From contig CAVTEG010000015.1 of NCBI GenBank assembly GCA_963733815.1, positions 171,910 through 235,909 of the forward strand: a DNA stretch of 64,000 nucleotides, written 5' to 3'. Under the pieces are notes generated by a model. That model saw only the letters and a program-made list of their open reading frames with translations, did no database searches and was not told where the DNA came from. Below are positions 1-64,000 of the stretch, one piece after another. The position numbers were made by a program, and so were the translations under genes. How positions within the stretch are numbered: the first letter of the stretch is position 1; every line of letters begins with the position of its first letter. Source of the stretch: an uncultured Acidobacteriota bacterium. GTDB lineage: Bacteria; Acidobacteriota; Thermoanaerobaculia; UBA5066; Gp7-AA6.

Positions 1-171
1 CGAACCGCGCGAGAGCCTCGGGGGAGCCCGCGAAGCGCTCGGGCAGCACCTTGACGGCGACCTCGCGGCCGAGGCGCGTGTCACGCGCGCGGTAAACCTC
101 CCCCATTCCGCCCGCGCCGAGCGGGTCCACGATCGCGTAGGGGCCGAGCCGGGCATCCGGAGCCAGGGTCA
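1..171 (-). CDS. Ser/Thr protein kinase, N-terminal fragment (gene continues beyond window start)
   Basis: Minus-strand translation from ATG at 171 gives [45 protein letters not shown]. This is the glycine-rich loop plus VAVK lysine motif of a Hanks-type kinase. It is truncated by the window edge. Confidence 0.5.
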
Positions 172-229
172 TGAGGTCGGGCGGATTCTAGCCTCTGAGG
201 CGGGTGGAGCGAAGCCCCGGCGACAAAGC

Positions 230-247
230 TGCACACGAAAGTGTGCA
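230..247. promoter_or_regulatory. Perfect inverted repeat TGCACAC-N4-GTGTGCA upstream of glnA (NtrC-like or other regulator site candidate)
   Basis: The sequence reads TGCACACGAAAGTGTGCA, about 100 bp upstream of the glnA ATG. It resembles the NtrC consensus TGCACC-N5-GGTGCA. Confidence 0.3.
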
Positions 248-286
248 TTGGAGGCCACTTTTCGGTGCCATTCTGCAAGATTGTGG

Positions 287-314
287 TTGATTTGACGCAA
301 ATTGACACTAGAAT
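287..314 (+). promoter_or_regulatory. Candidate sigma-70 promoter of glnA (-35 TTGATT, 16-nt spacer, -10 TAGAAT)
   Basis: The spacing and hexamers were read directly from the sequence. An RBS AAGGGAGG lies at 334-341 before ATG 346. Confidence 0.3.
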
Positions 315-345
315 TCTGCTCTGACGTCAAGAAAAGGGAGGCGGC

Positions 346-1719
346 ATGGCAAAGGCGAAGGTCCTGAAGTTCGATGCGGCGGGTCCGGGTCTCTCCAAGT
401 CCGAGATTCTCAAGGTGTGCGAGGCGGAGAACGTCCGCTTCATGCGCCTGCAGTTCACCGACATCTTCGGCGTGATCAAGAACGTCGAGCTGCCGAGCTC
501 GCAGTTCGGCAAGGCTCTCGACGGCGAGATCCAGTTCGACGGGTCGTCGATCGAGGGGTTCACGCGCATCGAAGAGTCCGACATGAACCTGGTGCCGGAT
601 CTGAACTCTTTCGCGATCTACCCATGGGCGCACTCCAACGGCGAGAAGGTCGGCCGCCTGATCTGCGACGTCTACAACCCCGACGGAACGCCGTTTCCGG
701 GCTGCCCTCGCATGACGTTGAAGAAGCAGATGGACAAGGCCTCGGCCCTCGGCTACACGATGGTCACGGGCCCCGAGGCGGAATTCTTCCTGTTCCGCCG
801 CGACGCCAACGGCGATCCCATCGTGGACACGCACGACGAGGGCGCCTATTTCGACCTGACCCCCGTGGACCGCGGCGAGGAGGCTCGCCGGGACATCGTG
901 CTGGCTCTCGAGCAGATGGGCTTCGAGGTGGAGGCCGCTCACCACGAAGTCGCCCCCGGGCAGCACGAGATCGACTTCAAGTACGCCGATGCCGTGACCA
1001 CGGCCGACCGCGTCTCGACTTTCCGCTTCATCGTCAAGAAGGTCGCCATGGACCACGGTCTCCACGCGACGTTCATGCCGAAGCCGATCTTCGGCGTCAA
1101 CGGCTCGGGGATGCACGTCCACCAGTCCTTCCTGGACAAGAAGGGCAACAACGTCTTCTACGACGCGAAGGCCAAGTATCAGCTCTCCAAGACCGCTCTG
1201 AACTACACCGGCGGCATCCTGCGCCACGCCCGGGCGTTCGTGGCCGTCACGAACCCCCTCGTCAACTCGTACAAGCGCCTCGTGCCGGGCTACGAAGCGC
1301 CGGTCAACGTGGCGTGGTCGATGCGGAACCGTTCGCCCCTCGTGCGCGTCCCGGCGCGGCGCGGAATGGGCACGCGCATCGAGGTTCGCATGCCGGACCC
1401 GTCCTGCAACCCCTACCTGGCGTTCGGTGTGATGCTGGCGTCGGGCCTGGACGGCGTGAAGAACCGGATGGATCCGGGCGAGCCGGTCGATAAAAACGTC
1501 TTCAAGATGAGCGAGCGTGAAAAGCGGCGCCTGCGCATCGACCAGCTCCCGGCCAACCTCTCCGAGGCGCTGGACAACCTGGAGAAGGACGGCGTCGTCA
1601 CCGAGGCGCTCGGCGAGCACATCCTGTCGCACTTCCTCGAAGCCAAGCGCGGCGAGTGGGCCGAATACATCTCGCGGGTGCAGCCCTGGGAGACGGAGAA
1701 GTATCTCGAGACGTATTGA
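346..1719 (+). CDS. glnA: Glutamine synthetase type I
   Basis: A 457-aa ORF. The N-terminal beta-grasp and catalytic domain motifs are typical of GSI (e.g. FTDIFGV, NPYLAFG). A strong RBS precedes the start. Confidence 0.95.
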   Translation: MAKAKVLKFDAAGPGLSKSEILKVCEAENVRFMRLQFTDIFGVIKNVELPSSQFGKALDGEIQFDGSSIEGFTRIEESDMNLVPDLNSFAIYPWAHSNGEKVGRLICDVYNPDGTPFPGCPRMTLKKQMDKASALGYTMVTGPEAEFFLFRRDANGDPIVDTHDEGAYFDLTPVDRGEEARRDIVLALEQMGFEVEAAHHEVAPGQHEIDFKYADAVTTADRVSTFRFIVKKVAMDHGLHATFMPKPIFGVNGSGMHVHQSFLDKKGNNVFYDAKAKYQLSKTALNYTGGILRHARAFVAVTNPLVNSYKRLVPGYEAPVNVAWSMRNRSPLVRVPARRGMGTRIEVRMPDPSCNPYLAFGVMLASGLDGVKNRMDPGEPVDKNVFKMSEREKRRLRIDQLPANLSEALDNLEKDGVVTEALGEHILSHFLEAKRGEWAEYISRVQPWETEKYLETY

Positions 1720-1784
1720 TCGCGAAATACGGATTGCCTAATGTAATAAGGCCAGAGGAGACTCTGGCCTTATTTTTTTAGCAT

Positions 1785-2765
1785 ATGGCGTCCGGTAGAC
1801 TGGCAAACATGGGTGTCCTCTCGGAATCGCTCCGCGCGCGGCTGACCTCAGGTGCGCCGCTGCTTCTCGACGCGGCGATGGGAACAGAGCTCCAGAGGAG
1901 GGACGCCGACACGAAACTGCCGCTCTGGAGCGCCGCCGCTCTCGTCCGGGATCCCGAGCTGGTCTGGACGATTCACTCCGACGAGGTCTCGGCCGGTGCC
2001 GACATCCTGACCGCGAACACGTTCCGGACACACTCGCGGTCCCTGGCCAAGGCGGGTCTGGCGGAACGCGCGGGGGAGCTCGGCGCCCTGGCGGTGCAGC
2101 TCGCGCACCAGGCCGCCGCAGCTCCCGGGCGCGACATCTTCGTCGCCGGCTCGCTCTCGCCGCTCGAAGACTGCTATCGGCCGGACCTCGTCCCGGACGA
2201 TGCCGCTCTCGCGCGCGAGCACGGCGCACAGGCGCGCTTCCTGGCCGAGGCCGGCGTGGACCTGATCCTCGTCGAGACGCAGAACACGATCCGCGAGGCG
2301 GCTGCCGCGCTGCGCGCCGCGAAGGCGACCGGCGTTCCGGTCTTCGTTTCGCTGGTCACCGATGGGAAGGGGAGCCTCCTTTCAGGCGAACCGATCGCCG
2401 ACGCGGCGCAGACACTTCTGCCGCTCGAGCCCGACGCGCTCGGCATCAACTGCGTCCCTGCGGCGCGGCTGGGTTCCGATCTCGCCGCCCTCGCCGCCGC
2501 CGCGCCCGGCGTGCCGCTCGTCGCCTACGGCAACCTGGGTCTTCCCGACGACTCGCGCGGCTGGGCGTTCACCGAAGAGGTCTCGCCCGAGGAGTACGTC
2601 GAGCACGCCCGCACGTGGCTCGCCTCTGGGGCTCGCGTCGTCGGAGGCTGCTGCGGGACCACGCCCGCGTTCACGAGGGCGCTGCGAGAAATGATGAACC
2701 AGAGGCAGGAGAATCCGCCACACATGATTCCCCTCTCCCCCCGCGCCGCGGGGGGAGAGGGTTAG
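1785..2765 (+). CDS. mmuM: Homocysteine S-methyltransferase (MmuM/BHMT family)
   Basis: The S-methyl_trans domain signatures are present: LWSAAAL, ILTANTF and the C-terminal zinc site VVGGCCGTTP. Confidence 0.8.
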   Translation: MASGRLANMGVLSESLRARLTSGAPLLLDAAMGTELQRRDADTKLPLWSAAALVRDPELVWTIHSDEVSAGADILTANTFRTHSRSLAKAGLAERAGELGALAVQLAHQAAAAPGRDIFVAGSLSPLEDCYRPDLVPDDAALAREHGAQARFLAEAGVDLILVETQNTIREAAAALRAAKATGVPVFVSLVTDGKGSLLSGEPIADAAQTLLPLEPDALGINCVPAARLGSDLAALAAAAPGVPLVAYGNLGLPDDSRGWAFTEEVSPEEYVEHARTWLASGARVVGGCCGTTPAFTRALREMMNQRQENPPHMIPLSPRAAGGEG

Positions 2766-2777
2766 GGTGAGGGGGGC

Positions 2778-3914
2778 TCAGCCCTCCGTCTCTATCTCAT
2801 AGACGTCGATGCCCGTGCCAAGACTGGAGAAGGTCTCGATCGGGCTCTTCTTCAGGAAGCGCAGCCAGGCGGGCCGGCGGGACTTGCCGAAGATGGCGAG
2901 CGTCACCCCGTGCTCGCGGGCGAAGCGCAGCAGCTCGCGGGCGACGTTCTCGGCCGACAGCCAGACGACTTTGGCTCCGAGCTCCATGGCGAGGGTCACG
3001 TTTTCGTTCAGGAGCCGGTGCTCGCGCGCCGACATCCGCTGGGGGCTCTCCTTGGGCGTCCGGACGTACACCGCGAACCAATTCGTGTTGAGCTTGCCGG
3101 CCATCGCCGACGCACGGCGGAGGAGGCGTCGCGTGGTCTCGGGGTTCGACGAGATCGCGACCATGGCCTTCGTGCCGACGGGTTCCCCGATCACGAACTT
3201 GTCCGTGCCCCTCCTCTCGGCCTCGAGCCGGTCGGCGATCTGCCGCATGGCCAGCTCGCGCAGCGATGCCAGGTTCTCCTCGGTGAAGAAGTTCTGGAGA
3301 GCGGGCTGGATTCGCTCCGGCGGATAGATCTTTCCGGCGAGGAGCCTCTCGCGGAGCTCTTCGGAAGGCAGATCGACGTTCACGACCGCGTCGGCCTGGC
3401 GCAGGATCCGGTCCGGCACGCGTTCCTGGACGTCGACGCCCGTCACGCGCGAGACGATGTCCTGGAGGGACTCGAAGTGCTGGATGTTGACCGCCGACAT
3501 CACCGAGATGCCCGCGTCCAGGAGGTCCTCGACGTCCTCGTACCGCTTGGCATTTTCGGTTCCCGGAACGTTGGTGTGCGCGAGCTCGTCGACGATCACG
3601 GCTTCGGGCCTGCGCCGGAGAATCGCGGGCAGGTCCATTTCCTCTAGGGACTTGCCCTTGTAGGTCACAGTGCGGCGGGGAATGATCTCGAGGCCGGCCA
3701 CCCGCTCGGCGGTCTCGGCGCGACCGTGGGTCTCGATCAGGCCCGCGACGACGTCAATACCCTGTTTCTTCAAGTGGTGGGCGTCTTCGAGCATCTGGTA
3801 GGTCTTGCCGACTCCCGCCGCGTGCCCGATGTACAGCTTGAGCTTGCCGCGGCGCCCCTTCTCGATCAGCTTCAGGAAGATGTCGGCGGTCCGGCGACTG
3901 TCCTCCTGAGGCAT
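2778..3914 (-). CDS. kdpD: KdpD N-terminal sensor domain plus Usp domain, encoded as a separate protein (split KdpD, part 1)
   Basis: The Walker-A-like GHAAGVGKTY is typical of the KdpD N-terminal domain (PF02702), and a USP fold follows. The ORF stops before any TM or kinase region. Confidence 0.85.
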   Translation of the reverse strand: MPQEDSRRTADIFLKLIEKGRRGKLKLYIGHAAGVGKTYQMLEDAHHLKKQGIDVVAGLIETHGRAETAERVAGLEIIPRRTVTYKGKSLEEMDLPAILRRRPEAVIVDELAHTNVPGTENAKRYEDVEDLLDAGISVMSAVNIQHFESLQDIVSRVTGVDVQERVPDRILRQADAVVNVDLPSEELRERLLAGKIYPPERIQPALQNFFTEENLASLRELAMRQIADRLEAERRGTDKFVIGEPVGTKAMVAISSNPETTRRLLRRASAMAGKLNTNWFAVYVRTPKESPQRMSAREHRLLNENVTLAMELGAKVVWLSAENVARELLRFAREHGVTLAIFGKSRRPAWLRFLKKSPIETFSSLGTGIDVYEIETEG

Positions 3915-3923
3915 GCAGCAATT

Positions 3924-4505
3924 CTAAGGTCGGGCCGGGAGCGCTCGGTCGAGGTCCAGATTCGTCAGGAGCACGTTGACCCGCGGCTCTCCCAGGAAGC
4001 CGAGCGTGCGCGCCTCGACGTGGCGGCGGATGACCTTGGCGATCTGCTCCTCGGTGACACCCCGCGCCTTTGCGATCCGGGCGGCCTGCCAGAGGGCCGC
4101 GTCCGGCGACAGGTGAGGGTCGAAGCCCGATGCCGATGTGGTGACGAGGTCCGCTGGGACCGGGCGCGAGTCGCCGGGACGGTCGGCGCGCGCGGCGGCG
4201 ACGGCCTCGGCGATCTGCTTCGCCAGGCCCGCGTCCGTTGCGCCCTTGTTGGTGCCGCCGGAGGCGGTCGCGTCGTACCCCTCCTTCCCGGCCGCCGAGG
4301 GCCGGCCATGGAGGTACTCGGGACGCGTGAACTTCTGCCCGATGAGCTCGGAGCCCACCACCCGCCCGTTCGCCGTGACGAACGACCCGTTGGCTCGGCC
4401 CGGCCAGAATACGCGGCCGGCGAGCCAGACGGCTCCGGGATAGACGCCCCCGAGCAGGACGGTCAGCACGACGACATAGAGCGTGGAGCGAATAGCGAGT
4501 TTCAT
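3924..4505 (-). CDS. kdpC: K+-transporting ATPase subunit C
   Basis: A 193-aa ORF with an N-terminal TM helix. The KdpC family pattern is clear (LIGQKF, TSASGFDPHLSP). Confidence 0.9.
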   Translation of the reverse strand: MKLAIRSTLYVVVLTVLLGGVYPGAVWLAGRVFWPGRANGSFVTANGRVVGSELIGQKFTRPEYLHGRPSAAGKEGYDATASGGTNKGATDAGLAKQIAEAVAAARADRPGDSRPVPADLVTTSASGFDPHLSPDAALWQAARIAKARGVTEEQIAKVIRRHVEARTLGFLGEPRVNVLLTNLDLDRALPARP

Positions 4506-4514
4506 GGCATGTCC

Positions 4515-6546
4515 TCAGGCAAGATGAAGGGCCAACACGATCCAGTCGATGAGCTTGATTCCGATGAAGGGCACGATGATGCCCCCGATGCCGTAGATCC
4601 AGAGGTTCCGGGCCAGGATGCGCGCGGCGCCGAGCGGCCGGTACCGGACGCCGCGCAGCGCCAGCGGAATCAGCGCGACGATGATCAACGCGTTGAAAAT
4701 GACGGCGGAAAGAATCGCCGACTTCGGATTCCCGAGGTGCATGACGTTCAGGGCGTTCAAGGCTGGATACGTCGCCGCGAACATCGCGGGCAGGATCGCG
4801 AAGTACTTCGCGACGTCGTTGGCGATCGAGAACGTCGTGAGCGAGCCGCGCGTCATCAGCAGCTGCTTGCCGATCTCGACGACCTCGATGAGTTTCGTGG
4901 GGTTGGAGTCGAGGTCGACCATGTTGCCGGCTTCGCGCGCGGCCTGCGTCCCGGTGTTCATCGCGACGCCGACGTCCGCCTGGGCGAGCGCCGGAGCGTC
5001 GTTAGTTCCGTCTCCCGTCATCGCCACGAGGTTGCCGCCTTCCTGCTCCTTGCGGATCAGGGCGAGCTTCTGTTCGGGCGTGGCCTGGGCCAGGAAATCA
5101 TCCACGCCGGCTTCCCGCGCAATCGCGGCGGCGGTCAGAGGGTTGTCGCCGGTGATCATGATCGTGCGGATGCCCATCGCCCGGAGACGGTCGAAGCGGT
5201 CGCGCATGCCCGTCTTGACCACGTCGCGCAGGGCGATGACGCCAAGGATCTTGGCGTCGTCGGACACCAGCAGGGGCGTCGCGCCTTCCCCGGCAATCCG
5301 GTTGACGAGGTCGTTGACGGCGGGGTCGATCCGGCCTCCCTGAGAGCGGACCCATTCGATGATGGCGTCGCCGGCGCCCTTGCGGATCCTGCGGCCGTTC
5401 AAGTCCACGCCCGACATCCGGGTCGTCGCCGAGAAGGGGATGAAGTGCATGCCCTCGACGTGCCGTCCCCGCAGGCCGAACTTCTCCTTCGCGAGGACGA
5501 CGATCGAGCGGCCCTCCGGAGTCTCGTCGGCCAGCGAAGAGAGCTGCGCGGTCTCGGCGAGGTACGAAGCCGGGACGACTCCGGGCGCCAGGATGAAGTC
5601 CGTCGCCTGGCGATTCCCCAGGGTGATGGTTCCCGTCTTGTCGAGCAGAAGGACGTTGACGTCGCCGGCGGCCTCGACGGCTCGCCCGGACATAGCCAGC
5701 ACGTTGTGCTGGAGGACTCGGTCCATCCCGGCGATTCCGATCGCCGAGAGCAAGCCGCCGATGGTCGTCGGAATCAAACACACGAGGAGCGCGATCAGGA
5801 CGGGTGTCGTGGCTTCCCCCTTGGCGTAGAGAGCGAAGGGTCGAAGCGTGACGGTCGCGATCAGGAAGACGATCGTCAACCCCGCGAGCAGAATCGAGAG
5901 GGCGATCTCGTTGGGCGTCTTCTGCCGGGTTGCCCCCTCGACCAGTGCGATCATGCGGTCCAGGAACGTCTCGCCGGGGTTCGACGTGATCTCGACGACG
6001 ATGCGATCCGAGAGCACCCGCGTGCCTCCCGTGACCGCGGAACGGTCGCCTCCGGATTCCCGGATCACGGGCGCCGACTCGCCGGTGATCGCCGATTCGT
6101 CGACCGAGGCAATGCCTTCGACGACGGTTCCGTCGCCCGGGATGACCTGGCCGGCCTCGACGACCACGCGGTCGCCCTTTCGTAGAGATGTCGCCGGGGT
6201 CTGTTCCTCGCCCTTCTTCGTCAGACGCCGCGCCATCGGTCTCCTGCCGGCCTCGGCGCAGGGCGGCGGCCTGGGCCTTGCCGCGTCCTTCGGCCATGGC
6301 CTCGGCGAAGTTGGCGAAGAGCAGAGTGAACCAGAGCCAGAGAGCGATCTGAAGGTTGAAGAGCACGTCCTTGCCGCGGGCAACGTCGCGAACGAGAAGC
6401 ACGGTCACGAGGACCGCACCGACGAGCACGACGAACATGACCGGGTTCTGCGCCTGCAGCCGCGGGTCGAGCTTGCGGAAGGAATCGCGGATCGCCGGGC
6501 CGACGATGGACCGGTCGAAGAGCTTGTGCGCCCGAGGGTACGCCAT
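4515..6546 (-). CDS. kdpB: K+-transporting P-type ATPase subunit B, interrupted by one apparent frameshift near 6240
   Basis: The N-terminal 100 aa are in the frame of ORF 5098..6546 ([20 protein letters not shown]). The rest, including DKTGTIT and TGDNPLTA, is in the frame of ORF 4515..6383. The junction falls at ALRR / LTKKGEEQ. Confidence 0.8.
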
Positions 6547-6556
6547 GGTCTTCCTC

Positions 6557-8284
<1,728 letters not shown>

Positions 8285-8288
8285 GGCA

Positions 8289-8378
8289 TCACACCTTCTC
8301 GGCTCTCAGCATGGCGTGCAGCAGGTACCAGAGCAGCCCGAGAGTGACGAGAAGCCCCAGCACATCTTCCCAACCCAT
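8289..8378 (-). CDS. kdpF: K+-transporting ATPase subunit F (29 aa)
   Basis: Translation gives MGWEDVLGLLVTLGLLWYLLHAMLRAEKV. This is a single TM helix of the same size as E. coli KdpF. Its stop overlaps the kdpA start (ATGA). Confidence 0.65.
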   Translation of the reverse strand: MGWEDVLGLLVTLGLLWYLLHAMLRAEKV

Positions 8379-8387
8379 GTGCCCTCC

Positions 8388-8471
8388 TCAGATCCGGTCG
8401 CAGCGGCGCGTGTAGACGATCGAGGCCCAAAACAGAAGAATCGTCGCTGCGAGGAAGATCAGGTCCAGCAT
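8388..8471 (-). CDS. Candidate 27-aa hydrophobic peptide between the porin and kdpF
   Basis: Translation gives MLDLIFLAATILLFWASIVYTRRCDRI. A GAGGAG RBS lies 6 nt upstream. It is not in the ORF track because of its size. Confidence 0.3.
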   Translation of the reverse strand: MLDLIFLAATILLFWASIVYTRRCDRI

Positions 8472-8481
8472 CGCTCTCTCC

Positions 8482-9417
8482 TCAGAATGCGTAACCGAGC
8501 TCGATTAGGCCGGCGTTGCCCTTCGAGTCGCCGTTCTTGATCGAGTAGGCGGCATACGCGGTCCAGTGTCCCCCGAACGAGTAGTACAGCCCTGGCGTCA
8601 CGTAGCCGATTGCGTTCTCCCCACTCCACCAGTCGGCGGCGAGCGTCAGGCCCTTGACCCAGGGGAGCGGCTGCTCGAAGGTCGCGAGGGCGCCGCCCGT
8701 GCTTCTCGGCAGCGCGTAGCCCGCCGAGGAATACCACCCGCCGATCTCGATCCGCGTCCCGAGCTTCGGGATCTTGTAGGACGCGAAGCCGTAGCCGAGC
8801 CCGGCGGGGTCCCCGTCCTGGCTGCCCTTCAGAAAGAAGAGACCTTGGCCGCCGGCCGTCAGCGTGAAGTCCCCGGCGCGCACGGGCTGGATCTTGAGGG
8901 CGACGTTCGCGGTCGGGACGATCCCTCCGGGGGAGTTGAAGCCTCCGAAGTTGACGCCTCCCTCGACGCGCGGGAAGAGCCCGACGACGCCGCGAATGGT
9001 CGTCGAGGAGAACTTCGGCTCCGTCGGCCGAAAGAGCTCGTCGACTTCGAGGTAGACCTTCCCCGGATCGAGCACGCTGTCCGAGGGCACGTTGAAGACC
9101 GTCTGCTGGGCGAGCGCCGGCGCGGCGACCAAAGCGAAAGCGAGAATGGCCGCGGCGCGGACAGTCCCGACCCGCCGGCGATCGGGGCCGGGCGCCGGCG
9201 TCGGGCCGCGATCCTCCTCCCTCCATGCCCTGACCTTCACCTTCCAGGTCTTCATAGCGCGGCTCCCGAAATATAGATAACCCACGTACCCTGCGACGAC
9301 GGCGATCACCGCGACCCTGGGCGCGAGTGCCCCGAGTATCATGCCTCCGAGCAGACTTCCCAACGCCAGTCCGGTGAAACGGACGGCTCCTTTTTTCGCG
9401 TTCATGGATAGGAGCAT
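8482..9417 (-). CDS. Outer-membrane beta-barrel (porin-like) protein, in frame with an N-terminal small two-TM module
   Basis: The C-terminal 250 aa show alternating beta-strand patterns and end in the aromatic residue F. An internal signal peptide (VRAAAILAFALVAAPALAQQ) follows a two-TM segment that is paralogous to the upstream 97-aa ORF. The true start may be ATG 9405 or an internal GTG. Confidence 0.55.
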   Translation of the reverse strand: MLLSMNAKKGAVRFTGLALGSLLGGMILGALAPRVAVIAVVAGYVGYLYFGSRAMKTWKVKVRAWREEDRGPTPAPGPDRRRVGTVRAAAILAFALVAAPALAQQTVFNVPSDSVLDPGKVYLEVDELFRPTEPKFSSTTIRGVVGLFPRVEGGVNFGGFNSPGGIVPTANVALKIQPVRAGDFTLTAGGQGLFFLKGSQDGDPAGLGYGFASYKIPKLGTRIEIGGWYSSAGYALPRSTGGALATFEQPLPWVKGLTLAADWWSGENAIGYVTPGLYYSFGGHWTAYAAYSIKNGDSKGNAGLIELGYAF

Positions 9418-9418
9418 C

Positions 9419-9469
9419 CCTCCCCTCCGGAAAAGAAGTCCGGAGGGAGTTCGAAAGAGTTTCGAAAGG
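9419..9469 (-). promoter_or_regulatory. Leader motif copy 1 (anti-SD hairpin plus tandem CTTTCGAA) in the 5' UTR of the small-TM/porin gene
   Basis: The mRNA reads CTTTCGAAACTCTTTCGAACTCCCTCCGGACTTCTTTTCCGGAGGG. CCCTCCGG pairs with CCGGAGGG (8 bp) and overlaps the SD. The region is about 85% identical to copy 2 over about 43 nt. Confidence 0.35.
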
Positions 9470-9474
9470 CGAGT

Positions 9475-9768
9475 TCAGGTTCCATCGGGAAGGCGGATGC
9501 CCAAGCGGCGCGGCGCTGGCCGGGAAGAGAGGCCTCCCTGACGCTTGGTTCGGGATGCGGCCAGAAGTCTCGCCGCGTCGGCTCCGTTGAAGGCGCATCC
9601 GATGAGACCGAGGGCGACGAGAACCAGCCGCGAGAACGGGTCGGCCGAGGCGGCGCCGGCGAGAACGCCGCCGACGAGGCAGGCGAGGGCGAGGGCGGTG
9701 TATTCGAGAGCGGCGCGGTGTCGTTTCGAGTCGGGTACGTCTTTCAAGGTTCCCTCCAGACCGGGCAA
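9475..9768 (-). CDS. Small two-TM membrane protein (paralog of the N-terminus of the porin ORF)
   Basis: TALALACLVGGVLAGAAS...LVLVALGLIGCAF aligns with GLALGSLLGGMILGALA...VIAVVAGYVGYLYF in the downstream ORF. The track start is TTG. An alternative TTG at 9747 has a better GGAGGG RBS. Confidence 0.4.
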   Translation of the reverse strand: MPGLEGTLKDVPDSKRHRAALEYTALALACLVGGVLAGAASADPFSRLVLVALGLIGCAFNGADAARLLAASRTKRQGGLSSRPAPRRLGIRLPDGT

Positions 9769-9826
9769 GTCTGGCGGGGTGGGCGGAAAGAAGTCCGGAG
9801 GAGGCCCGAAAGAAACTCGAAAGATG
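9745..9826 (-). promoter_or_regulatory. Leader motif copy 2, with alternative hairpins involving the SD of the 97-aa ORF
   Basis: The same conserved 43-nt block is present (GCGGAAAGAAGTCCGGAGGAGGCCCGAAAGAAACTCGAAAG). A local palindrome CCAGACCGGGCAAGTCTGG lies at 9751-9769, and the CCUCC tract is complementary to GGAGG of the SD. Confidence 0.35.
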
Positions 9827-9833
9827 CCCGCAC

Positions 9834-9923
9834 GTCATCCCGAGCGAAGCGAGGGATCCCGTGCTTTCTGCGAGTGTTGCGGATCGAGTTCGGGATCCCT
9901 CGGGCTCACGCCCTCGGGATGAC
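9834..9923. repeat. About 90-bp palindromic intergenic repeat element (copy 1) immediately 3' of kdpE
   Basis: GTCATCCCGAGCGAAGCGAGGGATCCC ... GGGATCCCTCGGGCTCACGCCCTCGGGATGAC forms terminal inverted repeats. A second copy lies at 21946-22036. Confidence 0.5.
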
Positions 9924-9928
9924 AGGGG

Positions 9929-10609
9929 CTACCCCTCCGGCGAGAAGCGGTATCCGACCCAGGGCTCCGTCCGGATCCAGTGCGGCTGGTTCGGGTCGTC
10001 CTCGAGCTTGCGCCGGAGGCTTCCCATGTGGACGCGGAGTGTGTCGTTCGTGACCCCGGCCGTGGTGCCCCAGACGGCGGCGAGGAGCTGGCGGTGAGTC
10101 CACACGGCCCCGGGCTTTTTCAGCAGAGTCACGAGGATCGAAAACTCGATCGGCGTCAGATGGACTGGCCGGCCCGCCTTTTGGACGGTCCGGGCTTCCG
10201 GGTCGACCTCGATGTCCGCCCATCGAGTGATCGTCTCGTTCCGGGCGGCTTCGCGCCGCCGCAACAACGCACGGGCGCGCGCCAGAAGCTCGGCGACACC
10301 GAAGGGTTTGGTCACGAAATCGTCCGCTCCCGCGTCGAGAAGGCGGACCTTCTCCCGCTCTTCGCTGCGCACGGTGAGGATCAAGATCGGGACGCTGGAG
10401 CTGCGGCGGATTTCCTGAACCAGCTCGAGGCCGCCCACGCGGGGCATGGCGAGGTCCGTGACGATGAGGTCGAACCGTCCCTCCTCGAACTCCTCGAGCG
10501 CCTCGTGGCCGTCGATCGCCGAGACGACGTTATGGCCTTCCCGCTCAAAGGCATCGCGAACGACTTTGCGGATCCCGGGCTCGTCGTCCGCGACGAGCAC
10601 CCGGCTCAC
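9929..10609 (-). CDS. kdpE: OmpR-family response regulator KdpE
   Basis: The receiver domain carries the DD/D/K signature (VLVADDEP..., LIVTDLAMP), and a winged-helix output domain follows. It overlaps the kinase gene by 4 nt. Confidence 0.9.
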   Translation of the reverse strand: MSRVLVADDEPGIRKVVRDAFEREGHNVVSAIDGHEALEEFEEGRFDLIVTDLAMPRVGGLELVQEIRRSSSVPILILTVRSEEREKVRLLDAGADDFVTKPFGVAELLARARALLRRREAARNETITRWADIEVDPEARTVQKAGRPVHLTPIEFSILVTLLKKPGAVWTHRQLLAAVWGTTAGVTNDTLRVHMGSLRRKLEDDPNQPHWIRTEPWVGYRFSPEG

Positions 10610-12045
10610 GCGGCGCTCCGGGGGAGAGCGATCTCGAAGAGGGTTCCTCCGCCTTCGGCTTCGCTGAGCCGCAGGCGCCCTCCGTTCAGGGCGACGAGGC
10701 TCCGAGCGATGAAGAGGCCGAGCCCGCTGCCGGGCACCTGCGCATCATCCTCGAGACGGACGAACCGCTCGAAGACGTGTTCGCGCTCGGAGGCCGGAAC
10801 TCCCTTGCCCTGGTCGGCAACGCGGATATAGACGGCGTTTTCGTCGGAGGCGACCCAGACGCGGATGGTGGAGCCGGCGGGAGAGTAGCGGGCGGCGTTC
10901 TCGAGACCGTGGCCGAGGGCCTCCGTCAGCTGCGCCGGGTCGACCTCGACGGTCAGCCCCTGGGCCGGCGGGTCGATAAAGAGGCTATGTTCCGCGAGCG
11001 CGTCGCCGAATCGCGCCACGGCCGCCTCCACGATCTCTCCGCAGCTGACGGTTTGCGGGCGCGGCCGAGCGGTACCGGCGTCGAGGCGGACGACGTCCAT
11101 CAGTTCGGCGATGCGGCGGCCGAGGGTCGAGAGCTGCTCGCCGGCCAGCCTCGAGGCCTCCGAGCCGCCGCTCGATGCTTCCCAGTTCTCGATGGCGCCG
11201 CGCGCGGCGGCAACCGGGGTCTTCAGGTCGTGAGCGAGCTGGGCGAGCAGCGTCGACTTCATCTGCTCGCTCGTCCTCGTCTCTTCGCCCGCCCGCGCCA
11301 GGCGCAGAAACCGCTCGCGCTCGACGGCAAGCCCGAGCAGGAGCGCGCAGGCCTCGGCCATCCGCTCGCTCGACCGCAGGCCGCGCGCGACGAGGGTCCC
11401 CGCGCGCTGGAGCCCGACGGGAATCGGGAGATAGATGTCGGTGCCTCCGAGATCGGAGGGATACGCCGCGGAGTTGCCCTGCCGGAACGCCAGCTCGGCG
11501 AGGTCGTGGCGGACCTCGACGTCCCCCGTCGCCGTCCGCTGCGAGAGCTCGCCCTTCTCGTCCGCCAGCAGGATGGCGACCTGCTCGCAGTGGAGGGCCT
11601 GCCGGAGACGGTCGGCCGCGACGCCCAGCAGCGTCTCGCGATTGGTGTCGGTCAAGAAGCCTTGCGAGAGCTGCGTCAGCCCGATCAGGTCGCGGCGCTC
11701 GGACTCGAGCAGTCCGAGCCGCCGCCGTGAAATCGCCGAGAGCCGCCCGATCAACAAGCCCGAGACGAGGAAGACGAAGAGGGCGGAGACGTTGCGCGGA
11801 TCCTGGATCGTGAGCGTATAGAGAGGCGGCAGGAAGAAGAAGTTGAACCCCAGCGTCGCGACCAGCGCCGCGACGACGCCCGGGCCGCTCTGCCAGACCG
11901 AGGCGCAAAAAAAGACGGCCAGCAGGAGGAGCAGTGCGACGGAGGAGTCCGTCAGCTCCGGAAAGAGCTTGAGGAGCCCGACCGTCGCCGCGACGACGAG
12001 GATGGACGCCGGGTAGCCGATCCACTTCCTCGTCGCGATCTTCAT
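10606..12045 (-). CDS. kdpD: KdpD C-terminal half: 4-TM domain (DUF4118), GAF, HisKA and HATPase (split KdpD, part 2)
   Basis: The sequence contains FNFFFLPPLYTLTIQDP (KdpD TM signature), the H-box HDLKTP and the G1/G2 boxes. It lacks the N-terminal KdpD/Usp domains, which are encoded at 2778-3914. Confidence 0.9.
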   Translation of the reverse strand: MKIATRKWIGYPASILVVAATVGLLKLFPELTDSSVALLLLLAVFFCASVWQSGPGVVAALVATLGFNFFFLPPLYTLTIQDPRNVSALFVFLVSGLLIGRLSAISRRRLGLLESERRDLIGLTQLSQGFLTDTNRETLLGVAADRLRQALHCEQVAILLADEKGELSQRTATGDVEVRHDLAELAFRQGNSAAYPSDLGGTDIYLPIPVGLQRAGTLVARGLRSSERMAEACALLLGLAVERERFLRLARAGEETRTSEQMKSTLLAQLAHDLKTPVAAARGAIENWEASSGGSEASRLAGEQLSTLGRRIAELMDVVRLDAGTARPRPQTVSCGEIVEAAVARFGDALAEHSLFIDPPAQGLTVEVDPAQLTEALGHGLENAARYSPAGSTIRVWVASDENAVYIRVADQGKGVPASEREHVFERFVRLEDDAQVPGSGLGLFIARSLVALNGGRLRLSEAEGGGTLFEIALPRSAA

Positions 12046-12067
12046 GGCCCGCCGATTCTATCGGCTC

Positions 12068-13114
12068 TCACGCGATCAACATGGCGTCGCCAAACGAGTA
12101 GAAGAGGTACCCCTTTCGCACGGCCTCGGCATATGCGGCGAGCACGTGTTCGCGGCCGGCAAAGGTGGAAACGAGCATGAGCAGCGTCGAGCGAGGCAGG
12201 TGAAAATTCGTCAGAAGGACGTCGACCACGCGGAACTCGAAGCCCGGCGTGATGAAGAGGTCGGTCGAGAAGCGCAGGTCGCGATCCCCGGCGAGACCCT
12301 CGGGCCGGCGGGCGGCGGCCTCGAGAGATCGAGCGACGGTCGTGCCGACCGCGGCGACGCGGCGCCCCTCTCCCTTCGCGCGCGCCATCGCCGCGAGCGT
12401 CTTCGCGGGAATCGTCGCGTCTTCGGCGGTAAGCGAATGCTGGTCCGTGTCTTCGACGACGACGGGCTTGAACGTGCCGGCGCCGACGGCGAGCGTGAGA
12501 TCGGCGACCTCGATCCCGCGTTCGCGAAGCCGGTCGAAGATTCCCGGCGTGAAGTGCAGACCGGCCGTCGGCGCGGCCACGGCCAGCGGCTCGCGCGCGA
12601 AGACGGTCTGGTACGCCTCGCGATCCGCGGGACGATCCGGCGCCCCCGCGTCGCGACGAATGTAGGGAGGCAGGGGAGTGCGCCCGATGCGCGAGAGCAG
12701 CGAGTCGTCGAGTGGCCGATCGAACGTCACGTGCCGCGTGCCGTCGGATTCGACGGCGTCGACACGCGCGGTCAGCCCCTCTTCGAAGTGGATCGTCCGA
12801 CTCTGTTTCGCCCGCCGTCCGGGTTTTGCGAGCGCGTGCCAGCGAGTGCTGGAGGGATCCTCGCGAGAAAGCAGAAAGATCTCGACGAGGCGTTCCTCGG
12901 CGTCCTTTCCATAGAGGCGCGCGGGACGCACGCGCACGTCGTTGCGGACGAGGAGATCGCCGGGCCGGAGAAGTTCGGGCAGATCCGCGAAACGCTCGTG
13001 ACGGATCTCGCCCGTCGCGCGATCGAGGACGAGCAGCCGGCTCTCACCGCGGGGCCGAGCCTCCTGGGCGATCCGGTCCGCCGGCAGGTCGTAGTCGAAG
13101 AGATCCACACGCAC
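12068..13114 (-). CDS. queA: S-adenosylmethionine:tRNA ribosyltransferase-isomerase
   Basis: The N-terminal FDYDLPADRIAQEARPRGESRLLV is the QueA signature, and the 348-aa length is typical. Confidence 0.9.
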   Translation of the reverse strand: MRVDLFDYDLPADRIAQEARPRGESRLLVLDRATGEIRHERFADLPELLRPGDLLVRNDVRVRPARLYGKDAEERLVEIFLLSREDPSSTRWHALAKPGRRAKQSRTIHFEEGLTARVDAVESDGTRHVTFDRPLDDSLLSRIGRTPLPPYIRRDAGAPDRPADREAYQTVFAREPLAVAAPTAGLHFTPGIFDRLRERGIEVADLTLAVGAGTFKPVVVEDTDQHSLTAEDATIPAKTLAAMARAKGEGRRVAAVGTTVARSLEAAARRPEGLAGDRDLRFSTDLFITPGFEFRVVDVLLTNFHLPRSTLLMLVSTFAGREHVLAAYAEAVRKGYLFYSFGDAMLIA

Positions 13115-13295
13115 GCGGCGTAGGGTATCCGTCAGAAAACCCGCGTTACCGAGGGTAACGGGGCCAGCTCCCGAACCGGAACTGCCGGATACTGCGCCTC
13201 TCCTCTAAGTGGTTCTCCGTCTGCGTGTTCGGGGTCCCTCGAAGGCGGTGGCACGGGAGTTGGAGTAATGGATCGCGGAAACGGAGGGACACCCA

Positions 13296-13391
13296 TGACG
13301 GATCGCGCATTTGGTTCGATCTCGGCAGTGCTGGCCTGCGTGCTGGTGCTCGCGGCGGTCGTCCTGCTGTTCTGGCCCTCGCTGCACGCCT
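13296..13391 (+). CDS. Candidate 31-aa membrane peptide
   Basis: Translation gives MTDRAFGSISAVLACVLVLAAVVLLFWPSLHA, preceded by GGAGGG 6 nt upstream. Confidence 0.2.
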
Positions 13392-13407
13392 GAAATAGCC
13401 TGCGGCC

Positions 13408-14262
13408 GTGGGGGAGGACTATCCCGACGGCCGCGGCCGGGTCCGCGTCGAGGCGGCGGGAATCCCGATCGAGGGCGTCTCGATCGCGGGCCACGAATCC
13501 TTCTACAAGCTCCCCGGCTTTCGGACGCTGCTCGAGTTCGGGCGCGCTCCGGAGGACGTCGTCGGCTACCCGATGGTCGCCGTTTCGCACGGGCACCTCG
13601 ATCACATCGCCGGCCTCGCGCACTACGCGTCGCGGCGGCGGCTCCAGGGGCTTCCGCCGGCGCGGATCCTGGTTCCGAGCGAGGCCGTGGGTCCGGTCGC
13701 GCGCTGGGTCGAGGCGTGCGAAGAGCTCGAGAGGATTCGCTATTCCATCGAGGTCGTCCCGGCCTCGCCGGGCGACCGAATCACGCTCCGCAACGACCTG
13801 GAGCTGACCGTCCTGCCGGGCCGGCACCGCGTGCCGACGGTCGGATATCTTTTCTCGGAGGTCAAGCACAAGCTTCTCGCCGAGTTCGACGGGCGCGCCG
13901 GGCACGAGATTGCGGACCTGAAGGCGAAGGGCGTCGCTGTCACGCGGCGAGAGGAGGTGCCACTCCTCGCGTATACCGGCGACTGCGGCGAGGCGATCTT
14001 CGACGCCGCGCCCGAGATCCTCCGCGCGAAGGTTTTGCTGATCGAGTGCTCGTTTCTCCTCCCCGACGACGTCTCCCGGGCGCGCGAGTACGCGCACATC
14101 CACCTCGACGACATCCTCGCCCGCGCGGATCGCTTCGAGAACCAGGCTCTCGTCCTGACGCACTTCTCCCAGCGCTACCGTCCCGAGGAGATCCGCGAGG
14201 CCCTCGCGGCGATCCCCGAGCCACTGGCCTCCCGCGTGATCCCCTTCCTGCCGCCGTTATGA
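13408..14262 (+). CDS. MBL-fold metallo-hydrolase (RNase Z-like)
   Basis: The HxHxDH motif (SHGHLDHIAG) is present, with downstream His/Asp ligands. The true start may be internal. Confidence 0.7.
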   Translation: MGEDYPDGRGRVRVEAAGIPIEGVSIAGHESFYKLPGFRTLLEFGRAPEDVVGYPMVAVSHGHLDHIAGLAHYASRRRLQGLPPARILVPSEAVGPVARWVEACEELERIRYSIEVVPASPGDRITLRNDLELTVLPGRHRVPTVGYLFSEVKHKLLAEFDGRAGHEIADLKAKGVAVTRREEVPLLAYTGDCGEAIFDAAPEILRAKVLLIECSFLLPDDVSRAREYAHIHLDDILARADRFENQALVLTHFSQRYRPEEIREALAAIPEPLASRVIPFLPPL

Positions 14263-14274
14263 TGGGGATGCGCT

Positions 14275-14350
14275 TGTGGGGTAGTTGAGCTGGTACAACG
14301 TCCGGCTGTTAACCGGAAGGTCGGTGGTTCGAGTCCACCCCCCACAGCCA
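14275..14350 (+). tRNA. tRNA-Asn (anticodon GTT)
   Basis: The cloverleaf was folded by hand: acceptor TGTGGGG/CCCCACA, D arm GTTG/CAAC, anticodon stem TCCGG/CCGGA with loop CTGTTAA, T arm GGTGG-TTCGAGT-CCACC, discriminator G and an encoded CCA. Confidence 0.85.
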
Positions 14351-14496
14351 GACTCGGACTCCTGGCGGCCCGCTTCGCGGGCCAACCGACGGGAGGGGAA
14401 GTCGCTCTGGGACTCTCTCCCACGGATTCGACAGGACGTTCTCGCCCCCCCTCGCTGCGCTATGCGGAGAGTCCTCGGGCTGCGAACGGAAGAGGG

Positions 14497-14967
14497 CTAT
14501 CTCCGGCCGGGCCTCACCACATCGGTCGCGGACTTTCGCTCGTTGACCGCCCAGAGCCCGAGGTGGCTGCGCCAGGCAGCCGCCGAGGCCGGCGTGAGAA
14601 CGAACTCCAGGTCGGTTCCGTCCGAACGTGAGAGACGCAGGACTTCCATGCGGAGCAGTCGGCGTCCGCTGGCGAGGCGGTCGCCGGTAACGATCTTCTG
14701 AAGGCGCTGGGTCGGGAGCGTCGTCGTTTCGCCGAAGAGGCTCTCGAAGACGATCGCGCCTCCTCCCAGTCCGAGGACTCCGGGCAGACGGCGGTGCGGA
14801 CCGGCGCAGAGCTGTGCCCGCGTCAGCAGGTCGAACGGCCGCGAGGCGTCCGCGAGAAGCCGGCTCGCAAGCCGATCCTGTGCGCGCCGCAGGAGCAGGC
14901 GCGGCAGGACCAGCACGAGCAGGACCGCGCCCGCGAGGCCGGCGAGCGCGTATCCGAGCTCAGGCAC
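14497..14967 (-). CDS. Hypothetical membrane-anchored protein
   Basis: A 156-aa ORF with an N-terminal TM helix (LAGLAGAVLLVLVLP). It has no recognisable domain, and the alternative frames are GC-artefact-like. Confidence 0.35.
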   Translation of the reverse strand: MPELGYALAGLAGAVLLVLVLPRLLLRRAQDRLASRLLADASRPFDLLTRAQLCAGPHRRLPGVLGLGGGAIVFESLFGETTTLPTQRLQKIVTGDRLASGRRLLRMEVLRLSRSDGTDLEFVLTPASAAAWRSHLGLWAVNERKSATDVVRPGRR

Positions 14968-14971
14968 CTCT

Positions 14972-16177
14972 CTATGGTACGAAGAACGTCTTCGTCAGGA
15001 ACACGGCCATCTGCCCTCGGCTGTTCGGGTTCGTCGGACAGTAGAGCGGCGGCGGGCCCACGGCGCAGCCTCCCGTGATGCTGCGGTTGTACAGCTCCTC
15101 CACCCAGTCGGAGAACCCTGTCCCGGGAGTGCACGGCACGTCGTCGAAGATGCCGAGGCAGTCCGGCGGGTCGTAGGACGACCCGTCGTGGGCTTTGAGC
15201 AGGAAGACCGCCATCTGCTGCCGTGTGACGGTATCGTTCGGGCAATAGTTCCCGTTGCCACAGCCGCTCGTGACGCCTTCGGTGGAAAGCTCCTCGATCC
15301 AGTCAGCAAACTGGCTCGGGCACGTGACGTCATTGAAGATGCCCTGACAGGCCGGCGGGACATGATTCGACCCGTGCTCGGCCTTGAGGAGGAACACCGC
15401 CATCTGCGCCCGCGAGACCGGAGCGTTCCGGCAGTAGTTGCCTCCGGAACAGCCGGCGGTGACGCCGTTGCGGAAGATCGTCTCGACGTACTGGTGGAAG
15501 GGGTCCGACTGCGGGACGTCGAGGAAATCCGCCATCCATCCGGCGGTCAGCGTCCCGCTTTGCATGTCCGTGTTCGTGACGACGACGTCGTTGAGCACGC
15601 CGGGCGTCAGGACCGGAGTCGTGGCGGTCATCGTCGTCGCGTCGGTGACGTTTTCTCCGCTCGCGTTCGCGCCGCCGACGGTGACGATCGCGCCTGTGCC
15701 GAAATTCGTCCCGGTGATCGTGAACGGGTTGGTCGTGTCTGCCGGGCCCGACGTCGGATCCAGGCTCGTGACGGTGGGTGCCGAGCCGACGTCGGTGACG
15801 ACGACGGTACCCTTCATCAAAGTGTCGTGCACATTGCAGTAGTACGCGAACGTTCCTGCGGAAGAAAACTGGTGGGAGTAAGTGAAGGGTGCCGAATGGG
15901 TGTCGGAGTCCCACAGGCCGTCCGGGGTGCATGGCGGGCAGGCTCCGGAAGTGGTGCTGTGCGTACCGGCGGACCAGACCCAGTCGATCGTGTCGCCGGT
16001 GTGGATGTTCGACGTACTCGTTCCGCTGATCTCGTCCACGAAGTTCGTTCCGCCCATACCGACGTGGACGGTCCGGGTCGCGGCGGCCGCGCCGGGAGAG
16101 GCGCCGAAGAGGCAGATCAGCACGGACGCGGCGAAGCACGAGACTCTCCAAGGCGAGGCGGCGCTTCGAATTCGCAA
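14972..16177 (-). CDS. Secreted cupredoxin (type-1 copper) - IPT/TIG - triple SLH-domain protein
   Basis: It has a signal peptide. A blue-copper loop YYCNVHDTLM (Cys-X2-His-X2-Met) follows an upstream His. An IPT-like segment (TVTSLDPTSGP...FTITGTNFG) is followed by three repeats of the form F.D......F...V......G...G..GNYCPN..V.R.QMAVFL.KA, typical of SLH domains. Confidence 0.7.
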   Translation of the reverse strand: MRIRSAASPWRVSCFAASVLICLFGASPGAAAATRTVHVGMGGTNFVDEISGTSTSNIHTGDTIDWVWSAGTHSTTSGACPPCTPDGLWDSDTHSAPFTYSHQFSSAGTFAYYCNVHDTLMKGTVVVTDVGSAPTVTSLDPTSGPADTTNPFTITGTNFGTGAIVTVGGANASGENVTDATTMTATTPVLTPGVLNDVVVTNTDMQSGTLTAGWMADFLDVPQSDPFHQYVETIFRNGVTAGCSGGNYCRNAPVSRAQMAVFLLKAEHGSNHVPPACQGIFNDVTCPSQFADWIEELSTEGVTSGCGNGNYCPNDTVTRQQMAVFLLKAHDGSSYDPPDCLGIFDDVPCTPGTGFSDWVEELYNRSITGGCAVGPPPLYCPTNPNSRGQMAVFLTKTFFVP

Positions 16178-16377
16178 TGGTCGGCCCTCCTGTTCTCCCC
16201 GGACGGTTCTTGGAGGATTCTAGCGCCCGCTCCGTCCGCGCAGGCCGGGAGCGCGAAGATTTAGGAAATCCTTCATCTTTGGACACCCGTGGCGGACCGT
16301 CACCGGTAGAGCTGAACACTTGTCTGCGAAATCGGAGAGGAATGCGGGTTAGGCCAGCGCCGGGTCCGCCCGGCGCG

Positions 16378-17463
16378 TCAGTGCAGGAACTTCTTGCGAT
16401 TCCTTATGTAGTCGGTGAACAGGAACTCGGCGAGGTTGTAGGGCGAGGCGTAGTACGCGCGGCCGCGGTTGATTTTGGTGAGCTTGTCCACGAACTCGAC
16501 GAGGTAAGTGTCCGTGGCGATCATGAAGGTCGTGATCGTGATGCCGTCGCGGCGGCAGGCGTCGGCCTCCTCCAGCGTGCGGTTGACGATCTTCAGGTCC
16601 AGGCCGAACGGGTTCTTGTAAAGCCGGCCGCGCTCCCAGATCGCCGAAGGCTTTCCGTCGGTGATCAGGAAGATCTGCTTGTTCGGATTCTTGCGGTGGA
16701 CGAGGAGCTTGCGCGCGAGCGCGAGGCCGGCCTTCGTGTTCGTGTGGAACGGGCCGACCTGCGTCTTGGAAATCTCCGAGATCGGCACCCGCCTGGCGTC
16801 GTCGCCGAAGAGGAGCACGTCGATCGAGTCTTTCGGGTACTTCGACTGGATGAGCTCGACCATCGCGAGCGCGACCTTCTTGGCGGGAGTGAACCGGTCT
16901 TCGCCGTAGAGAATCATGGAGTGGGAGATGTCGATCGCGAGCACCGTCGCGCAGGACGTCAGGTGCTCTTCTTCGTGGACCTCGAAGTCCTCGGGCGTGA
17001 GCGAGATGTCCTCGGAGTCGCGGCGCACGGCGTTGCCGATCGTGCGCACGCCGTCGATGGCGGCGGGATTGTCGCCGAACTCATAGGCGCGGGTCTCGGG
17101 GAGAAGCTCGCCACCGCCGCCCGTGCGGGGCACGGCGTGATAGCCCGGTCCGGCCTTCGACAGCGACGTGAAGATTTCCTCGAGAGCCGAGCGCCGGATC
17201 CGCCGCTCGCCGGCGGCGGAGAGCTGGAGCTGGCCGCCGCGCTCCTCGACCATCTCGTTCTTCTGCAGCTCCTTGCGGAACTCGGCGAGGTCGATGGATG
17301 GGTCGATCATTCCGCGGTCCTGGAGGTATTTCATCCAGCGGAGCGCCTCCTCGACGTCGCCGCCGGACTGGAGCACGAGCTGGAGAAAGAGCTTGACGAG
17401 CTCCTGGTAGGTGAGCAGCTCCCGCAGCAGGTCGACCGGGAATTCCTCGTAGCGGTACCGCAT
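16378..17463 (-). CDS. VWA domain-containing protein (partner of the ChlI-like ATPase)
   Basis: The MIDAS motif DISHSM is present with a downstream T and D. The 361-aa length is typical. Confidence 0.8.
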   Translation of the reverse strand: MRYRYEEFPVDLLRELLTYQELVKLFLQLVLQSGGDVEEALRWMKYLQDRGMIDPSIDLAEFRKELQKNEMVEERGGQLQLSAAGERRIRRSALEEIFTSLSKAGPGYHAVPRTGGGGELLPETRAYEFGDNPAAIDGVRTIGNAVRRDSEDISLTPEDFEVHEEEHLTSCATVLAIDISHSMILYGEDRFTPAKKVALAMVELIQSKYPKDSIDVLLFGDDARRVPISEISKTQVGPFHTNTKAGLALARKLLVHRKNPNKQIFLITDGKPSAIWERGRLYKNPFGLDLKIVNRTLEEADACRRDGITITTFMIATDTYLVEFVDKLTKINRGRAYYASPYNLAEFLFTDYIRNRKKFLH

Positions 17464-17467
17464 GGTT

Positions 17468-18151
17468 TCAGTCCCGCGCGACGGCGGAGCGCCAGACGCG
17501 GGCGGACTCCGTCAGAAGCGTGCGGTCGCTGATCGTGAAGACGCTGTAGCCGAGCTTCGCCAGGGGCGGGATCTCGTCGCGCGTGCGCAGCATGATGCCC
17601 GCAGCCTTGCCCGCCTCCTTCGCCACGGCGCCGACGCGCTCGACGGCCGCGCGGTAGCGAGGCTCGTCGTAATGGCCGGGAACTCCGAGTGACTGCGAGA
17701 GGTCGTTCGGCCCGATGAACAACAGGTCGACGCCGTCTTCCGCGGCGATCTCGGAGGCGGCGTTGAGCGCTCCGGCGGTCTCGATCTGGACGATGACCGC
17801 CGTAGACGCGTTGGCGTCCCGGACGAACTGGTCGAAGGATATGGCTCCGTACCGGTTCGCTCGGACGCCGGCGAGCCCGCGCTTGCCGGCCGGCGCGTAC
17901 TTGACACACTCGACGGCGCCGCGGACCGCGGCGATACCGTCGGCACGCGGAAACAGGGTCCCCGCGGCTCCCGTGTCGAGGGCGCGTCCCGCGTCCGCCG
18001 GCGACTGGCAACTGGGAACGCGGACGACCGCGAAGGCCTTCGCGGCGTCGGCTGCACGGACCAGGCGCCCCACCGACTCCGGGTTGAAGAGACCGTGCTC
18101 GGTGTCGATCACCAGGAAGTCGAAGCCCGCGGCCGCGAGCATCTCGACCAC
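17468..18151 (-). CDS. HpcH/HpaI-family aldolase (citrate lyase beta-like); start uncertain and probably upstream
   Basis: AGFDFLVIDTEHG and the downstream motifs match this family. The N-terminus looks about 20 aa short, so a non-ATG start upstream of 18151 is likely. Confidence 0.7.
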   Translation of the reverse strand: MVEMLAAAGFDFLVIDTEHGLFNPESVGRLVRAADAAKAFAVVRVPSCQSPADAGRALDTGAAGTLFPRADGIAAVRGAVECVKYAPAGKRGLAGVRANRYGAISFDQFVRDANASTAVIVQIETAGALNAASEIAAEDGVDLLFIGPNDLSQSLGVPGHYDEPRYRAAVERVGAVAKEAGKAAGIMLRTRDEIPPLAKLGYSVFTISDRTLLTESARVWRSAVARD

Positions 18152-18316
18152 GACTTCCGACGGAGAGGTCAGAAACGCGCCCAGGAGAGGCTCCCGGGCC
18201 AGGACGCGCGCGCGGAAGAAACGCTCAGCAGCGATTCGGGCCTCCCGTTCGCCTAACTCCGGGATCCTTCGTCGCTGCGCTCCTCAGGATGATGCGCGAC
18301 GGCTTCGCTTCGCGCA

Positions 18317-19909
<1,593 letters not shown>

Positions 19910-20004
19910 GTCACTCCTGAACGACGTCCTTCGGGCGACTCCTGGCGATCAATCGAGACCTGACCCCATGCTTTCTCCGGCTACCTGCCGGCGTTTCGCG
20001 ATTC

Positions 20005-20553
20005 TCAACCGGGTTTGAACGGGGGAACCTTTTCGCCGGGACGGAAGAGCTCGGCGGAGGGCTTTCCCGCGAGCGAGGCCGCGCGTCGCGCGAGCCCCTC
20101 GAGCGCCTTGCGGTCGAACCCCTCCACGGTCTCGGCGATCGTCCCGTCGGGAGACACGCGGAAGAGCGTCGGGACGGTCGTCATGCCGAGCGCATCGGAA
20201 GCCTTCCAGGGCTCGGGGTCGTAACGCGTGTCGAGCCTTGCGCCGGTCCGCTGGCTGAAGGCCCGCGTCTTCGCGGCGTTGTCCTGGCTGACGGCGATCA
20301 CGCGCAGCTTGCCGCCCTCGGCGACCTGGCGGATGCGCTCCAGAAACGGCCAGGTCAACTCGCAGACCGGGCAGGTCGTCTTGAAGACGGCGTAGAGGGT
20401 CTCGCCGTCCGCCGCGGCCGACGGCGCTCCGGACTCGTCGAGAAGAGAAACGCGCGGGAATCGGGTTCCGGGCGAGAGGGCAGCCACGTTCCGGATTATA
20501 GACTTCGCCAGCGGCGCGCCGGCGTGGATCCCGCGCGCGGCGGAGGACCGCAT
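20005..20553 (-). CDS. Thioredoxin-fold thiol-disulfide oxidoreductase (TlpA/ResA-like); start uncertain
   Basis: A CPVC active site sits in a thioredoxin-like context (FKTTCPVCELTWPFL). The upstream part of the track ORF is likely a non-coding read-through. Confidence 0.6.
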   Translation of the reverse strand: MRSSAARGIHAGAPLAKSIIRNVAALSPGTRFPRVSLLDESGAPSAAADGETLYAVFKTTCPVCELTWPFLERIRQVAEGGKLRVIAVSQDNAAKTRAFSQRTGARLDTRYDPEPWKASDALGMTTVPTLFRVSPDGTIAETVEGFDRKALEGLARRAASLAGKPSAELFRPGEKVPPFKPG

Positions 20554-21991
20554 GGCGCACCCGCGCAGACGCCGGCTCTCGCGGCGCAAGTTCCTCGGCG
20601 AGGCGGGCCTCGCGCTCGCCGCCGGAGCGTTCCCGGCCCTCTCGTGCGCGCGCCCCGAGAAGACGGCGGCGGCCGCGGCGCGCAAGACGCTGCGGATCCT
20701 GCAGTGGAGTCACTTCGTGCCCCGCTACGACGCCTGGTTCGATCGCGTCTTCACGAAGGAGTGGGGCGCGAAGAATGGAACCGACGTGATCGTCGACCAC
20801 ATGGCGGCGACCGAGGTCAACGCAAGGGGCGCCGCCGAGGCCGCCGCCGGCAAGGGCCACGACCTCTTCCTGTTCATCTCTCCGCCGGCCGCATACATCG
20901 ATCGCGTCATCGACCACCGCGAGATCGTCGAAGAGGTCGAGCGGCGGCACGGCAAGATGATTCCCCTGGCGCGGAAGTCGATCTTCGACCCGAAGAGCGG
21001 AAAGTACTTCGCGTTCTCCGATTCCTACGTCCCCGATCCCGGCAACTACCGGATCGATCTCTGGCGGGAAGTCGGTTTCCCGAATGGCCCCGACACCTGG
21101 GAGGACCTCCGCGTGGGCGGCCGGAAGATCAAGGAGAAGTTCGGCAACCCCGTGGGCATCGGCCTGTCTCAGGAGATGGACTCCAACATGGCCCTGCGCG
21201 CGATCCTCTGGTCCTTCGGGGGCGCCGAGCAGGACGACGCAGGGCACGCCGTTCTCAACTCGCGAGGGACGATCGAGGCGCTGAAGTTCGTGCGCGCGCT
21301 CTACGAGGAGACGATGACGGCGGAGGTCTTCACCTGGGATCCGTCCTCCAACAACCGCATGATCCTCGCCGGAAAAGCGTCGTTCATCTGCAATGCGATC
21401 TCCGTGACGCGCACCGCCGAGCGCGAGAACCGGGCGATGGGCGCGAAGATCGGGCTGGTGCCGACGTTGAAGGGACCGGTTCGGCGGATCGCCGCCGAGC
21501 ACGTCATGAACTGCTACGTCATCTGGAAGTTTGCCGAGAACATCGACGGCGCCAAGCAGTTCCTGGCAGACCTCGTCGGCAGCTTCGCGTCCGTTTTCCG
21601 CGAGAGCGAGTTCTACAACTTCCCGTGCTATCCGACGACCGTGCCGGATCTGGCGCAGCAGCTCGCCGACGACCCGAAGGCGGACCCGAAGGGTAAGTAC
21701 GCCGTCCTCTCCAATGTCCTCGACTGGGCCACCAACGTCGGCTATCCCAGCTACGCCACACCCGGAATCGACGAGGTCTTCAACACCTTCGTCATTCCCA
21801 CGATGTTTGCCCGCGTTGCGCGAGGGGAACAGACTCCTGAAGCGGAGGCGGAGGCGGGGCAAAGGGGAGTGGAGCGGATTTTCAAGAAGTGGGCGCGAGG
21901 CCGGCTCGATAAGGTCTTTCGACGAGAGGCCGTCGAGCGCCGCTTGTCATCCCGAGCGAAGCGAGGGAGCCCTTTAGGCGCGGTCGTGTGA
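20552..21991 (+). CDS. ABC transporter substrate-binding protein (Tat signal); the C-terminal about 15 aa are encoded by the palindromic repeat
   Basis: The twin-arginine signal is RRRRLSRRKFLGEAGLALAAGA. It is about 75% identical to the frameshifted copy at 39346-40666. The ORF tail ...SSRAKRGSPLGAVV lies inside repeat copy 2. Confidence 0.8.
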   Translation: MAHPRRRRLSRRKFLGEAGLALAAGAFPALSCARPEKTAAAAARKTLRILQWSHFVPRYDAWFDRVFTKEWGAKNGTDVIVDHMAATEVNARGAAEAAAGKGHDLFLFISPPAAYIDRVIDHREIVEEVERRHGKMIPLARKSIFDPKSGKYFAFSDSYVPDPGNYRIDLWREVGFPNGPDTWEDLRVGGRKIKEKFGNPVGIGLSQEMDSNMALRAILWSFGGAEQDDAGHAVLNSRGTIEALKFVRALYEETMTAEVFTWDPSSNNRMILAGKASFICNAISVTRTAERENRAMGAKIGLVPTLKGPVRRIAAEHVMNCYVIWKFAENIDGAKQFLADLVGSFASVFRESEFYNFPCYPTTVPDLAQQLADDPKADPKGKYAVLSNVLDWATNVGYPSYATPGIDEVFNTFVIPTMFARVARGEQTPEAEAEAGQRGVERIFKKWARGRLDKVFRREAVERRLSSRAKRGSPLGAVV

Positions 21992-22036
21992 CTTAGAAAG
22001 GGATCCCTCGGGCCTGCGGCCCTCGGGACGATGGAC
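21946..22036. repeat. Palindromic intergenic repeat element (copy 2)
   Basis: GTCATCCCGAGCGAAGCGAGGGAGCCC ... GGGATCCCTCGGGCCTGCGGCCCTCGGGACGATGGAC. It is the same family as 9834-9923. Confidence 0.5.
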
Positions 22037-22369
22037 GACCGCGCTACGCGGTAAACGCTGGCTTCCGCCAGCGTTGCCTGCTTCCGAGGGTCTGCCTTCG
22101 GTGGCCGGCTCGTCCATCGAAAAAATGGGCGGCCCTTCGACCGCCCGGAGGATGGAGGGGCGGGATCCAGCGCCCGCCCTTTCGACTCGGAGCCCTGATG
22201 CTGCGGATGGGATCCAACGCCCATCCGGTTCCGAACGCGATTGCTTTACAAGACTGTACGGACCAGAAGTCGCGGTCAACAAATTATTGATTTCCAGTAA
22301 GTTAGTATGTCAATTCGTGAAAAGCGGCGGTTGTAAAGCCGTTGATGATGTAAATTCACACGCAAAGCG

Positions 22370-23806
22370 ATGGCGGAGCAGAAGTTCGGCCCAAAGGTGC
22401 GCGCGCTCCGGCGACGCAACGGCCTGCGTCAGGTGGATCTGGCCGAGAAGCTCGGGATTTCCGCGTCGTACCTGAACCTCATCGAGCACGATCAGCGCGC
22501 TCTGACGGCGCCGCTGCTCCTGAAGCTGGCGTCTCTCTACCCGGTGGACCTGAAGAGCTTCGCGGCCGAGGACCACGCGCGGCTGGTATCGGACCTGCAC
22601 GAGGTGTTCGGCGACGCGCTCTTCGAGGCGCTGGACGTGACCACGATGGACCTGCGGGAGACCGCGTCGAACGAGTCGGTCTCGCTTGCGATCGTCAAGC
22701 TCTACCACGCGTACCGCGACGCGCTCGAGTCGATCCAGGCCGCGGCGTCGAAAGTCGCCGAAGGCGAGGACCTGACTGGAATCGATCCGGCACGCCTTCC
22801 GTCGGAAGAGGTCTCCGACGTGCTGCAGGAGAACCAGAACTACTTCCCGGAGCTCGAGGAGGCCGCGGAGAGACTGGCGGACGAAGCCGGCCTCGAGCGG
22901 CCGGACGCCTTCCCGGGGCTCGTGCGGCTGCTCGAAAAGGACGGCGTCACCGTCGAAGTCGTCCCGCGGCGGAGCGAGAAGGCGACGGTCCGCGCCTTCG
23001 ATCCGGTCCGCAAGCGTCTCGAGATCTCCGAGATCCTCTCGTCCTACGCGCGGAACTTCCAGATTGCCCACCAGATTGGATTGCTGCGGCTGGAGCGCGA
23101 ATTCGACCGGATCATCGGCAAGTCGCGGCTGACGACTCCCGACTCCCTCGTCCTCTGCCGCGTGGCGCTGGCGAGCTACTTCGCCGGCGCGCTGCTGATG
23201 CCCTACGGACCGTTTCTGCAGTCGGCGAAGGCGCTCCGCTACGACATCGAGATCCTCGAGCGCCGATTCGGCGTCAGCTTCGAGCAGGTCTGCCACCGGC
23301 TGACGACGCTGCGCCGTCCCGGGCAGGAAGGCGTGCCGTTTCATTTCATCCGCGTCGATATCGCCGGGAACATCTCGAAACGGTTCTCGGCCTCGGGCAT
23401 CCGGTTCGCCCGATTCTCGGGGCTGTGTCCGCGCTGGAACGTGCATAGCGCCTTCATGACTCCCGGAATCGTGCGCACGCAGCTCTCGCGGATGCCCGAC
23501 GGGACGACGTACCTCTGCGTGGCGCGCACCGTGCGGCAGAGTTACGGCGGTTTCGGCGCCGCGCATCCGCTGCTCGCGATCTCGCTCGGGTGCGAGGTCA
23601 GCCACGCGAAACACCTGATCTACGGCGACAACATCGACGTGAACAACCCGCACGCCGCCGTGCCGATCGGGATCACCTGCCGGCTCTGCGAGAGGACCGA
23701 CTGCGAGCAGCGGGCTTTCCCGCCCATCCACCGCAAGCTCGGGATCGACGAGAACGTGCGCGGAGTGTCGTTCTACCGGTTCGCCGACAAGGAAAAGCCG
23801 GCGTGA
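22370..23806 (+). CDS. XRE-HTH / ImmA-IrrE / DUF2083 regulator (short-chain fatty acyl-CoA regulator, PrpR/RamB type)
   Basis: The N-terminus has a Cro/C1 HTH (LRQVDLAEKLGISASYLNLIEHDQR). The C-terminus has the Cys cluster GITCRLCERTDCEQRAFPP typical of DUF2083. The 478-aa length is typical. Confidence 0.8.
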   Translation: MAEQKFGPKVRALRRRNGLRQVDLAEKLGISASYLNLIEHDQRALTAPLLLKLASLYPVDLKSFAAEDHARLVSDLHEVFGDALFEALDVTTMDLRETASNESVSLAIVKLYHAYRDALESIQAAASKVAEGEDLTGIDPARLPSEEVSDVLQENQNYFPELEEAAERLADEAGLERPDAFPGLVRLLEKDGVTVEVVPRRSEKATVRAFDPVRKRLEISEILSSYARNFQIAHQIGLLRLEREFDRIIGKSRLTTPDSLVLCRVALASYFAGALLMPYGPFLQSAKALRYDIEILERRFGVSFEQVCHRLTTLRRPGQEGVPFHFIRVDIAGNISKRFSASGIRFARFSGLCPRWNVHSAFMTPGIVRTQLSRMPDGTTYLCVARTVRQSYGGFGAAHPLLAISLGCEVSHAKHLIYGDNIDVNNPHAAVPIGITCRLCERTDCEQRAFPPIHRKLGIDENVRGVSFYRFADKEKPA

Positions 23807-24255
23807 CCGGCGGCGGAGCCGAGAAACCGGATCGGACGAGCCCTCTCGAGCCCGAAATCGGCGCGACGGCTTCGGCCGAGCTCGTGGTCACGGAGGCCGA
23901 TCTCGCCAGCTCCTTCCGGCCCGGTCCCGAGGACGCATTTCCGCCCGTGCTCGCGACCGCCCGCATGGTCGCATTGATGGAAGTCGCCGCCGCGCGAGTC
24001 CTGGCGCCGTTGCTCGGCCCGGGCCAGCTCTCCGTCGGCGTGCTCGTCGATGTGACGCACACCGCCGCGACCCCGGCGGGAATCCGGGTCACCGCCACCG
24101 CCCGCTATCTCGGACGCGAAAACGGTCAGTATTGCTTCGAGGTCGTTGCGCGCGACCACGGCGGGGAAATCGGCCGCGCCGCACATCGGCGGGCGGTCGT
24201 TTCGAGCCAGCGTCTCCTCGCCGGCGCCACCCGCCGCAACGCGTCCGCGAACTGA
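23803..24255 (+). CDS. Hotdog-fold thioesterase (FlK/PaaI-like)
   Basis: The GTG start overlaps the regulator stop (GTGA). The region VLATARMVALMEVAAARVL...VGVLVDVTHTAATPAG...YCFEVVARDHGGEIG has a thioesterase-superfamily pattern. Confidence 0.6.
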   Translation: MTGGGAEKPDRTSPLEPEIGATASAELVVTEADLASSFRPGPEDAFPPVLATARMVALMEVAAARVLAPLLGPGQLSVGVLVDVTHTAATPAGIRVTATARYLGRENGQYCFEVVARDHGGEIGRAAHRRAVVSSQRLLAGATRRNASAN

Positions 24256-24268
24256 TACGCTTTCCTCC

Positions 24269-24973
24269 GTGCAGCCGTTTTCTCCGGCGAGATTCCGGAC
24301 ACCGGCGCTGATCTCGCTGCTCGCGCTTGCGCCGGGCTGTGCCAACTACCAGCAGGTGACGGACGCCACGCGCACGATCGACGCGGTGCACGTCACGACC
24401 AAGGCCTCGGACGTCGCGGATTGCCGATTCCTCGAAAAAGTCGACTACCGGGACACGGCGAAGGGCTGCGGTCTGACCGTTCAGCCGACCCCCGAAGAAT
24501 GCCTGCGATATCAGGTGCGAATGATTGGCGGCGACACGCTCCTGCGGGACGGACCGGTCGGAAGCGCCTACGCCTGCTCGTCGCACGCCGCCGAGACGAA
24601 GACGGAAGCATCCTCGCCGTCGGCGGCTCCGGCGGCGGCACCCGTCCCGGCCCCGGCGCCAGCAGCTTTTTCCGGGTCTCCGGCAGCCCCGGCGCCCGTG
24701 GCTGCGCCCACCGCGGCCCCGACACCTGCGCAATCCGCACCGACGCCAGCCGCGGCCGCCGAATCGAAACTCCCGGCGGTTCGGCTGACGTACGATCGCG
24801 ACGAAGCCAAGGGCTGCGTCTATCTGGGCGACTTCGCGCCAGGAGCCGCCTGCGAAGGGCCGGACGCCCAGCTCTCCGCCGACTGCACCGATCAGGCCCG
24901 GAAAGCGGGCGCCGATCTCGTTCTCGTCGAGGGCGTCCGGGCGCAGATGTTCTCGTGCAAGGCGAGACGATGA
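24269..24973 (+). CDS. Lipoprotein with two Cys-containing repeat domains
   Basis: The lipobox is LLALAPGC. Duplicated motifs DCRFLEKVDY...GC and AKGCVYLGDF...C are separated by a Pro/Ala-rich linker. The start (GTG 24269) is uncertain. Confidence 0.5.
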   Translation: MQPFSPARFRTPALISLLALAPGCANYQQVTDATRTIDAVHVTTKASDVADCRFLEKVDYRDTAKGCGLTVQPTPEECLRYQVRMIGGDTLLRDGPVGSAYACSSHAAETKTEASSPSAAPAAAPVPAPAPAAFSGSPAAPAPVAAPTAAPTPAQSAPTPAAAAESKLPAVRLTYDRDEAKGCVYLGDFAPGAACEGPDAQLSADCTDQARKAGADLVLVEGVRAQMFSCKARR

Positions 24974-25266
24974 CCGACTCCCCCGAAGCGGGCGTGCCCG
25001 GACTGACGAATCCTCGCGGCCTTGGCCTCGAGCGCTTTCCGATCCGCGCCCGGGAACAGGCGATGACGCTCGCGGCCTGGCGCCTCTCGGCCGCCGCGGA
25101 GGAGGGGGAGGGGACGATCACGCTGGTGGAGCTTCCCTCGGGCGAAATCCTGCGCCGCGGCGACGGGATCTTCCTGGGATGGACGCAGGAGAGGCTCGGC
25201 CGCGCCTACGAGGCGCTGGCTCCGAGGGACGACGGGCCGCCGATGGAGATGCTCCAGCTCGGCTGA
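24970..25266 (+). CDS. Hypothetical small protein (ATGA-coupled to the lipoprotein gene)
   Basis: A 98-aa ORF whose start overlaps the upstream stop. No domain was recognised. Confidence 0.3.
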   Translation: MTDSPEAGVPGLTNPRGLGLERFPIRAREQAMTLAAWRLSAAAEEGEGTITLVELPSGEILRRGDGIFLGWTQERLGRAYEALAPRDDGPPMEMLQLG

Positions 25267-25270
25267 CGTC

Positions 25271-25690
25271 TCACTCGGGAGGGGAGCCGGCTTCCAGCGT
25301 CCGTCGCTCTTCCGCCGTCAGAAGGGCAGCTGCCGCCGGGTGGTAAACGCCCGCGTTGCCGCGTTCGTGCGCTTCGAGGCGGCGCGAAAGATTCTCGATC
25401 AAGCCCAGCAGGTCGGCGATCGGCGCGCGATTCTCGATCCCGAGCCGGATGTTGCGCGTCAGCTCGCGCAGCTGGACGTACTCGAGAGAAAGCTCGCGCT
25501 GCGGATCGCGGTCCGGAATCACGGCGCGCCGGAGCGCCGGCAGGAGCGCGCTCTCCTCCGCCGCCGTCCAGCGGCACAGGTTGTCGTGGAAGTCGGCGAT
25601 GGCCAGCCGATAGGCCGCCTCGTCGCGCCGATCGAATGCCCGCCGGAAGTCGTCGAACCGCGCGCGCAGTCCCCGCTGCGCCGCGTTCAT
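25271..25690 (-). CDS. Hypothetical protein (possibly hemerythrin-like)
   Basis: A 139-aa ORF from MNAAQRG. A His/Asp/Glu-rich helical pattern (FHDNL, RELT) is present. The assignment is weak. Confidence 0.35.
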   Translation of the reverse strand: MNAAQRGLRARFDDFRRAFDRRDEAAYRLAIADFHDNLCRWTAAEESALLPALRRAVIPDRDPQRELSLEYVQLRELTRNIRLGIENRAPIADLLGLIENLSRRLEAHERGNAGVYHPAAAALLTAEERRTLEAGSPPE

Positions 25691-25709
25691 CAGCGCGCTC
25701 GCCTCGATC

Positions 25710-26528
25710 TCAGACACCCGCGAGTCCCGGCTCGACGCGCTCGAACCCTTGCTCGTGCGCCCAGAGATCGAGCGCGAGGGATGCGAGCTCGTCGACCTCG
25801 GGAATCGGCCGCGCATCCTCGGAAAGGTCGATCGATTTGACGTACTTGCGGCACGTCTCGCAGGCCTCGATGCGGACGGCGGGATGCCGCTCGGTCGTAT
25901 AGGACGGAAGCTTGCGCGGGTCTTCCTCGAAACACGCGGGGCAGAGGATTCGGGTGAAGAGCCACTCTCCTCCGCAAAGAGCGCAGACGAGCGAGCGCCG
26001 CGCGCCCTCCGTCAGCGACCCTTCCCGCCGCGCCGAGACCCACGGAGACCCGCCGCAGAAAGGGCACTGGCCCCTCCGGTGCAGGCGGTCCGGAGGAGTC
26101 ACGGCGACCCGCAGCACCTCCACGTACGGTCGAAGGACCGCCCGCGAGAGATAGTCGTCGCGCGAGGTCGCGTCGCCGCTCCAGTAGACGAGCAGCCGCG
26201 TCCGCGCGGTGGCGGCGAGATCGGACTGCCGCGCGCGGGCGGTTTCGGCGAGCGTTTCGGGACCGGACTGCGCCGCGTAGCCGACGATCCCCGCGGCCTG
26301 TTCGAGAAAGCGCTCGAGGTCCGCGTCCAGGTGTCCCGAGAGACGAGACCCGGCATGCGCGGATTCCAGGTGCTCGGCGAGCCGTCCCTGGGCGCGATAG
26401 AGGCCCGCCGCGAACCGGAGGGGCTCGCGCGCGGTTTCGGCCTGCCCGGCGAGAAGCTCCGCCCGCGCCGCGCGCCGCTCGAATTCCGAAGCGACGGCCG
26501 CGGTGCTACGGACGGCGGGGCTCTTCAC
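25710..26528 (-). CDS. fdhE: Formate dehydrogenase accessory protein FdhE
   Basis: The four CxxC pairs are present: CPFCGG, CALCGGEW, CPAC and CETCRKY. Confidence 0.85.
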   Translation of the reverse strand: MKSPAVRSTAAVASEFERRAARAELLAGQAETAREPLRFAAGLYRAQGRLAEHLESAHAGSRLSGHLDADLERFLEQAAGIVGYAAQSGPETLAETARARQSDLAATARTRLLVYWSGDATSRDDYLSRAVLRPYVEVLRVAVTPPDRLHRRGQCPFCGGSPWVSARREGSLTEGARRSLVCALCGGEWLFTRILCPACFEEDPRKLPSYTTERHPAVRIEACETCRKYVKSIDLSEDARPIPEVDELASLALDLWAHEQGFERVEPGLAGV

Positions 26529-27208
26529 CCGTGACTTCTCGATACCAGCGCGGGTGGTGCACGCGCGCCCAGGTCCGAGTCACCGTGCCACGGATCATGG
26601 ATCCGTATGTGCCCGGTTCCGCGGCGGTGCTCAGGTAGATGTGGAAGACCAGCGACGCCACGAAGCAGATGAAGGTGAAGTCGTGGATGATGAACGCGAG
26701 CTGCATCAGCCAGCGCGGGAAAGCGGTCGGGAACCACATCAGGAGGCCCGAGAGGAGCAGCCCCACGGCTCCGAGCGACACCGCCCAGAAGTAGAGCTTC
26801 TGACCTCCGTTGTACTTGCCGGTGCGGGGATCGTCGGCCGAGGCGTCGTAGCGCATGTAGCGAACGACCCTCGGGCCCACCCAGTCCTTTTCCCACGATT
26901 CGACGCGCATATCGGAGCGCCACTCGAAGAACTGCACCAGCGCCGCGACGAAGAAGGCCAGGCCCGCCCAGGGATGAAGGAGCCGGCAGACGGAGAGACC
27001 GCCGAAGAGGTGCGCCATCCACCCGAAGATCGGCGTCCAGATCGGCAGTCCGGTCAGCAGCGAGAGGAAGAAGGTCAAGGCCACCGTCCAGTGCACGAGC
27101 CGTGAGAATCGACGGTGCCGGACGATCTCGGGGCCGACGACGACGTCTTCGCGGCTTCGGGCCACGACGACTGCGGAATCCATCGGCGCGCGGGGGGCGG
27201 CGGTGCTC
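26506..27208 (-). CDS. fdnI: Formate dehydrogenase gamma (cytochrome b556) subunit
   Basis: The start ATG at 27208 has an AACGGAGGA RBS. It has four TM helices with conserved heme His residues (FSRLVHWTVA, IIHDFTF, FHIYL). Confidence 0.85.
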
Positions 27209-27229
27209 ATCGATGTCCTCCGTTCTGCC

Positions 27230-28106
27230 TCAAGCGCTCGGAAGGTTGGCGTCCTTGTCGCTCGCGCCGCGCGCCTCCTTGGGGCCGTACTTCGTGTAGT
27301 GCGCGAACGCGCCGGCAATGGCGCCGAAAATGGCAAGAACTCCCAGCGGCCGGACGATCTTCTTCCAGATCTTGACTCCCCAGGGCACGTGCGGGTTCGC
27401 GGGCAGGCCGTACCAGTCGGGGTGGTCTCCGTGTGCCAGGATCGTGATGACGCTGGTTCCCCCGACGCCCTTCGGATCGTAGACGGACGCCTGCGCGAAG
27501 CCGTTGGCCTTGAGCTGCTGCACGCGGCCGTGTGCGAGCTCCAGCATGTCGTCCTTGGTGCCGAAGTGCAGGCAGCCGGTCGGGCAGGCCTTGATACACG
27601 CGGGCTCGAGGCCGACCGAGACCCGGTCGACACAGAGCGTGCACTTGGCCATCTTGCCGGTGGTCTGCGAGAACTTCGGGACGTCGAAGGGGCAACCGGT
27701 CTCGCAGTACTGGCAGCCGATGCACTGGTCGGCGTTGACGTCGACGATCCCGTTCTCGTACTGGACGATCGCGCCGGGCGCGGGGCAGGCCTCGAGGCAG
27801 CCCGGCTCGTCGCAGTGCATGCACTGGTCCTTGCGCATGAGCCAGATGATGCCGCCGTCGAAGTCGCGTTCGTTGAAGCGGATGAGGTTCCAGTACTCAG
27901 GGTGCAGCGTCGGGAGCGTCTGGTAGGTGCCGACCTGGTCGGGTTTCGACCGGCTTCAGGTCGTTCCACTCCTGACATGCGACCTCACAGGCCTTGCATC
28001 CAATGCACGTCGTGGTGTCGATGTACTTGGAAACGGTCGGCGTGGTGCGCATGCCGGAAAGGCTTCCCCAGACCGAAGCGGAAGAGCGGCGAATGTCGAG
28101 ACTCAT
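27230..28106 (-). CDS. fdnH: Formate dehydrogenase iron-sulfur (beta) subunit, with one apparent frameshift near 27840-27930
   Basis: The N-terminus ([10 protein letters not shown]...[15 protein letters not shown]) is in the 27897..28106 frame. The rest ([31 protein letters not shown] anchor) is in the 27230..27838 frame. Confidence 0.8.
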
Positions 28107-28119
28107 GGCGCTCCTCCTC

Positions 28120-31100
28120 TCACGCTTTCTCGATTTTCACGAGGAACGCCTTGTACTCCGGCGTCCAGGTGTTCGGGTCCATCGCGGACGGCGTCAGGTG
28201 GTTCGCGAGGGGGCCGGTGTGCCCGGTGTTGCCGGCGGCATACCCCCAGTGGAGCGGGAAGCCGATCTGCCAGATCTCCTTGCCGTCGACTTGAGCTTGA
28301 TGCAGCCGTTTCGTCACCATCGCGACGCCCTGCACGGAGCCGCGCGCGCGACGTGACCTTGACCTGAGATCCGTTGGCGATTCCCTTCTCCTTGGCCAGG
28401 CTCTTCCGGGATCTCGACGAAGAACCCGGGCTGGAGCTGGTTCAAGCCTGGGTGTGCTTGGTCCAGTAGTGGTACATCTCGGTGAGCCGGTAGGTCGTGC
28501 ACGACGATGGGAAAGTCGTACGGTTTCCGTAGACGTCCTTGTCGGATGTGAACTTCTTGGTGGCCGGGCTCGACGCTGACCTTCGGGTGGAGCAGGTTGT
28601 CGACGGGCGCTTCGATCGGTTCGTAGTGCTCGGGGAACGGACCGTCGTTCAAGCGATGCGGCGAAGAGCCGGCCCACGCCTTCCGGCAGCATGATGAAGG
28701 CGCCCGTACTCGCCCGGGCGGCGAGTCGGGCTTGATGTCGGGCACGTCGCCGACCCATTTCTTGCCGTTCCACACGATGCCGGGCCGCTTGGGATCCCAG
28801 GCTTTGCCCTGAGCGTCCGCAGACGCGCGGTTGTACATGATCCGGCGGTTGGCGGGCCAGGAGAAGGTCCAGTTGTGGTACATGCCGAGGCCTGTCGGGT
28901 CGGCGGTCGAGCGGCGCTGCGTGTTGTTGCCGGCCTCGGTGTAGGCGCCCGATGTAGAGCCAGTTGCCGCACATCGTCGAGCCGTCGTCCTGGAGCTGGC
29001 CGAAGCCGTCGAGCTGCTGGCCCGCGGCTTGCACGGAGGCTTCGTCTTGTCCTTGGGGTCCGGGATGTCGGCGACGGCCTTGCCATTCATCTCCTTGAGG
29101 CACTTCGCCGAGATCGGGATTGACCGGGTTGGTGTAGTCCCACGTCGACGTTGAGCGACCGGCTCCGGGACGCGCGCCGCCTTCCTTGCGCGTACAGGTC
29201 GCGAACCGCGAGGAAAATGCGCGCCATGATCTCCTGGTCGGCCCTGGCCTGGCCCGGCGGATCGACCGCCTTCCACTTCCACTGCAACCAGCGCGCGCGA
29301 GTTGGTGAAGCGAGCCGTCTTTCTCGGCGAAGTCGGCGGCGGGAGCTGGAAGACCTCGGTCTGGATCTTCGAGGCATCGGGCGTCCCGTATTCCTTGGGT
29401 GGCCTTCCAGAAGTGGCGGTCTCGATCTCGAAGTTCTCCGACGACCAGCCACTTCAGCTTCGAGAGAGCGGCGATGACCTTCGGCGTGTTCGGCCCGATG
29501 CCGACGGGGTTCATTCCGAACGTGATCAGGCCTTCGGGCGCCGGCTCCTTGCCGCCGGCGCGGTCGAGGTGCCGCGATACATGTCGTCGAAGATGTACAT
29601 CCAGCGAATAGTTGCCGTCGACCTTCGGGAGCCAGGCAGTACCCGAAGTCGTTTTCCTTGGTGGCGTTCTTCCCGTACAGGGCCTTCAGCAGCGAGACCA
29701 TGAACTTCGGATAGTTGCGCCAGTAGTTCATCGAGGCCCAGGCGCTGTTTGTTGAACGTCGTCGGAGTCGCGTCGGTCAGGTAGTCCTGCAGCGTCTGCG
29801 ACGGGCCCGCGAGGCGTCTTCATGTAGCCGGGCAGGATCTCGAACGTTCCCGCCCATGTCGGTGGCGCCCTGGATGTTCGAGTGGCCGCGCAACGCGTTG
29901 ACTCCGCCGCCGGGACGGCCGACGTTGCCCAGCAGCAGTTGCAGCATCGCCGCGCACCGGATCATCTGCACGCCGATCGAGTGCTGCGTCCAGCCCAGAG
30001 CGTACATAATCGTCCCGACGCGTCTCGGGCGGATACGATCGATGTGACGATCTCGGCCGACCTTGAGGAACTTGTCCTCGGGCGTGCCGCAGATGCGCTC
30101 GACCATCTCCGGGGTGTAGCGCTCGACGTGCTTCTTCAGGAGCTGGAAGACGCAGCGCGGGTCCTGCATCGTCGGGTCGACCTCGTAGGCCTTGCTCTTC
30201 GGGTCGGCCTCGTACGCCCAGTTGGTCTTGTCGTACTTCCCGATGCCTCGTCGAATCCGCTGAAGAGGCCCTCGTCGAAGCCGTACTTCTCGCCGATGAG
30301 ATAGGGCCGCGTTGGTGAAGAGCTTGACGTACTCCTCGTGGAAGCGCTTCTGCTCGATGGCGTAGCGGATGATCCCGAGCAGGAAGGCGATGTCGGTGCC
30401 GGCGCGGATCGGGGAGTAGTAAGTCGGCGACCGCAGCGGTGCGTGTGAAGCGCGGATCGACGGCGACGAGCTTGGCACTGCGGTTGCTGCTGGGCTTCGA
30501 TCGCACCACTTGAACCCGCAGGGATGGTTCTCGGCGGGATTGCCGCCCATGGCCAGGATCGACATCGGCGTTCTTGATGTCGATCCAGCCGTTGGTCATG
30601 GCTCCGCGCCCGAACGTGGCGGCCAAACTGGCCACCGTCGGGCCGTGTCAAACCCGGGCCTGGCTGTCCCGGTACGACACCCCCAGGGCCGCGACGGACT
30701 TTCCACTGCAAGAAGTTGAATTCGTTCGTGTCGGTGCAGCCGCCGATCATCGCGATGCCGGGGTTGCGATTGACGGTCTGGCCCTTGGCGTTCTTGGCGA
30801 CGAAGCACCGGTCGCGCGTGTCCTTGATGTGTCGCGCGATTCCGGCGATCGCATCGTCCCAGGAGATGTCCTCCCAGTTGTCCGAGCCCGGCCGGCGGAC
30901 CTTCGGCGTCAGCAGACGGTCGGGATTGTTGATGTCGTCGCGGAGAGTCGAGCCCTTCGGGCAAAGCGTTCCGCGGTTGATCGGGTGTTCGGGATCGCCT
31001 TCGACGTGAACGACGGCGGGTGTCGACGTTCTTGCGCCTTGTCGCCCAGCGTGTGAATGATCACTCCGCAGGAGACCGCGCAGTACGGGCAAGTACTTCG

Positions 31101-31226
31101 GGTCTCGATGGTGCGGGCGATCTTGAACTGCCGCATCTCCGCTTCGGCTGACGAGACGTCGAAGCCGAGTGCGATCGTGGTTCCGATGCCGGTGGCCTTC
31201 AGGAACCCGCGACGCGTGACCTCCAT
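28120..31226 (-). pseudogene. fdnG: Formate dehydrogenase-N catalytic (alpha) subunit, selenocysteine-containing, fragmented by numerous frameshifts
   Basis: The Tat leader is MEVTRRGFLKATG. The CPYCAVSCG Fe-S motif, SILAMGGNPAENHPCGFKW and GTIMYALGWTQHSIG are present, and the C-terminus is [14 protein letters not shown]. The pieces are spread over at least 8 frames and fragments. An in-frame TGA at 30648-30650 gives ARV-U-HGPTVASLAATFGRG. Confidence 0.8.
30605..30647 (-). ncRNA. Candidate SECIS stem-loop immediately 3' of the fdnG UGA
   Basis: The mRNA reads UGA CAC GGC CCG ACG GUG GCC AGU UUG GCC GCC ACG. The hairpins GGCCA-GUU-UGGCC and GUGGC...GCCAC start 11-14 nt after UGA. Confidence 0.35.
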
Positions 31227-31496
31227 CGGTCCTCCTCTCTGGGGGTGTTATCCCGGTGCAAAGAGCGCGCCGACTCAGAATTCAATTCCTCCGCGTCGCC
31301 AATGTCAAGGGGGGCGAAGCGGCGAGTGGCTGCGGTCGCGGGTGGTCATCCGAAGACGCGCCCGGCGCAGCGAGGAGTTACCTCGGGATCCGATATATCC
31401 GGCTCGCCGCGAGGGGGCCTCGGAGCCGCCAGGAGAACGAGGAATCCCGTCGTGACCGGCAGGCCAGCGAGATCGGCCGGCGTGGCAGCGGGCGTC

Positions 31497-32927
31497 TCAC
31501 TCCGGGGAGGCTTCGGCCTCTGTGTCGCGAGGCGGCGTCTTGACCACGGTTACGGTGCACTCCGCCTGGGCAACCACCTGCGAGGATACGCTCCCCAGAT
31601 AACGCCGCAGCGTCGAGCTGCCGCGCGATCCGATGATGATCTGCTCGACGCGGTTGGCGCGGGCGAACTCCAGGATCGCCGCTCCCGGATCGGGCGCTTC
31701 CAGTACGTGGTGAGTGACCTTGCCGGGCACGGTTCCGAGAGGCCGGGCCCAGCGCTTCAGCTTCGCCAGCGCGCGAAGACGGAGGTTTCTGTCCTCGGCG
31801 CCGGCGCCGGTTTCGAGTGCGATCCGCGCCTTCTTCAGGACCGTCAGGCAGGCGAGGCGGGCGCCGGGCTCGGTCTCCCGGACGCGCCGGGCGGTGCGCC
31901 GCAACGCCTCCGACAGCGTCTCAGACCCCTGGGCGAGATCCACGGCCACGACGACGATCGGCGCTTTCGAGCTGGCCTCCACCGGGCGAGGATCCGGCTC
32001 GCCCATCAGCCGGAATCGGCGCTTTGCCACGGCCATGACCCCATCGCGCTCCGTCCGGCGAGCCCTCGCGGAGAGGTGAACCTGATGCGGGTGCTGGAGC
32101 GCGAACGACAGCTGCGCGGCTGTGTCGAACCGATTCTCAGGGGCGACCTCGAGGCAGCGGAGAATCACCTCCTGGAGCCACGGCAGGCAGTCGGGACGGA
32201 TCGCCCGCGGGGGGAGAGGATCCCGGTAGAGGCGGCGCCTGAGACCGTGCACGGACGTCGGATTCCCGAAGGGCCGTTGCCCCGTCGCGAGGAAGTAGAG
32301 CAGCACGCCGAGACCGAACTGGTCGCTTCGCGGGTCGCTGCGAATGCCTCGAATCTGCTCGGGAGAGATGTAAGGACCGGTCCCCATCGGCAGACGGAAC
32401 TGCTCGGCGAGCAGATCGGGGATCTCGTCATGTCGAGACAGCCCGAAGTCGATCAACACGGCCTCTCCCGTGCCGCGAAACATGACATTGCTCGGCTTGA
32501 CGTCGAGGTGGATCACGCGCTGGCGGTGGAGGTCGTGGAGCGCCGAGCCCACCCTCGCTCCGATCGATGCGACCTCGGCGAAGGGGAGTGGAACCTCGTC
32601 GAGACGCGCTCGGAGAGATTCGCCGGCGATCAACTCCATCACGACGTACGGCTGGGGCGGCCCGTCGCCCGAGGCCACGAAGCGTGGGGCATGAGGACCC
32701 GAGACCCTCGGCAGGATCGCCCGCTCGACCTCGAAGCCGACGAGGGCTACGGGATCGGCGCTGTCGCGCCAGGAGGGAATCTTCATCGCCATCGGGGACG
32801 GGCGATCGGGATGGGAGACCCTCCAGATCTCCGCCATGCTGCCCTGGTGGATCTTCTCCTCGAGGCGGAAGCCGTCGACGAGGGTCCCGGGCTCGATCCA
32901 TTCGGTCATGGTGCGGGGAAGCGCCAT
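31497..32927 (-). CDS. Ser/Thr protein kinase fused to a C-terminal universal stress protein domain
   Basis: The start is MALPRTM at 32927. The kinase subdomains are present (AMKIP, HRQRVIHLDVKPSNVM, DFGLS, SPEQ). A Usp fold is at the C-terminus. The 814-aa track ORF has a spurious N-terminus. Confidence 0.75.
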   Translation of the reverse strand: MALPRTMTEWIEPGTLVDGFRLEEKIHQGSMAEIWRVSHPDRPSPMAMKIPSWRDSADPVALVGFEVERAILPRVSGPHAPRFVASGDGPPQPYVVMELIAGESLRARLDEVPLPFAEVASIGARVGSALHDLHRQRVIHLDVKPSNVMFRGTGEAVLIDFGLSRHDEIPDLLAEQFRLPMGTGPYISPEQIRGIRSDPRSDQFGLGVLLYFLATGQRPFGNPTSVHGLRRRLYRDPLPPRAIRPDCLPWLQEVILRCLEVAPENRFDTAAQLSFALQHPHQVHLSARARRTERDGVMAVAKRRFRLMGEPDPRPVEASSKAPIVVVAVDLAQGSETLSEALRRTARRVRETEPGARLACLTVLKKARIALETGAGAEDRNLRLRALAKLKRWARPLGTVPGKVTHHVLEAPDPGAAILEFARANRVEQIIIGSRGSSTLRRYLGSVSSQVVAQAECTVTVVKTPPRDTEAEASPE

Positions 32928-33078
32928 ATCCGCGATCCAGCGTACGGCTCTCGGTCCGCCGTCCTCTGAGCCATTTGCATCAGACGTCTCGGGCCCGCTG
33001 CGGTACGATCCCGAAACCCTCGAAACCGCGCCGCGCCTTCGCGGCGTCCGGGCTCGAGCGAGCGGGAAGGAGGATGGG

Positions 33079-35062
<1,984 letters not shown>

Positions 35063-35066
<4 letters not shown>

Positions 35067-36324
35067 AAGTTGTAGAGACCCGAGAGCGCGAGCTGGTGGC
35101 CGGTAGGTCTTGGTCTCCAGGCCGACCGGTTGACAGCTTGTCGTGCATGTACTCGAAGCCGAACGCGAGCGGCCGCACTTCCAGCGCAGCATCCCGGCGT
35201 ACATCATGTTCTTCATCCGACCGGCCGGACCGACGGCCTGCAGGACGTCGAGGTTCTTGGGATCGTCGATGCCCCAGAATCCGAAGATGCCCCAGTTCTG
35301 AGGTGATGTCGAAGCCGACCTGCGCCCAGCCGCCCTTGCCCCTGGATCTTGCCGAACTGGGTGATCATGCCGAACTGTTGCCGATCGAGTGGCCCGTGTA
35401 GCCGTTGCCCTGGATGAGCACCGGGCCGATCTGGAACTTGGCGCCGATCTCGACGGCCGATCCCGTGAGCTTGTCGTCGGTGACGCCGGGGCCGCAGGGG
35501 TTGGGCGGCCGCCGCAGCCGGAGCGCCGGACCCCGAGAGGTCCTTCTCGTCGATGTGGCCGACGATGTAGGTGCTCCAGGTCCCCTGTCGCCCAGCTTCC
35601 GCCCAGGTTGAAGCGCAGCTCGAACTGCGGCCAGGACGCGTTGCCGGCCGTCTGCCAGTTGACGCAGTTGTTCGTCGTGTCGCAGTTCGGGCCGTTCCAC
35701 GAGCCGGACATCACCGCGGCCTGAATGTCCGCGTTGACGACCGAGTCCTTGGGCGTCAGCTTCTGGACCAGAGAAGATGCCCGGGAAGCGCCAGCCGATG
35801 TCGCCCGCCGAGCCGTAGCCCAGGGGAAAGGCGATGTGCGAGAGCGAGACGGCCGTGTTGCCGAAGAGAGGCGACCATTGCTGGCCCAGCTGGATCGTCG
35901 TGCTGCCGTTGCTCAACTGGACGTAGCCGAGGCGCAGAGCGCGGGGTCGGGCTGCTCGGCGACGAAGGCGCTGTTGGTCGTGCTGCCGTATCCGCCGAAG
36001 AAGTCCATCTCCACGATGGCGCCGGCCTTCCAGTCTGCCGAAGAGCCTCGGACCGTCGAAGACGAGCGTCAGCCGCGTGTTCCGGACGTCGCCGCCGCCG
36101 AACCAGCAGTCGACCACGCAGTTCGGGCCCGGTCGGCACACTCGGCGTTCTGCCCGTTGCCGAAAATGAAGTTCTGGTCCTGGGCGAACAGCGGTGGCGC
36201 TGATGAATCCCTTCAAGCGTGAGGGTGCCGGCGCCGCCGAGTGGACCGTGGCCTGCGCCGACAGGGCGCCGCCACGATCAACAGAAGGGCCGCGACGACC
36301 GAAGAGCGAACCGCGAAACCTCAT
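35063..36324 (-). pseudogene. Outer-membrane porin-like protein, frameshifted (including within the signal peptide)
   Basis: The C-terminus is ...ALSGLYNF. Beta-barrel-like fragments occur in several frames, and two indels lie within the first 30 codons. Confidence 0.4.
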
Positions 36325-36555
36325 GCCAGCTCCTTTCGCTTCTCCGTTAGACGCCGTCGCGCCGCAGACGATCGGGCGCGAGGACCGGTAACGCCCGGGG
36401 CCGGGTCAGGGGGGTCGGCGGCCTCTTCTTCGCCGGGAAGCTCGAGCTCGGCGGCGCGCCTCTCCGCGCGTCCCGGGGAGCCACTGGTCCTGCGCTTCCG
36501 CATCGCCGTTCGGCCGTCTTCACGACCGGTATAATCCCTCTTCTTGCCACGAGAT

Positions 36556-37400
36556 TCATTTCACGGATCCGAACGTAAATCCGGCGATGAACCGGTCCAG
36601 GAACAGGTTGTAGACCACACCGATGGGGAGGCTCGCGATCAGGCAGGCCGCCATCAGCGACCCCCAGTAGTAGACGTCGCCCCGGACGAGGTAAGATCGG
36701 CACACCCGACGCCCACGGTCTGGTGCGAGGCCGAGGAGATGAACGTCAGGGCGTAGACGAACTCCTGGGTCACCAGCGTGAAGGAGAAGATCACGACGGT
36801 CAGGATCCCGGAAATCGAGATCGGCACGATCAGCTTGCTGGAACGTCTGGAACCGCGTCAGGCCGTCGACCATGGCCGCGTCCTCGAGCTCCGCGGGATC
36901 GACTTGAAGAACCCCATCAGGAGCCAGGTCGAGAACGGAATGGTGAAGCTCGGGATACACCACGACCACCGACCAGATGCGTGTCCTGCAATCCGAGGCC
37001 GCCACGACCCGCGACAGGGGGATGAACAGCAGGGTCGGCGGCACCAGGTAGGTCAGAAAGATGGCGATTCCCATGCGCTCCCCCAGCGTCCGGTCAGGCG
37101 GGCCAGGGCGTAGGCCGCCGGCAGGGCGAGCAGCAGCGTGATCGCCACGACACAGGCCCCGGCGAGGGCGGTGTTCCAGAGCCAGCGAGGAAACAGGGTT
37201 TCCTGGAACAGCAGCCGCAGGTGCTCCAGCGTGGGGGGCTGGTGGAAGAGAAACGGGTTGTTCTTCAGGTCGTAGAGGTCGCTCGTTCTCTTGAAGGTGG
37301 TGATCAGCATCCAGTAGAACGGGAAGGAGAGGCCGACCGAGAAAGCGGCAAGGATTCCCCACCGAACCGCCGTCCCAGCGCCCGGCGCGCCCGGCGTCCG
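36556..37400 (-). pseudogene. ABC transporter permease (MalG-like, second permease), frameshifted
   Basis: The C-terminus VVYNLFLDRFIAGFTFGSVK is intact. The N-terminus LSFPFYWMLITTFK is in another frame. Confidence 0.6.
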
Positions 37401-38254
37401 GCCATCAGCCCACCTCCGCGCGGTGCGCGGTGCGCAGCATCCGCCAGGCCACCAGCGACGAGCAGCGGCAGCAGGAAGATCGAGATCGCGGCACCCTCGG
37501 CGAGGTCGCTGCCGAGAATGCCCGTGAAGAAGGCAAGCGACGGCAGGACCTGCGTCGTGTCGTAGGGCCCGCCGCGCGTGAGGATGTAGATCACCGTCAT
37601 GTCCGTGAACGTGAAGACGATCCCGAAAAGCAGCGCGACGTTGATGATCGGCAGCAGCATCGGCATCGTGATCTGGAAGAGGGTCCGGAAGTAGCCGGCG
37701 CCGTCGACCGCGCGGCCTCGGGAATGTCCTCGGGATCGCCGTCCAGCCGGCCAGAAGGATCACGGTGGCGAACGGCAGCACGTGCCAGGTGTGCACCAGG
37801 ATGACCGAGATCATCGCCAGCGTCGGATCTCCCAGCCACATCGGCGGAGAGAACTCGTTGACCAGATGCAGCCGGATCAGCACCCAGTTGATGACGCTGT
37901 AGAGCGAATCGAGGATCCACTTCCAGCCGATCGAGCCGATCGACACCGGAGCGACCCACGGCAGGAGGATGAGGAAGCGGATCAGACGCCGGCCCTCGGA
38001 ACGCGTCCTTCAGCACGAGCGCCAGGACGTTTCCTCCGACCAGCACGAGGACCTGGGAGCAGACCGTGAAGACGATCGAGTTGCGCAGCGCCCGCCGAAA
38101 CGACGGGCTCTCGGAGCACCGACGCGAAGTTGTGCAGCCCGACGAAGTGGTAGCCGGTGGATCCGACCTTCACGTCGCCCACCGCGTAGACGAAGGCCAG
38201 GAGGAAGGGCACGCCGACCAGGGCGAGGACGTAGAGGATGGCCGGGGCGAGCAT
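37380..38254 (-). pseudogene. ABC transporter permease (MalF-like, first permease), frameshifted
   Basis: The N-terminus is MLAPAILYVLALVGVPFLLAFVYAV, the middle is VILVHTWHVLPFATVILLAG and the C-terminus is TRGGPYDTTQVLPSLAFFTG, spread over three frames. Confidence 0.55.
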
Positions 38255-38331
38255 CGCCGGGCCCGAGCCAGCGCTCGCGCGGCCGCCGGCTCTTCACTCG
38301 AGCGCCGCGGCGTCGCGCCGGCGCTCCCGTC

Positions 38332-39345
38332 TCACTGTCGAAGAATTTCAGCTTGGGCGCGCTCGACCTGGAAAGGCCGCGACGGAGCCGGACGCCGCCG
38401 CCGGGGTGAAAAGTGGCGGGCAATCGCGAAACCGCTTTCTCGCCGTCGAAACGGCCGCCTTCCAGGCGGCCGTAGAGGATGCGTTCGGACCCGAGGTATT
38501 CCTCGTGGTCGAGATGAAACGAGAGAGAGCAGCGTCGATGGGGAAGCGGATGCGGCGCCCTCCGAGGGAAAGAAGTGCTCGGGCCGGAACCCGATGATCG
38601 CCGTCTCGCCCTGGACGAGGTTCATCGGAGGCGAGCCGAGAAAAGTCGCGACGAACGTGTCTGCGGGATCGTCGTAGACGTCGGCGGGAGTCCCGATCTG
38701 CCGCACCCGCCCCTGGTGCATCACGACGACCCGGTCGCCCATCGCCATGGCCTCGATCTGATCGTGGGTGACGTAGATCATCGTCGTCCCGATCCGGCGC
38801 TGGAACTGCTCGAGCTCCTCCCTGGCCGAGGCGCGGAGCTTGGCGTCGAGGTTCGAGAGGGGCTCGTCGAGAAGAAAGACCGTCGGCTCGCGGACGATCG
38901 CCCGTGCGAGGGCGACCCGCTGCCGCTCCCCGCCGGACAACTCGCGCGGCCGGCGGCCGAGAAGATGGCCGATCCCGAGAAGATCCGCCGCCCATTGCGC
39001 CTTCTTTTGCCGCTCGGGTCGGGCGACCTTCTGGGCCTTCAGCGGAAAGACGATGTTTCCGAGCACCGTCAGGTGGGGATAGAGGGCGTAGCTCTGGAAC
39101 ACCATCGCGATCCGGCGTTCGCGCGGGGTCATGTCGTTGACGACGACGCCCCCGATCAGGACGTCGCCCGAGGTCGGTTCCTCGAGCCCGGCGATCATGC
39201 GCAGGAGCGTGGTTTTCCCGGAGCCCGACGGGCCCAGGAGAACCAGGAACTCGCCCTCGCGGCTTTCCAGGTCGACGCCGACGACCGCCCCGACGGAACC
39301 CTGGCGAAAAGTTTTGGTCAGTGCCCTGGTCTGGACGATCGCCAT
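38332..39345 (-). CDS. ABC transporter ATP-binding protein (MalK/UgpC-like); C-terminal tail likely frameshifted
   Basis: Walker A GPSGSGKTT, LSGGERQRVALARA and Walker B FLLDEPLSNLD are present. The last about 100 aa lack the TOBE-domain pattern. Confidence 0.75.
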   Translation of the reverse strand: MAIVQTRALTKTFRQGSVGAVVGVDLESREGEFLVLLGPSGSGKTTLLRMIAGLEEPTSGDVLIGGVVVNDMTPRERRIAMVFQSYALYPHLTVLGNIVFPLKAQKVARPERQKKAQWAADLLGIGHLLGRRPRELSGGERQRVALARAIVREPTVFLLDEPLSNLDAKLRASAREELEQFQRRIGTTMIYVTHDQIEAMAMGDRVVVMHQGRVRQIGTPADVYDDPADTFVATFLGSPPMNLVQGETAIIGFRPEHFFPSEGAASASPSTLLSLVSSRPRGIPRVRTHPLRPPGRRPFRRRESGFAIARHFSPRRRRPAPSRPFQVERAQAEILRQ

Positions 39346-40666
39346 CTAGGGCGTCACTTCCACTTGTCGAAGATGCGCTTGGTCTCCTTCTCCGCGGCGC
39401 GGGCCGCATCTTCCGGGCGAAAGGACGTCCTGGGCGGCTTTGGCAAACATCGTCGGAATCACGAACGTGTTGAAGACTTCGTCGATCGCCGCGGTCGCGT
39501 AGCCGGGGTAACCGACGTTGGTGGCCCAGTCCAGGACGTTGGCCAGGACCTTGTACTTGTCGGGAGGGTTGGCCTTGGGGTCGTTCGCGAGCTGCTGGGC
39601 CAGGTCCGGCACCGTCGCGGGGAAGCACGGGAAGTTGTAGAACTCGCTGGCCTTGAACGCCGTCCCGAAGTTGTCCATGTAGTCGAGCAGGAACTGCTTG
39701 GCGCCGTCCTTGTTCTCCGCGAAGTCCCAGATCACGTAGCAGTCCATGACGTGCTCGGCCGCGATGCGCCGCACGGGACCCTTCAGCGCCGGCGTGAGCC
39801 AGATCTTGGCGGACATTTCGGGGTTGTCCTTCTCCGCCGTGCGCGTGACCGAGATGGCGTTGTCCACGAAGGAGAGCTTGCCGGCGATGATGCCGCGGTT
39901 GTTGGAGGAGGGATCCCAGTGAAGACCTCGGGAGTCATCGTCTCCTTGAAGAGCGAGCGCACGTACTTGAGGGCGTCGATAGTCTGCTTGGAGTAGATCG
40001 CGACCTTGCCGTCCTCGTTCTGCTCGGCGCCGCCGAACGACCAGAGGAGCCCTCGCAGCGCCATGTTCGAGTCGAGCTCCTGCGAGAGGCCCACGCCGAC
40101 CGGGTTGCCGAACTGGTCCTTGATCTTCTTCCCGCCGACCCGCAGGTCGTCCCAGGTATCCGGGCCGTTGGGAAAGCCGACTTTCTCCCAGAGGTCCTTG
40201 CGGTAGTTGCCGGGGTCCGGCACGTAGGAGTCGGAGAAGGCGAAGTACTTCTTGGTCTTCGGGTTGAGGGTCGAACGCTCGGCCAGCGCGATCTTCTTGC
40301 CGTGCTTCTTCTCGACGGCCTCGTAGATCTCGCGGTGGTCGATGACCTGCTTCTCGTAGGCTGCCGGCGGCGGAGGAACATGAACAGGTCGTGGCCCTTC
40401 TTCGCCGCGACTTCCGCGGCCGCCCGCGCGTTGACCTCGCCGATCGCGATGTGGTCGACAGTCACGTTCGTGTCGTACTTTGCCGCCCACTCCTTTGTGA
40501 AGACACCGTCGAACCACTTGTCGTATCCCGGAACGAAGTGGCTCCACTGGATGATCTTCAGGGTCTTCTGCTGCGCGGCCGCCCGCGCCGGGAAGAGGAA
40601 GTTGGCGCCGAGCCCGGCCGCGGCCGCTCCGGCTCCGGTGAGTTTCGCGAACTGGCGGCGGGTCAT
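39346..40666 (-). pseudogene. ABC transporter substrate-binding protein, paralog of 20552-21991, split into three frames
   Basis: Fragments MTRRQFAKLTGAGAAAAGLG...KTLKIIQWSHFVPGYDKWFDGVFTKEW and ...DTWDDLRVGGKKIKDQFGNPVGVGLSQELDSNMALR... and ...GPVRRIAAEHVMDCYVIW... match the intact copy. Confidence 0.7.
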
Positions 40667-40701
40667 GCCCGTCTTCGCGCTGTCTGTGTCATGACCCTAC
40701 C

Positions 40702-42369
40702 TCAAATGCGCGATTGCGCGAATCCGGCGACCGTGAAGGTCGCTGTCAGAAGTGACGAATGCCCACGTCCTTGGTCTCGCTTGATGAAGAGGCTTCCGAT
40801 CACGAAGCTCATCAGCGCGACGATGATCGGGTACCAGAGACCGGCATAGATGTTGCCCTTCGAGGCCACCATGGCCGTCGCGAGCAACGGCAGCATGCCG
40901 CCGAACCAGCCGTTGCCGATGTGGTACGGCAGCGACATCGACGTGTAGCGGATCCGCGTCGGGAAGAGCTCGACGAGAAACGCCGCGATGGGCCCGTACA
41001 CCATGGTCACGTAGATCACGAGAATGACCAGGATCAGGATCGTCATCGTCCAGTTGAGTCTGAGTCTTGTCGAATTTCAGGGTAGTTGGTGGTCTTGAGC
41101 GCTTCCTTGTACTTGTCTTCGTCGAAGCCCTGCAGCTCGATGCTGCCGATCTTCGTGACGACCGGTCTGGCCCTCGACCGGCGGCAGCTCCGTGAAGGAG
41201 AGGCCCGCCTTGTTCAGGAAGTCGCGGGCCTTGTCGCAGTCGGAGTAGACGGTCTTCGTCGCCGGGAAAATGTGGACCTGGCAGTCCGTGGCCGCGACGC
41301 TGATCGGCGTGTTGGCCGAGTAAGGCCTCGATCGCCGGGTTGACGTTGTGCGTCAGGGCCTTGAAGAGCGGAATGTACGTCAGCGCCGCGATCAGGCAGC
41401 CCGCCATGATGATCCACTTGCGGCCGATGCGGTCGGAGAGGCTGCCGAAGAAGATGAAGAACGGCGTGCCGATGACGAGCGAGACGCCGATCAGCATGTA
41501 GGCCTTCAGGTAGTCGAGCTTGAGGTCGAGCGTGAGGAAAAAGAGCGCGTAGAACTGGCCCGTGTACCACACGACGCCCTGGCCCGCCGTCGCGCCGAAG
41601 AGCGCGAGCAGCACGAGCTTGGCGTTCCCCCAGTTGGCGAAACTGTCCGTCAGCGGCGCCTTGGAGCCCTTGCCCTGCGCCTTCATCTCCGTGAAGACCG
41701 GCGACTCCTGCAGCTTGAGCCGGATGTAGACGGAGATGGCGAGCAGGACAGCGAGACCAGGAACGGGAATGCGCCAGCCCCAGCTCTTGAACTCTCGGCG
41801 GCATCATGCCGCGGCAGAGTCCGATCACGACCAGGGCGAGGAAGAGGCCGAGCGTCGCCGTCGTCTGGATCCAGGCGGTGCGCGGCCCGCGCTTGCCCGT
41901 GCGGGGCGTGCTCGGCCACGTAGGTCGCCGCGCCGCCATATTCGCCTCCGAGCGCGAGGCCCTGGAGCAGGCGCAGGACAGCAGCAGGATGCCGGCGCCG
42001 ACGAATGCCGATCGAGGCATAGGTCGGCAGCAGGCCGACGGCCGCGGTCGAAGCGCCCATCACGACGATGGTGATCGAGAAAGGTGTATTTCCGCCCGAC
42101 GAGATCGCCGATCCGGCCGAACACGAGCGCGCCGAACGGCCGGACGAGGAACCCGGCGGCATAGGCGACGAAGGAGGCCGAGCAAAGCCGCGGTCGCGTT
42201 GCCCGGCGGGAAGAACAGGGCCGCGAAGAAGGGCGCCAGGGTGCCGTAGATGTAGAAGTCGTACCACTCGAAGACCGTGCCCAGCGACGAGGCGAAGATG
42301 ACCCGTTTTTCCGCGCCCGTGAAGGTCCCGGCCGGTGGTCTGGTTGTTTTCCGCGACAGCCGTCGACAT
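40702..42369 (-). pseudogene. MFS transporter (metabolite:H+ symporter family), frameshifted
   Basis: LFPTRIRYTSMSLPYHIGNGWFGG, GSLSDRIGRKWIIMAG and N-terminal fragments lie in three frames. Confidence 0.6.
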
Positions 42370-42689
42370 CGCTTCCCTCCTTCAGTTCACGACAAAACGA
42401 ATCCGGACAAATTCGCGAATAGGTGCGGGGGGCGGGATGGTCAGGGGGTACGGGTCCGGACAAAGGGCGGGCAGCGGGCGTCGACCCTCGGCCCGTCCGC
42501 TGACCCTCGGCAAAACCTCGGTAGGCGTAGGCAACGTGGTCCTTCGACCTCGAAGGTGGTTGCAGTCTTTTTCCAGATCTCGGCGATGTCAAGGGGATTC
42601 ACAGCGGCGGCGGTTCGCAGGACCGCGTCCCGGCCGCCGACGACCGGGACTAAGATTGCGCTCCGCCCCTTGGTCGAAAGGAGGCAGCC

Positions 42690-44800
42690 ATGGCCGACGC
42701 GCACAGACCGGTGGAGGTCGCGGAAACGACCGAAGCGCAGATCGCGGTCCATTGGAAGGAAGAGGAGTACTACTCTCCGCCCGCCAGTTTCGTCGCGCAG
42801 GCGAACCTGAAGGACCCCGCGGTCAACGATGGTTTCGCCGAAAAGAACTTTCCGAAGTGTTTCGAGGAATTCGCGGAACTGCTCGCCTGGGACAAGAAGT
42901 GGGACACGGTCCTCGACACGAGCGAGGCGCCGTTCTGGAAATGGTTCGTGGGCGGCAAGCTGAACGTATCCCGCAACTGCATCGACCGGCACCTGGCGAA
43001 GTACACGAACAAGGCCGCGCTGATCTCGGTGCCGAGCTCGAGGAAGAGGGCCACGGTCACGGTGACGTACCAGGAGCTCTACGTTCGCGTCAACGAGTTC
43101 GCCGCGCTCCTGCGCGACTTCGCGGGCCTGAAGGCGGAGACCGCGTCACGATCCACATGCCGATGCTGCCGGAGCTTGCCGATCACCATGCTCGCATGCG
43201 CGCGGCTCGGCGTGATCCACTCGGTCGTGTTCGGCGGCTTCAGCGGCGAAGCCTGCGGTCTGCGCGCGGCCGACTCGGGCAGCCGCGTGCTCATTTACAT
43301 GGACGCCTACTATCGGAGCGGCAAGCTCATCGACCACAAGCCCGGAGCCGTCGAGACGGCCGTCGCCGCGGCGAAGGCGAACGGGCAGCCGGTCGACAAG
43401 GTCCTGGTGTGGCGCCGCAGGCCGGGCAAGAGCTCCTCCGAGGCGCCCATGGTGGAGGGCCGGGACTTCTTCGTGGACGACCTCCTCCGAACTACCGGGG
43501 CAAGCGAATCGAGCCCGTCTCCATGGATGCGAACGACCCGCTCTTCCTGATGTACACGAGTGGCACGACCGGTAAGCCCAAGGGGTGCCAGCATCGGACC
43601 GGCGGCTACCTCGCCTACGTCACGCGGGACCTCGAAGTGCATCCAGGACATCCACCCGGAGGACGTCTACTGGTGCATGGCGGACATCGGATGGATCACG
43701 GGCCACTCCTACATCGTCTACGGTCCGCTCGCTCTTGCGGCGACGTCGGTCCTGTACGAAGGGGTTCCCAACTACCCCGACGCGGCCGGCCCTGGCGGAT
43801 CGCCGAGCGGCTGGACGTCAACATCTTCCACACGTCGCCGACGGCGATCCGGATGCTGCGCAAGGCCGGCGCCGACGAGCCGGCAGAAGTACCAGTACCA
43901 CTTCAAGCACATGACGACGGTCGGCGAGCCGATCGAGCCCGAGGTCTGGCGGTGGTACTACGACGTCGTCGGCAAGGGCGAAGCGGTCATCGTCGACACG
44001 TGGTGGCAGACCGAGAACGGAGGTTCCTCTGCAGCACGCAAACCGGCGCTGGACCGGATGAAGCCGGGAAGCGCCGGCCCGGGAGTGCCCGGCATCGACC
44101 CGGTCGATCTACGACGAGAAGGGCGAGGAGACGGTCGCGGGACCGGGAAGGCCGGAAACATCTGCATCCGGAATCCCTGGCCCGGCATCTTCCAGACCAT
44201 CTGGGGCGACCAGGATCGCTTCGTGCAGCAGTACTACTCGAAGTACTGCAAGGACCCGAAGAGCAAGGACTGGCGGGACTGGCCCTACTTCGCGGGCGAC
44301 GGGGCCGTGCTCGCCGCCGACGGTTACTTCCGGATCCTGGGCCGCGTCGACGACGTGATCAACGTCGCGGGCCATCGCCTGGGGACCAAGGAGCTGGAGT
44401 CGGCGTGTCTCACTGTCCCGCAGGTCGCGGAGGCGGCCGTGGTGCCCGTCGTCGACGACATGAAGGGACGCGTCCCGAGCATCTATCATCGCGCTGAAAC
44501 CCGGCGTCACGGCGAACAAAAAGGTGACCGACACCGTCGTCTCGAGGCTCGAGACGATGATCGGCGAAGATCGCTCGGCCCAAGACGGTGCACGTCGTTC
44601 CGGACATGCCCAAGACGCGCTCCGGAAAGATCATGCGCCGCGTCCTCGCCGCGATCTCCAACGAGATGGACACGGGAGACATCACGACGCTCGCCAATCC
44701 CGACATCGTCGAGCAGATCCGCCAGGCCGTCCAGGGCAAGGAAAAACGCGTAACCCGCGAGGGTCCCGAAGACGTGAAGAAGTTCGGCGAGCAGGAGTAG
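42690..44800 (+). pseudogene. acs: Acetyl-CoA synthetase, multiple frameshifts
   Basis: FWKWFVGGKLNVSRNCIDRHL, LMYTSGTTGKPKG, WCMADIGWITGHSYIVYGPL, WWQTENGG and the C-terminal TRSGKIMRRVLAAI are spread over at least 5 frames. Confidence 0.75.
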
Positions 44801-44851
44801 GCGGGTAGAAGAAAGCTTCCGATCGGCCCGCCCGCACGTACAATCGAATCG

Positions 44852-45958
44852 GTGAGGGCATCCGGAAGCGTTCTGGACGGCCAGGTCCTGGGCCGGCTGG
44901 ATCGCTGGCGGAAGGCACGCGCCGTCTTCGTCCGCCCCGACGGGGTCGAAGCGGAGCGGGCCGTTTCCGCGGCGTTCGGCCGGAACTGGGCGCGTGCCCC
45001 GATGTACGGACGGGCGCGCCGCCTGCTCGTCGAGCGAACCCCCGAACAATTCCTGGAAGAGCTCGAGCGCAAGCTCGGCCCTCTGGCCGACAAGGTTCGC
45101 GTGGCGCCCGAGGACATGCGCCAGACCAAGTGGGACGCGATGAGCCACTTGACGCCCCTTCCTCGCGCGCGCCAGGAAGTGGAGGCGCTCTGGCTCGCCG
45201 ACGAGCTGACCACGGGGGAGTTCTTCGTCGAGTTCCAGCCTCTCTTCGACTTGAAGACCGGGTCGGCCATCGGATACGAGAGCCTTCTGCGCGGCCGGGG
45301 ACGCGACGGGCACACGCGTCCGGCGGCGGAGATTTTTCCGGCCGCGGCGGCCCTGCATCTGGAGCCGACGTTCGAGCGGTTCTCCTGGAGCTGCGTCCTC
45401 GAGGCGGCCGACCGGCTGCCCGACGGCGCGCTGCTGTTCTTGAACGTCAACCCGCGCCTGATCGACCGCTCGGAAAATGCCCTCGCGGGCCTCGGCCAGG
45501 AGGCCGAGCGGCGCGGACTCTCCTTCGCGAGGATCGTCCTCGATTTGGTCGAGGTCGAGACGCTTCCTAACGTCGCCGACCTCGCGCAGGCCCTGCGCGT
45601 GCCGCGCGACCTCGGAGCGGTCATCGCTCTGGACGACGTGACGTCCGGGTACGGCACGCTGCAGATGTGTCACGTGCTCCAGCCCGAGTTCATCAAGGTC
45701 GACGCCGAGGTCACGCGGGGTATCGCCCACGACCCGAGGCGCCGCGCGATCCTGAAGTTTCTCGGAGACCTGTCCAAGGAGTTCTCGTTCCGCCTGGTCG
45801 CAGAGGGCATCGACAACGCCGAGGATCTCGAGGTCTGCGCGGCGGAAGGCGTTGGCGTGGCGCAGGGTTACTTCCTGGCACGCCCGGCCGAAAAGCCCCC
45901 GGAGGCCACGCCGGGAGCTCTCGGCGTGGCTCGAATCCCGGCCCGCGGGCCTTCGCTC
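44852..45958 (+). CDS. EAL-domain protein (putative c-di-GMP phosphodiesterase) with an unknown N-terminal domain; no stop before the next gene
   Basis: The EAL core is present (EFQPLFDL, ESLLR, NVNP, DDVTSGYG, KVD, QGYFLARP). It continues in frame into the Hsp15 ORF. Confidence 0.65.
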
Positions 45959-45961
45959 GGC

Positions 45962-46366
45962 ATGAACGCGGACCCCTCCGGGGGACCGCTCCCGTCCGTT
46001 CGTCTCGACGTCTGGCTCGACGTCGCCTGCGTCTATCCCACTCGGTCGCAGGCCAAGGCTGCGTGCGAAGGCGGGAAGGTCGACGTCAACGGCGAAAGGG
46101 CCAAGCCGCATCGCGAGATCCGCCCCGGCGACCGCATCTCCCTCTCCGGGCGAGAAGGCCGGCGGCGGGAGCTGATCGTCCGGGGTCTGGCCGAGCGCTC
46201 GATTCCGAAGGCCCAAGCGCGAAAGCTCTACGAGGACGTCACGCCCGCGCCGGCCCCGGAAGTCCTCGAAGCACGGCGTCTGGACCGCATACTCACGCCT
46301 CGCGGCGACGCCGGCCGGCCGGACAAGCGGGATCGGAGGGAGCGCATCCGCTTCAAGCGCTCCTGA
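45962..46366 (+). CDS. hslR: Ribosome-associated heat shock protein Hsp15 (S4 RNA-binding domain)
   Basis: RLDVWLDVACVYPTRSQAKAACEGGKVDVNGERAKPHREIRPGDRISL is the S4 fold of HslR. The 134-aa length is typical. Confidence 0.7.
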   Translation: MNADPSGGPLPSVRLDVWLDVACVYPTRSQAKAACEGGKVDVNGERAKPHREIRPGDRISLSGREGRRRELIVRGLAERSIPKAQARKLYEDVTPAPAPEVLEARRLDRILTPRGDAGRPDKRDRRERIRFKRS

Positions 46367-46391
46367 TCCGCTTCTGTTCTAGACTTCGGTC

Positions 46392-46679
46392 GTGGACTTC
46401 GAGCTTCTCTGCCCCTGCTGCAACGCCCGGCTCAAGATCGATCCAGAGCTCAAGGCCGTCATCGATCACGAGGCGCCGAAGACGCCCCGCAAGTACGGAT
46501 CGGTGGACGACGCGCTCGGCGCTCTGAAGGGTGCGGACGAGGAGCGCGAGAAGAAGTTCGCCGCGTCCATCGAGGCCGAGAAGTCCAAGAAGGACGTCCT
46601 CAACCGAAAATTCCAGGAGCTCTTCGAGAAGACCAAGGGCGACACGTCCAAGCCGCTCCGCGACATCGACCTCGATTAG
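46392..46679 (+). CDS. Small zinc-ribbon protein
   Basis: An N-terminal CPCC...(zinc ribbon) is followed by a charged helical tail. The start is GTG. Confidence 0.45.
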   Translation: MDFELLCPCCNARLKIDPELKAVIDHEAPKTPRKYGSVDDALGALKGADEEREKKFAASIEAEKSKKDVLNRKFQELFEKTKGDTSKPLRDIDLD

Positions 46680-46688
46680 CGGCGTCCT

Positions 46689-47213
46689 GTGAACGTCGGG
46701 GTCTTCGGCTCGAGCCTGCCGCGTCGCGGAAGCGACGCCTACATCGTCGCGTTCGAGCTGGGCGCCCAGATCGCGCGGCGCGGGGCCGGAGTCGTCTGCG
46801 GCGGGTATGGCGGCACGATGGAGGCGGTCTGCCGCGGCGCTGTCGAGGCGGGAGGTTCGACGCGCGGCGTGATCCTCTCCGGAGGCGGCGATCCCAACGC
46901 GTGGGTCCGGCAGCCCACCGTCGCCGCCGACCTCGGGGAGCGGCTCCGGATCCTTCGTGATTCTTCCGACGCGTGGGTCTTCCTGCCGCACGGACTCGGC
47001 ACGATGCTGGAGCTCGTCTGGATGGCCGAATCCGTGGTGAAGGCCGTGGCCTATCCCCGTCCTTTCGTGCTCGTCGGGAAACTCTGGCGGGCGTCGATCG
47101 AGACGGCGCTGCTGGAGGCTTCGAACTCCGACGGGGCCGCGGCACTCCGGAGCGTCTTGCGTTACACGAACACGGTGCCCGAAACGGTGGCGGCGGCGAT
47201 GGAATCGGCTTGA
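46689..47213 (+). CDS. LOG-family (TIGR00730) Rossmann-fold nucleotide-binding protein
   Basis: The motifs VVCGGYGGTMEA and LPHGLGTMLEL (PGGxGTxxE-like) are present. Confidence 0.8.
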   Translation: MNVGVFGSSLPRRGSDAYIVAFELGAQIARRGAGVVCGGYGGTMEAVCRGAVEAGGSTRGVILSGGGDPNAWVRQPTVAADLGERLRILRDSSDAWVFLPHGLGTMLELVWMAESVVKAVAYPRPFVLVGKLWRASIETALLEASNSDGAAALRSVLRYTNTVPETVAAAMESA

Positions 47214-47226
47214 GGCGAGTCCGAAC

Positions 47227-49080
47227 ATGAGACTCCGGATCGGTCTGCTCGTCCTCGCCCTTCTGATCGCGAAAGAGATGTCGGCCTGGACGTACTCCGA
47301 GCACCGCGCGATCACGGCGAAGGGCATCGAGTCGCTCGATCCGCGCAACCGCGCCGCACTCGACGCGCTCTGGGCTCTCGCCCAAGCGGGGGAGGCGCGG
47401 CTCTGCGAGGCCCCGGACGCCGGAGCCCAGGGGCCAAAGCCCACCTGCATCGATTTGGCGGCCTGGGGTGCGATCGCGGGAGACCACTCCTGCTCGCCCG
47501 AGGACATGTTGCGAGTCATCCTTCAAAGCGACTGGATCCTGAAGGTCGCGGGCGTGGCAGCGCGGGTGGATGAAGGGCTCGCCAAGGCCAAGAACGAGGC
47601 AATACGCACGAACGTCCGGATCGAGGGGGACCTCGGGCTGGAGCGCAACGATCCGGAATACAGCACCCGCGCCCGAGGGAACAACGCGCATTTCCTGCTG
47701 CCCCGCAAGGTCGACGACGCAGCGGAATATGCGGCCCAGTCGCTCTCCGGCGAGATCAACGCCATCGGGATCTACGTCGTCTTTCACGCGGCGGCCCTCG
47801 AGCATGCGAACCGTGCGGACGCGGACGGCGCGAGCGCCCGCCTGGCCCTGGCTCTGGAGCTTTTCGGCGTCCACTTCCTGGAGGACGCCTTCTCCGCGGG
47901 TCACATCGCCGGCTCGTGGGGCAACGCCGCCGAGCGGAAGGGGACCCACGACTACTACAACCAGCACGGCCTCGACGCGGAGAGCTGGAATCGGACGCCG
48001 ATGATTCTCTTCGGCGACGGCTACGCCCGCGCGGAGGACATCGCGCGGGCGGGAGCGGCCGTCGGCGAAAGTCTGTCGCAGTTCGTTGCCGCCGGAAGGC
48101 CGGATTCGGAGGCGGCTCGGGCCGTGGCCGGAGCGACGATCCCGGCGGCGGCCGAGGACGGAACGTTCGACGTCTGCCGCTCGACGCAGATGCCGCTGGG
48201 AAAAGCGACCGAGGGACTGAGCGTTCTCCTCGGAGAGGTTCTGCGCGAGACGCCCGTCCCGTTTCGCGGACCGGGCTATGCGTCCCTGCCTCGGTTTCGG
48301 GCCGAGATCGGTCCCTTCATCGGCGTGGCCAGCGGCGGCGCCGTGATCGGATCGGATCAGGGATTCCCGCCCGGTTCGGATGGCGCCGTACAGGGGCAGC
48401 TGGACGTGGGCGTGCGGCTGGGGCTCGGCCTCGACGCATTGCTCGGCGAGAACGGGGACGGGCTCGTGTTCGTGGAGACCGCGTTCATCAGCCAGTCGCG
48501 GTCCACTGGGGGCTGCCCCGCCTGCCAAAACGATCCGCTGGTCCAGGAGTTCGTCCCGGGAGTTCCGGCGCGGTCGGGCATCCAGTTCCGGCTGCGCCTC
48601 CCGTACTGGGTCATCCCGGGCGACCTGGTGCTTGCCGCGCCCGTGCTCGCGTTCACCAATCCCAGGCTCCTCGAGAAGATGGCCATCAAGGCCGCCGACG
48701 GCGGGCTGATTCCGTGGCAGCGTCGGATCGCTACGGACGTGGGCGCGGTCCAGTTCGTCGCCGGCCGCGAGTTCGGAGTCACACTCTTCGGCTACGGCAC
48801 CAAGGACGCGTTTCTCGCGGTCATTGGCGGCCCGAATCAGTCCGTGCTCTTACCGCTCGCGGTCAAGTCGCTCCAGTGGGATTTCCCGGTCGTGGAGTAC
48901 CGGCCTTTTCGCGAGTTCGGGACGCGTTACACATTTGCGACGTTCCTCCAGCTGGGGCTGGGCTTCGACCACCCGGTCTCGACCGAGATCGTGGGTCTGC
49001 CCGGCGTTCCGGCGCCGCAGCTCCAGAACCGCTATTTCGCGTACCTGCGGATCTACTTCGACGGTCGCCGCTACTTCTGA
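47227..49080 (+). CDS. Secreted hypothetical protein; mature N-terminus begins with Trp (possible Zn-dependent PLC/P1-nuclease-like domain)
   Basis: The signal peptide cleaves at ...KEMSA|WTYSEHRAIT. His/Asp-rich motifs occur in the first 250 aa. The C-terminal half is Gly-rich and beta-rich and ends in YF. Confidence 0.5.
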   Translation: MRLRIGLLVLALLIAKEMSAWTYSEHRAITAKGIESLDPRNRAALDALWALAQAGEARLCEAPDAGAQGPKPTCIDLAAWGAIAGDHSCSPEDMLRVILQSDWILKVAGVAARVDEGLAKAKNEAIRTNVRIEGDLGLERNDPEYSTRARGNNAHFLLPRKVDDAAEYAAQSLSGEINAIGIYVVFHAAALEHANRADADGASARLALALELFGVHFLEDAFSAGHIAGSWGNAAERKGTHDYYNQHGLDAESWNRTPMILFGDGYARAEDIARAGAAVGESLSQFVAAGRPDSEAARAVAGATIPAAAEDGTFDVCRSTQMPLGKATEGLSVLLGEVLRETPVPFRGPGYASLPRFRAEIGPFIGVASGGAVIGSDQGFPPGSDGAVQGQLDVGVRLGLGLDALLGENGDGLVFVETAFISQSRSTGGCPACQNDPLVQEFVPGVPARSGIQFRLRLPYWVIPGDLVLAAPVLAFTNPRLLEKMAIKAADGGLIPWQRRIATDVGAVQFVAGREFGVTLFGYGTKDAFLAVIGGPNQSVLLPLAVKSLQWDFPVVEYRPFREFGTRYTFATFLQLGLGFDHPVSTEIVGLPGVPAPQLQNRYFAYLRIYFDGRRYF

Positions 49081-50042
49081 GTCGGAGCGGGCGCAGGCTG
49101 ATAGGCCATCTCGCGCAGCAGCGCGATCCGCTTCAGGATCGGTGGATGCGTCGCGAAAAGGTTCGCGAACCAGCCTTCCTTCTGCTCGAGGCTGCCGCCG
49201 CGGGGATCCTCGATGCAGAGGTGCGCCACGCCCTGCTTGATCGAGGGCGTGGGCCCCTTCTCGGCGGCGATCTTCTCGAGGGCCGAGGCGAGGGCGAGCG
49301 GGTTGCGGGTCAGCTCGGCGCCAGAGGCGTCGGCGAGGTACTCGCGCTGCCGCGAGACTGCCATGGCCACCAGCTGTGCCACGAAGGGGGCGAGCAGGAT
49401 CGACACGACCCAGACCACGGCGAAGAGAAGCCCGGCCCCGCCTCCGCCTCCCTTGGTATCGCGGCGCCGGCCCAGACCCCAGCCGAACCCGCGGCGGCCC
49501 CAGTCGGAGAGCAGCAGGATCGCGCCCGCGAGCGCCGCGACGACCGTCATCAGCCGCACATCGAGATTCCGGACATGCGACATCTCGTGCGACACGACCG
49601 CCTGGAGCTCGTCACGGTCGAGCTTTTCGAGAAGCCCGCGGGTGACCGCGATCGACGACTTCTCCGGGCCGGTGCCGGTGGCAAAGGCGTTGGGGTCCGC
49701 GTCCGGGATCACGTAGATCGCCGGCTTGGGCAGCCCGGAGGCGATCGCCATTTCCTCCACGACGTTGTCGAGAACCCGCTGCGGCGGGTCGGAAGGGTCG
49801 AGCGGCGCGGCTCGAGTGGACTCCAGGACCGCCCGGTCGCCGCCGTGGAGGGACCACCAGGCCGACATGCCTCCCACGCAGAGTGCCCCGAGTGTGGCGA
49901 GGGGGAGCCCGGGCGAAAAGCCGCCCGCATAGAGCATTCCGTCGGCGCCGAGACCCAGGAAGACGAGCAGCAGGACGAAGCCGGCGATGAAGAGGCGCGT
50001 GTTGGAGATGTTGCGCTTCTGCTGCTCGTAGAGGTTGGTCAC
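49071..50042 (-). CDS. htpX: M48-family zinc metalloprotease HtpX
   Basis: HEMSHV is in a TM context and the C-terminal motif REYLAD is present. The GTG start overlaps the lemA stop. Confidence 0.8.
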   Translation of the reverse strand: MTNLYEQQKRNISNTRLFIAGFVLLLVFLGLGADGMLYAGGFSPGLPLATLGALCVGGMSAWWSLHGGDRAVLESTRAAPLDPSDPPQRVLDNVVEEMAIASGLPKPAIYVIPDADPNAFATGTGPEKSSIAVTRGLLEKLDRDELQAVVSHEMSHVRNLDVRLMTVVAALAGAILLLSDWGRRGFGWGLGRRRDTKGGGGGAGLLFAVVWVVSILLAPFVAQLVAMAVSRQREYLADASGAELTRNPLALASALEKIAAEKGPTPSIKQGVAHLCIEDPRGGSLEQKEGWFANLFATHPPILKRIALLREMAYQPAPAPTQK

Positions 50043-50629
50043 GCCCCCGGCTGCGGCCGGATGTTCAGGTCCACCTTCGGCACCGCCCTTTCGGCCGCGT
50101 CCTTGATCTCGAAGAGCTCGACGGTCTGGAACTTGAACGTCTGCGCGATGAAACTGTCGGGGAACATCTGCTGCGCCGTGTTGAAGCGCGTCGCAATGTC
50201 GTTGTAGAACTGGCGAGCGAACCCGATGCGGTTCTCGGTCGAGGACAGCTCCTCCATCAACGCGCGGACGCTCTCGTTGGCCTTCAGCTGCGGGTAGTTC
50301 TCGGCCAGGGCGAAGAGCCGCGAGAGAGTCTGGGTCAGCGCGTTTTCCTTCTCGGCGGAGTCGGCGACCCCGCGCGCGGCCACGGCCGAGTTGCGCGCCT
50401 GGATCACCTTCTCGAGCGTGTCCTGCTCGAACTGCATCTCTCCCTTGACCGCCGAGACCAGGTTGGGAATCAGGTCGTGCCGGCGCTTCAGCTGCACGTC
50501 GATCTGCTTCCACGCGTTGGCGACCTGGTTGCGCAGGCCGATCAGGTTGTTGTACCGCCAGATCGCCCACATGGCGCAAAAGACCGCGCCGACCACGAGG
50601 ATCAGCAAACAGCCGCCGATAGCTCCCAT
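50039..50629 (-). CDS. lemA: LemA family protein
   Basis: An N-terminal TM helix is followed by the conserved LemA core (NLIGLRNQV..., ENYPQLKAN). Confidence 0.85.
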   Translation of the reverse strand: MGAIGGCLLILVVGAVFCAMWAIWRYNNLIGLRNQVANAWKQIDVQLKRRHDLIPNLVSAVKGEMQFEQDTLEKVIQARNSAVAARGVADSAEKENALTQTLSRLFALAENYPQLKANESVRALMEELSSTENRIGFARQFYNDIATRFNTAQQMFPDSFIAQTFKFQTVELFEIKDAAERAVPKVDLNIRPQPGA

Positions 50630-50691
50630 CTGTTGCGGGTTCCTCCGTTGAAAGTTACGAAAAACCGGGGAAGAAGTTCAGTGCGTCCGGC

Positions 50692-51816
50692 TCACGCATT
50701 GAGGCCCTGGCGCAGCTCGCGCGCCAGGATCTCGACGGCGGAACGGGTGCCTCCCGTGAGCTTTTCCTTCCAGACCGTCTCGGTCTCGAAGCGGCGGTCG
50801 CCGATCGCCTCCGCCCACGGGCGCAGCGCCGCGTCGAGCTCTCCCGCCGACCAGACGTCGCCGCCCCGCTTGCGGACCATCGCGATGACGTACGGAACGA
50901 TGCGGATGAACGCCCGGAGCGACGTCGAGCTCTTGATCGAGTACTTGCGTCCGGCGAACGCCGCGGGAAAGGCCCGTGCCGCGGCTTTGAAGTAGTTGAG
51001 GAAGAAGCGCCGCGCGTTCTCCCGGAACTCCCGGGCGACGCGGCCCCCCGCCGTATCGACCGCCGCGAAGACGTCGCGCAGCTCGTCGGCGAGCGAGGCC
51101 TGCGTGACCGATCCTTTTCCGATGCCGAGCACCTTGATGGAGCCCTTCAGAGGCGAGCTCTCGTCTTCGTTGAGCGTGCGGATGACGTCGTGGGCCGCCG
51201 CGAGGTTCTCGTCGCGGTAGAGGCGGCGCCCCGCCAGCGAGATCAGGTGCGAGGGATTCAGCTTCGTGTGCTTGCTGTTGATGGTGACGAAGAGCTCGAC
51301 GACCTGGTCCGGCGTGAGGTTGTCGAACACCACGGCGGGGACCTGGAAGTCGCGGAGATTGTGCTTTTCGGCGATCTGGTGGAGCGCGAGGAGCCGGTGC
51401 TGACCGTCCAGGGCGCGGAGGATGCCGGACTCTTCGGGAAGCTTCAACGAGCCGGCGTCGGCGCGTCCCCCGGACGGGGTGAACTCCAGGCGCTTCTCCG
51501 AGACGAGGAGCACGCTGCCCGGGATCGCCGGCAGCGAGCCGGCGTCGGCCTGCTGGAGGTAGTAGGCCACGAGCTCGTCGATCTTCTTCTTGATGATCGG
51601 ACGCTGAAACGCGTGCTCGGACGCCGCGATCTTCTTTTCCAGGAGGTCCCAGTTCACCCGCCCCGCCGGTTTGTGCTTGCCGCGGGTGGTCTCGCTGCCG
51701 GGGCCGAAGGAGAGGACCTCGAAGCCGACCAGGGACTGCAGATCGGCGCCCGAGAGCAGGGCCTCGTAGAAGCGGACGCCGAACTGGTTCAGGCGAAGCG
51801 AGGGAACCGAAATCAT
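50692..51816 (-). CDS. DGQHR-domain protein (DndB-like family), stand-alone
   Basis: The LDGQHRLLAL motif has flanking conservation. The start is MISVPSL. The upstream 54 codons of the track ORF translate the heptamer palindrome and are non-coding. Confidence 0.7.
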   Translation of the reverse strand: MISVPSLRLNQFGVRFYEALLSGADLQSLVGFEVLSFGPGSETTRGKHKPAGRVNWDLLEKKIAASEHAFQRPIIKKKIDELVAYYLQQADAGSLPAIPGSVLLVSEKRLEFTPSGGRADAGSLKLPEESGILRALDGQHRLLALHQIAEKHNLRDFQVPAVVFDNLTPDQVVELFVTINSKHTKLNPSHLISLAGRRLYRDENLAAAHDVIRTLNEDESSPLKGSIKVLGIGKGSVTQASLADELRDVFAAVDTAGGRVAREFRENARRFFLNYFKAAARAFPAAFAGRKYSIKSSTSLRAFIRIVPYVIAMVRKRGGDVWSAGELDAALRPWAEAIGDRRFETETVWKEKLTGGTRSAVEILARELRQGLNA

Positions 51817-51921
51817 GTCCACCTCCTGGCCCGCGGGTGCCCTCCGGACGCGGGTCGCCGGTAGGGCGGCGCAAAGCGTATACCGGCTTTTTGGCGATTG
51901 AGCCCAGGAGATTTCAGCCGC

Positions 51922-51993
51922 CGTTGCAGGTTGCAGGTTACAGGTTGCAGGCGGGATCCGGCCCCCTGAAACCTGCAACTTGAAACTTGCAAC
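51922..51993. promoter_or_regulatory. Large imperfect palindrome built from tandem GTTGCAG-like heptamers in the divergent DGQHR / MFP promoter region
   Basis: GTTGCAGGTTGCAGGTTACAGGTTGCAGG ...14 nt... CCTGAAACCTGCAACTTGAAACTTGCAACC. Confidence 0.4.
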
Positions 51994-52340
51994 CCGGTTA
52001 CGGCGGCGAAACGGTCTTCCAGTCCTGCCCGGCCACCATTTGGTCGTAGATCTGGTTCGCGCCCGTCAGGATCCCGGAGAGCTCGGCGGTGAGGATCGCG
52101 GCGAGCTCGGCGAGGGCGTCCGGACGGGCGACCGGAACGGAGCATTCCACCGAGGACTGGCCGAGCGAGGCGAAGAACGGGGAGGGCCGACGGGTCCAGT
52201 CGGAGTCGCTGCGCCGGTGCTTGGTCATCAGGAACGCGGCGAGGCGCCGCTCGTCCCAGGGCTCGGACATGACCCAGCTGAAATTCGCGCGCAGACCTTT
52301 CTGCTCGACGGAGGGCGCGTCGCTGGCCAGCGAGATCGAC

Positions 52341-53135
52341 ATGGAACCTCCGGAAACGATAGCATTCCGGCGTTCGTCCGACACCGTGAAAAGAGTCCTG
52401 TTTTCGGGCCTTCTCCTGCTCGGCCCGGGCTTGCGCCCGGCCGCGGCGCAGGACCGCGTGTACGCGTCTCACCTGATGGTCGACCAGGACGTCGCGGTCG
52501 CGTCGCGGATCTCGGGCGTCATCGCGTCGATCGCCGTGGACCGCGGAGCGGTCGTGACGCAGGGGCAGGAGCTCGCCGCGCTCGATCCTCGCGAGGCCGA
52601 CGCCGACGTGCGCGAGGCGAAGGAAGACATGGAGTTGAAGAAGGCCGAGCACGCCCGGGCGGAGTCGCTGGCCGCGTCCAAGATCACGAGCGCGGCGGAC
52701 CTGGACGAGAAGAAGGCCCAGTACGCCGTGGCCACGGCGCGGTGGGAGAAGGCCAAGACGTTGCGGGACTACACCGTGATCCGGGCGCCCTTCGCCGGTG
52801 TGGTCACCGAGAAGTACGCCCGCATCGGCCAGAAGGTCACCGAGGACAAGCCCGAGCCCTTGTTCAAGATCACGGCGGTCGAGCCCCTGCTCGCCCGGAT
52901 CTATCTGCCCGAGGAAGAGCTGCTCCGCGTCAAAGTCGGGGACCGCGTCGACATCGTCGCCGAGCGATTCCCGGACGTGAAGACGACCGGCGAGGTCCAG
53001 TTCATCAGCCCGACTGTGGACGCCGCGAGCGGGACCTTCCAGGTCGTGGTTCGGGTCAAGCGGGAGCCCGCGCGTACGGTGCTGCGGCCCGGCATCGCGG
53101 TCCAGGTGCGGTTCCCCAAGGCCGCGGCGAAGTAG
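52341..53135 (+). CDS. HlyD-family periplasmic adaptor (membrane fusion protein), short form
   Basis: An N-terminal anchor or signal (LFSGLLLLGPGLRPAAA) is followed by a biotinyl-lipoyl-like segment, a coiled coil and a beta-barrel segment. Confidence 0.7.
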   Translation: MEPPETIAFRRSSDTVKRVLFSGLLLLGPGLRPAAAQDRVYASHLMVDQDVAVASRISGVIASIAVDRGAVVTQGQELAALDPREADADVREAKEDMELKKAEHARAESLAASKITSAADLDEKKAQYAVATARWEKAKTLRDYTVIRAPFAGVVTEKYARIGQKVTEDKPEPLFKITAVEPLLARIYLPEEELLRVKVGDRVDIVAERFPDVKTTGEVQFISPTVDAASGTFQVVVRVKREPARTVLRPGIAVQVRFPKAAAK

Positions 53136-53151
53136 AGAATCGCCGGCAGGC

Positions 53152-53872
53152 CATGCCGCCGACCGCTCCCCGCACCTCCGCCCGTCTCCGGTCGGCCCGC
53201 GACCGTGTGCTCGTGCACGACATCAAGAACATGTCCTTCCGGCTCCGGCTGCTGCTGTCCAATCTCGACGAGCACTGGGAAGACCCCGACTTCCGCCGGA
53301 CCGTCCGCGACCTGCTCGCCTCCTGTGTGGAGCGGCTGGAGGGAATCGCAGGCCGGTTCGTGGAACGCGAGGATGCGGTTCTCATCAAGGTGGCCCTGGA
53401 CGTCAACGATCTGCTGCGCCAGGTCGCCGAGCTCCCGGGCCGCAGGTCGGGCCGAAAAGGCGCGGAGGCGAGTCCCGGCGTTTCCCTGGCACTCGGAGAT
53501 GCGCCTCGAATCTGGGGGGATCCCTACTACCTCGCCGACGCCGTGGCGAGCCTGGTCGACAACGCCTGCGAGGCCGCGGCGCCGGCAGGCCGCGTGCTCA
53601 TGAGGAGCTTTTCCGCCGGCAGCCCGCGCCGACCCCGGGCCGTCATCGAAATCATCGACAATGGAGCCGGGATGACTCCCGAGTTCCTGCGCGATCGGCT
53701 CTTCCAGCCCTTCGAGACAACCAAGCCGCAGGGCGTGGGACTCGGTCTCGCGACCGCCAACCAGATCGCTCGCCTGCATCGCGGGACGATCCGGGTCCTG
53801 AGTCAGCCCGGCGGCGGTACCCTCGTGCGGCTGTCCTTTCCCGGGATCCCGGCCGAGCCGGGCGAGGCCTAG
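53152..53872 (+). CDS. Cytoplasmic sensor histidine kinase (no sensor domain)
   Basis: The H-box is LVHDIKN, and the N/G1/G2 boxes are present (DNACEAA, IIDNGAGM, GVGLGLA). Confidence 0.75.
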
Positions 53873-54145
53873 CAGGTTGCTGAAAGAGGGTGTGGGATGG
53901 CGTTACGAGCGCCACGGGGTCAGATGCAAGGAAGCGCGACGACGGCGATGCCCTTGCATCGTCGAGGAGCGATGACGATGCAGATGGCCCCGCGCCGCCG
54001 TAACCCGAAGGGTGGACGGCAATTTGCCGGCGGCCGCTCAATCGCGATAGAGCACCGAGTCGCAACACTTTGGAACGGGCGCCGGATGCAAATTGCCGGA
54101 CACGACACCCGCATCCATCTTTCAGCGGCCTGCTAGGAGGCGCGC

Positions 54146-55523
54146 GGTGGGCGGTCAGGCCGAAGGCGCGATCGGCCGCATCCTCATCGTCGAGGACGAC
54201 GAGGTTCTCCTCGAGCAGCTGACCTGGGCGTTGAAGGGCAAGTTCGCGGTTTCGTCGGCGCGCGACGCCACGCATGGCAAGGCCCTTTGCGACGCGGAAC
54301 CGGACCTCTTTCTTTTCGACATGCGCCTGCCTCCGTCGCAACAGGTCCAGGAGGGGCTCGAGTTGTTGCGCCACGCGCGCCGGCGCGACCCGGAGGCCAC
54401 GGTCGTCATGATGTCGGGCGAAGGGGAGAGGGGCGACGCCCTGAAGGCGATCGCCCTGGGCGCCTTCGACTTCTTTCAGAAGCCGATCGACACGGCGGAA
54501 CTGCTGGTGATCCTGAACCGCGCTCTCGAGCGCCGGCGTCTGATGTCCGAGAACCGCGAGCTGCGCCGGGCCGTCTCCCAGCCGGCCGTCTCCGAGCGTT
54601 TGATCGGCGAGAGCCCGGCGCTGCGCCGCTTGAACAGCGAGATCGACCGTGTCGCCTCCGGCGACGCGACCGTGCTGCTCCACGGCGAGAGCGGCACCGG
54701 CAAGGATCTGGTGGCCCGGACGATCCACGCGCGCAGCGGACGCCGCGACCGCCCCTTCGTCGCCGTCAACGTGGCGGCGATGCCGGAAACGCTCGTCGAG
54801 GCGGAGCTGTTCGGTCACGAAAAGGGAGCCTTCACCGGAGCCATCGCATCGCGTCCCGGGCGCTTCGAGCTCGCGCACGGCGGCACGCTGTTTCTCGACG
54901 AAATCGGCACGCTCTCGCCGGCGGCCCAGGCGAAGCTGCTCCGCGCCATCGAAAGCCGGGAGGTCGAGAGAGTCGGCGGCCGCCGCGCGATCCCGGTGGA
55001 CTTTCGCCTGATTTCGGCCACCAATGAGGATCTGGAGGCGCGGGTGGGCGCCGGGAGCTTCCGGGAGGACCTGTACTACCGCATCAACACGATCCCGATC
55101 CGGATTCCGCCTCTGCGGGAGCGAGGCGACGACGTCGCGCTGCTGGCGCGGCACTTCCTCGGAGAGCTTCGCGCCAAGCATGGCCGGGGACCCACGCGCC
55201 TCTCGGAGGCGGCCCTGGCGCGCCTCTCGGCGCATCCGTGGAGAGGCAACGTCCGGGAGCTCCAGCACGCGATCGAGACGCTGGTGGTCTTCGCCGAAGG
55301 TGACGAGGTCGTCGAGGAGGATCTGCCGCGGGCCCTCCGGGAGCGCGCCTCGCCAAAGGCCGTCCACGCGTCGACGTCGTTCGCCCAGGCCGTCGAGGAC
55401 TTCGAGCGGCGACTGCTCTCAGACGCGATCGCCGCGGCCGGCGGCGTGAAGGCCGAGGCGGCGCGCAAGCTGGGTCTCGATGCGAATCAGATCAAGTATC
55501 TGTGTCGGAAATACGGGCTCTGA
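54146..55523 (+). CDS. Sigma-54-dependent response regulator (NtrC family)
   Basis: It has a receiver domain, an AAA+ sigma-54 activation domain (GESGTGKD, GAFTGA, ESELFGHEKGAFTGA-like) and a C-terminal Fis-type HTH. The GTG start has an AGGAGG RBS. Confidence 0.9.
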
Positions 55524-55530
55524 TTTATGG

Positions 55531-55568
55531 GTGAAAAACTCAACCGCGGTGAGAAAAGTTTTCACCAA
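55531..55568. promoter_or_regulatory. Candidate enhancer (UAS) palindrome for the NtrC-type regulator
   Basis: GGTGAAAAACT-N17-AGTTTTCACC lies about 90-120 bp upstream of the sigma-54 promoter. Confidence 0.4.
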
Positions 55569-55648
55569 GTCTTAGACTCGCGCCTGCCGCGAATCGTTAA
55601 ATTACTGAAAGCAAGCTATTTGTTTATCGTACCCGGGGCGGGAAAACC

Positions 55649-55664
55649 TGGCGCGAACCTTGCG
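55649..55664 (+). promoter_or_regulatory. Sigma-54 (-24/-12) promoter: TGGCGCGAACCTTGCG
   Basis: It matches YTGGCACGrNNNTTGCW with the GG and GC correctly spaced. It is followed by RBS AGGAGGG and ATG 55697. Confidence 0.6.
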
Positions 55665-55696
55665 CTCTAGTCGTTGGAAAGAGGAGGGAAGAAACA

Positions 55697-56218
55697 ATGG
55701 CGAACGAAGTCAAGATCAAGCTGACGGACGCGCAGAAGGAAAAGATCCGCGAGGCCACGGGCAAGGACATGCCCGAGATCCGCGTGGAGAGCTTCGGAGG
55801 CAACGCCGCGCTGTCTCCGACGACGAAGGTCGTCTCGGCTCGCGCGATGGGCAAGTCGATTGGCGCGCGGGCGACGGGCAAGTCGGTCGGCGCTCGGGCG
55901 ACGGGCAAGTCGATTGGCGCGCGAGCCACGGGCAAGTCGGTCGGCGCTCGGGCGACGGGCAAGTCGATTGGCGCTCGGGCCACGGGCAAGTCGGTCGGTG
56001 CGCGGGCGACGGGCAAGTCGATTGGCGCTCGGGCCACGGGCAAGTCGGTCGGTGCGCGGGCGACGGGCAAGTCGATTGGCGCGCGGGCGACGGGCAAGTC
56101 GATTGGCGCGCGGGCCACAGGCAAGTCGATTGGCGCTCGGGCCACAGGCAAGTCGATTGGCGCTCGGGCGACGGGCAAGTCGATTGGCGCTCGGGCAACG
56201 GGCAAGGCCCAGTTCTAA
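55697..56218 (+). CDS. Leader-plus-tandem-repeat small protein: about 50-aa amphipathic leader followed by 14 units of ARATGKS(I/V)G
   Basis: Translation gives MANEVKIKLTDAQKEKIREATGKDMPEIRVESFGGNAALSPTTKVVS, then 13 full nonapeptide units plus a terminal ARATGKAQF. It has no Cys, no signal peptide, a strong RBS and a sigma-54 promoter. Confidence 0.7.
   Translation: MANEVKIKLTDAQKEKIREATGKDMPEIRVESFGGNAALSPTTKVVSARAMGKSIGARATGKSVGARATGKSIGARATGKSVGARATGKSIGARATGKSVGARATGKSIGARATGKSVGARATGKSIGARATGKSIGARATGKSIGARATGKSIGARATGKSIGARATGKAQF
55838..56215. repeat. 27-bp in-frame tandem repeat (x14; 54-bp higher-order period over the first 8 units)
   Basis: Repeats of the form GCGCGGGCGACGGGCAAGTCGATTGGC. 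The I and V variants alternate at first, then five consecutive I units follow. Confidence 0.8.
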
Positions 56219-56240
56219 GGAACCCGCTTCACTTCGAAAC

Positions 56241-56269
56241 GCCCCGCTCCGGCGGGGCGTTTCTCTTTT
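56241..56269 (+). terminator. Rho-independent terminator (functional in both directions between convergent genes)
   Basis: A GCCCCGC-tccg-GCGGGGC stem is followed by GTTTCTCTTTT. Confidence 0.6.
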
Positions 56270-56273
56270 GCGT

Positions 56274-58463
56274 TCACCACGCCACGGACTGCACCCAACG
56301 CTTGAGCACGCGCCACGCGCGCGCCGCGTAAGAGGCGCGCCTTCCATAGATCTTGGCGTAACCGTGCATTCCGGCGTAGAGGCTGCCGTCCTCGTTGTCA
56401 AAAACGGCGAGGGCCACGAAACGCTCGGGCTGCTCCTGGGGCGCCGAGGGATCCGCATTCGCCGCGGCGGTCTTGGGTTGTGCGAGGGCGGCCGGGGCGA
56501 TCGAGACGATCGTGCCGTGAACGGGCCGCGGATGCCCGAGGAAAAGCGCGGTGACCGGCGCGTTCGGCACGAGATCTTCGAGAAGACGTTCGGAAACGGT
56601 CAGGTCCGCCGCCATCCGCCGGTCCTCGCCGACCTCGGCGAGAAGAGTCCCCGCGGGCACGGAGCGCCCTTCGAGGTCGCGTACGTAGGGAGTCAGCAAG
56701 TGCCCCGTCGAAGGGCTCTTCACCAGCAGGCGCTCCTCGCGGGCACGTCCGTTCTTCAAGGCCGCGTCGAGGGAGACGCCCCGGGTCTCGGATGCGAAGA
56801 CGCGCGCCGGCTCGGCGGCCTGCCGCGCCAGGCTCGCGTCGCGCGTCGCGCGCTCGCGCTCGGAAGTGAGCCGCTTCGTCGCTTCCGACGCGGCCGCGCT
56901 GACGAGCTGGAAGACCGGCTGCCCGGCCGTCACGCGATCCCCCTCCTGGGCGAGCGCGCGCGTCACGACCCCGTCTTCCGGAGCCTCCAGTCGGATCGTC
57001 ACCGTGGGCCGGAGCAGGGCGGGTGAGCGGAGTGTGCGCCGGCTCCAGGGGAGGAAGAACAGCAGGGCGAGCACGGCGGCGCCGGCGAAGAGCGCCGCGC
57101 GGATACGGTGCGACATGAGCAGCTCCTTCTTGTCGAGATAGAAGAGATGGCCCGTGCGCGTGACCAGGCGGACCCGCTTGCGAAAGAGGCGGTACAGCGT
57201 CAGGACCAGGAGCACGATCGCCCAGTTCGGGAAGAAGTGGTGGTAGAGGTTGTAGAGGAGCCCGCCGATGAACCGCATGACGACGCCCACCCACGCCAGC
57301 GCGAGCGAGCCGAAGATCCAGTAGATCCGGCGCTTGCGCCGTGAGACCAGGGGCACCTCGACGGGAAGCCTCAGCACGTATCGCTGGAAGCACGCCCCGA
57401 TGTAGCGGAACGATTCCTCCCGCAGGTCCGGAATTTCGAGCACGCTCGAGAGCGCGTAGTAGCCGTCGATCTTGATGAGCGGGTTGATGTTGAAGAAGAC
57501 CGTCGAAACTCCCGTGAAGAGCATCGTCTTGAACGCGATCTCGTGCACAAGAGTGTCGGGATAGGAGACCACCCACGCGAGCGTGGCCACCGAACACATG
57601 ATGGCCTCGATGTAGATGCCCGCCGTCGTGACCCAGAGCCGGTGCCACTTGTTCGTGAAGAGCACCGAGTCGGTCGTGTCGCAGTAGAACGCCGGCGTGA
57701 AATAGAGGAGCGCCAGGCCTATGTCGTGGACTTCGCCGCCGTAGATTTTGGTGACGTACGCGTGCGAGAACTCGTGGAACAGTCCGATGAAGGTCAGAAT
57801 GCAGAAGAACTGCACGACATCGAGAAGTGGTTTCGACGTCAACGCGTAGAGCTCGATCGTTCCGCTCCAGATCGCCCCCCAGTGCACGAGGATGACCCCG
57901 AAAGCCCAGCCGGCGAAGATCAAAGCCGCCGCCACGACGGGAGGCGTCCAGATCCAGCGCACGTACTTCACGGTCCGGTCCAGGAAGCGGTTGGGGTCGA
58001 GGACGTGGAAGAGCAGGAAGAACGGGTTGAAGCCCTCGGCCTTCTCCTCGGCGGCGCGCTGGCGGGCCGTCTTCGCGTTCGCGAGGAGCTTGAGGTTCCT
58101 CTCGGCCGCGGACTGCGCGATGAGGCCCATCTCGCGGAGCATTTCCGCGTACTCGCGGACGACGGCCATCTCGATCTTCTCGCGTGGGAACATCGCCTGG
58201 TACTCGGCATGGATCTGCGCCAGCGTCCGCGTCCCATCGAACATCTGGCAGAGCCCCCACTCGGGGTCGTCGAAGTTGTAGTACTTCGTGGTCTCCGGGT
58301 TCTTCACGACCCAGTTGATCTCGCCGAGCTGCACGACGCGCCGGATCACCGCGTCCGATCGGATGGCCGGGCGGTCGCTGGCGATGCCGTGACGGGCCGC
58401 GAGGGCCGCCGCGCCTTCTTCCGGGCGCGTGGCGGCGAGCAAACGTCCGGGGCGCGCGCTCAC
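56274..58463 (-). CDS. Tri-domain protein: PqqD-like RRE domain - M50/S2P-like zinc metalloprotease - HlyD-like adaptor
   Basis: The GTG start overlaps the upstream stop (GTGA). The N-terminus IRRVVQLGEINWVVKNPETTKYYNFDDPEWGLCQMFDGTRTLAQIHAEYQ...EYAEMLREMGLI fits the PqqD/RRE profile. The membrane core has HEFSHAY (HExxH) and NPLIKIDGYY (S2P NxxPxxxLDG motif). The C-terminus has a biotinyl-lipoyl-like segment, a coiled coil and a beta-barrel segment. The 384 codons of the track ORF upstream of the GTG overlap the neighbouring gene and are spurious. Confidence 0.75.
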   Translation of the reverse strand: MSARPGRLLAATRPEEGAAALAARHGIASDRPAIRSDAVIRRVVQLGEINWVVKNPETTKYYNFDDPEWGLCQMFDGTRTLAQIHAEYQAMFPREKIEMAVVREYAEMLREMGLIAQSAAERNLKLLANAKTARQRAAEEKAEGFNPFFLLFHVLDPNRFLDRTVKYVRWIWTPPVVAAALIFAGWAFGVILVHWGAIWSGTIELYALTSKPLLDVVQFFCILTFIGLFHEFSHAYVTKIYGGEVHDIGLALLYFTPAFYCDTTDSVLFTNKWHRLWVTTAGIYIEAIMCSVATLAWVVSYPDTLVHEIAFKTMLFTGVSTVFFNINPLIKIDGYYALSSVLEIPDLREESFRYIGACFQRYVLRLPVEVPLVSRRKRRIYWIFGSLALAWVGVVMRFIGGLLYNLYHHFFPNWAIVLLVLTLYRLFRKRVRLVTRTGHLFYLDKKELLMSHRIRAALFAGAAVLALLFFLPWSRRTLRSPALLRPTVTIRLEAPEDGVVTRALAQEGDRVTAGQPVFQLVSAAASEATKRLTSERERATRDASLARQAAEPARVFASETRGVSLDAALKNGRAREERLLVKSPSTGHLLTPYVRDLEGRSVPAGTLLAEVGEDRRMAADLTVSERLLEDLVPNAPVTALFLGHPRPVHGTIVSIAPAALAQPKTAAANADPSAPQEQPERFVALAVFDNEDGSLYAGMHGYAKIYGRRASYAARAWRVLKRWVQSVAW

Positions 58464-60919
58464 GGCAGAAGCGGCCAGATCTTGTTCCAGAGATACCGGA
58501 GAGGCTTCCGGAACAGCGCCGTGATGACGCGCCGCGTGCCGACGGAGACCTTGCCGTTGCCGAGCATGCCGGTCTTCAGCCTCCCGTCGGAATTCGGAAC
58601 GGCCACCTCGGCGATCAAGAAACGCTGGTCGCCTTCCTCGCGGATCCGGGGCGCGACGCGGGCGACTTCTCCACGGAAGAGCGTCCCGGGGTAGGGGTTG
58701 AACTTCAAAGCCGTCTTCTGGCCCGGCCGGACCAGGGCCGCGTCGGCCTCGGGAACGGCGACCTCGGCCGTTACGGTGCGAACGTCGGCGACGACGCAGA
58801 GCTCCGCGCCTCGCGGAAGAAGCTGACCGACCCTCTCCTCGATCCGCGGAGTCACGATGATGCCGGCGGCAGGTGCAGTCAACCGGGTGCGCGACAGGCG
58901 GTCTTCGGCGAGAGCGATGCGCGCGCGGGCCTCGCGCCGGCGCGCCTCGGCGTCGAAAACAGCGCCGGCGTCCGCATTCTGGCGCGACCGCGCAACGTCG
59001 ACGTCCGAAAGCGCCAGCGCCGACTTGGCCTCCGCCAGCGCGGCCTGGTAGCTCTCGTCCTTCAACGTCGCGATGACGTCGCCGGCCTCCACACGGTCGC
59101 CCTCCCGCCGCAGCACGGCGCCGACGACGCCGTCCACCATCGACGTGACGGCGGCGCGGCGGCCCGGGAGGACCCGTGCGGGCCCGGTGATGCGCAGGGG
59201 CCACGGTGCGACGAACAGGATCAGGGCGGCGACGGCCGCGCCGATTGCCCATCGCCGTCGGCGGGACAACGGGATCGCCGAGAGCTTGCGCTGCTTCTCC
59301 AGGAGCGGTTTCCAGAAGCCGGCCAGCGGCACCTGCTGGTAGAGCTGCGCATTGCGGACGGCCACGGTGGCCTGGTTGACCAGGATCGACAGGAGGTCTC
59401 GCGTCTCCTCTTCGAACACCAGCGGCTCCTTGCTCTCGAATCCGAGAGCGCCGAGCTTTCCTTCCTCGTCCTTGAGGAGGACGCCGTAGAACGACCTCAT
59501 GCCCGTTTCCTGGAAGATCGCCCGGAACTTCTCCTCGGTCTCGGGCCGGTCGGCGGTGATCGCGCCGTCCTCGGTCTGCGTCACCGCGGTGTCGGTCCCG
59601 GAGAGGAAGATCCACTGAAGCAGCTCTTCCATCCGCCGGGCCTCGGGGTTTTTCCGGTCCACCTCGGTCGTGCCGGAGAGCGCCCCCAGCCGCAGCTTCC
59701 CCTTCTCCTGGATCGCAATCCCGCAGCTGTCATAGTGGATCAACGCCGAGGTGGCGTTGACGATCGTCTGCATGACCTTGTCGAGATCGAGCGTGGCCGT
59801 GATCTCTCGGGACACGGCCAGGAGCGCGTCGAGCTCCTCGACCTTCTTCTCGGCCTCGTGCTGCCTCGCCGTCCGCAGGGCCCGGACGGCCTGGCGGGCG
59901 ACGTCCTGCAAAAGCTCCTCGTCCTCGGCCGAGAACTCGGGGTGCCGGCCGCGCTTGTTGGCGAGGACGAGCGCTCCGATCGTGATTTCTTCTTCGACGA
60001 GAGGCGCCGCCAGGACCGACTGGATCGGATAGCCGGTGTCCTCCTCCGCCCCCGGGTCCCCGGCGGGAATGCGGTTGCGCCGTACGGACGTCTGATCGGC
60101 GATGACGTCGCCGACGATCGAGGCGCCGACCGCCTCGGGCGCCGGGGTGACGTCGTAGTTCTCGTTGACGGCAGTGGCGGCCAGGTTGACCTCGCCCTTC
60201 GCGCTGTCGAGCACCCAGAGCGACGCCGATTCGGCCGTGACGAAGTCCGCGGCCTTGCGAACGATCAGCGCGGACAGCTCGTCGGTGTCGATCGTCGAGC
60301 CGAACGCCTTCGAGAGGTCGTAGAGGTTGGTCAGCCGCTCGATCGCGTGGAGCATGCCGACGGTCTTGCGCTCGGACCGCAGCGCCCGTCCCAGAGCCGG
60401 CGCCGCCTGCTCGAGGAATCTCTCCAGGCGCGCCAGCGCGTCTTCGGCGTCGGGCATGTGGCTGAAGTAGAGAGCGAGGAGTCCCACCACAAGGCCCTCG
60501 GCGTGGAGCGGCACCGCGAGGCAGGCGCGGAGCGTCGGGGGCAGCCCCCGCACGAAGGGATCGGAGGTTGCCAGCTCTTCTCCGGTCAGGACGATGGCCT
60601 GACGATCGCGGACCAGGTCATGGATGATGCCGGTCTCGCGCGGCGCCGATCGCCTCAGGAGCTTGTCGACTCCCGGGCCGGAACCCGCGATGCAGAGGAA
60701 CAGGGGATGAACGGTGTCGGGAGCCCAGAGCAGCGCGGCCTCGGCACCGGTCATGGTGATGCTCCATCGCGCCGCCCATCCCGACGTCTGCGAGAGGTTC
60801 TCGCAGAGGGCCAGCTCGGCGAGAGCCGAGACCTCGTCTTCGGACCCCGAGACGTGGTGCTCGGACTCGTCGGCCTCTTCGACCGGTTCGTCTTCCGTAT
60901 CTTCGGGCTCGTCCGCCAT
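58460..60919 (-). CDS. Triple-GAF-domain protein fused to a TM segment and a HlyD-like adaptor
   Basis: An acidic N-terminus is followed by three GAF-like modules (about 60-480 aa), a TM helix (WAIGAAVAALILFVAPW) and an MFP-like C-terminus (biotinyl-lipoyl-like segment, coiled coil, beta-barrel). Confidence 0.75.
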   Translation of the reverse strand: MADEPEDTEDEPVEEADESEHHVSGSEDEVSALAELALCENLSQTSGWAARWSITMTGAEAALLWAPDTVHPLFLCIAGSGPGVDKLLRRSAPRETGIIHDLVRDRQAIVLTGEELATSDPFVRGLPPTLRACLAVPLHAEGLVVGLLALYFSHMPDAEDALARLERFLEQAAPALGRALRSERKTVGMLHAIERLTNLYDLSKAFGSTIDTDELSALIVRKAADFVTAESASLWVLDSAKGEVNLAATAVNENYDVTPAPEAVGASIVGDVIADQTSVRRNRIPAGDPGAEEDTGYPIQSVLAAPLVEEEITIGALVLANKRGRHPEFSAEDEELLQDVARQAVRALRTARQHEAEKKVEELDALLAVSREITATLDLDKVMQTIVNATSALIHYDSCGIAIQEKGKLRLGALSGTTEVDRKNPEARRMEELLQWIFLSGTDTAVTQTEDGAITADRPETEEKFRAIFQETGMRSFYGVLLKDEEGKLGALGFESKEPLVFEEETRDLLSILVNQATVAVRNAQLYQQVPLAGFWKPLLEKQRKLSAIPLSRRRRWAIGAAVAALILFVAPWPLRITGPARVLPGRRAAVTSMVDGVVGAVLRREGDRVEAGDVIATLKDESYQAALAEAKSALALSDVDVARSRQNADAGAVFDAEARRREARARIALAEDRLSRTRLTAPAAGIIVTPRIEERVGQLLPRGAELCVVADVRTVTAEVAVPEADAALVRPGQKTALKFNPYPGTLFRGEVARVAPRIREEGDQRFLIAEVAVPNSDGRLKTGMLGNGKVSVGTRRVITALFRKPLRYLWNKIWPLLP

Positions 60920-60971
60920 GCGCCTCCTCGGTGGACACGACTTGGGCCGGGTGCCAGACGGGTCTGACCCC

Positions 60972-61307
60972 TCAGAAGCTGGAGACCGCGGCCTCCATGT
61001 CGTCGTGGATCTCGAACACCGAGTCGAGCTTGGTCATCTGGAGGAGCTTGCGAATCTGGGGGCCGGCGCGGAGGAGCTTGGTCTGGCCCCCTTCCTTCTG
61101 CGACTGCGTCAGCGCCCGCACCAGAGCTCCGAGGCCCGAGCTGTCGAGGAAGCCCACGCCCGAAAGATCCACGAGCAGACGGGTATGGCCCTCCTCCAGC
61201 AGACGCGTGACGGTCTTCTTGAAGGTCGACTCGGCGTCGCCGATGACGAGGTCTCCCGTCACGGTCAGCACCGTTACGGAGCCGTCTTCATGAGTTTGAA
61301 GTTCCAT
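60972..61307 (-). CDS. STAS-domain protein (anti-sigma-factor antagonist SpoIIAA-like)
   Basis: A 111-aa ORF. The LVDLSGVGFLDSSGLGALV motif contains the conserved phosphorylatable Ser region. Confidence 0.8.
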   Translation of the reverse strand: MELQTHEDGSVTVLTVTGDLVIGDAESTFKKTVTRLLEEGHTRLLVDLSGVGFLDSSGLGALVRALTQSQKEGGQTKLLRAGPQIRKLLQMTKLDSVFEIHDDMEAAVSSF

Positions 61308-61404
61308 GGAACCGGGGCATTATGCCAAAAGCCGAAGATGTCGGGGGCCGCAGCGGTTTCGGGGCGAAACCGGCGGTATTGGCCGAGCGCCATATGATCC
61401 CGCC

Positions 61405-62424
61405 ATGCCGACGCTCGATCGACGTTCCCTCTTTTCTCTCGGCGCCGCCTCCTATTTCCACGCCCTGCTGGGCCGCGCCCTCGTGCCCGGCGTTTCGCCA
61501 CAGGGGGTCAAGACCGCGGGCATCCGGATGATCCCGGTCGACGGGAAGTACAAGGTCTGGACGAAGAAGCTCGGGTCGGGAACGATCCAGATGCTGACTC
61601 TGCACGGCGGTCCCGGCATCACGCACGAATACTTCGAGTGCTTCGAGGATTTCCTGCCGCAGGCGGGTGTGGAGTTCTACTACTACGATCAGCTCGGATC
61701 TTTCTACTCCGACCAGCCCGACGATCCGTCGCTCTGGACCATGGATCGATTCCGCGAAGAGGTCGAACAGGTGCGGGCGGCCCTGGGGCTGGAGCACTTC
61801 ATCCTCTATGGGCAGTCGTGGGGCAGCATGCTCGCGATCGAGTACGCCCTCAAGTACCAGAAGCATCTCAAGGGTCTCGTCCTCTCGAGCATGACCGCGT
61901 CGATCCCTTCCTACATGAGCTATGTCGCGAAGCTCCGCGCCGCGTTGCCCGAGGACCTGCTCGCCACGCTCGAGAAGTACGAGGCGGAAGGAAAGTACGA
62001 CGCGCCCGAATACCAGGACGCGATGTACAAGAGCGTCTACCTCCGCCACGTCTGCCGCGTCGATCCCTGGCCGGATCCCGTCGCGCGCGCGTTCAAGCAC
62101 ATCAACAACCAGGTCTACGGTACGATGCAGGGACCCAACGAGTTCGTCGTCACAGGGACCTTCAAGGACTGGGACCGCTGGAAGGACCTTCCGAAGATCA
62201 CGGTGCCGACGCTCCTCATCGGCGCGCGCTACGACGAGATGGATCCCGAAGACATTCGTAAGATGGGCCGTCTCATTCCCAACTCGCGCGTCGTCATCTG
62301 CGACAACGGCAGCCACCTCGCGATGTGGGACGACCAGGAGGCGTACTTCGCCGCTTTGATCCCGTTCCTGCACGAGGTCGAGAAAGGCCGGTTCACCGGC
62401 TCGAAGACTTCGCCGCGCTCGTGA
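61405..62424 (+). CDS. Proline iminopeptidase family alpha/beta hydrolase (S33), Tat-like signal
   Basis: HGGPG, the GQSWGS nucleophile elbow and the catalytic Asp/His regions are present. The N-terminal signal is MPTLDRRSLFSLGAA. Confidence 0.8.
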   Translation: MPTLDRRSLFSLGAASYFHALLGRALVPGVSPQGVKTAGIRMIPVDGKYKVWTKKLGSGTIQMLTLHGGPGITHEYFECFEDFLPQAGVEFYYYDQLGSFYSDQPDDPSLWTMDRFREEVEQVRAALGLEHFILYGQSWGSMLAIEYALKYQKHLKGLVLSSMTASIPSYMSYVAKLRAALPEDLLATLEKYEAEGKYDAPEYQDAMYKSVYLRHVCRVDPWPDPVARAFKHINNQVYGTMQGPNEFVVTGTFKDWDRWKDLPKITVPTLLIGARYDEMDPEDIRKMGRLIPNSRVVICDNGSHLAMWDDQEAYFAALIPFLHEVEKGRFTGSKTSPRS

Positions 62425-63179
62425 GCGCCTCGGAGGGAAGGGGACGTCTCCTCGTCTTTTCCGACCCCGCCGCACTCGCGCGCGCGGCGGCGGACGACTT
62501 CGCCCGCCGCGCCTCGGGCTCCGTAGCGGCACGGGGGCGCTTCACGGTCGCGCTCTCCGGCGGCACGACTCCCCGGCGCCTGTACGAGCTTCTGGCGGGG
62601 GAGCCTTACCGTGCCCGGGTTCCCTGGGAGAAGACGCACCTCTTCTGGGGGGACGAGCGCCACGTGCCTCCCGACGATCCGCAGAGCAACTACCGCATGG
62701 CGCGGGAGGCGCTGCTCTCCAAGGTTCCCATCCCCGAATCCAACGTGCATCGCACCGAGGCGGAGCTTCCGGACGCGTCCGAGGCGGCCGCGCGGTACGA
62801 CGGCGAAATCCGCCGCTTCTTCGAGCTCCCTCCGGGACAGTTTCCGAGCTTCGACCTGATGTATCTCGGGCTGGGTCCTGAGGGGCACACGGCTTCGCTC
62901 TTTCCGGAAACCACGGCTCTCGAGGTCCAGGATCGGCTGGTCGTCGCGACCTGGGTCGCCAAGCTCGACGCGGACCGGATCACGATGACCTATCCGGTCT
63001 TCCGCGAGGCGTGCGCGGTCGCCTTCCTGGTGGAAGGCGCGAAGAAAACCGAGATCCTGGCCGCCGTCCGAAACCCGGTGACGGCCGCGGACTACCCGGC
63101 CGGGCGCATCCACCCCCGTGAAGGCGAGCTTCTCTGGTTCGCCGACCGGGCCGCGGCGGGAACCGGGTCTTCGACCTAA
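62421..63179 (+). CDS. pgl: 6-phosphogluconolactonase
   Basis: The GTG start overlaps the upstream stop. The motifs ALSGGTTP, HLFWGDER and LGLGPEGHTASLFP are present. Confidence 0.8.
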   Translation: MSASEGRGRLLVFSDPAALARAAADDFARRASGSVAARGRFTVALSGGTTPRRLYELLAGEPYRARVPWEKTHLFWGDERHVPPDDPQSNYRMAREALLSKVPIPESNVHRTEAELPDASEAAARYDGEIRRFFELPPGQFPSFDLMYLGLGPEGHTASLFPETTALEVQDRLVVATWVAKLDADRITMTYPVFREACAVAFLVEGAKKTEILAAVRNPVTAADYPAGRIHPREGELLWFADRAAAGTGSST

Positions 63180-63441
63180 GGGCTTCTTCAGAAAATCGTT
63201 GGGAGTCCTTTTCCGATGGTTTCCGGCAAATCCGTAAGGGCCCTCACCCCGTACAAGACGAGGAGGCAGGAACCGAGTTCGGGGCGTCCGGAGGCTTGAA
63301 ACCGGGGGAGCGGCTATAAGATCTCGCGATTCAACCGGTCCGGTACGCGAACCGGGTTGGCGAGTCACTCGACGAGGCCATGGCGGTCTCGCCGATTCGT
63401 TGGGGAGCCCCCGCAAAGGGGGCAACGAAAGGAGACCTTGG

Positions 63442-63867
63442 ATGAAGAAGGGTGATCTGACGGTGAAGGCTCTCGGCCTCGCGGTCGCGGGCGTCCTCGC
63501 AGGCTCCGGCCTGATGGCGGCGCTGCCGGCCGGCGGGGTGAAGGGCGACGAGGCGAGGCCGGCTTCGACCGACGCGAAGGCCCAGGACAAGGCGGGCGCG
63601 ACGTCGGACAAGCACGTCTGCAAGGGCCAGAACGCGTGTAAGGGCAAGGGCGGCTGTAAGGCCGGCGACAACGGATGCGCAGGCAAGAACTCTTGCAAGG
63701 GCAAGGGCGGCTGCGCTTCGGCCGACATGAAGCACTCCTGCAAGGGCATGAACTCGTGCAAGGGCCAGGGCGGCTGCAAGAGCGGCGACTCCGGTTGCGC
63801 GGGCAAGAACTCTTGCAAGGGCAAGGGCGGCTGCGCGGTTCCGGTGGCTCCGAAGAAGGCGGCCTAA
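63442..63867 (+). CDS. Secreted 12-Cys repeat peptide (two tandem 6-Cys units), candidate metal-binding or RiPP metallophore precursor-like
   Basis: The signal peptide is MKKGDLTVKALGLAVAGVLAGSGLMAA. The core contains two copies of xCKGxNxCKGxGGCKxGDxGCAGKNSCKGKGGCA. A good RBS AAAGGAGA is present. Confidence 0.65.
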   Translation: MKKGDLTVKALGLAVAGVLAGSGLMAALPAGGVKGDEARPASTDAKAQDKAGATSDKHVCKGQNACKGKGGCKAGDNGCAGKNSCKGKGGCASADMKHSCKGMNSCKGQGGCKSGDSGCAGKNSCKGKGGCAVPVAPKKAA

Positions 63868-64000
63868 CTCGATCGTTCATAAACCCGGGGGCCGCGGAGA
63901 TCCCGCGGCTCCCGGGCTCATCGGACCTCCAACCTTGATGCCCGAAACCCGAAATCGCTGGAGCTTCCCCGACCTCGGTGTCGGCGTGGGCCTGCGCACG

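Follow-up and report, generated by a model that had tools for sequence, protein, structure and literature searches.

Site-2 proteases classically act in signalling, and M50 proteases mature peptides in the epipeptide YydF and the enterococcal Eep pheromone pathways. In daptide clusters, fusions of an RRE with a site-2 protease remove leaders (Ren et al. 2023, PMC10036551). In the searchable literature on M50, HlyD and RiPP repeats, on RRE domains combined with a site-2 protease and HlyD, on RiPPs of Thermoanaerobaculia, on LEPR-XLL and on DUF4347, nothing relevant was found beyond that paper. No publication was found on an apparatus of the RRE-M50-MFP type, though it is also present in Proteobacteria, including E. 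coli plasmids; nothing experimental was found on these proteobacterial homologues, nor any description of a protein family made of a leader followed by repeats.

The window, the whole 64-kb stretch of DNA that was analysed, carries a gene of this kind. In its best explanation, with a probability of about 0.5, the repeat ORF encodes a pro-protein that is the dedicated substrate of the RRE-M50-MFP protein, the product of a convergent gene, and of two partner MFPs; it would be guided by its leader, processed by the protease and exported. A true multi-core RiPP is less likely than such a processed export substrate. RiPP-style leader recognition, by an RRE fused to a site-2 protease, would be joined here to HlyD-type adaptors with no ATPase encoded alongside, and the repeat protein may give a tractable entry to an unstudied secretion pathway.

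The repeat gene and its transcription unit

The gene and its signals comprise the following features.

55529..55566, + strand: two adjacent dyads, GGGTGAAAAACTCAACC and GGTGAGAAAAGTTTTCACC, ~120 nt ahead of the -24/-12 element and possibly serving as upstream activator sites
55649..55663, + strand: sigma-54 -24/-12 element, TGGCGCGAACCTTGC, 48 nt before the ATG
55682..55688, + strand: ribosome-binding site AGGAGGG, read from the sequence
55697..56218, + strand: repeat-protein ORF, 173 aa, as translated from the sequence
55697..55837, + strand: leader or pro-region, 47 aa, with the conserved core at residues 1-40, MANEVKIKLTDAQKEKIREATGKDMPEIRVESFGGNAALS
55838..56215, + strand: tandem array, 13 x 27 bp at 55838-56188, then ARATGKAQF at 56189-56215
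56216..56218, + strand: stop codon of the repeat ORF
56236..56273, no strand assigned: intrinsic terminator between the convergent genes, formed by a G+C-rich hairpin with a 12-bp stem and the T-run behind it

The product consists of a 47-aa N-terminal region, 13 full ARA(T/M)GKS(I/V)G nonapeptides and a truncated 14th unit, ARATGKAQF, which closes the protein with F as the C-terminal residue. The sequence-only reading had described 14 nonapeptides, perfect at the protein level, after a 50-aa leader. The array itself is confirmed, but the N-terminal part is shorter, the last unit is incomplete and the repeats are not perfect: M replaces T in unit 1, and either I or V occupies position 8. Tandem Repeats Finder gives a period of 27 with 13.7 copies and 87% matches over 55838-56206, and the self-identity of the array is 0.87 at lag 27 vs. 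~0.26 at lags 26 and 28. The I/V alternation, from which a 54-bp super-period had been deduced, is real in units 1-9, as the lag-54 identity of 0.958 indicates; units 9-13, on the contrary, form a homogeneous 27-bp block (identity 0.954). The tail of 126 aa (A29 G27 R14 K14 S13 T13 I9 V4 M1 Q1 F1) has a net charge of +28, and D, E, C, P, W and Y are absent from it.

The repeat gene is real and under selection at the protein level. Its GC3 resembles that of the neighbouring genes, and six of the eight variable columns in the array are third codon positions. Throughout the family, variable array columns are distributed over codon positions 1, 2 and 3 as 104/72/215 (chi-square p ~2e-19). At locus L010, where PRANT is repeated 25 times, the identity is 0.88 for nucleotides vs. 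0.98 for amino acids. Since the variation between units lies chiefly at third codon positions, the array is translated and selected as a protein. Recent expansion by slippage or recombination, as initially proposed, is hence only part of the story: the differences between units are mostly synonymous, so that the arrays are kept by selection on the peptide sequence.

A simple repeat that was collapsed or expanded in assembly, and is open by chance, might be suspected from the frameshifted arrays in four related long-read MAG loci (L022, L026, L031, L032), and also from the closest short-read relative (P0008), whose four units could represent a collapsed array. The sequence-only reading had itself allowed for such a spurious array. 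However, intact arrays of the same design are found in dozens of independent assemblies, and the third-position bias, the strongly conserved leader and the conserved ribosome-binding site, promoter and terminator all speak for a coding gene. As regards coding, an artefact is close to refuted; the copy number of 14 is that of the assembly.

The sigma-54 promoter that had been noticed just upstream of the gene is backed by its conservation: of 43 related loci, 40 keep TGGC-N7-TTGC at a distance of 42-63 nt upstream of the ATG, with a spacer that varies. No sigma-70-like site was found in 55450-56400. The dyad region is conserved as gGtTGAaAAAnTCAaCc ... AAAgTTTCAACC in an alignment of 42 upstream regions, and an AGGAGG-like motif precedes the ATG in all loci. 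The terminator hairpin is also present in the relative L044. With its own sigma-54 promoter, upstream dyad and terminator, the repeat gene is monocistronic. Judged by its sequence, it has the features expected of a sigma-54 unit, namely the -24 GG/-12 GC spacing, an activator gene adjacent upstream and candidate upstream sites. The regulator gene lies directly 5' of the repeat gene across loci; its product is the probable activator of this promoter and may bind at the dyad elements.

A nearly frozen leader, variable repeats and a seven-gene cassette

The leader segment alone, used as query, retrieved 79 cluster representatives at E<1e-3; the full-length query, on the contrary, was swamped by low-complexity candidates and gave 7 hits only. 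The family amounts to ~118 distinct sequences, unannotated and essentially restricted to Thermoanaerobaculia (Acidobacteriota). The leader has no match in Pfam, NCBIfam or PDB. It is 62-91% identical across 38 genome loci, vs. 48-88% for the adjacent M50 protein in those loci; its alignment contains 19 invariant columns, and it is more conserved than any neighbouring protein. Two kinds of candidate were discarded. The three very large proteins P0134-P0136 headed an exhaustive leader search only because weak matches to their unrelated repeated domains added up, and Spy/CpxP, from the profile search against PDB, was a chance match of an LTxxQ-type helix cap (E>0.4).

Each species has its own tandem unit, 3-21 aa long, and the tails differ completely between species. 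The units are mostly cationic and occasionally acidic (e.g., AQELS, NDLSV and SAGQLDT, all without K and R). Similar array lengths recur in many independent assemblies, with one substrate gene per locus. The array length (median 90 aa) is independent of the unit length, and log copies on log period has a slope of -0.99; a constant length, with copies inverse to unit length, is what one would expect of a tail that functions as a whole. A universal cleavage motif was sought across unit types and none was found, apart from a modest excess of the dipeptide R-A (31 of 66 distinct unit types vs. 21 expected). The C-terminal residue is hydrophobic (F, V, L, I, A or Y) in 50 of 72 arrays. The evolution is unusual: repeats are swapped wholesale between species, and kept uniform by selection within a species, behind a leader that is nearly frozen.

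The other genes of the conserved cassette are the following.

52341..53135, + strand: short MFP (HlyD/RND-adaptor type, ~250-264 aa), with which the cassette opens; the start may be 52341 or 52386
53153..53872, + strand: minimal histidine kinase (239 aa), H-box HDIKN and HATPase_c (2e-19)
54147..55523, + strand: sigma-54-dependent response regulator with receiver, AAA+ and HTH_8 (Sigma54_activat 8e-69, Response_reg)
56274..58463, - strand: RRE-M50-MFP fusion (729 aa), GTG start overlapping the stop of the upstream gene
58128..58373, - strand: RRE/PqqD-like domain of this fusion, aa ~31-112 (PqqD E 0.024, full profile)
58460..60919, - strand: three GAF domains, a single TM segment (aa 557-575) and an MFP (819 aa), with cytoplasmic GAF sensors and a periplasmic HlyD-type domain
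60972..61307, - strand: STAS-domain protein (anti-sigma-factor-antagonist type, 111 aa), last gene of the cassette (TIGR00377 73.5 bits, above the cut-off)

The whole set of seven (short MFP, kinase, regulator, repeat gene, RRE-M50-MFP, GAF-MFP, STAS) is present in every related locus with enough flank, including the distant L035 and L042, with other flanks, and the acidic-repeat locus L043. As the Thermoanaerobaculia loci are all broadly syntenic, conservation of the neighbourhood within the class is by itself weak evidence. The STAS gene adjoins the GAF-MFP gene in 35 loci, distant ones with differing other flanks among them. The short MFP matches Pfam HlyD_D23 and HlyD_3, as well as TIGR01730 (152 bits). 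The similarity of the kinase to PrsK is confined to the C-terminal kinase part (TIGR02916 positions 482-679), and neither a membrane segment (hydropathy) nor a sensor domain was found in it. No tailoring enzyme was recognized among the seven conserved genes (Pfam, NCBIfam). Furthermore, the cassette lacks genes for an energising transporter (ABC, RND, MFS) and for a TolC-like outer-membrane factor, and tblastn with three proteobacterial TolC queries (E<=1e-3) revealed no TolC-like gene in the window.

The sequence-only reading had called the convergent neighbour an RRE-M50-HlyD protein, and the present data agree with it. Pfam matches are M50, HlyD_3 and PqqD. The site-2-protease core shows HEFSH (aa 230-234) and NxxPxxxxDG, with ~5-7 hydrophobic segments (hydropathy), and the C-terminal part (aa ~480-729) is a periplasmic HlyD-type domain. 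An AlphaFold2 model of residues 1-140 reaches a pLDDT >90 for residues 31-110 with a beta3-alpha3 topology, and the top six Foldseek matches of this model are leader-bound lasso RREs (TbiB1, lasso B1; TM 0.70, rmsd 2.8 A). The N-terminal domain is hence predicted to fold like an RRE. At equal regulator divergence, the identity between M50-MFP proteins is 0.74 for the same repeat type vs. 0.59 for a different one (0.89 vs. 0.64 in the closer bin). A single hypervariable region tracking the repeat type was sought in the protein, and the difference proved uniform along its whole length; the co-variation could reflect co-inheritance instead of specificity.

Fate of the repeat protein

The three adaptors have homologues in Proteobacteria (e.g., Pseudosulfitobacter NZ_CP085155.1, Pontibrevibacter NZ_CP049813.1, Niveispirillum NZ_CP025615.1, Variovorax CP063167.1 and the E. 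coli plasmid NZ_CP081687.1). In all five operons inspected, genes for a short MFP, a mid MFP and a PqqD-M50-HlyD protein come after the gene of a giant repeat protein, which is 13-49 kb long; a TolC gene is adjacent in three of the five. The giant repeat proteins (LEPR-XLL, DUF4347, tandem-95 or Ig-like) are probably adhesins. The blastp matches are role for role, at 1e-30 to 2e-57 for the M50 protein, up to 3e-19 for the mid adaptor and 1e-8 for the short one. The best matches of the GAF-MFP are mid adaptors (to 3e-19), which in Rhodobacterales likewise combine GAF and HlyD; those of the short MFP include short adaptors (Pontibrevibacter 1e-8, Pseudosulfitobacter 5e-6), with mid adaptors nearly equal. 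Four giant substrates read there carry a short conserved N-terminal motif, LE(P/S/A)R, and the fifth is annotated LEPR-XLL. The leader was considered as a relative of this motif (NF012209) and rejected, with no hit in the repeat protein at E<=10 and an hhalign probability of 0.1%; the analogy between the substrates therefore rests on gene context.

The selection on the peptide sequence of the arrays, the lack of a tailoring enzyme, the homology of the triad and the constant array length together favour a processed and exported repeat protein over a multi-core RiPP. In the proposed mechanism, the minimal kinase and the sigma-54 regulator would activate the monocistronic gene via the -24/-12 promoter and the upstream dyads. 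The RRE domain would bind the ~40-residue leader in the cytoplasm, and the site-2-type M50 domain would cut it off at the inner face of the membrane. The disordered tail (126 aa, +28), intact or cut, would be handed to the three HlyD-type adaptors, assembled across the periplasm, and may end up in the periplasm, on the cell surface or in the medium. Export might be gated by the GAF domains of the middle adaptor, or these might report it back to the kinase, as part of a regulatory loop. A 173-residue substrate is far easier to handle than a 10,000-residue one; the leader binding, cleavage site, export route and energy source of the pathway could hence become testable.

The composition had initially suggested a multi-core precursor. 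The conserved leader and variable repeats do hold throughout the family, and together with an RRE protein they are a hallmark of RiPPs. The array would in that case be cut once per unit, by the M50 or another protease, into a short species-specific peptide (e.g., ATGKSIGAR) acting as a signal or antimicrobial; enzymes encoded elsewhere might modify it, and the kinase and regulator would form an auto-induction loop. The purifying selection on the exact unit sequence is strong, and such near-perfect conservation is no less expected of a peptide product than of a polymer. The units are species-specific and the cassette evolves much faster than its neighbours (the DGQHR protein is 87-98% identical, the M50-MFP 50-88%), and fast evolution is typical for systems of recognition or antagonism. 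The R-A excess could mark a recurring cleavage site, and the YydF and Eep pathways count in the same direction. M50 proteases also mature peptides in daptide clusters (PMC10036551). The precursor is indeed bipartite, with its 19 invariant leader columns, and the adjacent protein carries a predicted RRE, but a tailoring enzyme is missing from the conserved cassette. Moreover, no cleavage motif is common to all units, the acidic AQELS, NDLSV and SAGQLDT being devoid of K and R; the conserved quantity is the array length, not the copy number; and the homologous machinery elsewhere is tied to giant proteins, not to peptide precursors. Cutting of the array into unit peptides is possible but rather unlikely.

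It is likewise only a tentative suggestion that the RRE-M50-MFP triad is an unrecognised leader-guided, protease-coupled export system of diderms, which would serve giant proteins in Proteobacteria and would have been re-tooled under sigma-54 control in Thermoanaerobaculia to release an unmodified, species-specific peptide in multiple copies. If true, this would be a bacterial counterpart of the eukaryotic multi-copy precursors of pheromones and antimicrobial peptides, for kin-specific signalling or antagonism.

The protein may also be a substrate of regulatory intramembrane proteolysis, which we regard as improbable. The conserved N-terminal domain would be the functional part and bind a partner in the cytoplasm (e.g., kinase, sigma-54 activator or STAS protein), the tail would be a fast-evolving disordered spacer or degron, and cleavage by the M50 domain would switch the circuit, as SpoIVFB does with pro-sigma-K. 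The classical role of site-2 proteases in signalling agrees with this, as do the sensorless kinase, the GAF domains and the STAS protein of the cassette. The hydrophobic C-terminal residue in most arrays resembles degradation tags, and a leader conserved beyond any neighbouring protein is unusual for a mere export tag. However, the selection on the unit sequence and the constant array length indicate that the tail is not a neutral spacer, and a switch confined to the cytoplasm has no obvious use for three periplasmic adaptor domains. In Proteobacteria, furthermore, the homologues lack the kinase, regulator and STAS genes, yet keep the triad beside giant proteins.

Structure prediction, a check proposed with the sequence-only reading, gave a mixed answer for the tail. 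Three of the five AlphaFold2 models have a mean pLDDT of 42-46; the best one, and apparently also the second by mean pLDDT, shows strands with an 18-residue period over residues ~85-170 (pLDDT 73-86). The nonapeptides would accordingly stack into an RTX-like beta-roll or beta-solenoid, and nine-residue units beside HlyD-type neighbours do recall RTX proteins. However, it is documented that perfect repeats can lead AlphaFold2 to spurious beta-solenoids of high confidence (PMC11795689), and the solenoid is taken as this known artefact, with Foldseek finding nothing (best E 1.2, TM <0.3). The tail lacks both a calcium-binding Asp and a GGxGxD motif, stacked ladders are implausible at a net charge of +28 without an acidic residue, and no single fold explains family units of 3 to 21 aa. 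A folded repeat is very improbable.

Comparison with known systems

The models of the PEP-CTERM regulatory pair PrsK/PrsR (TIGR02916, TIGR02915) come closest to the kinase core, GAF region and sigma-54 regulator, but their cut-offs are missed (446 vs. 502.6 bits for PrsR, 127 vs. 300 bits for PrsK). PrsK joins GAF and kinase core, found here on separate proteins, and the repeat protein has no PEP-CTERM sorting signal. The RTX substrates of type 1 secretion (HlyA with HlyB, HlyD and TolC) likewise have nine-residue, glycine-containing repeats beside HlyD-family genes. RTX repeats, however, follow GGxGxDxUx with Asp and come with an ABC transporter, both absent here, and the RTX signal is C-terminal, whereas the conserved recognition element of the present family is N-terminal.

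Multi-core RiPP precursors (cyanobactin PatE, microviridins (PMC5934393), graspetides such as plesiocin) share a conserved leader followed by tandem hypervariable cores, and in the fungal Kex2-processed repeat proteins (PMC7329392) a single leader precedes short variable peptides in tandem. In comparison, there is here no cyclase, ATP-grasp or other modifier, no conserved recognition sequences flank the units, and the copy number is inversely tied to the unit length.

The daptide leader peptidase is similar in its N-terminal RRE followed by an M50 core, with a conserved-leader precursor encoded nearby. The M50 protein aligns with the daptide model NF041824 over profile positions 17-360 of 379 (E 2e-48) but scores 165.5 bits against a cut-off of 300. 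Daptide proteases lack the C-terminal MFP domain present here. On the other hand, the oxidative decarboxylase, aminotransferase and methyltransferase of daptide clusters are missing from the cassette, and the daptide precursor ends in an invariant T, while the one described here ends in F and is a repeat array.

The proteobacterial operons share the three adaptors role for role, the middle one carrying GAF (in Rhodobacterales) and the third PqqD/RRE plus M50, next to a repetitive substrate with a short conserved N-terminal motif. Their substrates are 4,000-16,000 aa long and built of folded-domain repeats, vs. 173 aa and 9-aa units here. The substrate gene is the first of the operon in Proteobacteria, and convergent and monocistronic here. 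The Thermoanaerobaculia cassette, finally, adds the kinase, the sigma-54 regulator and the STAS protein, and a TolC gene is not adjacent.

Substrate gene and repeat array

The open reading frame (ORF) at 55697-56218 (+), referred to here as the substrate gene, encodes 173 aa on translation. The N-terminal part, the leader, is 47 aa long (MANEVKIKLTDAQKEKIREATGKDMPEIRVESFGGNAALSPTTKVVS) and is followed by 13 full nonapeptides and a truncated 14th unit, ARATGKAQF, which ends the protein. Tandem Repeats Finder gives a period of 27, 13.7 copies and 87% matches, and the self-identity of the array is 0.87 at lag 27 vs. 0.26 at lags 26 and 28. The sequence-only reading, a 50-aa leader with perfect repeats, was right about the tandem array, but its leader is too long and unit 1 carries M in place of T. 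The proposed I/V alternation with a 54-bp super-period is real in units 1-9, as the lag-54 identity there is 0.958; it stops after unit 9, and units 9-13 form a homogeneous 27-bp block. The description is otherwise essentially correct. The feature itself is real, conserved and unannotated. The tail has a net charge of +28, and D, E, C, P, W and Y are all absent.

In the AlphaFold2 prediction, residues 11-20 form a helix of low confidence and residues 34-82 are disordered. In the best model (apparently also in a second of the five, by mean pLDDT), the distal repeats adopt a strand pattern with an 18-residue period. This pattern was distrusted: Foldseek found no counterpart, the +28 charge is without counter-charges, and perfect repeats are known to elicit spurious beta-solenoids from AlphaFold2 (PMC11795689).

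Among the 13 units, eight nucleotide columns vary, six of them at third codon positions, and at the amino-acid level the units differ only by I/V and the single T-to-M. In 36 intact arrays of the family, 104, 72 and 215 columns vary at codon positions 1, 2 and 3 (chi-square p ~2e-19), counts that take in degenerate edge units and arrays that are not phylogenetically independent. The PRANT x25 array of related locus L010 is 88% identical at the DNA level vs. 98% at the protein level. This contrast and the third-position bias indicate that the arrays are not merely fresh slippage products; recent expansion by slippage or recombination had been suggested, and slippage alone is insufficient. GC3 (0.82-0.91) is like that of the neighboring genes. 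These codon patterns show that the gene is translated and selected and that each array keeps its unit constant as a peptide.

Four arrays from long-read metagenome-assembled genomes (MAGs; L022, L026, L031 and L032) contain frameshifts, one of them going out of frame and then back. These are probably indel errors; copy number and frame of such arrays need checking at the read level.

Protein family, cassette and transcription signals

No match to the substrate protein or its leader was found in Pfam, NCBIfam or the PDB. The whole protein retrieved seven relatives and the leader alone more: phmmer, run exhaustively with these 47 aa, gave 79 cluster representatives at E<1e-3. A one-genome-per-species scan yielded 38 loci, all from Thermoanaerobaculia or Acidobacteriota MAGs, except for one MAG labelled Acidithiobacillales. 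Every member shares a leader of ~40 aa with 19 invariant columns, after which its own array follows. Clear arrays occur in 72 of 118 distinct sequences, with units of 3-21 aa (ARAAGKSIAG-type 9-mers, RANTP x27, KAT x17, MRAAKS, MKAQKA, AAPRG x20, AGAKVPTK, TAAKYAGK and 12-18-mers, for example). Sixty-two of these arrays are cationic, six neutral and four acidic (units such as AQELS, LKDDS and NDLSV), and most end in a hydrophobic residue. Array length (median 90 aa, range 39-162) does not depend on how long the unit is: log copy number falls with log unit length at a slope of -0.99.

Wherever the flanks of a locus are long enough, the gene order is short MFP (HlyD-type periplasmic adaptor), kinase, sigma-54 regulator and a single substrate gene, on which the RRE-M50-MFP, GAF-MFP and STAS genes converge. 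In most of the class, synteny extends over the whole region, the gene of the DndB-like DGQHR protein (50692-51978, -) included, so that little can be concluded from gene order by itself. Four distant loci, L035, L037, L039 and L042, lack this gene and keep the cassette; the hydrolase flank gene is also missing from L035, L037 and L042, and in L035 and L042, the two checked, the upstream genes differ from those of the window. A member with acidic repeats, located on another contig, has both the convergent M50-MFP gene and the promoter. Between loci, identity is 48-88% for the M50-MFP, about 55-89% for the regulator and 87-98% for the DGQHR protein: the cassette proteins evolve far faster than the flanking genes. 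In the comparison with loci L001-L041, cassette proteins reach just 50-75% identity in those species whose DGQHR proteins are at 87-98%.

Several details accompany this arrangement. The likely regulator start is a GTG at 54147 preceded by AGGAGG, which leaves ~275 nt (53873-54146) after the kinase stop; in the syntenic contig L001, unlike the window, kinase and regulator genes share 4 nt. The long DGQHR ORF has a 7-bp tandem repeat (GTTGCAG x4.1, 51923-51951) at its 5' end, probably upstream of the true start and in the divergent intergenic region shared with the short-MFP operon. Just upstream of the flank of the cassette lies a gene for an HtpX-type M48 protease (49071-50579, -; L001 3695-5236, there adjoining a LemA gene), which belongs to the general synteny, outside the cassette.

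At the other end of the window, a Cys-rich repeat ORF (63400-63867, +; tandem repeats 63610-63836, motifs CKGKNxCKGKGGC) matches the BufA2 bufferin-type copper metallophore precursor model NF050166 (E 1e-13, below cut-off). In L001, MbnB/TglH-family and HvfC genes come after the corresponding gene. Both observations suggest that a bufferin-type RiPP cluster probably begins here.

The substrate gene has its own transcription signals. A TGGC-N7-TTGC element lies 42-63 nt 5' of the ATG in 40 of 43 loci, with a variable spacer, and the other three carry near-matches. The sigma-54 promoter first noted is thereby confirmed. The gene of its probable activator is directly upstream. A conserved A/T-rich patch separates this element from a further conserved feature:

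55529-55566: conserved dyad pair, GGGTGAAAAACTCAACC and GGTGAGAAAAGTTTTCACC, ~120 nt upstream of the sigma-54 element

No sigma-70-like site was found at 55450-56400; a strong ribosome-binding site precedes the ORF, and a hairpin with a 12-bp stem and a T-run comes just after the stop codon. The conserved promoter and these signals, read from the DNA, point to a monocistronic sigma-54 transcription unit.

The putative leader-binding protease

The convergent neighbor is the following gene:

56274-58463 (-): RRE-M50-MFP gene, 729 aa, overlapping the upstream gene at GTGA

The protein was already recognized in the sequence-only reading, and its three parts are borne out. Residues 31-112 are predicted as three strands followed by three helices (pLDDT >90), and the best six PDB matches of this model in Foldseek are the RiPP recognition elements (RREs) of lasso peptides, TbiB1 and B1, in leader-bound structures (target TM-score 0.70, rmsd 2.8 Å, probability 1.0, E-value only 0.02). 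Pfam PqqD matches over the whole profile length (E 0.024). The M50 motifs (site-2-type metalloprotease), HEFSH and NxxPxxxxDG, are accompanied by 5-7 hydrophobic segments, and a C-terminal HlyD-type domain lies beyond the last one. The NCBIfam daptide RRE-metalloprotease model scores E 2e-48, below cut-off; the work on daptides shows that fusions of an RRE to a site-2 protease are a mark of precursors with a leader (PMC10036551).

At equal regulator divergence, M50-MFP identity is 0.74 between loci of the same repeat type vs. 0.59 between different types (0.89 vs. 0.64 in the closer divergence bin), which couples the tail to the M50-MFP. As the effect is spread evenly over the whole protein, it may reflect co-inheritance rather than specificity.

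The tail could also be cut into its units, as in the multi-core RiPP precursor first proposed. Each unit is exactly conserved, units are replaced species by species, the cassette evolves fast, and the R-A dipeptide is in modest excess in unit consensus sequences (31/66 vs. 21 expected). Many arrays start with (V/I/L)-S/T-A-R (VSARA, ISARS, LTARR). Excess and junction may mark a recurring processing site, or else a compositional effect. A multi-core precursor is nevertheless only partly supported: Pfam and NCBIfam searches found no tailoring enzyme in the cassette, and array length stays constant.

Proposed function and comparison with proteobacterial operons

A tblastn search of plasmids gave 86 records of nearly full-length homologues, 24-28% identical. 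Five operons on plasmids and chromids were inspected (Pseudosulfitobacter, Pontibrevibacter, Niveispirillum, Variovorax and one E. coli plasmid). Each has a giant gene (13-49 kb) for a repeat protein, with the annotation LEPR-XLL, DUF4347, tandem-95 or Ig-like, and after it short MFP, middle MFP and PqqD-M50-HlyD; TolC is also present in three, and an ABC transporter in none. N-termini were read for four of the giant proteins: each opens with a basic stretch, followed by an (A)LE(P/S/A)Rx(L/M)(L/F) motif inside the first 20-65 residues. The remaining giant protein bears the annotation LEPR-XLL. No relation between this motif and the Thermoanaerobaculia leader was detectable. Among complete E. 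coli genomes, 24 of 5,426 have the apparatus, mostly plasmid-borne and under generic names; a literature search found no publication on it.

The data best fit a pro-protein whose leader is removed and whose tail is exported by the adjacent machine. The sigma-54 pair would switch on the substrate gene, the RRE would bind the leader and the M50 domain remove it, and the repeat tail would be handed to the triple-adaptor assembly, with the GAF domains as putative cytoplasmic input. The whole tail is favored as cargo because the related machines handle giant proteins, tailoring enzymes are lacking and array length is constant. The cassette contains neither an energy source nor an outer-membrane factor, and tblastn with TolC found no TolC-like gene in the 64-kb window.

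The three adaptors of the window match those of the proteobacterial operons role for role, and a GAF domain is also present on the middle adaptor of the Rhodobacterales operons, as in GAF-MFP. The system is classified as leader-guided proteolytic maturation of a new variety, coupled to an uncharacterized adaptor-based export apparatus, to which the substrate offers a small, tractable entry.

Follow-up and report, generated by a model that had tools for sequence, protein, structure and literature searches.

A membrane protein of Acidobacteriota joining an RRE-like domain, a site-2-protease-like core and a HlyD-like adaptor domain, and the conserved gene module around it

Genes and features of the locus

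The window, that is, the whole stretch of 64,000 nucleotides that was analysed, belongs to a contig of an uncultured Acidobacteriota bacterium. On its minus strand, positions 56274 to 58463 are open throughout, and translation gives a product of 729 aa in which an RRE/PqqD-fold domain, an M50 core and an MFP domain follow one another. This gene, hereafter the fusion gene, is surrounded by the following genes and features:

52341-53135, plus strand: gene for a short MFP (about 264 aa) matching HlyD_D23, HlyD_3 and RND_mfp (152 bits, above cut-off); start codon uncertain
53153-53872, plus strand: short histidine kinase (239 aa) with the H-box VHDIKN and no sensor domain; HATPase_c, E 5e-20
54093-55523, plus strand: sigma-54-dependent response regulator, NtrC/PrsR-like, with Response_reg, Sigma54_activat and HTH_8; start codon uncertain
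55649-55663, plus strand: sigma-54 promoter element TGGCGC-N5-TTGC, 33 nt upstream of the cargo ATG
55697-56218, plus strand: cargo or precursor gene (173 aa), with a leader (aa 1 to about 38, nt 55697-55810) followed by GARATGKS[IV] repeats
55838-56206, plus strand: 27-nt (9-aa) tandem array within the cargo gene, 13.7 copies (TRF)
56236-56263, no strand assigned: predicted terminator where the cargo and fusion genes converge, a GC-rich hairpin with a 12-bp stem (9 GC pairs) and a T tail
56274-58463, minus strand: RRE-M50-MFP fusion gene, 729 aa, GTG start, stop codon at 56274-56276
58460-60919, minus strand: partner gene encoding GAF-GAF-TM-MFP (819 aa), in translational coupling with the fusion gene
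60972-61307, minus strand: gene for a STAS-domain protein (111 aa) that opens the operon; Pfam STAS, E 4e-20

The GTG of the fusion gene (58463-58461) shares bases with the TGA of the GAF-MFP gene (58462-58460) in the context ...CTGCCGTGAGCG..., as the original prediction had read when it proposed GTGA coupling between the two. The cargo gene forms a separate transcription unit, convergent with the fusion gene. The response regulator reached 446 bits against TIGR02915, which is below the cut-off of 503, and the N-terminal hydrophobic segment of the short MFP was read as a putative signal peptide. Genes for anti-sigma or ECF sigma factors were absent from the locus, neither a C39 peptidase nor an ABC ATPase domain was found in the fusion protein or its conserved neighbours, and Rfam gave no match between 51.5 and 62 kb of the window.

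Domain architecture of the fusion protein

The domains and motifs of the fusion protein lie on the minus strand, here in order from the N-terminus:

58128-58355, minus strand: predicted RRE/PqqD-fold leader-binding domain, aa 37-112
57045-57995, minus strand: seven-TM site-2-protease-like M50 core, aa 157-473, from hydropathy, the positive-inside rule and profiles
57762-57776, minus strand: predicted zinc-binding and catalytic motif HEFSH, aa 230-234, with H230, E231 and H234 invariant
57462-57485, minus strand: NPLIKIDG motif, aa 327-334, with the predicted third zinc ligand D333
56277-57044, minus strand: periplasmic HlyD-like MFP domain with lipoyl, alpha-hairpin (aa 523-578) and beta-barrel subdomains

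The predicted order is thus a cytoplasmic RRE/PqqD-fold domain (about aa 37-112), a 7-TM site-2-protease/M50 core and a periplasmic HlyD/MFP part (aa 474-729). Sequence, profile and fold tests all support the combination of RRE, intramembrane M50 protease and HlyD-like adaptor that had been predicted from the sequence.

At the N-terminus, TIGR03859 (PqqD) matched the fusion protein weakly, with an E value of 0.005 (16.7 bits against a cut-off of 46), and a profile of the domain compared with the PDB gave a weak match to PqqD (3g2b, E 0.099). A PDB sequence search with the single fusion protein returned lipoyl-domain noise and a non-significant PqqD match only, and PF05402 was found in 4 of 26 diverse relatives (best 3e-5). 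Because these sequence matches are weak (E 0.005-0.1), the assignment of the RRE rests on fold. In the AlphaFold model (pLDDT 80), aa 39-111 form three strands and three helices, followed by TM helices and then by the hairpin-bearing MFP, and the domain, a three-stranded sheet and three helices resembling a winged helix, superposes on solved RREs. The predicted structure therefore shows the RRE-like N-terminal domain that was expected, although it occupies aa 37-112 or so and not the first 90 residues.

The M50 core carries the site-2 protease signature, namely HExxH in a TM helix and NxxPxxxDG (NINPLIKIDG, aa 325-334), with three predicted zinc ligands. Hydropathy gave seven TM segments, and HEFSH and NPLIKIDG each sit where a predicted TM helix ends on the cytoplasmic side, in agreement with the membrane-embedded position that was claimed for both motifs. 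According to the positive-inside rule, the K/R-rich loops 327-379 (10 K/R) and 428-451 (7 K/R) are cytoplasmic and the C-terminal domain is periplasmic. Residues H230, E231, H234, N325, P328, D333 and G334 do not vary among 69 close homologues or among 26 relatives of 22-33% identity, and K331 is invariant beside the last four in the homologue alignments; with the catalytic residues conserved across both close and distant homologues, the motifs are not due to chance. The best-scoring curated model was NF041824, the NCBIfam daptide intramembrane metalloprotease (aa 49-425, E 7e-49, 167 bits), whose equivalog cut-off of 300 bits was not reached; ten distant relatives scored between 147 and 243 bits. 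NF058609 (YydH/LiaK) matched weakly (E 2e-9, 38 bits against a cut-off of 225), and PF02163 (Peptidase_M50) stayed at 21.9 bits, under its cut-off of 27.2. The latter model was found in all 26 diverse relatives at E<=0.01 (best 1e-7), and a family profile built from 26 distant relatives matched the M. jannaschii S2P (3b4r) with an E value of 0.007.

In the C-terminal part, Pfam HlyD_3 and HlyD_D23 exceed their cut-offs, and lipoyl, alpha-hairpin and beta-barrel subdomains were all found, on the predicted periplasmic side. The MFP that had been proposed for the C-terminus is thus present, although it comprises about 256 aa instead of 300. Its alpha-hairpin is complete and of the same kind as those that dock TolC-type channels in AcrA, MexA and MacA.

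Distribution of the family and conservation of the gene module

More than 584 full-length homologues of the fusion protein were found, and the RRE and M50 half is matched by approximately 10,000 clusters at 50% identity from Acidobacteriota, Bdellovibrionota, Planctomycetota, Desulfobacterota and Gammaproteobacteria. All three domains are present in 104 of the best 150 cluster representatives; the RRE-M50-MFP architecture is common and widespread. The window's own protein had no exact match in the contig index, and the loci described here were drawn from homologues. Since the family occurs in cultured strains (Thalassomonas haliotis, Desulfobaculum xiamenense), experiments are feasible now.

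The conserved module consists of the STAS gene, the GAF-MFP gene, the RRE-M50-MFP gene, the short MFP gene, the sigma-54 two-component pair and a sigma-54-driven cargo gene. The GAF-MFP gene is immediately upstream of the fusion gene in all loci, including those of Thalassomonas, Desulfobaculum and Bacteriovoracaceae. The STAS gene is kept in 72 of 82 loci, those lacking it being mostly short of upstream flank, and it is also present in the majority of the distant soil loci with enough flank. Thermoanaerobaculia and distant soil loci alike retain genes for the short MFP and the sigma-54 regulator, and the histidine kinase occupies the same position in the three loci L001, L002 and L087.

No ABC, RND or MFS transporter was found in six loci (L001, L002, L083, L084, L086, L087), and an ABC ATPase is located near the module in only 3 of 166 loci. 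In the Acidobacteriota loci, a low-sensitivity tblastn search detected no TolC-like gene within a distance of 7 kb, nor was one detected in the rest of the window.

The leader and repeat gene

Homologues of the fusion gene do lie beside small ORFs, as had been anticipated: a convergent gene coding for a leader and repeats follows it in all 70 Thermoanaerobaculia loci with enough flank. The leader, of about 38 aa, has the consensus MANEVKIKLTDAQKxKIxEATGKDMPEIRVESxGxNPA, and the tail behind it, cationic in most cases, consists of hypervariable short tandem repeats. Leader positions V5, I7, L9, T10, Q13, E27, I28, V30 and G34 do not vary. Across approximately 90 loci the leader is kept at the protein level while the repeats change completely, and in every case the repeat periods are whole codons and the frame is maintained. 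The cargo protein is hydrophilic, lacks a TM segment and ends in F, V or L. Neither cargo nor leader gave a Pfam or NCBIfam match above threshold, no NCBIfam model exists for them, and a leader search of a collection of 5.8 billion proteins recovered only 7. Gene callers mostly miss these genes, and some of the arrays are frameshifted in MAGs.

A Shine-Dalgarno sequence and an ATG are present at the cargo start. The sigma-54 element is found at the same place in 70 of 71 unique orthologous loci, and no sigma-70-like site was seen upstream of the cargo gene. In the window, the sigma-54 pattern had 4 matches versus 1.8 expected, which is not significant, so the weight of the promoter comes from its conserved position across loci and not from window statistics.

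That this ORF is a non-coding tandem repeat, open by chance, and that the fusion protein has another substrate, can practically be dismissed: the missing family match, the 7 recovered proteins and the frameshifted arrays would fit, and we reject it on the conservation of the leader protein, on the expression signals (Shine-Dalgarno, ATG, sigma-54 promoter and terminator, all in place) and on the codon-periodic repeats.

Related modules in distant lineages

In soil loci whose fusion protein is about 30% identical, the same module was found, again with small leader and repeat genes, which came to light on inspection of the sequence that separates the fusion gene from the sigma-54 regulator gene. 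The short MFP gene adjoins the fusion gene in phyla beyond Acidobacteriota. In Thalassomonas, Desulfobaculum and Bacteriovoracaceae, the trio of GAF-MFP, RRE-M50-MFP and short MFP genes stands beside acidic repeat proteins of roughly 700-1250 aa (713-1246 aa), which carry K-rich KLE[ED]RIAPG leaders (e.g., KKLEERIAPG) at their N-termini. The cargo ranges from peptides of about 30 aa (33 aa) to repeat proteins of about 1250 aa (1246 aa). Its leaders are of several types, among them IKLTxxQKxxIKxATGK, KKSLIS..KKAI and KKLEERIAPG. In one peptide (locus L132), the leader IxLTxEQKxxIKxATGK is joined to ELEERIAP; the Thermoanaerobaculia leader resembles the latter motif only loosely. TolC-like OEP genes adjoin the module in two of the distant lineages examined, Thalassomonas and Bacteriovoracaceae.

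A proposed mechanism and its alternatives

We propose, with moderate confidence, that the fusion protein is the inner-membrane core of a leader-dependent system which processes, and probably exports, the repeat polypeptide. As judged from conservation, the sensor-less histidine kinase and the sigma-54-dependent response regulator would turn on the sigma-54 promoter of the cargo gene, whose product, as read directly from the sequences, is a precursor made of the conserved leader of about 38 aa and a hypervariable repeat tail. The cytoplasmic RRE, whose fold the model shows, would bind the leader in the manner of lasso B1 proteins and daptide MpaP, and would present the precursor to a zinc site (H230, H234 and D333, with E231 as the base) in the cytoplasmic leaflet of the 7-TM core. 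The protease may then remove the leader near the conserved [FL]-G-x-N-P-A boundary. It is most probable that the leader is bound by the RRE and cleaved off by the protease. Lastly, the fused MFP, the GAF-TM-MFP and the short MFP might form an adaptor tube through which the repeat polypeptide crosses the periplasm and reaches a TolC-like channel; we infer export by the three MFPs, and this step is the weakest because an energy source is lacking among the genes seen.

The architecture, the topology, the invariant catalytic residues and the strict linkage to a leader and repeat gene argue for the mechanism. Against it count several observations. The surroundings of the module contain no conserved ABC, RND or MFS transporter and no conserved ATPase, so nothing visible would drive export. 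Site-2 proteases normally cleave hydrophobic transmembrane segments, and the cargo, unlike such substrates, is hydrophilic. Furthermore, the RRE sequence matches are weak, the cargo is encoded in a separate, convergent transcription unit, the low-sensitivity search detected no TolC-like gene up to 7 kb away in Acidobacteriota loci, and the Thermoanaerobaculia leader is only loosely similar to ELEERIAP. Of the exporter named in the original prediction, the MFP domain holds; export itself would be a deduction, with no energising transporter nearby and an OMF adjacent in two distant lineages only.

The missing transporter could also mean that the RRE-M50 part is solely a maturation protease which, like MpaP and YydH, removes the leader in the cytoplasm or membrane. 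The MFPs would then be no export conduit, serving instead as periplasmic oligomerisation or scaffold modules or as sensors, and the product would stay intracellular or leave via an unlinked transporter. Besides the lack of an energising transporter in or near the module, the lack of an OMF in Acidobacteriota loci (within 7 kb, low-sensitivity tblastn) fits this view, and so does the fact that daptide and epipeptide proteases function without MFPs. However, three different MFP-type proteins are conserved together across phyla, the MFP of the fusion protein has the full alpha-hairpin of the kind that docks TolC in AcrA, MexA and MacA, and TolC-like genes are adjacent in two lineages; we therefore consider maturation without export unlikely.

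Most characterised S2Ps, such as RseP and SpoIVFB, are signalling proteases, and STAS, GAF and two-component proteins are conserved in the module. The M50 core might accordingly perform regulated intramembrane proteolysis in a feedback loop that also comprises the STAS and GAF proteins and the two-component pair of sensor-less kinase and sigma-54 regulator; the small repeat protein would be a regulator or decoy whose cleavage tunes the pathway, with no secreted product. Such a device appears improbable to us, since anti-sigma and ECF sigma factor genes are absent from the locus, the small protein has no TM segment, and the RRE fold indicates recognition of a leader peptide. Cargo tails that are hypervariable and extend from 33 to 1246 aa are also hard to reconcile with a conserved regulatory partner.

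Public databases suggest yet another function. NCBI and JGI name the family 'HlyD family efflux transporter periplasmic adaptor subunit' or 'multidrug resistance efflux pump', JGI also using the KEGG-style name 'putative peptide zinc metalloprotease protein'. Taken at their word, the former names would make it an ordinary efflux-pump adaptor with an unusual membrane anchor in its N-terminal two thirds, and the MFP domain is indeed genuine. However, they account for the last third of the protein only, HExxH and NxxPxxxDG are invariant, the protein has an RRE fold, its gene has no pump gene beside it, and the linkage to a leader-bearing gene is strict. On these grounds we reject this very improbable reading, and the efflux-adaptor annotation, carried throughout the family, is a misannotation.

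Returning to a leader-dependent processing system, a broader interpretation is conceivable, which we put forward tentatively and hold to be rather doubtful at present: the module might represent an unrecognised class of envelope-spanning secretion systems in diderms, composed of RRE-S2P-MFP, GAF-TM-MFP and short MFP, usually with STAS and, where encoded, a TolC-like channel. An intramembrane metalloprotease would here replace the ABC, RND or MFS pump as the inner-membrane component, the RRE would select the cargo by its N-terminal leader, the cargo would be disordered, very fast-evolving tandem-repeat polypeptides, and in Acidobacteriota a sigma-54 switch would control it.

RRE-guided leader recognition has so far been a hallmark of RiPP tailoring enzymes in cytoplasmic biosynthesis. 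If the proposal is true, it would be wired straight into an envelope-spanning adaptor assembly of diderm bacteria, and MFP/TolC-type conduits could use an inner-membrane partner other than an ABC, RND or MFS pump, which raises the question of how transport is energised. In that case, both a regulator and a machine for handling would be known for a large class of hypervariable repeat polypeptides with leaders, which could serve as matrix components, polycationic antimicrobials or surface coats, be it in soil Acidobacteriota or in predatory or marine bacteria.

Comparison with known systems

The RRE of the fusion protein shares 11-14% sequence identity with the stand-alone RREs of lasso-peptide B1 proteins and PqqD. 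It is joined to a membrane protease, whereas lasso B1 is partnered with the B2 cysteine protease. With RseP, SpoIVFB and MjS2P, the fusion protein has in common HExxH in a TM helix and NxxPxxxDG; it differs from the signalling S2Ps in that it has no PDZ or CBS domains and in that its presumed substrate is a soluble leader-bearing peptide and not an anti-sigma factor. YydH/LiaK of epipeptide maturation is likewise a membrane M50-type HExxH protease that acts in the maturation of a small ribosomal peptide. YydH lacks an MFP; a radical-SAM epimerase and an ABC transporter belong to its system.

Adaptors of tripartite efflux systems (AcrA, MexA, MacA, EmrA, ZneB) have a lipid or single-TM anchor and work with RND, ABC or MFS pumps, whereas in the fusion protein a 7-TM protease serves as the anchor and no partner pump is encoded in the vicinity. 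Apparent mentions of 'M50' in two efflux reviews were discarded, since the string belonged to residue numbers or DOIs. The MFP domain is homologous to that of HlyD-type accessory proteins, and the proposed logic, in which an N-terminal leader is recognised and cut by a protease inside an MFP(+OMF) export apparatus, is the same as in PCAT/CvaAB-TolC, ComAB and HlyBD-TolC. In PCATs, however, the protease is a cytoplasmic C39 cysteine peptidase that forms one protein with an ATP-driven ABC transporter, the MFP being a polypeptide of its own; in the present module, which has no ABC gene, an intramembrane zinc enzyme is fused to the MFP.

The closest described relative is found in daptide biosynthesis. 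The leader peptidase MpaP consists of an N-terminal RRE fused to a site-2 protease (PMC10028931), and the fusion protein likewise has an N-terminal RRE followed by an M50/S2P core with HExxH. Daptide leaders carry an ELExMEAP motif (PMC10028931), which resembles the ELEERIAP and KLEDRIAP of the cargo of the fusion family. Daptide systems, known from Actinomycetota and Bacillota, comprise a PLP aminotransferase, a dehydrogenase, a methyltransferase, an ABC transporter and Thr-terminated hydrophobic precursors (PMC10028931). Unlike MpaP, the fusion protein adds a C-terminal MFP, has GAF-MFP, short MFP and STAS as partners and goes with a hydrophilic repeat cargo. Membership in the daptide family was rejected on the score of 167 versus 300 bits, on the absence of daptide tailoring and ABC genes in L001, L002 and the window, and on a cargo that is hydrophilic and ends in F, V or L.

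In the literature searched, the daptide paper (PMC10028931) alone was relevant, and neither the MFP fusion nor the gene module was found described. The original prediction could not place the protein in a described family; for the RRE and S2P part a family does exist (daptide MpaP, NF041824), and the statement stands for the added MFP and the gene module. The RRE-site-2-protease fusion was therefore already known, and the C-terminal MFP fusion and the gene module have no description in the sources searched. We conclude that the fusion protein and the daptide RRE-S2P leader peptidase are distant paralogues, the former having gained an MFP domain.

Domain architecture and topology of the fusion protein

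The gene under study encodes, in one polypeptide, a PqqD-like leader-binding fold (RRE), a site-2-protease-like (S2P, M50) core and a HlyD-like periplasmic adaptor (MFP). Its features are:

56274-58463, minus strand: RRE-M50-MFP fusion gene, single open frame of 729 codons with a GTG start
Residues 230-234 of the fusion protein: HEFSH motif
Residues 327-334 of the fusion protein: NPLIKIDG motif

As proposed from the sequence, the gene is coupled to its upstream neighbour by a GTGA overlap, its GTG sharing bases with the TGA stop of the 819-aa GAF-GAF-TM-MFP (GAF-MFP) gene (junction ...CTGCCGTGAGCG...). A mechanical ORF call runs past this GTG, further upstream; homologues start at its position or close by.

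The three-part description given in the original prediction agrees with sequence models, topology and AlphaFold2, with slightly corrected boundaries, and overall that reading was largely right and the finding is real. The best NCBIfam match was the daptide biosynthesis intramembrane metalloprotease NF041824 (aa 49-425, E 7e-49), at 167 bits and thus below the equivalog cut-off of 300 bits, followed by RND_mfp (aa 479-706, E 2e-13), the YydH/LiaK epipeptide protease model (E 2e-9) and, weakly, PqqD (aa 51-114, E 0.005). In Pfam, HlyD_3 and HlyD_D23 exceeded the cut-off and Peptidase_M50 fell slightly short of it (21.9 versus 27.2 bits). At the sequence level, homology to S2P is indicated by the two curated RiPP-protease models, by a match of the family profile to M. 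jannaschii S2P (E 0.007), by Pfam M50 matches in 26 of 26 diverse relatives and by residues H230, E231, H234, N325, P328, D333 and G334, which are invariant among homologues with 22-33% identity.

Hydropathy revealed seven hydrophobic segments. Since loops 327-379 and 428-451 are rich in K/R, and therefore cytoplasmic, and the short uncharged loops periplasmic, the N-terminus is placed on the inner side of the membrane and the C-terminal 256 residues on its outer side. Hydropathy and loop charge also locate the metal-binding motifs HEFSH and NPLIKIDG at the cytoplasmic leaflet, within the membrane core to which they had been assigned. The AlphaFold2 model (69 homologues as input, pLDDT 80) consists of an N-domain with strands 39-45, 48-55 and 60-65 followed by helices 66-72, 81-91 and 99-111, a TM-helix bundle with a beta-hairpin at 248-261, and a C-terminal MFP with a two-helix hairpin at 523-578. 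When aa 25-135 were modelled separately (pLDDT 82.5), solved RREs were the only confident Foldseek matches.

Abundance and distribution of the family

More than 584 close homologues of the full-length fusion protein were found, the best 120 all being full length. JGI lists them as 'putative peptide zinc metalloprotease protein', and the NCBI name is 'HlyD family efflux transporter periplasmic adaptor subunit'. A species-level genome scan gave 106 relatives, the best 80 of which are Thermoanaerobaculia/Acidobacteriota MAGs with a single exception, assigned to Acidithiobacillales and possibly misbinned. When the RRE+M50 half was searched exhaustively with HMMER, 10,282 clusters at 50% identity reached E<=1e-3, and 1,576 reached E<=1e-30. 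All three domains were present in 104 of the best 150 cluster representatives; most of the other 46 fell short of 640 aa and are possibly fragments. The daptide_HExxH and MFP models were both present in 10 of 10 relatives at 28-37% identity. A second homologue search added members in Bdellovibrionota/Oligoflexia, Planctomycetota, Poribacteria, Chitinispirillia, Blastocatellia, Terriglobia and Magnetococcus, as well as the cultured carriers Desulfobaculum xiamenense and Thalassomonas species.

Two pairs of homologous loci (L015 and L039, L030 and L081) share assembly prefixes, so that two paralogous fusion genes lie in one MAG each; some genomes may hold several modules that each serve a separate cargo. 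Beside the complete module of locus L087, a stand-alone RRE-like + M50 protein of 378 aa without an MFP (13464-14600, plus strand, HELGH) may be either a second protease or an intermediate in evolution.

Conserved neighbourhood

The window and two annotated Thermoanaerobaculia chromosomes have in common the order STAS, GAF-MFP, RRE-M50-MFP. Four genes converge on it: those for a short MFP, for a histidine kinase that lacks a sensor, for a sigma-54 response regulator and for a small product without annotation. By tblastn, STAS, GAF-MFP, sigma-54 regulator and short MFP were found wherever the flank suffices, and the histidine kinase was confirmed separately. In soil metagenome loci (about 30% identity), GAF-MFP, short MFP and RRE-M50-MFP occur in this order with the sigma-54 regulator converging; STAS lies in most of them on the opposite strand, upstream of GAF-MFP, and in a few elsewhere or undetected.

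Three MFP-type proteins co-occur, at times with TolC-like (OEP) genes. The Thalassomonas haliotis locus has GAF-MFP, RRE-M50-MFP, short MFP and a TolC-like OEP, that of Bacteriovoracaceae three MFP-type genes and two OEPs, and Desulfobaculum keeps the GAF-MFP/RRE-M50-MFP/short-MFP trio. Such an outer membrane component adjoins the module in just two non-acidobacterial lineages among those examined. No ABC, RND or MFS transporter gene was seen across the annotated neighbourhoods, and an ABC ATPase occurred in 3 of 166 loci.

In the window, the GAF-MFP (58460-60919, minus strand) begins with about 30 strongly acidic residues (MADEPEDTEDEPVEEADESEHH...) before its GAF domains, which is intriguing beside the mostly polycationic cargo of the lineage. 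Genes for an M48 (HtpX-like) peptidase, LemA and a DndB-like protein (49071-51978, minus strand) adjoin the module and are syntenic in loci L001 and L002; as they are missing from the distant loci examined, they probably reflect lineage synteny and are not part of the system.

Leader-bearing repeat genes beside the fusion gene

The fusion gene co-occurs strictly, and over deep divergence, with leader-bearing repeat genes, referred to here as cargo. In the window this gene is:

55697-56218, plus strand: cargo gene, leader MANEVKIKLTDAQKEKIREATGKDMPEIRVESFGGNAALSPTTKVV, then the unit GARATGKS[IV] about 14 times

In nucleotides, the array has a 27-nt unit in 13.7 copies. The gene is preceded by a Shine-Dalgarno sequence and, 33 nt upstream, by a TGGCGC-N5-TTGC element, with no sigma-70-like site before it, and shares a strong terminator hairpin with the convergent fusion gene. 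A cargo gene directly follows the fusion gene in 70 of 70 genome loci with at least about 400 bp of downstream flank, a count that leaves aside ten loci that stop too soon to be tested. The module is wired to sigma-54, the corresponding element lying 28-64 nt upstream of the cargo in 70 of 71 unique loci.

Residues 1 to ~38 of the cargo are strongly conserved (consensus MANEVKIKLTDAQKAKIKEATGKDMPEIRVESLGSNPAV) and lead into a tandem array whose unit varies between genomes, with periods of 3 to 21 aa (most commonly 9, 8, 6 or 5). The proteins are mainly composed of A, R, S, G, K and T, aromatic residues and Cys being almost absent, and their net charge is cationic in 61 and anionic in 8 of 71. 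The final 3-5 residues depart from the repeat pattern (e.g., ...GKASF, ...KSSV, ...RSNL), and 46 of 74 cargos (L001-L099 plus the window) end in V, L, F, I, M or Y, residues that account for 12% of the repeat body. There may thus be a C-terminal signature, perhaps a recognition or stability signal. In L018, L020, L022 and L066, the arrays continue into out-of-frame Arg/Gly/Pro-rich tails, probably assembly or frameshift errors in repeats, or else real decay.

No NCBIfam model matches any cargo. The leader retrieved just 7 of 5.8 billion proteins in the protein collection, compared with about 90 loci carrying the gene here; cargo genes are therefore largely unannotated, these low-complexity repeats evidently being skipped or shortened by gene callers.

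In distant soil loci, small genes likewise lie between the fusion gene and the gene of the sigma-54 regulator. Their leaders, rich in Lys (M.IQKKSLIS..KKAI.A.. or MAKK.K..KKLEKK..), precede either short repeats (TAAPR, GGPNKLT, AMKHAALKV, KGTLA, QTAKHPGL) or peptides of 33-40 aa. The neighbour proteins in Thalassomonas (1246 aa, leader MAKQKTSKILKTKVESQVSKLEDRIAPGG), Desulfobaculum (713 aa, leader MKKKPGKGIEKLEDRIAPGM) and Bacteriovoracaceae (1012 aa, leader MAKRKKSPKLKSKKLEERIAPGM) carry highly acidic repeats after the leader, and the metagenomic peptide MSGQKDQVRIQLTPEQKAMIKTATGKDAEALELSVNELEERIAPGPLGGGR unites both leader styles. Its ELEERIAP element resembles the daptide leader motif ELExMEAP, reported alongside RRE-S2P fusions (PMC10028931). 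Upstream of a family member in locus L132, two peptides of 44 and 51 aa (183-514, plus strand) ending in ...ELEERVAPRTVF and ...ELEERIAPGPLGGGR have a daptide-like leader motif and hardly any core; some systems may therefore yield as their product the leader, or a tail of very few residues.

Other genes in the window

63400-63867, plus strand: 155-aa protein, signal-peptide-like hydrophobic N-terminus, repeated CKG.N.CKGKGGC Cys/Gly/Lys motifs
47227-49080, plus strand: 617-aa protein, signal-peptide-like hydrophobic N-terminus, no Pfam match
31497-33941, minus strand: fusion of a Ser/Thr protein kinase with a universal stress protein domain
22370-23806, plus strand: HTH-Peptidase_M78-ScfRs regulator

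The 155-aa protein, which has no Pfam match, has the appearance of a precursor for a Cys-rich, MNIO-modified RiPP (bufferin-type), on account of its Cys motifs and of a 141-aa ORF in syntenic L001 that adjoins MbnB_TglH_ChrH (DUF692) and HvfC_N genes; the window stops short of the enzyme genes. Locus L002 has a 655-aa protein without a Pfam match at a position similar to that of the 617-aa gene. The last two genes appear unrelated to the fusion gene.

Proposed mechanism and alternatives

The RRE would bind the cargo leader, in analogy to lasso B1 and daptide MpaP. The S2P core would cut the leader off at the cytoplasmic face. The fused MFP, the GAF-MFP and the short MFP would then carry the repeat polypeptide through the periplasm, which is the least secure step, since no energy-coupling component is visible in the module. 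The presence of GAF domains, of a STAS protein and of a kinase without a sensor suggests a further layer of control in the cytoplasm. Tentatively, the module may be a secretion system of its own kind, whose inner-membrane component is an intramembrane protease, a reading that can be tested because cultured carriers exist. That the cargo is processed and stays unexported is rather unlikely. That the whole is a proteolytic signalling loop is more doubtful still. A plain efflux adaptor is very improbable, and a non-coding repeat hardly conceivable. The fusion protein is best filed as a putative RRE-guided intramembrane leader peptidase with an acquired periplasmic adaptor domain, and its host module is widely distributed, uncharacterised and sigma-54-controlled.

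Comparison with known systems

In the literature and curated models, searched mostly outside subscription journals, no description was found of the M50-MFP fusion, of its GAF-MFP partner or of cargo that joins leader and repeats. Among described proteins, MpaP, the RRE-dependent intramembrane peptidase of daptides, comes closest and has the same RRE-S2P design. The fusion protein misses that family's cut-off and adds an MFP, its locus lacks every other daptide gene and its cargo is a hydrophilic repeat. A functional likeness exists to peptidase-containing ABC exporters with HlyD-type accessory proteins, in which leader cleavage is coupled to MFP/TolC export. There, a C39 Cys protease is fused to the ABC protein, whereas here the ATPase is absent and an intramembrane Zn protease is fused to the MFP itself.

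Follow-up and report, generated by a model that had tools for sequence, protein, structure and literature searches.

In type I secretion, the cytoplasmic domain of the adaptor HlyD senses the substrate and triggers the recruitment of TolC. Site-2 proteases are classically signalling enzymes, as exemplified by RseP and SpoIVFB. As for GAF domains, the subfamily that binds cyclic nucleotides (PDE/CyaB type) is marked by an NKFDE motif together with cAMP or cGMP binding. A site-2 protease fused to an RRE, MpaP, removes the leader of daptides, whose motif is ELExMEAP with P at position -1.

The window, i.e. the whole stretch of 64,000 nucleotides analysed here, comes from a member of the Acidobacteriota, a phylum that ranks among the most abundant bacteria in soil and whose genetics is poorly characterised. 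A preliminary description had pointed to a gene for three GAF domains fused through one transmembrane (TM) helix to a periplasmic adaptor (hereafter GAF-HlyD), preceded by a STAS gene. These two genes are parts of a conserved, apparently undescribed seven-gene module in Acidobacteriota; we found no account in the searchable literature of a seven-gene module that includes GAF-HlyD, the STAS protein and a protease-HlyD fusion. On balance, we favour the view that GAF-HlyD and the STAS protein are cytoplasm-facing regulatory subunits of a dedicated apparatus for the maturation, and probably the secretion, of a protein that bears a leader. For the module we infer ligand gating, partner switching and export.

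GAF-HlyD and its STAS neighbour

The features of this part of the locus are as follows.

58460..60919, minus strand: triple-GAF, one-TM, periplasmic adaptor (HlyD/MFP) fusion, 819 aa (Pfam, NCBIfam, hydropathy, AlphaFold2, Foldseek)
60842..60919, minus strand: acidic disordered N-terminal tail, aa 1-26 (pLDDT <50 at residues 1-24)
60449..60841, minus strand: GAF1, aa ~27-157 (Pfam GAF_2, fold)
59930..60304, minus strand: GAF2, aa ~206-330, with the NK..F...DE motif (Pfam GAF, 50 bits)
59411..59794, minus strand: GAF3, aa ~376-503 (Pfam GAF, 36 bits)
59204..59269, minus strand: single TM helix, aa ~551-572, with basic residues N-terminal to the helix (hydropathy, model)
58463..59203, minus strand: periplasmic adaptor part, comprising a barrel-sandwich (lipoyl-like) domain, hairpin, beta-barrel and C-terminal amphipathic helix (HlyD_D23, model)
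60972..61307, minus strand: STAS/anti-sigma-antagonist-like protein, 111 aa, with a DSSGLG phospho-serine motif and a conserved C-terminal ..AVSSF (Pfam, NCBIfam)
56274..58463, minus strand: fusion of an RRE(PqqD)-like domain, a site-2-type intramembrane metalloprotease (HEFSH, NxxPxxxxDG) and a C-terminal HlyD adaptor, 729 aa (NF041824, model)

The domain and topology checks agree with the architecture first described. Scanned separately, the three GAF segments score 34, 50 and 36 bits against a gathering score of 22.4 (Pfam PF01590/PF13185), and all three pass; GAF1 is a Pfam GAF_2 match at 36 bits. The C-terminal part matches HlyD_D23 (E 8e-22) and the RND_mfp family TIGR01730, with 111 bits against a cutoff of 94.9. 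Hydropathy predicts one TM segment at about residues 556-579, with RRRR just before it and the N-terminus inside. In the AlphaFold2 model (mean pLDDT 81.5), three GAF folds linked by long helices lead to a TM helix at residues 551-570, followed by a barrel-sandwich domain, a short hairpin with 26-residue helices and a beta-barrel, without a membrane-proximal domain. By Foldseek, the C-terminal part is structurally similar to MacA, MexA and AcrA, and the N-terminal part resembles the paired GAF domains of PDE2A, CyaB2, PDE5 and PDE6; phmmer matches GAF2 to a PDE2A GAF. The acidic N-terminus that had been singled out as unusual is also there: DEPEDTEDEPVEEADESE occupies residues 3-20 and is predicted to be disordered (pLDDT <50, residues 1-24). 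Its composition is kept across 58 orthologues (median 21.5 residues, net charge -8), and the tail is missing in distant relatives.

The GAF array is unevenly conserved. GAF1 is the least conserved of the three domains and is missing in relatives with two GAFs. In GAF2, the motif residues N321, K322, F329, D333 and E334 are invariant or nearly so in the 58 orthologues (alignment A3). The inter-GAF helices are the best-conserved stretches of the protein; the helix that follows GAF3 (ATVAVRNAQLY, aa 504-530) is the most conserved segment of all, and its R522, N523 and Y527 are invariant even among distant relatives. Ligand gating through the GAF domains, as proposed in the preliminary description, is plausible; the sequence does not point to a particular ligand.

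More than 120 full-length homologues of GAF-HlyD share 66-95% identity, and 456 clusters (50% identity, E<1e-30) include forms with two and four GAF domains. One 1144-aa protein (P0270) that seemed to join GAF-HlyD to the protease is a frameshifted read-through and not a Rosetta-stone fusion.

The order of the seven genes is kept in all Thermoanaerobaculia loci with enough flank (about 60 MAG loci). In this class, GAF-HlyD and STAS occur together with protease-HlyD, a small HlyD protein (sHlyD), a histidine kinase that lacks a sensor, a sigma-54 activator and a small gene preceded by a sigma-54 promoter. The module is rearranged in Terriglobales and Blastocatellia, which retain GAF-HlyD, sHlyD, protease-HlyD and the sigma-54 regulator at 33-39% identity. 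An unclassified soil-metagenome contig carries a form with two GAF domains together with two leader peptides of 56-57 aa. In a Planctomycetota MAG, an operon comprises GAF-HlyD, sHlyD and protease-HlyD, and the sigma-54 system is replaced by a Crp-type cNMP regulator that adjoins the GAF-HlyD homologue. The comparison covers the best 80 of at least 501 loci from a genome scan with alignment A2, so the taxonomic spread is under-sampled; all module loci derive from MAGs or metagenomes. No RNA family was found by Rfam between positions 52000 and 62000. Two findings could have undone the preliminary description, namely GAF calls unsupported by profiles or homologues that are unlinked and lack synteny; neither applies, because the GAF HMMs are supported and the synteny is conserved.

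The STAS gene is confirmed by its matches to Pfam STAS (E 3.5e-20) and to the anti-sigma antagonist family TIGR00377 (73.5 bits against a cutoff of 53.45); there is also a weak NCBIfam match to MlaB. It lies directly upstream of GAF-HlyD in all Thermoanaerobaculia loci that include the upstream flank, and within 8 kb of GAF-HlyD in 13 of 22 distant loci. Partner switching, which its presence had suggested, is supported indirectly. The serine equivalent to S58 of SpoIIAA is present in 69/69 aligned STAS sequences, and in five Terriglobales loci (L070, L072, L073, L074 and L081) the gene right after STAS encodes an RsbW-type kinase (HATPase_c_2, E 2e-29); a SpoIIE phosphatase is encoded near the Planctomycetota locus. 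No RsbW-type kinase or PP2C phosphatase was seen in the 27 ORFs of the window to which Pfam or NCBIfam was applied (roughly half of its ORFs), nor an RsbW-type kinase within the 8-kb flanks of Thermoanaerobaculia loci.

The protease-HlyD partner and the question of a pump

The GTG start of protease-HlyD overlaps the stop codon of GAF-HlyD (GTGA). By its sequence, this protein is related to the daptide leader peptidase. It matches NF041824 (daptide_HExxH) over nearly its whole length (E 8.4e-49), and distant homologues match at E 1.6e-53 and 4e-54; its 166.7 bits fall short of the equivalog cutoff of 300, and with no daptide modification enzymes in the module it is not assigned to the daptide family. 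Residues H230, E231, H234 and N325-G334 are invariant in 58 sequences, and the HExxH and NxxPxxxxDG motifs make up the core of a site-2 protease (M50 type), with a Pfam M50 match below threshold (21.6 vs 27.2). The RRE-like domain also gives sub-threshold matches, to Pfam PqqD (E 0.005) and TIGR03859 (E 0.006-0.011), and PqqD structures are its only two PDB profile matches, both weak (E 0.19 and 1.2). In the model, this N-domain consists of three strands (39-65) followed by three helices (66-111). The C-terminal part adopts an MFP fold according to the model and Foldseek; among the Foldseek matches listed for this model, adaptors take all places, and the RRE and M50 parts are not represented.

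The preliminary description had placed GAF-HlyD in an export machinery. Its adaptor nature stands, by fold and HMM, but the module encodes no pump, and the invariant partner is the RRE-like/site-2 protease/HlyD fusion. The gene tables of five loci contain no ABC, RND or MFS transporter in the module, and an ABC ATPase occurs within the flanks of 1/85 loci. A TolC-like outer-membrane factor is likewise absent from the module, and none is annotated in the loci examined. The module thus lacks the cognate transporter, encoded with the adaptor, of a tripartite efflux pump or type I secretion system. As it has no inner-membrane transporter, ATPase or outer-membrane factor, export would proceed without an identified motor; we know of no site-2 protease that acts as a translocase.

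In keeping with the export picture of the preliminary description, the HlyD proteins might nevertheless be ordinary efflux or type I secretion adaptors whose partners, a pump of the ABC, RND or MFS type and a TolC-like channel, lie elsewhere in the genome, with the GAF domains gating the pump. The TIGR01730 score above cutoff and the structural matches to MacA, MexA and AcrA are in line with this possibility, and unlinked outer-membrane factors are common. Nevertheless, in none of 85 loci does the conserved neighbourhood contain a pump gene, GAF-HlyD shares its start-stop overlap with the protease-HlyD fusion and not with a pump, and the model is devoid of the membrane-proximal domain through which adaptors contact RND and ABC pumps. 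We consider this explanation highly improbable.

The leader-bearing substrate and its control

The genes convergent with STAS, GAF-HlyD and protease-HlyD, and the elements around them, are the following.

52336-52365: sigma-70-like promoter of the sHlyD-kinase-regulator operon
52386..53135, plus strand: small secreted HlyD/MFP protein (sHlyD), 249 aa, with an N-terminal signal-like segment (TIGR01730, synteny)
53153..53872, plus strand: sensorless histidine kinase core (DHp and CA only), 239 aa, PrsK-like (TIGR02916)
54147..55523, plus strand: sigma-54-dependent response regulator (REC, AAA+ with GAFTGA, HTH_8), PrsR-like (Pfam, TIGR02915)
55649..55663, plus strand: sigma-54 -24/-12 promoter element TGGCGCGAACCTTGC (TGG-N8-TTGC), 48 nt before the precursor ATG
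55697..56218, plus strand: substrate (precursor) gene, 173 aa, with a leader of about 45 aa, MANEVKIKLTDAQKEKIREATGKDMPEIRVESFGGNAALSP, then GARATGKS(I/V) repeats (conservation, RBS)
55838..56206, plus strand: tandem DNA repeat, 27-nt unit, 13.7 copies, 87% matches
56236..56263, plus strand: strong hairpin terminator with a 12-bp stem, between the convergent precursor and protease genes

The first gene of the operon upstream of the precursor gene, sHlyD, scores 153 bits against the TIGR01730 cutoff of 94.9. The kinase matches TIGR02916 (E 8.5e-38) at profile positions 482-679 only, and an orthologue was found in locus L001. The regulator matches Pfam Sigma54_activat (E 8e-69). Both remain below the equivalog cutoffs of PrsK and PrsR of PEP-CTERM systems (130.4 vs 300 bits for the kinase; 445.8 vs 502.6 bits for the regulator, TIGR02915) and are not assigned to these families. 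Residues 302-370 of GAF-HlyD weakly match PrsK 412-479 (E 0.0057). One may speculate about a 'split PrsK', in which the GAFs of GAF-HlyD would supply the sensor that the kinase is missing.

The precursor protein has 13.7 copies of a 9-aa repeat behind a strongly conserved leader. It belongs to no Pfam or NCBIfam family, its exact sequence is not in a collection of 15 billion proteins, and its homologues are annotated merely as hypothetical proteins. The gene shows codon-position divergence of 0.17/0.20/0.39 and an RBS in 51/51 loci; at the sequence level, purifying selection acts on the leader. Upstream of the substrate gene, TGG-N8-TTGC is found in 52/55 loci, compared with 0.1 expected by chance (a stricter sigma-54 pattern matched 2/55), and it is found upstream of STAS in 0/70 loci. 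With this promoter element, of the -24/-12 type GG-N10-GC, and an adjacent enhancer-binding protein that has GAFTGA, the substrate gene qualifies as sigma-54-dependent.

The repeat units are hypervariable between genomes and species-specific; many are cationic, some are acidic or neutral, and the precursors do not end in Thr. Distant substrates have LEDRVAP or LEDRIAP at the leader junction. The junction of the window precursor is GGNAALSP, in place of the GxNPA of most relatives. In two loci (L061 and L062) the repeat units reiterate the junction motif (EEARKAP, EERSNP). Many repeat types have no motif in common with the junction, and therefore multi-site cleavage is not general. The leader-bearing substrate of the Planctomycetota locus, encoded inside the operon, is a 1491-aa, acidic, Cys-rich protein without a Sec-type signal.

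Hypervariable cores behind a conserved leader, many of them cationic, with units that in two loci reiterate the junction, might suggest a factory that cleaves the repeats into numerous copies of a short peptide specific to each species, exported as an antimicrobial or as an autoinducer sensed by the two-component system. The two-component system beside the precursor drives the precursor promoter, as in ComCDE or Agr-type loops, where such a system also adjoins the precursor. Nevertheless, no component co-varies with the repeats (the six other proteins are 45-95% identical between loci and the repeats are unrelated), the kinase has no extracytoplasmic sensor and there is no immunity gene. The acidic or neutral repeats and the 1491-aa substrate do not fit either, and we regard such a factory as quite unlikely.

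A different possibility is a trans-envelope signalling device and not an exporter. The site-2 protease would cut the small protein, in a regulated manner, within or next to the membrane, and the cytoplasmic signal would be either the conserved N-terminal 45 aa or the removal of the repeats. The HlyD domains would be periplasmic sensors or scaffolds, and GAF and STAS would feed the sensorless kinase. This proposal is in keeping with the classical role of site-2 proteases, and it would account for a kinase without any sensor, for the lack of an encoded transporter, for signalling helices being the best-conserved part of GAF-HlyD, and for the conserved part of the small protein being its N-terminal domain and not its repeats. 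However, the large Cys-rich acidic repeat protein of Planctomycetota is typical of extracytoplasmic proteins, the similar hairpin lengths of the three adaptor-type proteins point to a conduit, and the nearest characterised relative of the protease is the leader peptidase of a secreted peptide. We deem a signalling device unlikely.

In the maturation and secretion apparatus that we favour, the RRE-like domain would bind the leader at the cytoplasmic face, and the intramembrane metalloprotease would cut the leader off, in the way that MpaP processes daptides; in some clades, the junction-like motifs present in every repeat unit may be further cleavage sites. The three adaptor-type periplasmic domains, all with hairpin helices of about 26 residues (modelled for the two fusion proteins, a sequence estimate for sHlyD), might assemble with one another into a conduit that takes the product through the periplasm. 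The sensor, for a small ligand or for the load of substrate, would be the GAF array, most likely a dimer with the conserved signalling-helix spine. In concert with the phosphorylatable STAS protein, this array might either gate the apparatus or report its state to the sensorless kinase, and such reporting would close a feedback loop on the sigma-54-dependent transcription of the substrate gene.

A bolder and rather doubtful version is that the module represents an unrecognised envelope-spanning secretion system. The protease-adaptor, the GAF-sensor adaptor and the soluble adaptor would form a conduit that needs no ABC transporter and is gated from the cytoplasm by the GAF array and phospho-STAS. 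Its substrates would bear a leader and be independent of Sec, and would include 56-aa peptides, tandem-repeat polypeptides and, at the upper end, a 1491-aa protein.

The module is highly conserved in one class of Acidobacteriota and is found again in further classes and at least two more phyla. It joins parts that are individually understood (leader peptidase, adaptors, GAF sensors, STAS switch and sigma-54 control) without the usual motor, and this arrangement raises the testable question of how a leader-bearing protein crosses the envelope. The substrate family, with its conserved leader and fast-evolving tandem repeats, may be part of a large and so far unexplored reservoir of low-complexity peptides that are secreted.

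Comparison with known systems

As in the daptide protease, protease-HlyD has HExxH, NxxPxxxxDG and a PqqD-like N-domain, and the LEDRxAP junction of distant substrates resembles ELExMEAP, with P at -1. Unlike the daptide protease, it lies below the equivalog cutoff and has an additional C-terminal periplasmic HlyD adaptor. The module also differs from daptide systems in having no modification enzymes, in substrates that lack the invariant C-terminal Thr and are tandem-repeat proteins, once a 1491-aa protein, and in its diderm hosts, Acidobacteriota and Planctomycetota.

With type I secretion and bacteriocin exporters (HlyB-HlyD-TolC; peptidase-containing ABC transporters), the module shares three traits: the substrate does not depend on Sec and has a cleavable leader at its N-terminus, a dedicated protease is physically joined to adaptors, and a TM helix anchors an adaptor whose N-terminal domain is cytoplasmic. 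In contrast, it has no ABC transporter or ATPase, its protease is a metallo site-2 type and not a C39 cysteine peptidase, its adaptor-type proteins are of three different kinds, and the cytoplasmic domain of GAF-HlyD is expanded to about 550 aa of GAFs. As for MacA, MexA and AcrA, the barrel-sandwich, alpha-hairpin and beta-barrel are shared (Foldseek E 1e-13 to 1e-16), as is a TIGR01730 score above cutoff. The module adaptors differ from them by the missing membrane-proximal domain, the short hairpin (26-residue helices), the fusion to sensory or protease modules and the lack of a cognate pump.

PrsK and PrsR of PEP-CTERM/exosortase loci are the best NCBIfam matches of the kinase core and the regulator, and both systems control genes of low-complexity secreted proteins; the module has no exosortase or PEP-CTERM signal, and its kinase is devoid of the membrane and GAF parts of PrsK. 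The STAS protein resembles SpoIIAA/RsbV in its fold, its DSSGLG phospho-serine motif and the adjacent RsbW-type kinase in five related loci, but the locus has no sigma/anti-sigma pair and STAS is co-transcribed with membrane machinery. It also resembles MlaB, the STAS accessory subunit of a transporter, in its fold and by a weak match. Finally, GAF-HlyD shares with the tandem GAFs of PDE2A, PDE5, PDE6 and CyaB2 the GAF-helix-GAF arrangement with long connecting helices, and the NK..F...DE motif in GAF2. It differs from them in having three GAFs and in its output, a TM helix and periplasmic adaptor in place of a catalytic domain, and it is thus a case of sensory domains fused straight to a periplasmic adaptor.

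Architecture of the GAF-HlyD protein and its STAS neighbour

The preliminary description had pointed to two ORFs, one for a triple-GAF protein fused to a periplasmic adaptor and one for a STAS protein. Both are present on the minus strand, and they belong to the following module of seven genes:

52386-53135, + strand: sHlyD, secreted HlyD/MFP protein of 249 aa (TIGR01730, 153 bits)
53153-53872, + strand: HK, histidine-kinase core of 239 aa (best match PrsK positions 482-679, E 8.5e-38)
54147-55523, + strand: RR, sigma-54 enhancer-binding regulator with GAFTGA (best match PrsR, 446 bits, under cutoff)
55649-55663: TGG-N8-TTGC element upstream of the precursor gene
55697-56218, + strand: precursor of 173 aa, convergent with the protease-HlyD gene
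56236-56263: strong hairpin terminator between the convergent precursor and protease-HlyD genes
56274-58463, - strand: protease-HlyD, 729 aa; its start overlaps the GAF-HlyD stop codon (GTGA)
58460-60919, - strand: GAF-HlyD, 819 aa, three GAF domains and a C-terminal HlyD adaptor
60972-61307, - strand: STAS protein of 111 aa (Pfam STAS, E 3.5e-20)

Hydropathy, Pfam and NCBIfam searches and a structure model confirmed the organisation proposed for GAF-HlyD. Scanned as separate segments, the three GAF modules each exceed the Pfam gathering score (34, 50 and 36 bits vs 22.4), and the last 250 residues are recognised by HlyD_D23 (E 8e-22) and by TIGR01730 (111 bits vs 94.9). The single TM helix corresponds to the only hydropathy segment (residues ~556-579), which follows an RRRR stretch, and to helix 551-570 of the AlphaFold2 model. 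This model, a monomer like all our structure models of module proteins, was built from 58 orthologues and has a mean pLDDT of 81.5. Its three GAF folds are joined by long helices (158-205, 331-375 and 504-529), and its adaptor part starts with a barrel-sandwich domain, continues with a hairpin whose two helices have 26 residues each, and ends with a beta-barrel and an amphipathic helix at the C-terminus; it lacks a membrane-proximal domain. Foldseek matches are the tandem GAFs of PDE2A, CyaB2, PDE5 and PDE6 for the N-terminal part, and MacA, MexA and AcrA for the C-terminal part. The acidic N-terminus noticed earlier is a tail (residues 1-24) that is disordered in the model and whose composition is kept among close orthologues only.

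Conservation within GAF-HlyD, in close and distant alignments, is highest in the helices between the GAF domains and in the one that follows GAF3. Their majority-residue frequency is 0.90-0.93 among close relatives, and linker 2 and the helix behind GAF3 reach 0.58-0.63 among distant ones; R522, N523 and Y527 are invariant. Of the three domains, GAF1 is conserved least, and the two-GAF forms dispense with it. Such a pattern would suit a spine that transmits signals, as in the GAF tandems of PDEs and cyclases. GAF2 carries an NKFDE-type motif (N321-K322...F329...D333-E334), although the sequence does not point to a particular ligand.

The STAS assignment holds as well (TIGR00377, 73.5 bits vs a cutoff of 53.45). 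The Ser aligned with S58 of SpoIIAA is retained in 69/69 sequences, and the C-terminal ..AVxSF is conserved in the same alignment. As for the partner-switching proposed at the outset, candidate partners were found in relatives. A 145-aa HATPase_c_2 protein of the RsbW/SpoIIAB kinase family (E 2e-29) directly follows STAS in five Terriglobales loci, and the Planctomycetota locus L083 has a SpoIIE phosphatase gene at a distance of 3 kb, but neither type of partner occurs among the 27 window ORFs scanned. Divergent from STAS is a gene for a proline iminopeptidase (TIGR01250, 344 bits; window 61306-61420), whose ORF, taken at its longest, reaches right up to the start codon of STAS (61307). The true start of this gene is probably near 61405, leaving a control region of ~100 nt shared with STAS.

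Distribution and synteny of the module

More than 120 full-length homologues of GAF-HlyD share 66-95% identity, and the source names given are Thermoanaerobaculia or Acidobacteriota. An exhaustive search with 50% clustering yielded 456 clusters at E<1e-30, including proteins of ~800 aa (31-41% identity) and two-GAF forms of ~640 aa. There is also a four-GAF form (P0191, 1019 aa), and the fusion occurs in a Candidatus Dependentiae MAG (P0203, 807 aa). From a genome scan, the best 80 of at least 501 matches were inspected, and all seven window proteins were placed on these 80 loci by tblastn; every related locus is from a MAG or a metagenome.

All Thermoanaerobaculia loci with enough flank have the order STAS > GAF-HlyD > protease-HlyD < precursor < RR < HK < sHlyD. 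Blastocatellia and Terriglobales (33-39% identity) have GAF-HlyD > sHlyD > protease-HlyD < small gene < sigma-54 regulator; STAS has moved but is still close by. An unclassified soil-metagenome contig (L085) harbours a two-GAF form with a matching set, two leader peptides of 56-57 aa and a HAMP kinase. In L083, the genes for protease-HlyD, a 1491-aa protein and sHlyD converge on GAF-HlyD, from which the gene of a Crp-type cNMP regulator diverges.

The adaptor domain is real, but the export machinery that it was supposed to serve was not found nearby: only 1 of 85 loci has an ABC ATPase in its flanks, and no transporter gene appears in the locus gene tables read. An unlikely rival explanation is that GAF-HlyD is an ordinary adaptor serving an unlinked pump; these absences count against it, as does the start-stop overlap with a protease-HlyD gene.

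Several features lie in or around the module. HK has neither a sensor nor a TM segment. An insert of ~290 bp (window 53858-54147) separates the HK stop from the RR start, and the corresponding genes of L001 overlap by 4 nt. Its ends are 46-nt inverted repeats, 72% complementary, whose two arms share the core CCTAGCAGGYYGCTGAAAGA (chance expectation 0). The insert resembles a miniature inverted-repeat element, with no Rfam match and no second copy in the window. Genes for an M48 peptidase, LemA and a DGQHR/DndB-like protein (TIGR03187, 118 bits; window 49071-51822, - strand) adjoin the module, as they do in L001 and L002, but probably lie outside it, since they are absent from the gene tables of the distant loci L083 and L085. 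At 63400-63867 (+ strand), a secreted 155-aa protein with Cys-rich CKG.N.CKGKGGC units matches BufA2, a model for bufferin-type metallophores (E 1.1e-13; 51 bits vs a cutoff of 60). In L001, a 141-aa gene without Pfam hit, matched by position, is followed by MbnB/TglH/ChrH-type and HvfC_N genes. A bufferin-type RiPP locus thus probably extends beyond the window end. Two further fusions are an EAL domain with an S4 RNA-binding domain (44852-46366, + strand; adjacent S4 and EAL genes at a similar position in L001) and a Ser/Thr protein kinase with a universal stress protein domain (31497-32909, - strand).

The substrate gene, its promoter and the protease

The precursor starts with MANEVKIKLTDAQKEKIREATGKDMPEIRVESFGGNAALSP and continues with the 9-aa unit GARATGKS(I/V), encoded by a 27-nt repeat that is present in 13.7 copies. 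The exact protein is absent from a 15-billion-sequence collection, no Pfam or NCBIfam model matches it, and its homologues are annotated 'hypothetical'. The leader is conserved at the protein level in 51 loci, with nucleotide divergences of 0.17, 0.20 and 0.39 by codon position (twofold at the third), and an RBS precedes the gene in 51/51. In 52 of 55 loci (0.1 expected from shuffles), the TGG-N8-TTGC element precedes the start codon, at a median distance of 47 nt; upstream of STAS it occurs in 0/70 and upstream of the sHlyD operon in 1/48. Judged by sequence, the precursor gene is real and is the predicted sigma-54 target within the module.

Beyond the conserved leader, the repeat units differ wholly from genome to genome and are basic, acidic or neutral (SARAAGKAI, KAPLKANM, KGLSK, AKPL, SGKPGL, EEGLR, ADLANS, SIESADT and GDQESLRA, for example). 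Copy number varies among close relatives, near-identical leaders being followed by 4 units (P0121) or 13.7 (window). A less likely rival reading of the module is a pheromone or bacteriocin factory, which for the role of the product is a special case of maturation and export. The repeat ORF runs out of frame in several long-read MAG assemblies (L007, L033, L050, L053 and L055), probably owing to assembly or frameshift errors inside the tandem repeats.

Two other kinds of substrate gene were found:

L066, L070, L072-L074, L079, L081, L082: Terriglobales-type substrate gene, between the protease-HlyD and sigma-54 regulator genes
L083, 13564-18039, - strand: 1491-aa protein of a Planctomycetota MAG, between the protease-HlyD and sHlyD genes

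The former have another conserved leader (MAIQKKSLI...) and other tandem repeats (VAATR, GPSKFVT, ELGKRV, KIAPKVAP). The latter is rich in Cys-containing repeat modules and is not matched by any Pfam or NCBIfam model; its short leader ends in a junction (...KKLEDRIAP|AMMGGM...) resembling that of the L085 peptides (...LEDRVAP|SVIRGGM...). According to the daptide paper, RRE-fused site-2 proteases go with precursors bearing ELExMEAP, with P at position -1, and the leader is taken off by MpaP. The junction is GGNAALSP in the window precursor and GxNPA in most relatives. The repeat units of L061 and L062 all close with the junction motif (EEARKAP, EERSNP), which suggests cleavage at repeated sites in that clade; no such cleavage is evident in the window's clade.

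The N-terminal domain of protease-HlyD (residues ~39-111) is modelled as three strands and three helices, with weak but consistent similarity to PqqD/RRE (Pfam E 0.005); a PDB profile search gave only two matches at E<=10, both PqqD structures (E 0.19 and 1.2). The polytopic core has invariant HExxH and NxxPxxxxDG motifs and matches NF041824, the daptide intramembrane metalloprotease model (E 8.4e-49, under the equivalog cutoff). The C-terminus is a periplasmic adaptor domain whose modelled hairpin helices equal those of GAF-HlyD in length.

Less probably, the module might be a pure signalling device acting by regulated proteolysis. The L083 protein speaks against this rival: it is acidic, Cys-rich, devoid of a Sec-type hydrophobic signal and encoded 115 nt from the protease gene, which argues for a dedicated route to an extracytoplasmic destination.

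Interpretation and comparison with known systems

Leader-dependent maturation with a probable export apparatus is the best-supported reading. The RRE-like domain would recruit the leader and the site-2-type protease would remove it, while the three adaptor-type proteins, possibly as hetero-oligomers, would form the periplasmic part of the apparatus. GAF-HlyD and STAS would be its cytoplasmic regulatory parts. By ligand binding or partner switching, they might gate the apparatus, or else relay its state to the sensorless kinase, and thereby to sigma-54 transcription of the substrate. What the sequences themselves establish are the protein architectures, the start-stop overlap, the gene order, the promoter, the conserved leader and the hypervariable repeats. 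The main weakness of the export reading is that nothing in the module is an obvious motor for inner-membrane passage. That the module represents a new type of secretion system has a minority chance.

Full-text literature searches found no description of the arrangement; the one relevant source was the daptide paper, which deals with the RRE-fused site-2 protease, and none of the adaptor-protein papers listed in one such search contains the term 'GAF domain'. Every part of the module belongs to a known family, and the tested defining features of known systems are absent. Unlike daptide clusters, the module has no modification enzymes and its protease scores under the cutoff; its kinase and regulator likewise score under the PrsK and PrsR cutoffs.

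Follow-up and report, generated by a model that had tools for sequence, protein, structure and literature searches.

The sequence analysed here (the window) is a stretch of 64,000 nucleotides from an uncultured Acidobacteriota bacterium. Its 3' end carries, on the forward strand, the gene of a cysteine-rich precursor peptide, an intergenic hairpin and the beginning of an MNIO (DUF692) gene, preceded by a leader with two further hairpins (Table 1). The precursor ORF comprises 141 codons from an ATG at 63442 to a TAA at 63865-63867, and the first-pass annotation had delimited it exactly. Its product starts MKKGDLTVKALGLAVAGVLAGSGLMAALPAGG and continues with a polar linker, behind which two 6-Cys units lie in tandem; translation of the MNIO gene from 63938 to 64000 yields MPETRNRWSFPDLGVGVGLRT.

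Table 1 Features at the 3' end of the window, in 5' to 3' order
Feature	Position	Residues	Strand	Basis and remarks
Possible promoter element (TAAGAT, -10-like box)	63317-63322		+	about 120 nt 5' of the start codon; without a consistent -35
Leader hairpin 1 (predicted)	63375-63389		+	5-bp stem, 5-nt AUnnC-type loop (AGGCC-AUGGC-GGUCU)
Leader hairpin 2 (predicted)	63407-63423		+	GCCCCC-GCAAA-GGGGGC, directly 5' of the Shine-Dalgarno sequence
Shine-Dalgarno sequence AAAGGAG	63428-63434		+	ends 7 nt 5' of the ATG; invariant in 14/14 closest loci
bufA2-type precursor gene	63442-63867, including the stop codon		+	ORF, profile match, homologs, invariant Cys
Predicted Sec-type signal peptide	63442-63531	1 to about 30	+	charge and hydropathy profile; conserved AVAG..AG h-region
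Polar charged linker	63532-63612	31-57	+	gappy, variable in length and poorly conserved in the alignment
6-Cys unit 1	63613-63717	H58-A92	+	C60, C66, C72, C79, C85, C91; Cys invariant
6-Cys unit 2	63733-63837	H98-A132	+	C100, C106, C112, C119, C125, C131, then a conserved VP
Intergenic hairpin precursor/MNIO (predicted)	63884-63916		+	14-bp GC-rich stem, 5-nt loop
MNIO (DUF692, BufB-type) gene, first 21 codons	63938-64000, cut by the window edge		+	N-terminal similarity to BufB of locus L004

The precursor ORF is a real gene. More than 7000 homologs were found at E<=1e-3, the top one being 96% identical, and all 12 Cys residues are invariant across 50 aligned homologs, as are four Asn residues, H98 and P134. 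In comparisons with six orthologs, the nucleotide differences concentrate at codon position 3 of the forward frame (e.g. 13/9/26 and 15/14/34). Because of these homologs, the invariant cysteines and the substitutions at codon position 3, the ORF is not a product of chance. Two antisense ORFs overlap the gene on the reverse strand (62229-63824, 531 aa, and 63365-63880, 171 aa) and are regarded as high-GC artefacts, since the codon-position pattern favours the forward frame. A tblastn search of a plasmid collection with the precursor peptide gave no match, for which the low-complexity filter is possibly responsible.

Architecture of the precursor peptide

Judged from composition and hydropathy, the N-terminus has the layout of a Sec/SPI signal peptide. 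A basic n-region (MKKGDLTVK) precedes a hydrophobic h-region spanning residues 10-30 with a peak Kyte-Doolittle value of 2.4, and small residues near positions 27-30 provide candidate signal cleavage sites after A27 or A30. Neither a lipobox nor a twin-arginine motif was found at the N-terminus, and the AVAG..AG h-region is conserved among the homologs in the alignment of 50 sequences. The Sec signal peptide noted in the first-pass annotation is thus supported on this basis. Many homologs carry a 13th Cys at a lipobox-like position, which is missing in the window protein; this additional residue suggests that lipoprotein forms occur among the homologs.

The two 6-Cys units correspond to the tandem repeat described before: residues 59-92 and 99-132 both fit the pattern xCKGxNxCKGxGGCKxGDxGCAGKNSCKGKGGCA exactly as it had been written. 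The cysteines follow each other at distances of 6, 6, 7, 6 and 6 residues within each unit, with 9 residues from the last Cys of unit 1 to the first of unit 2, and residues 61-134 contain 20 Gly, 14 Lys, 11 Cys and 5 Asn, so that the regular Cys spacing and the high Gly, Lys and Asn content, both remarked on earlier, are confirmed for a core rich in Gly, Lys, Cys and Asn. Aligned with an offset of 40 residues, units 1 and 2 share 75% identity, which rises to 83% over the H..A core. At the DNA level, TRF reports a 120-nt unit present in 1.9 copies with 86% matches, and in addition a 57-nt sub-period derived from four 3-Cys sub-modules. Half-to-half identities, compared within as well as between species, were uninformative for dating the internal duplication, as all of them are about 0.80-0.85 and the identity between first halves exceeds that between first and second halves (h1-h1 > h1-h2) in 24 of 49 sequences. 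The number of domains varies among the homologs (P0020, P0023, P0043 and P0061 among them), with 6, 12, 18 and about 24 Cys residues. AlphaFold2 reached a pLDDT of 45.9 for the full protein (50 sequences) and of 48.4 for the core (107 sequences), and because of these values of 46-48 the models are not usable for the fold or the disulfide geometry.

Family assignment, maturation enzymes and operon structure

Bufferins are Sec-exported RiPPs in which Cys residues are converted to 5-thiooxazoles by an MNIO and a DUF2063 partner and which chelate periplasmic copper (Leprevost et al., PMC11626156). The only meaningful NCBIfam family for the precursor is NF050166 (BufA2 family periplasmic bufferin-type metallophore), which matches with an E value of 8.4e-14 and 51.5 bits in two stretches. 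When combined with the signal peptide and linker, either 6-Cys half suffices for a match to this family (unit 1 with 30.9 bits at profile positions 21-63, unit 2 with 35 bits), and at E<=1e-3 the family is matched by the entire aligned clade of 107 members, with E values down to 3e-22. The first-pass annotation had proposed profile searches against the bufferin family and against PF10048 (DUF2282). The former gave the significant match just described, whose score stays under the curated equivalog cutoff (60) and whose alignment covers only positions 21-63 of the 79 profile positions; the latter gave no match to the precursor at E<=10, and none of the 107 clade members matched at E<=0.01. The earlier suggestion of a bufferin-like RiPP metallophore precursor is therefore upheld by the match of both halves to NF050166 and by the adjacent MNIO gene, and that of a DUF2282-type precursor has to be abandoned. 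On these profile matches, the precursor is placed in the Buf2 (BUF_6/12Cys) bufferin family and not in the DUF2282/Buf1 family. Pfam DUF7640 matches the precursor weakly (16.8 bits, cutoff 28.1), as it does 46 of the 107 clade members; being below threshold and carrying no functional information, this assignment was rejected.

Of the Buf2 precursors, 90% have six conserved Cys residues, while the others have 12 in the form of duplicated domains (PMC12452194). BufA2-type substrates have been grouped as 'Cys-Lys' captophorins, among whose common motifs is NACKG (bioRxiv 10.1101/2025.11.18.689057), and this motif is present in the window precursor. All named homologs of the precursor are annotated as 'hypothetical protein', a label which we attribute to the sub-cutoff NF050166 score and the partial profile alignment. 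The window peptide and two of its close relatives (P0004, P0018) score 47-52 bits against the cutoff of 60. Because of these three sub-cutoff scores and the 'hypothetical' labels, the 12-Cys clade of Acidobacteriota and Planctomycetota may be systematically missed by automatic annotation.

The ATG of the MNIO gene lies 70 nt past the stop codon of the precursor gene. In a tblastn comparison, 63938-64000 is 86% identical to the N-terminus of BufB from locus L004, with an E value of 8e-8 within the window. In L004, the peptide ortholog is 87% identical to the window precursor and the next gene encodes a BufB protein of 287 aa, which scores 361 bits against PF05114. BufB of locus L002 scores 338 bits against the NCBIfam model MNIO_BufB (MNIO family bufferin maturase), above the cutoff of 310. 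The first-pass annotation had expected any modifying enzymes to lie beyond position 64000. This holds for the remainder of the MNIO gene and not for its start, which is inside the window, and the DUF2063 gene of this contig would likewise be located past the window edge; the DUF692 and DUF2063 genes predicted downstream are found in the orthologous loci, where the MNIO gene is followed by the DUF2063 gene.

The conservation of the operon was assessed in 80 species-representative genomes, the closest of which are metagenome-assembled genomes of Acidobacteriota/Thermoanaerobaculia, while others belong to Planctomycetota, Vicinamibacteria and Gammaproteobacteria. An MNIO gene on the same strand within 800 nt downstream of the precursor gene is present in 72 of the 78 loci with enough sequence. 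A DUF2063 gene accompanies the MNIO gene in 67 of 73 related loci, among them every close ortholog whose available sequence is long enough. The complete peptide-MNIO-DUF2063 operon occurs in L004, L001, L002 and L006-L014, with the DUF2063/HvfC_N gene directly 3' of the MNIO gene in L004, L001 and L002. The window and the loci L004, L001, L003 and L005 are collinear throughout the leader and the peptide gene, and also across the hairpin and the beginning of the MNIO gene. A DoxX gene, which had also been expected nearby, is not a consistent member of the operon: DoxX-like hits directly after bufC are confined to two loci (L034, L059) out of 80, and in L004 the gene after bufC encodes a glycogen-debranching enzyme (GDE_N). 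This agrees with the buf2 operon, which is devoid of DoxX (PMC11626156).

Several observations concern individual relatives. In L001, the MNIO gene after the peptide gene (10560-11367) is split over several frames, reflecting either an assembly error or a pseudogene. For one relative without an adjacent MNIO gene (L083), the contig bears the label of a Klebsiella pneumoniae metagenome-assembled genome and is probably mis-binned or mislabelled. A TonB-dependent receptor and/or an S8 peptidase is encoded directly after bufC in L001 (12231-15957), L006 (8326-10509), L008 (4369-6528), L007 (8259-9572) and L011 (8280-9731), the receptor being the one in L001, L006 and L008 and the peptidase the one in L007 and L011; neither was found at this place in L004, L010, L012 and L013. 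Since both genes occur sporadically even among close relatives, they were rejected as members of the operon.

The five genes upstream of the precursor gene encode a 6-phosphogluconolactonase, an alpha/beta-hydrolase, a STAS protein, a GAF-HlyD protein and an M50-HlyD protein, none of which is metal-related. No copper-resistance genes or regulators were found in the 7 kb upstream of the precursor gene, no SigF/NrsF-type regulator near it and no other buf-related genes within the window. The block of M50-like/HlyD, GAF-HlyD and STAS genes (56274-61307, reverse strand), which precedes the bufferin operon, shows synteny with L001 and L003. In L001 (3184-8532) and L002 (1963-7803), a second MNIO-DUF2063 operon is located just upstream of the 12-Cys operon. 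It is preceded by genes for an ECF sigma factor and/or a zf-HC2 anti-sigma factor, an HbpS-like protein and an SGL protein, and its small ORF, with a weak BufA1 match in L001, is located after the enzyme genes and not before them. This second operon is absent in the window between the STAS gene (60972-61307) and the hydrolase gene (61306-62424).

Leader and intergenic hairpins

The region between the -10-like box and the Shine-Dalgarno sequence (63317-63434) may be a clade-specific regulatory element and is the only part of the locus with some potential novelty. The bases T, A .. A, T of the box are invariant in all 14 closest loci, where it mostly reads TAGAAT or TAAGAT; it is a possible promoter element, and a strict sigma-70 consensus scan found no promoter. 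Leader hairpin 1 is part of the RNAalifold consensus of 14 loci; its loop is conserved, and compensatory changes affect two of the five base pairs. The motif is fixed at -60 to -64 from the ATG, in the closest clade only. The corresponding DNA motif GCCATnKCGGY was considered as a regulon site and rejected, as its three matches in the window (0.93 expected) represent no enrichment, the same number being reached in 8 of 100 shuffles. In 13 of the 14 closest loci, the position of leader hairpin 2 is occupied by a hairpin of the C4-6/G4-6 type whose loop varies; its stem sequence hardly differs between loci and so gives no evidence of covariation. An Rfam scan of 63100-64000 at E<=1 gave no match.

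The 110-nt region containing the hairpin between the precursor and the MNIO gene folds with -44 kcal/mol (ViennaRNA; z -2.7). A strong hairpin is found at the matching position in every close ortholog, with a different stem sequence and, in most cases, a T-tract behind it. The window hairpin has no T-tract, and a strict scan for T-run terminators was negative. RiPP operons commonly use an attenuator or stabiliser that raises the transcript level of the precursor over that of the enzymes, and the intergenic hairpin is probably such an attenuator or an mRNA stabiliser.

Proposed function and alternatives

The experimentally studied reference is Bufferin 2 of Caulobacter vibrioides. It is made from a 6-Cys precursor encoded in a three-gene operon without DoxX, is periplasmic and copper-induced, Fe, Zn and Mn having no such effect, and it protects the cells from Cu (PMC11626156). 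Each of the four central Cys residues loses 4 Da, the product absorbs at 305 nm, and CysI and CysVI are unmodified and probably linked by a disulfide bond (PMC11626156). Even in Caulobacter, the modification of Buf2 has been characterised by mass and UV only (PMC12452194).

Against this background, the window precursor is, very probably, a bufferin of the Buf2 type (BufA2; one of the 'Cys-Lys' captophorins) with 12 Cys residues in tandem units, encoded by the first gene of a bufA-bufB-bufC operon and, by analogy, serving as a thiooxazole-based copper buffer. The operon would be transcribed from a promoter 5' of the leader of about 110 nt, and the hairpin after bufA would probably raise the ratio of precursor to enzyme transcript. 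Modification would take place in the cytoplasm, where BufB, an iron-dependent oxidase, and its DUF2063/RRE-type partner BufC would oxidise the four central Cys residues of each unit to 5-thiooxazoles; transferred to the window peptide, these are C66, C72, C79 and C85 in unit 1 and C106, C112, C119 and C125 in unit 2, which would give up to eight heterocycles with a mass change of about -4 Da each. The modified protein would be exported by the Sec system, signal peptidase I would remove the signal peptide, and disulfides would be formed in the periplasm between C60 and C91 and between C100 and C131. The mature protein, basic and about 11 kDa in size, would then chelate excess Cu(I)/Cu(II) via its thiooxazoles and thereby buffer copper stress. 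For all steps from modification onwards, and for the identity of the modified cysteines and the metal specificity, we infer the course of events from Buf1 and Buf2 of C. vibrioides (PMC11626156, PMC12452194); the gene itself, its significant family similarity, its invariant cysteines, the adjacent MNIO gene and the conservation of the operon in orthologs are direct observations.

Bufferin 2 of C. vibrioides (BufA2/BufB2/BufC2, CCNA_03001-02999) shares with the window peptide the Sec signal, a Cys-Lys/Cys-Gly-rich core with the 6-Cys unit and a three-gene precursor-MNIO-DUF2063 operon without DoxX, known in our case from the orthologs. It differs in having one 6-Cys unit, whereas the window peptide has two (12 Cys, the minority form of about 10%) and in addition about 27 linker residues between the signal peptide and unit 1. 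The host of Bufferin 2 belongs to the Alphaproteobacteria and that of the window to Acidobacteriota/Thermoanaerobaculia, and unlike Bufferin 2 the window peptide scores below the NCBIfam cutoff and has no SigF/NrsF-type regulator nearby. Bufferin 1 (BufA1, DUF2282/PF10048; BufB1C1D1) follows the same logic of a Sec-exported precursor, MNIO and DUF2063 enzymes, and periplasmic copper chelation by thiooxazoles. BufA1, however, has 4 Cys residues in place of 12 and belongs to the PF10048 family, which the window peptide does not match, and its operon usually includes DoxX (BufD) and often sigma/anti-sigma genes, both of which are absent here. Buf2 clusters are likewise free of sigma/anti-sigma genes (PMC12452194).

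The Lys-Cys captophorins (oxazolin HvfA, fontiphorin FonA and gonophorin, with EGKCG repeats) also have a signal peptide and depend on an MNIO and PME1 (DUF2063); they contain several 5-thiooxazoles and are linked to copper detoxification (bioRxiv 10.1101/2025.11.18.689057). In these peptides, a 5-mer is repeated and Lys precedes Cys, whereas in the window peptide Lys follows Cys (CKG). BufB of L002, which passes the MNIO_BufB cutoff, reaches 234 bits against the HvfB model and stays below the cutoff of 360. Enzyme-substrate pairing is family-specific, since FonBC did not process an NACKG substrate (bioRxiv 10.1101/2025.11.18.689057).

A role other than copper buffering for a peptide modified in the same manner is unlikely, although it has more in its favour than the other alternatives. 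The target of such a peptide might be a thiophilic metal other than copper (Hg, Au, Cd, Zn, Ag); the peptide might also serve in metal acquisition and, like methanobactin with MbnT, hand the metal over to a TonB-dependent receptor in the outer membrane. Fusions of MerC and Buf2 occur in mercury clusters and suggest that some bufferins act on other metals (PMC12452194), and the twelve Cys residues in two domains would raise the capacity. The receptor gene directly after bufC in L001, L006 and L008 recalls MbnT of the methanobactin clusters. Most close relatives have no receptor gene there, however (a glycogen-debranching enzyme gene in L004, an S8 peptidase gene in L007 and L011, and none in L010, L012 and L013), and for this reason the receptor is not regarded as a core gene. 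Moreover, a protein of about 11 kDa that is exported by Sec should remain in the periplasm, and the only experimental data on Buf2 favour copper buffering: Cu induced it, Fe, Zn and Mn did not, and it conferred protection from Cu (PMC11626156). Methanobactin (MbnA/MbnB/MbnC, MbnT) resembles the bufferin system in that a DUF692/MNIO enzyme turns Cys residues of a ribosomal peptide into copper-binding heterocycles. It is nevertheless a short and leader-dependent chalkophore that is secreted, carries oxazolone-thioamide groups, relies on MbnC as the partner protein and has export and uptake systems of its own, whereas the window peptide has 141 aa, is predicted to be exported by Sec and has a DUF2063 partner in its orthologs, and the MNIO of an ortholog scores 51 bits against methbact_MbnB, whose cutoff is 325.

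Far less probable is an unmodified periplasmic protein, either metallothionein-like with plain Cys thiolates or disulfide-rich and structural, next to an MNIO that acts elsewhere. A sizeable share of the bufferin precursor genes is not located beside an MNIO gene, and their products might be unmodified (PMC12452194); among the relatives studied here, 6 of 78 loci have no adjacent MNIO gene. In the window, by contrast, the MNIO gene starts 70 nt past the stop codon of the peptide gene, and this arrangement is kept in the 72 other loci. In addition, free thiols would form disulfides in the oxidising periplasm and not bind metal. Metallothioneins are cytosolic proteins with CxC, CC or CxxC clusters and without a dedicated maturase, whereas the window peptide has a predicted signal peptide, a minimum Cys spacing of 6, no CC or CxC motifs, no match to a metallothionein family in Pfam and linked maturase genes. 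It is this tight linkage which disfavours the metallothionein-like metal buffer that the first-pass annotation had offered as an alternative. Finally, the reading of the ORF as a low-complexity repeat left open by chance in high-GC DNA, where spurious long ORFs are common and two antisense ones cover the same region, has a vanishingly small probability and is refuted by the conservation data, i.e. more than 7000 homologs, invariant Cys residues, the Shine-Dalgarno sequence, the bias for codon position 3 and a gene order kept across phyla.

The preferred reading as a Buf2-type bufferin makes the window gene an ordinary member of its family, as bufferins, the 12-Cys Buf2 subtype and peptide-MNIO-DUF2063 operons are known already. 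Bufferins were described in 2024-2025 and are among the commonest RiPP clusters, so that the gene adds little conceptually. For Buf2 clusters in lineages without the SigF/NrsF control of Caulobacter, we know of no regulator. The leader of about 110 nt with its hairpins and the bufA-bufB hairpin, shared by the closest Thermoanaerobaculia-like clade, could together form an undescribed cis-regulatory RNA system for bufferin expression, possibly responsive to metals or envelope stress. As a separate point, cooperative binding of several metal ions could set the tandem 12-Cys form apart from single-domain Buf2 in function. We regard this extended proposal as improbable. In the literature, we found no experimentally studied 12-Cys member of Buf2, and the strongly conserved 12-Cys clade would be a reasonable target for counting the thiooxazoles and metal ions of a tandem bufferin. 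The conserved leader and the intergenic hairpins may likewise provide a starting point for work on the regulation of Buf2 operons outside Caulobacter.
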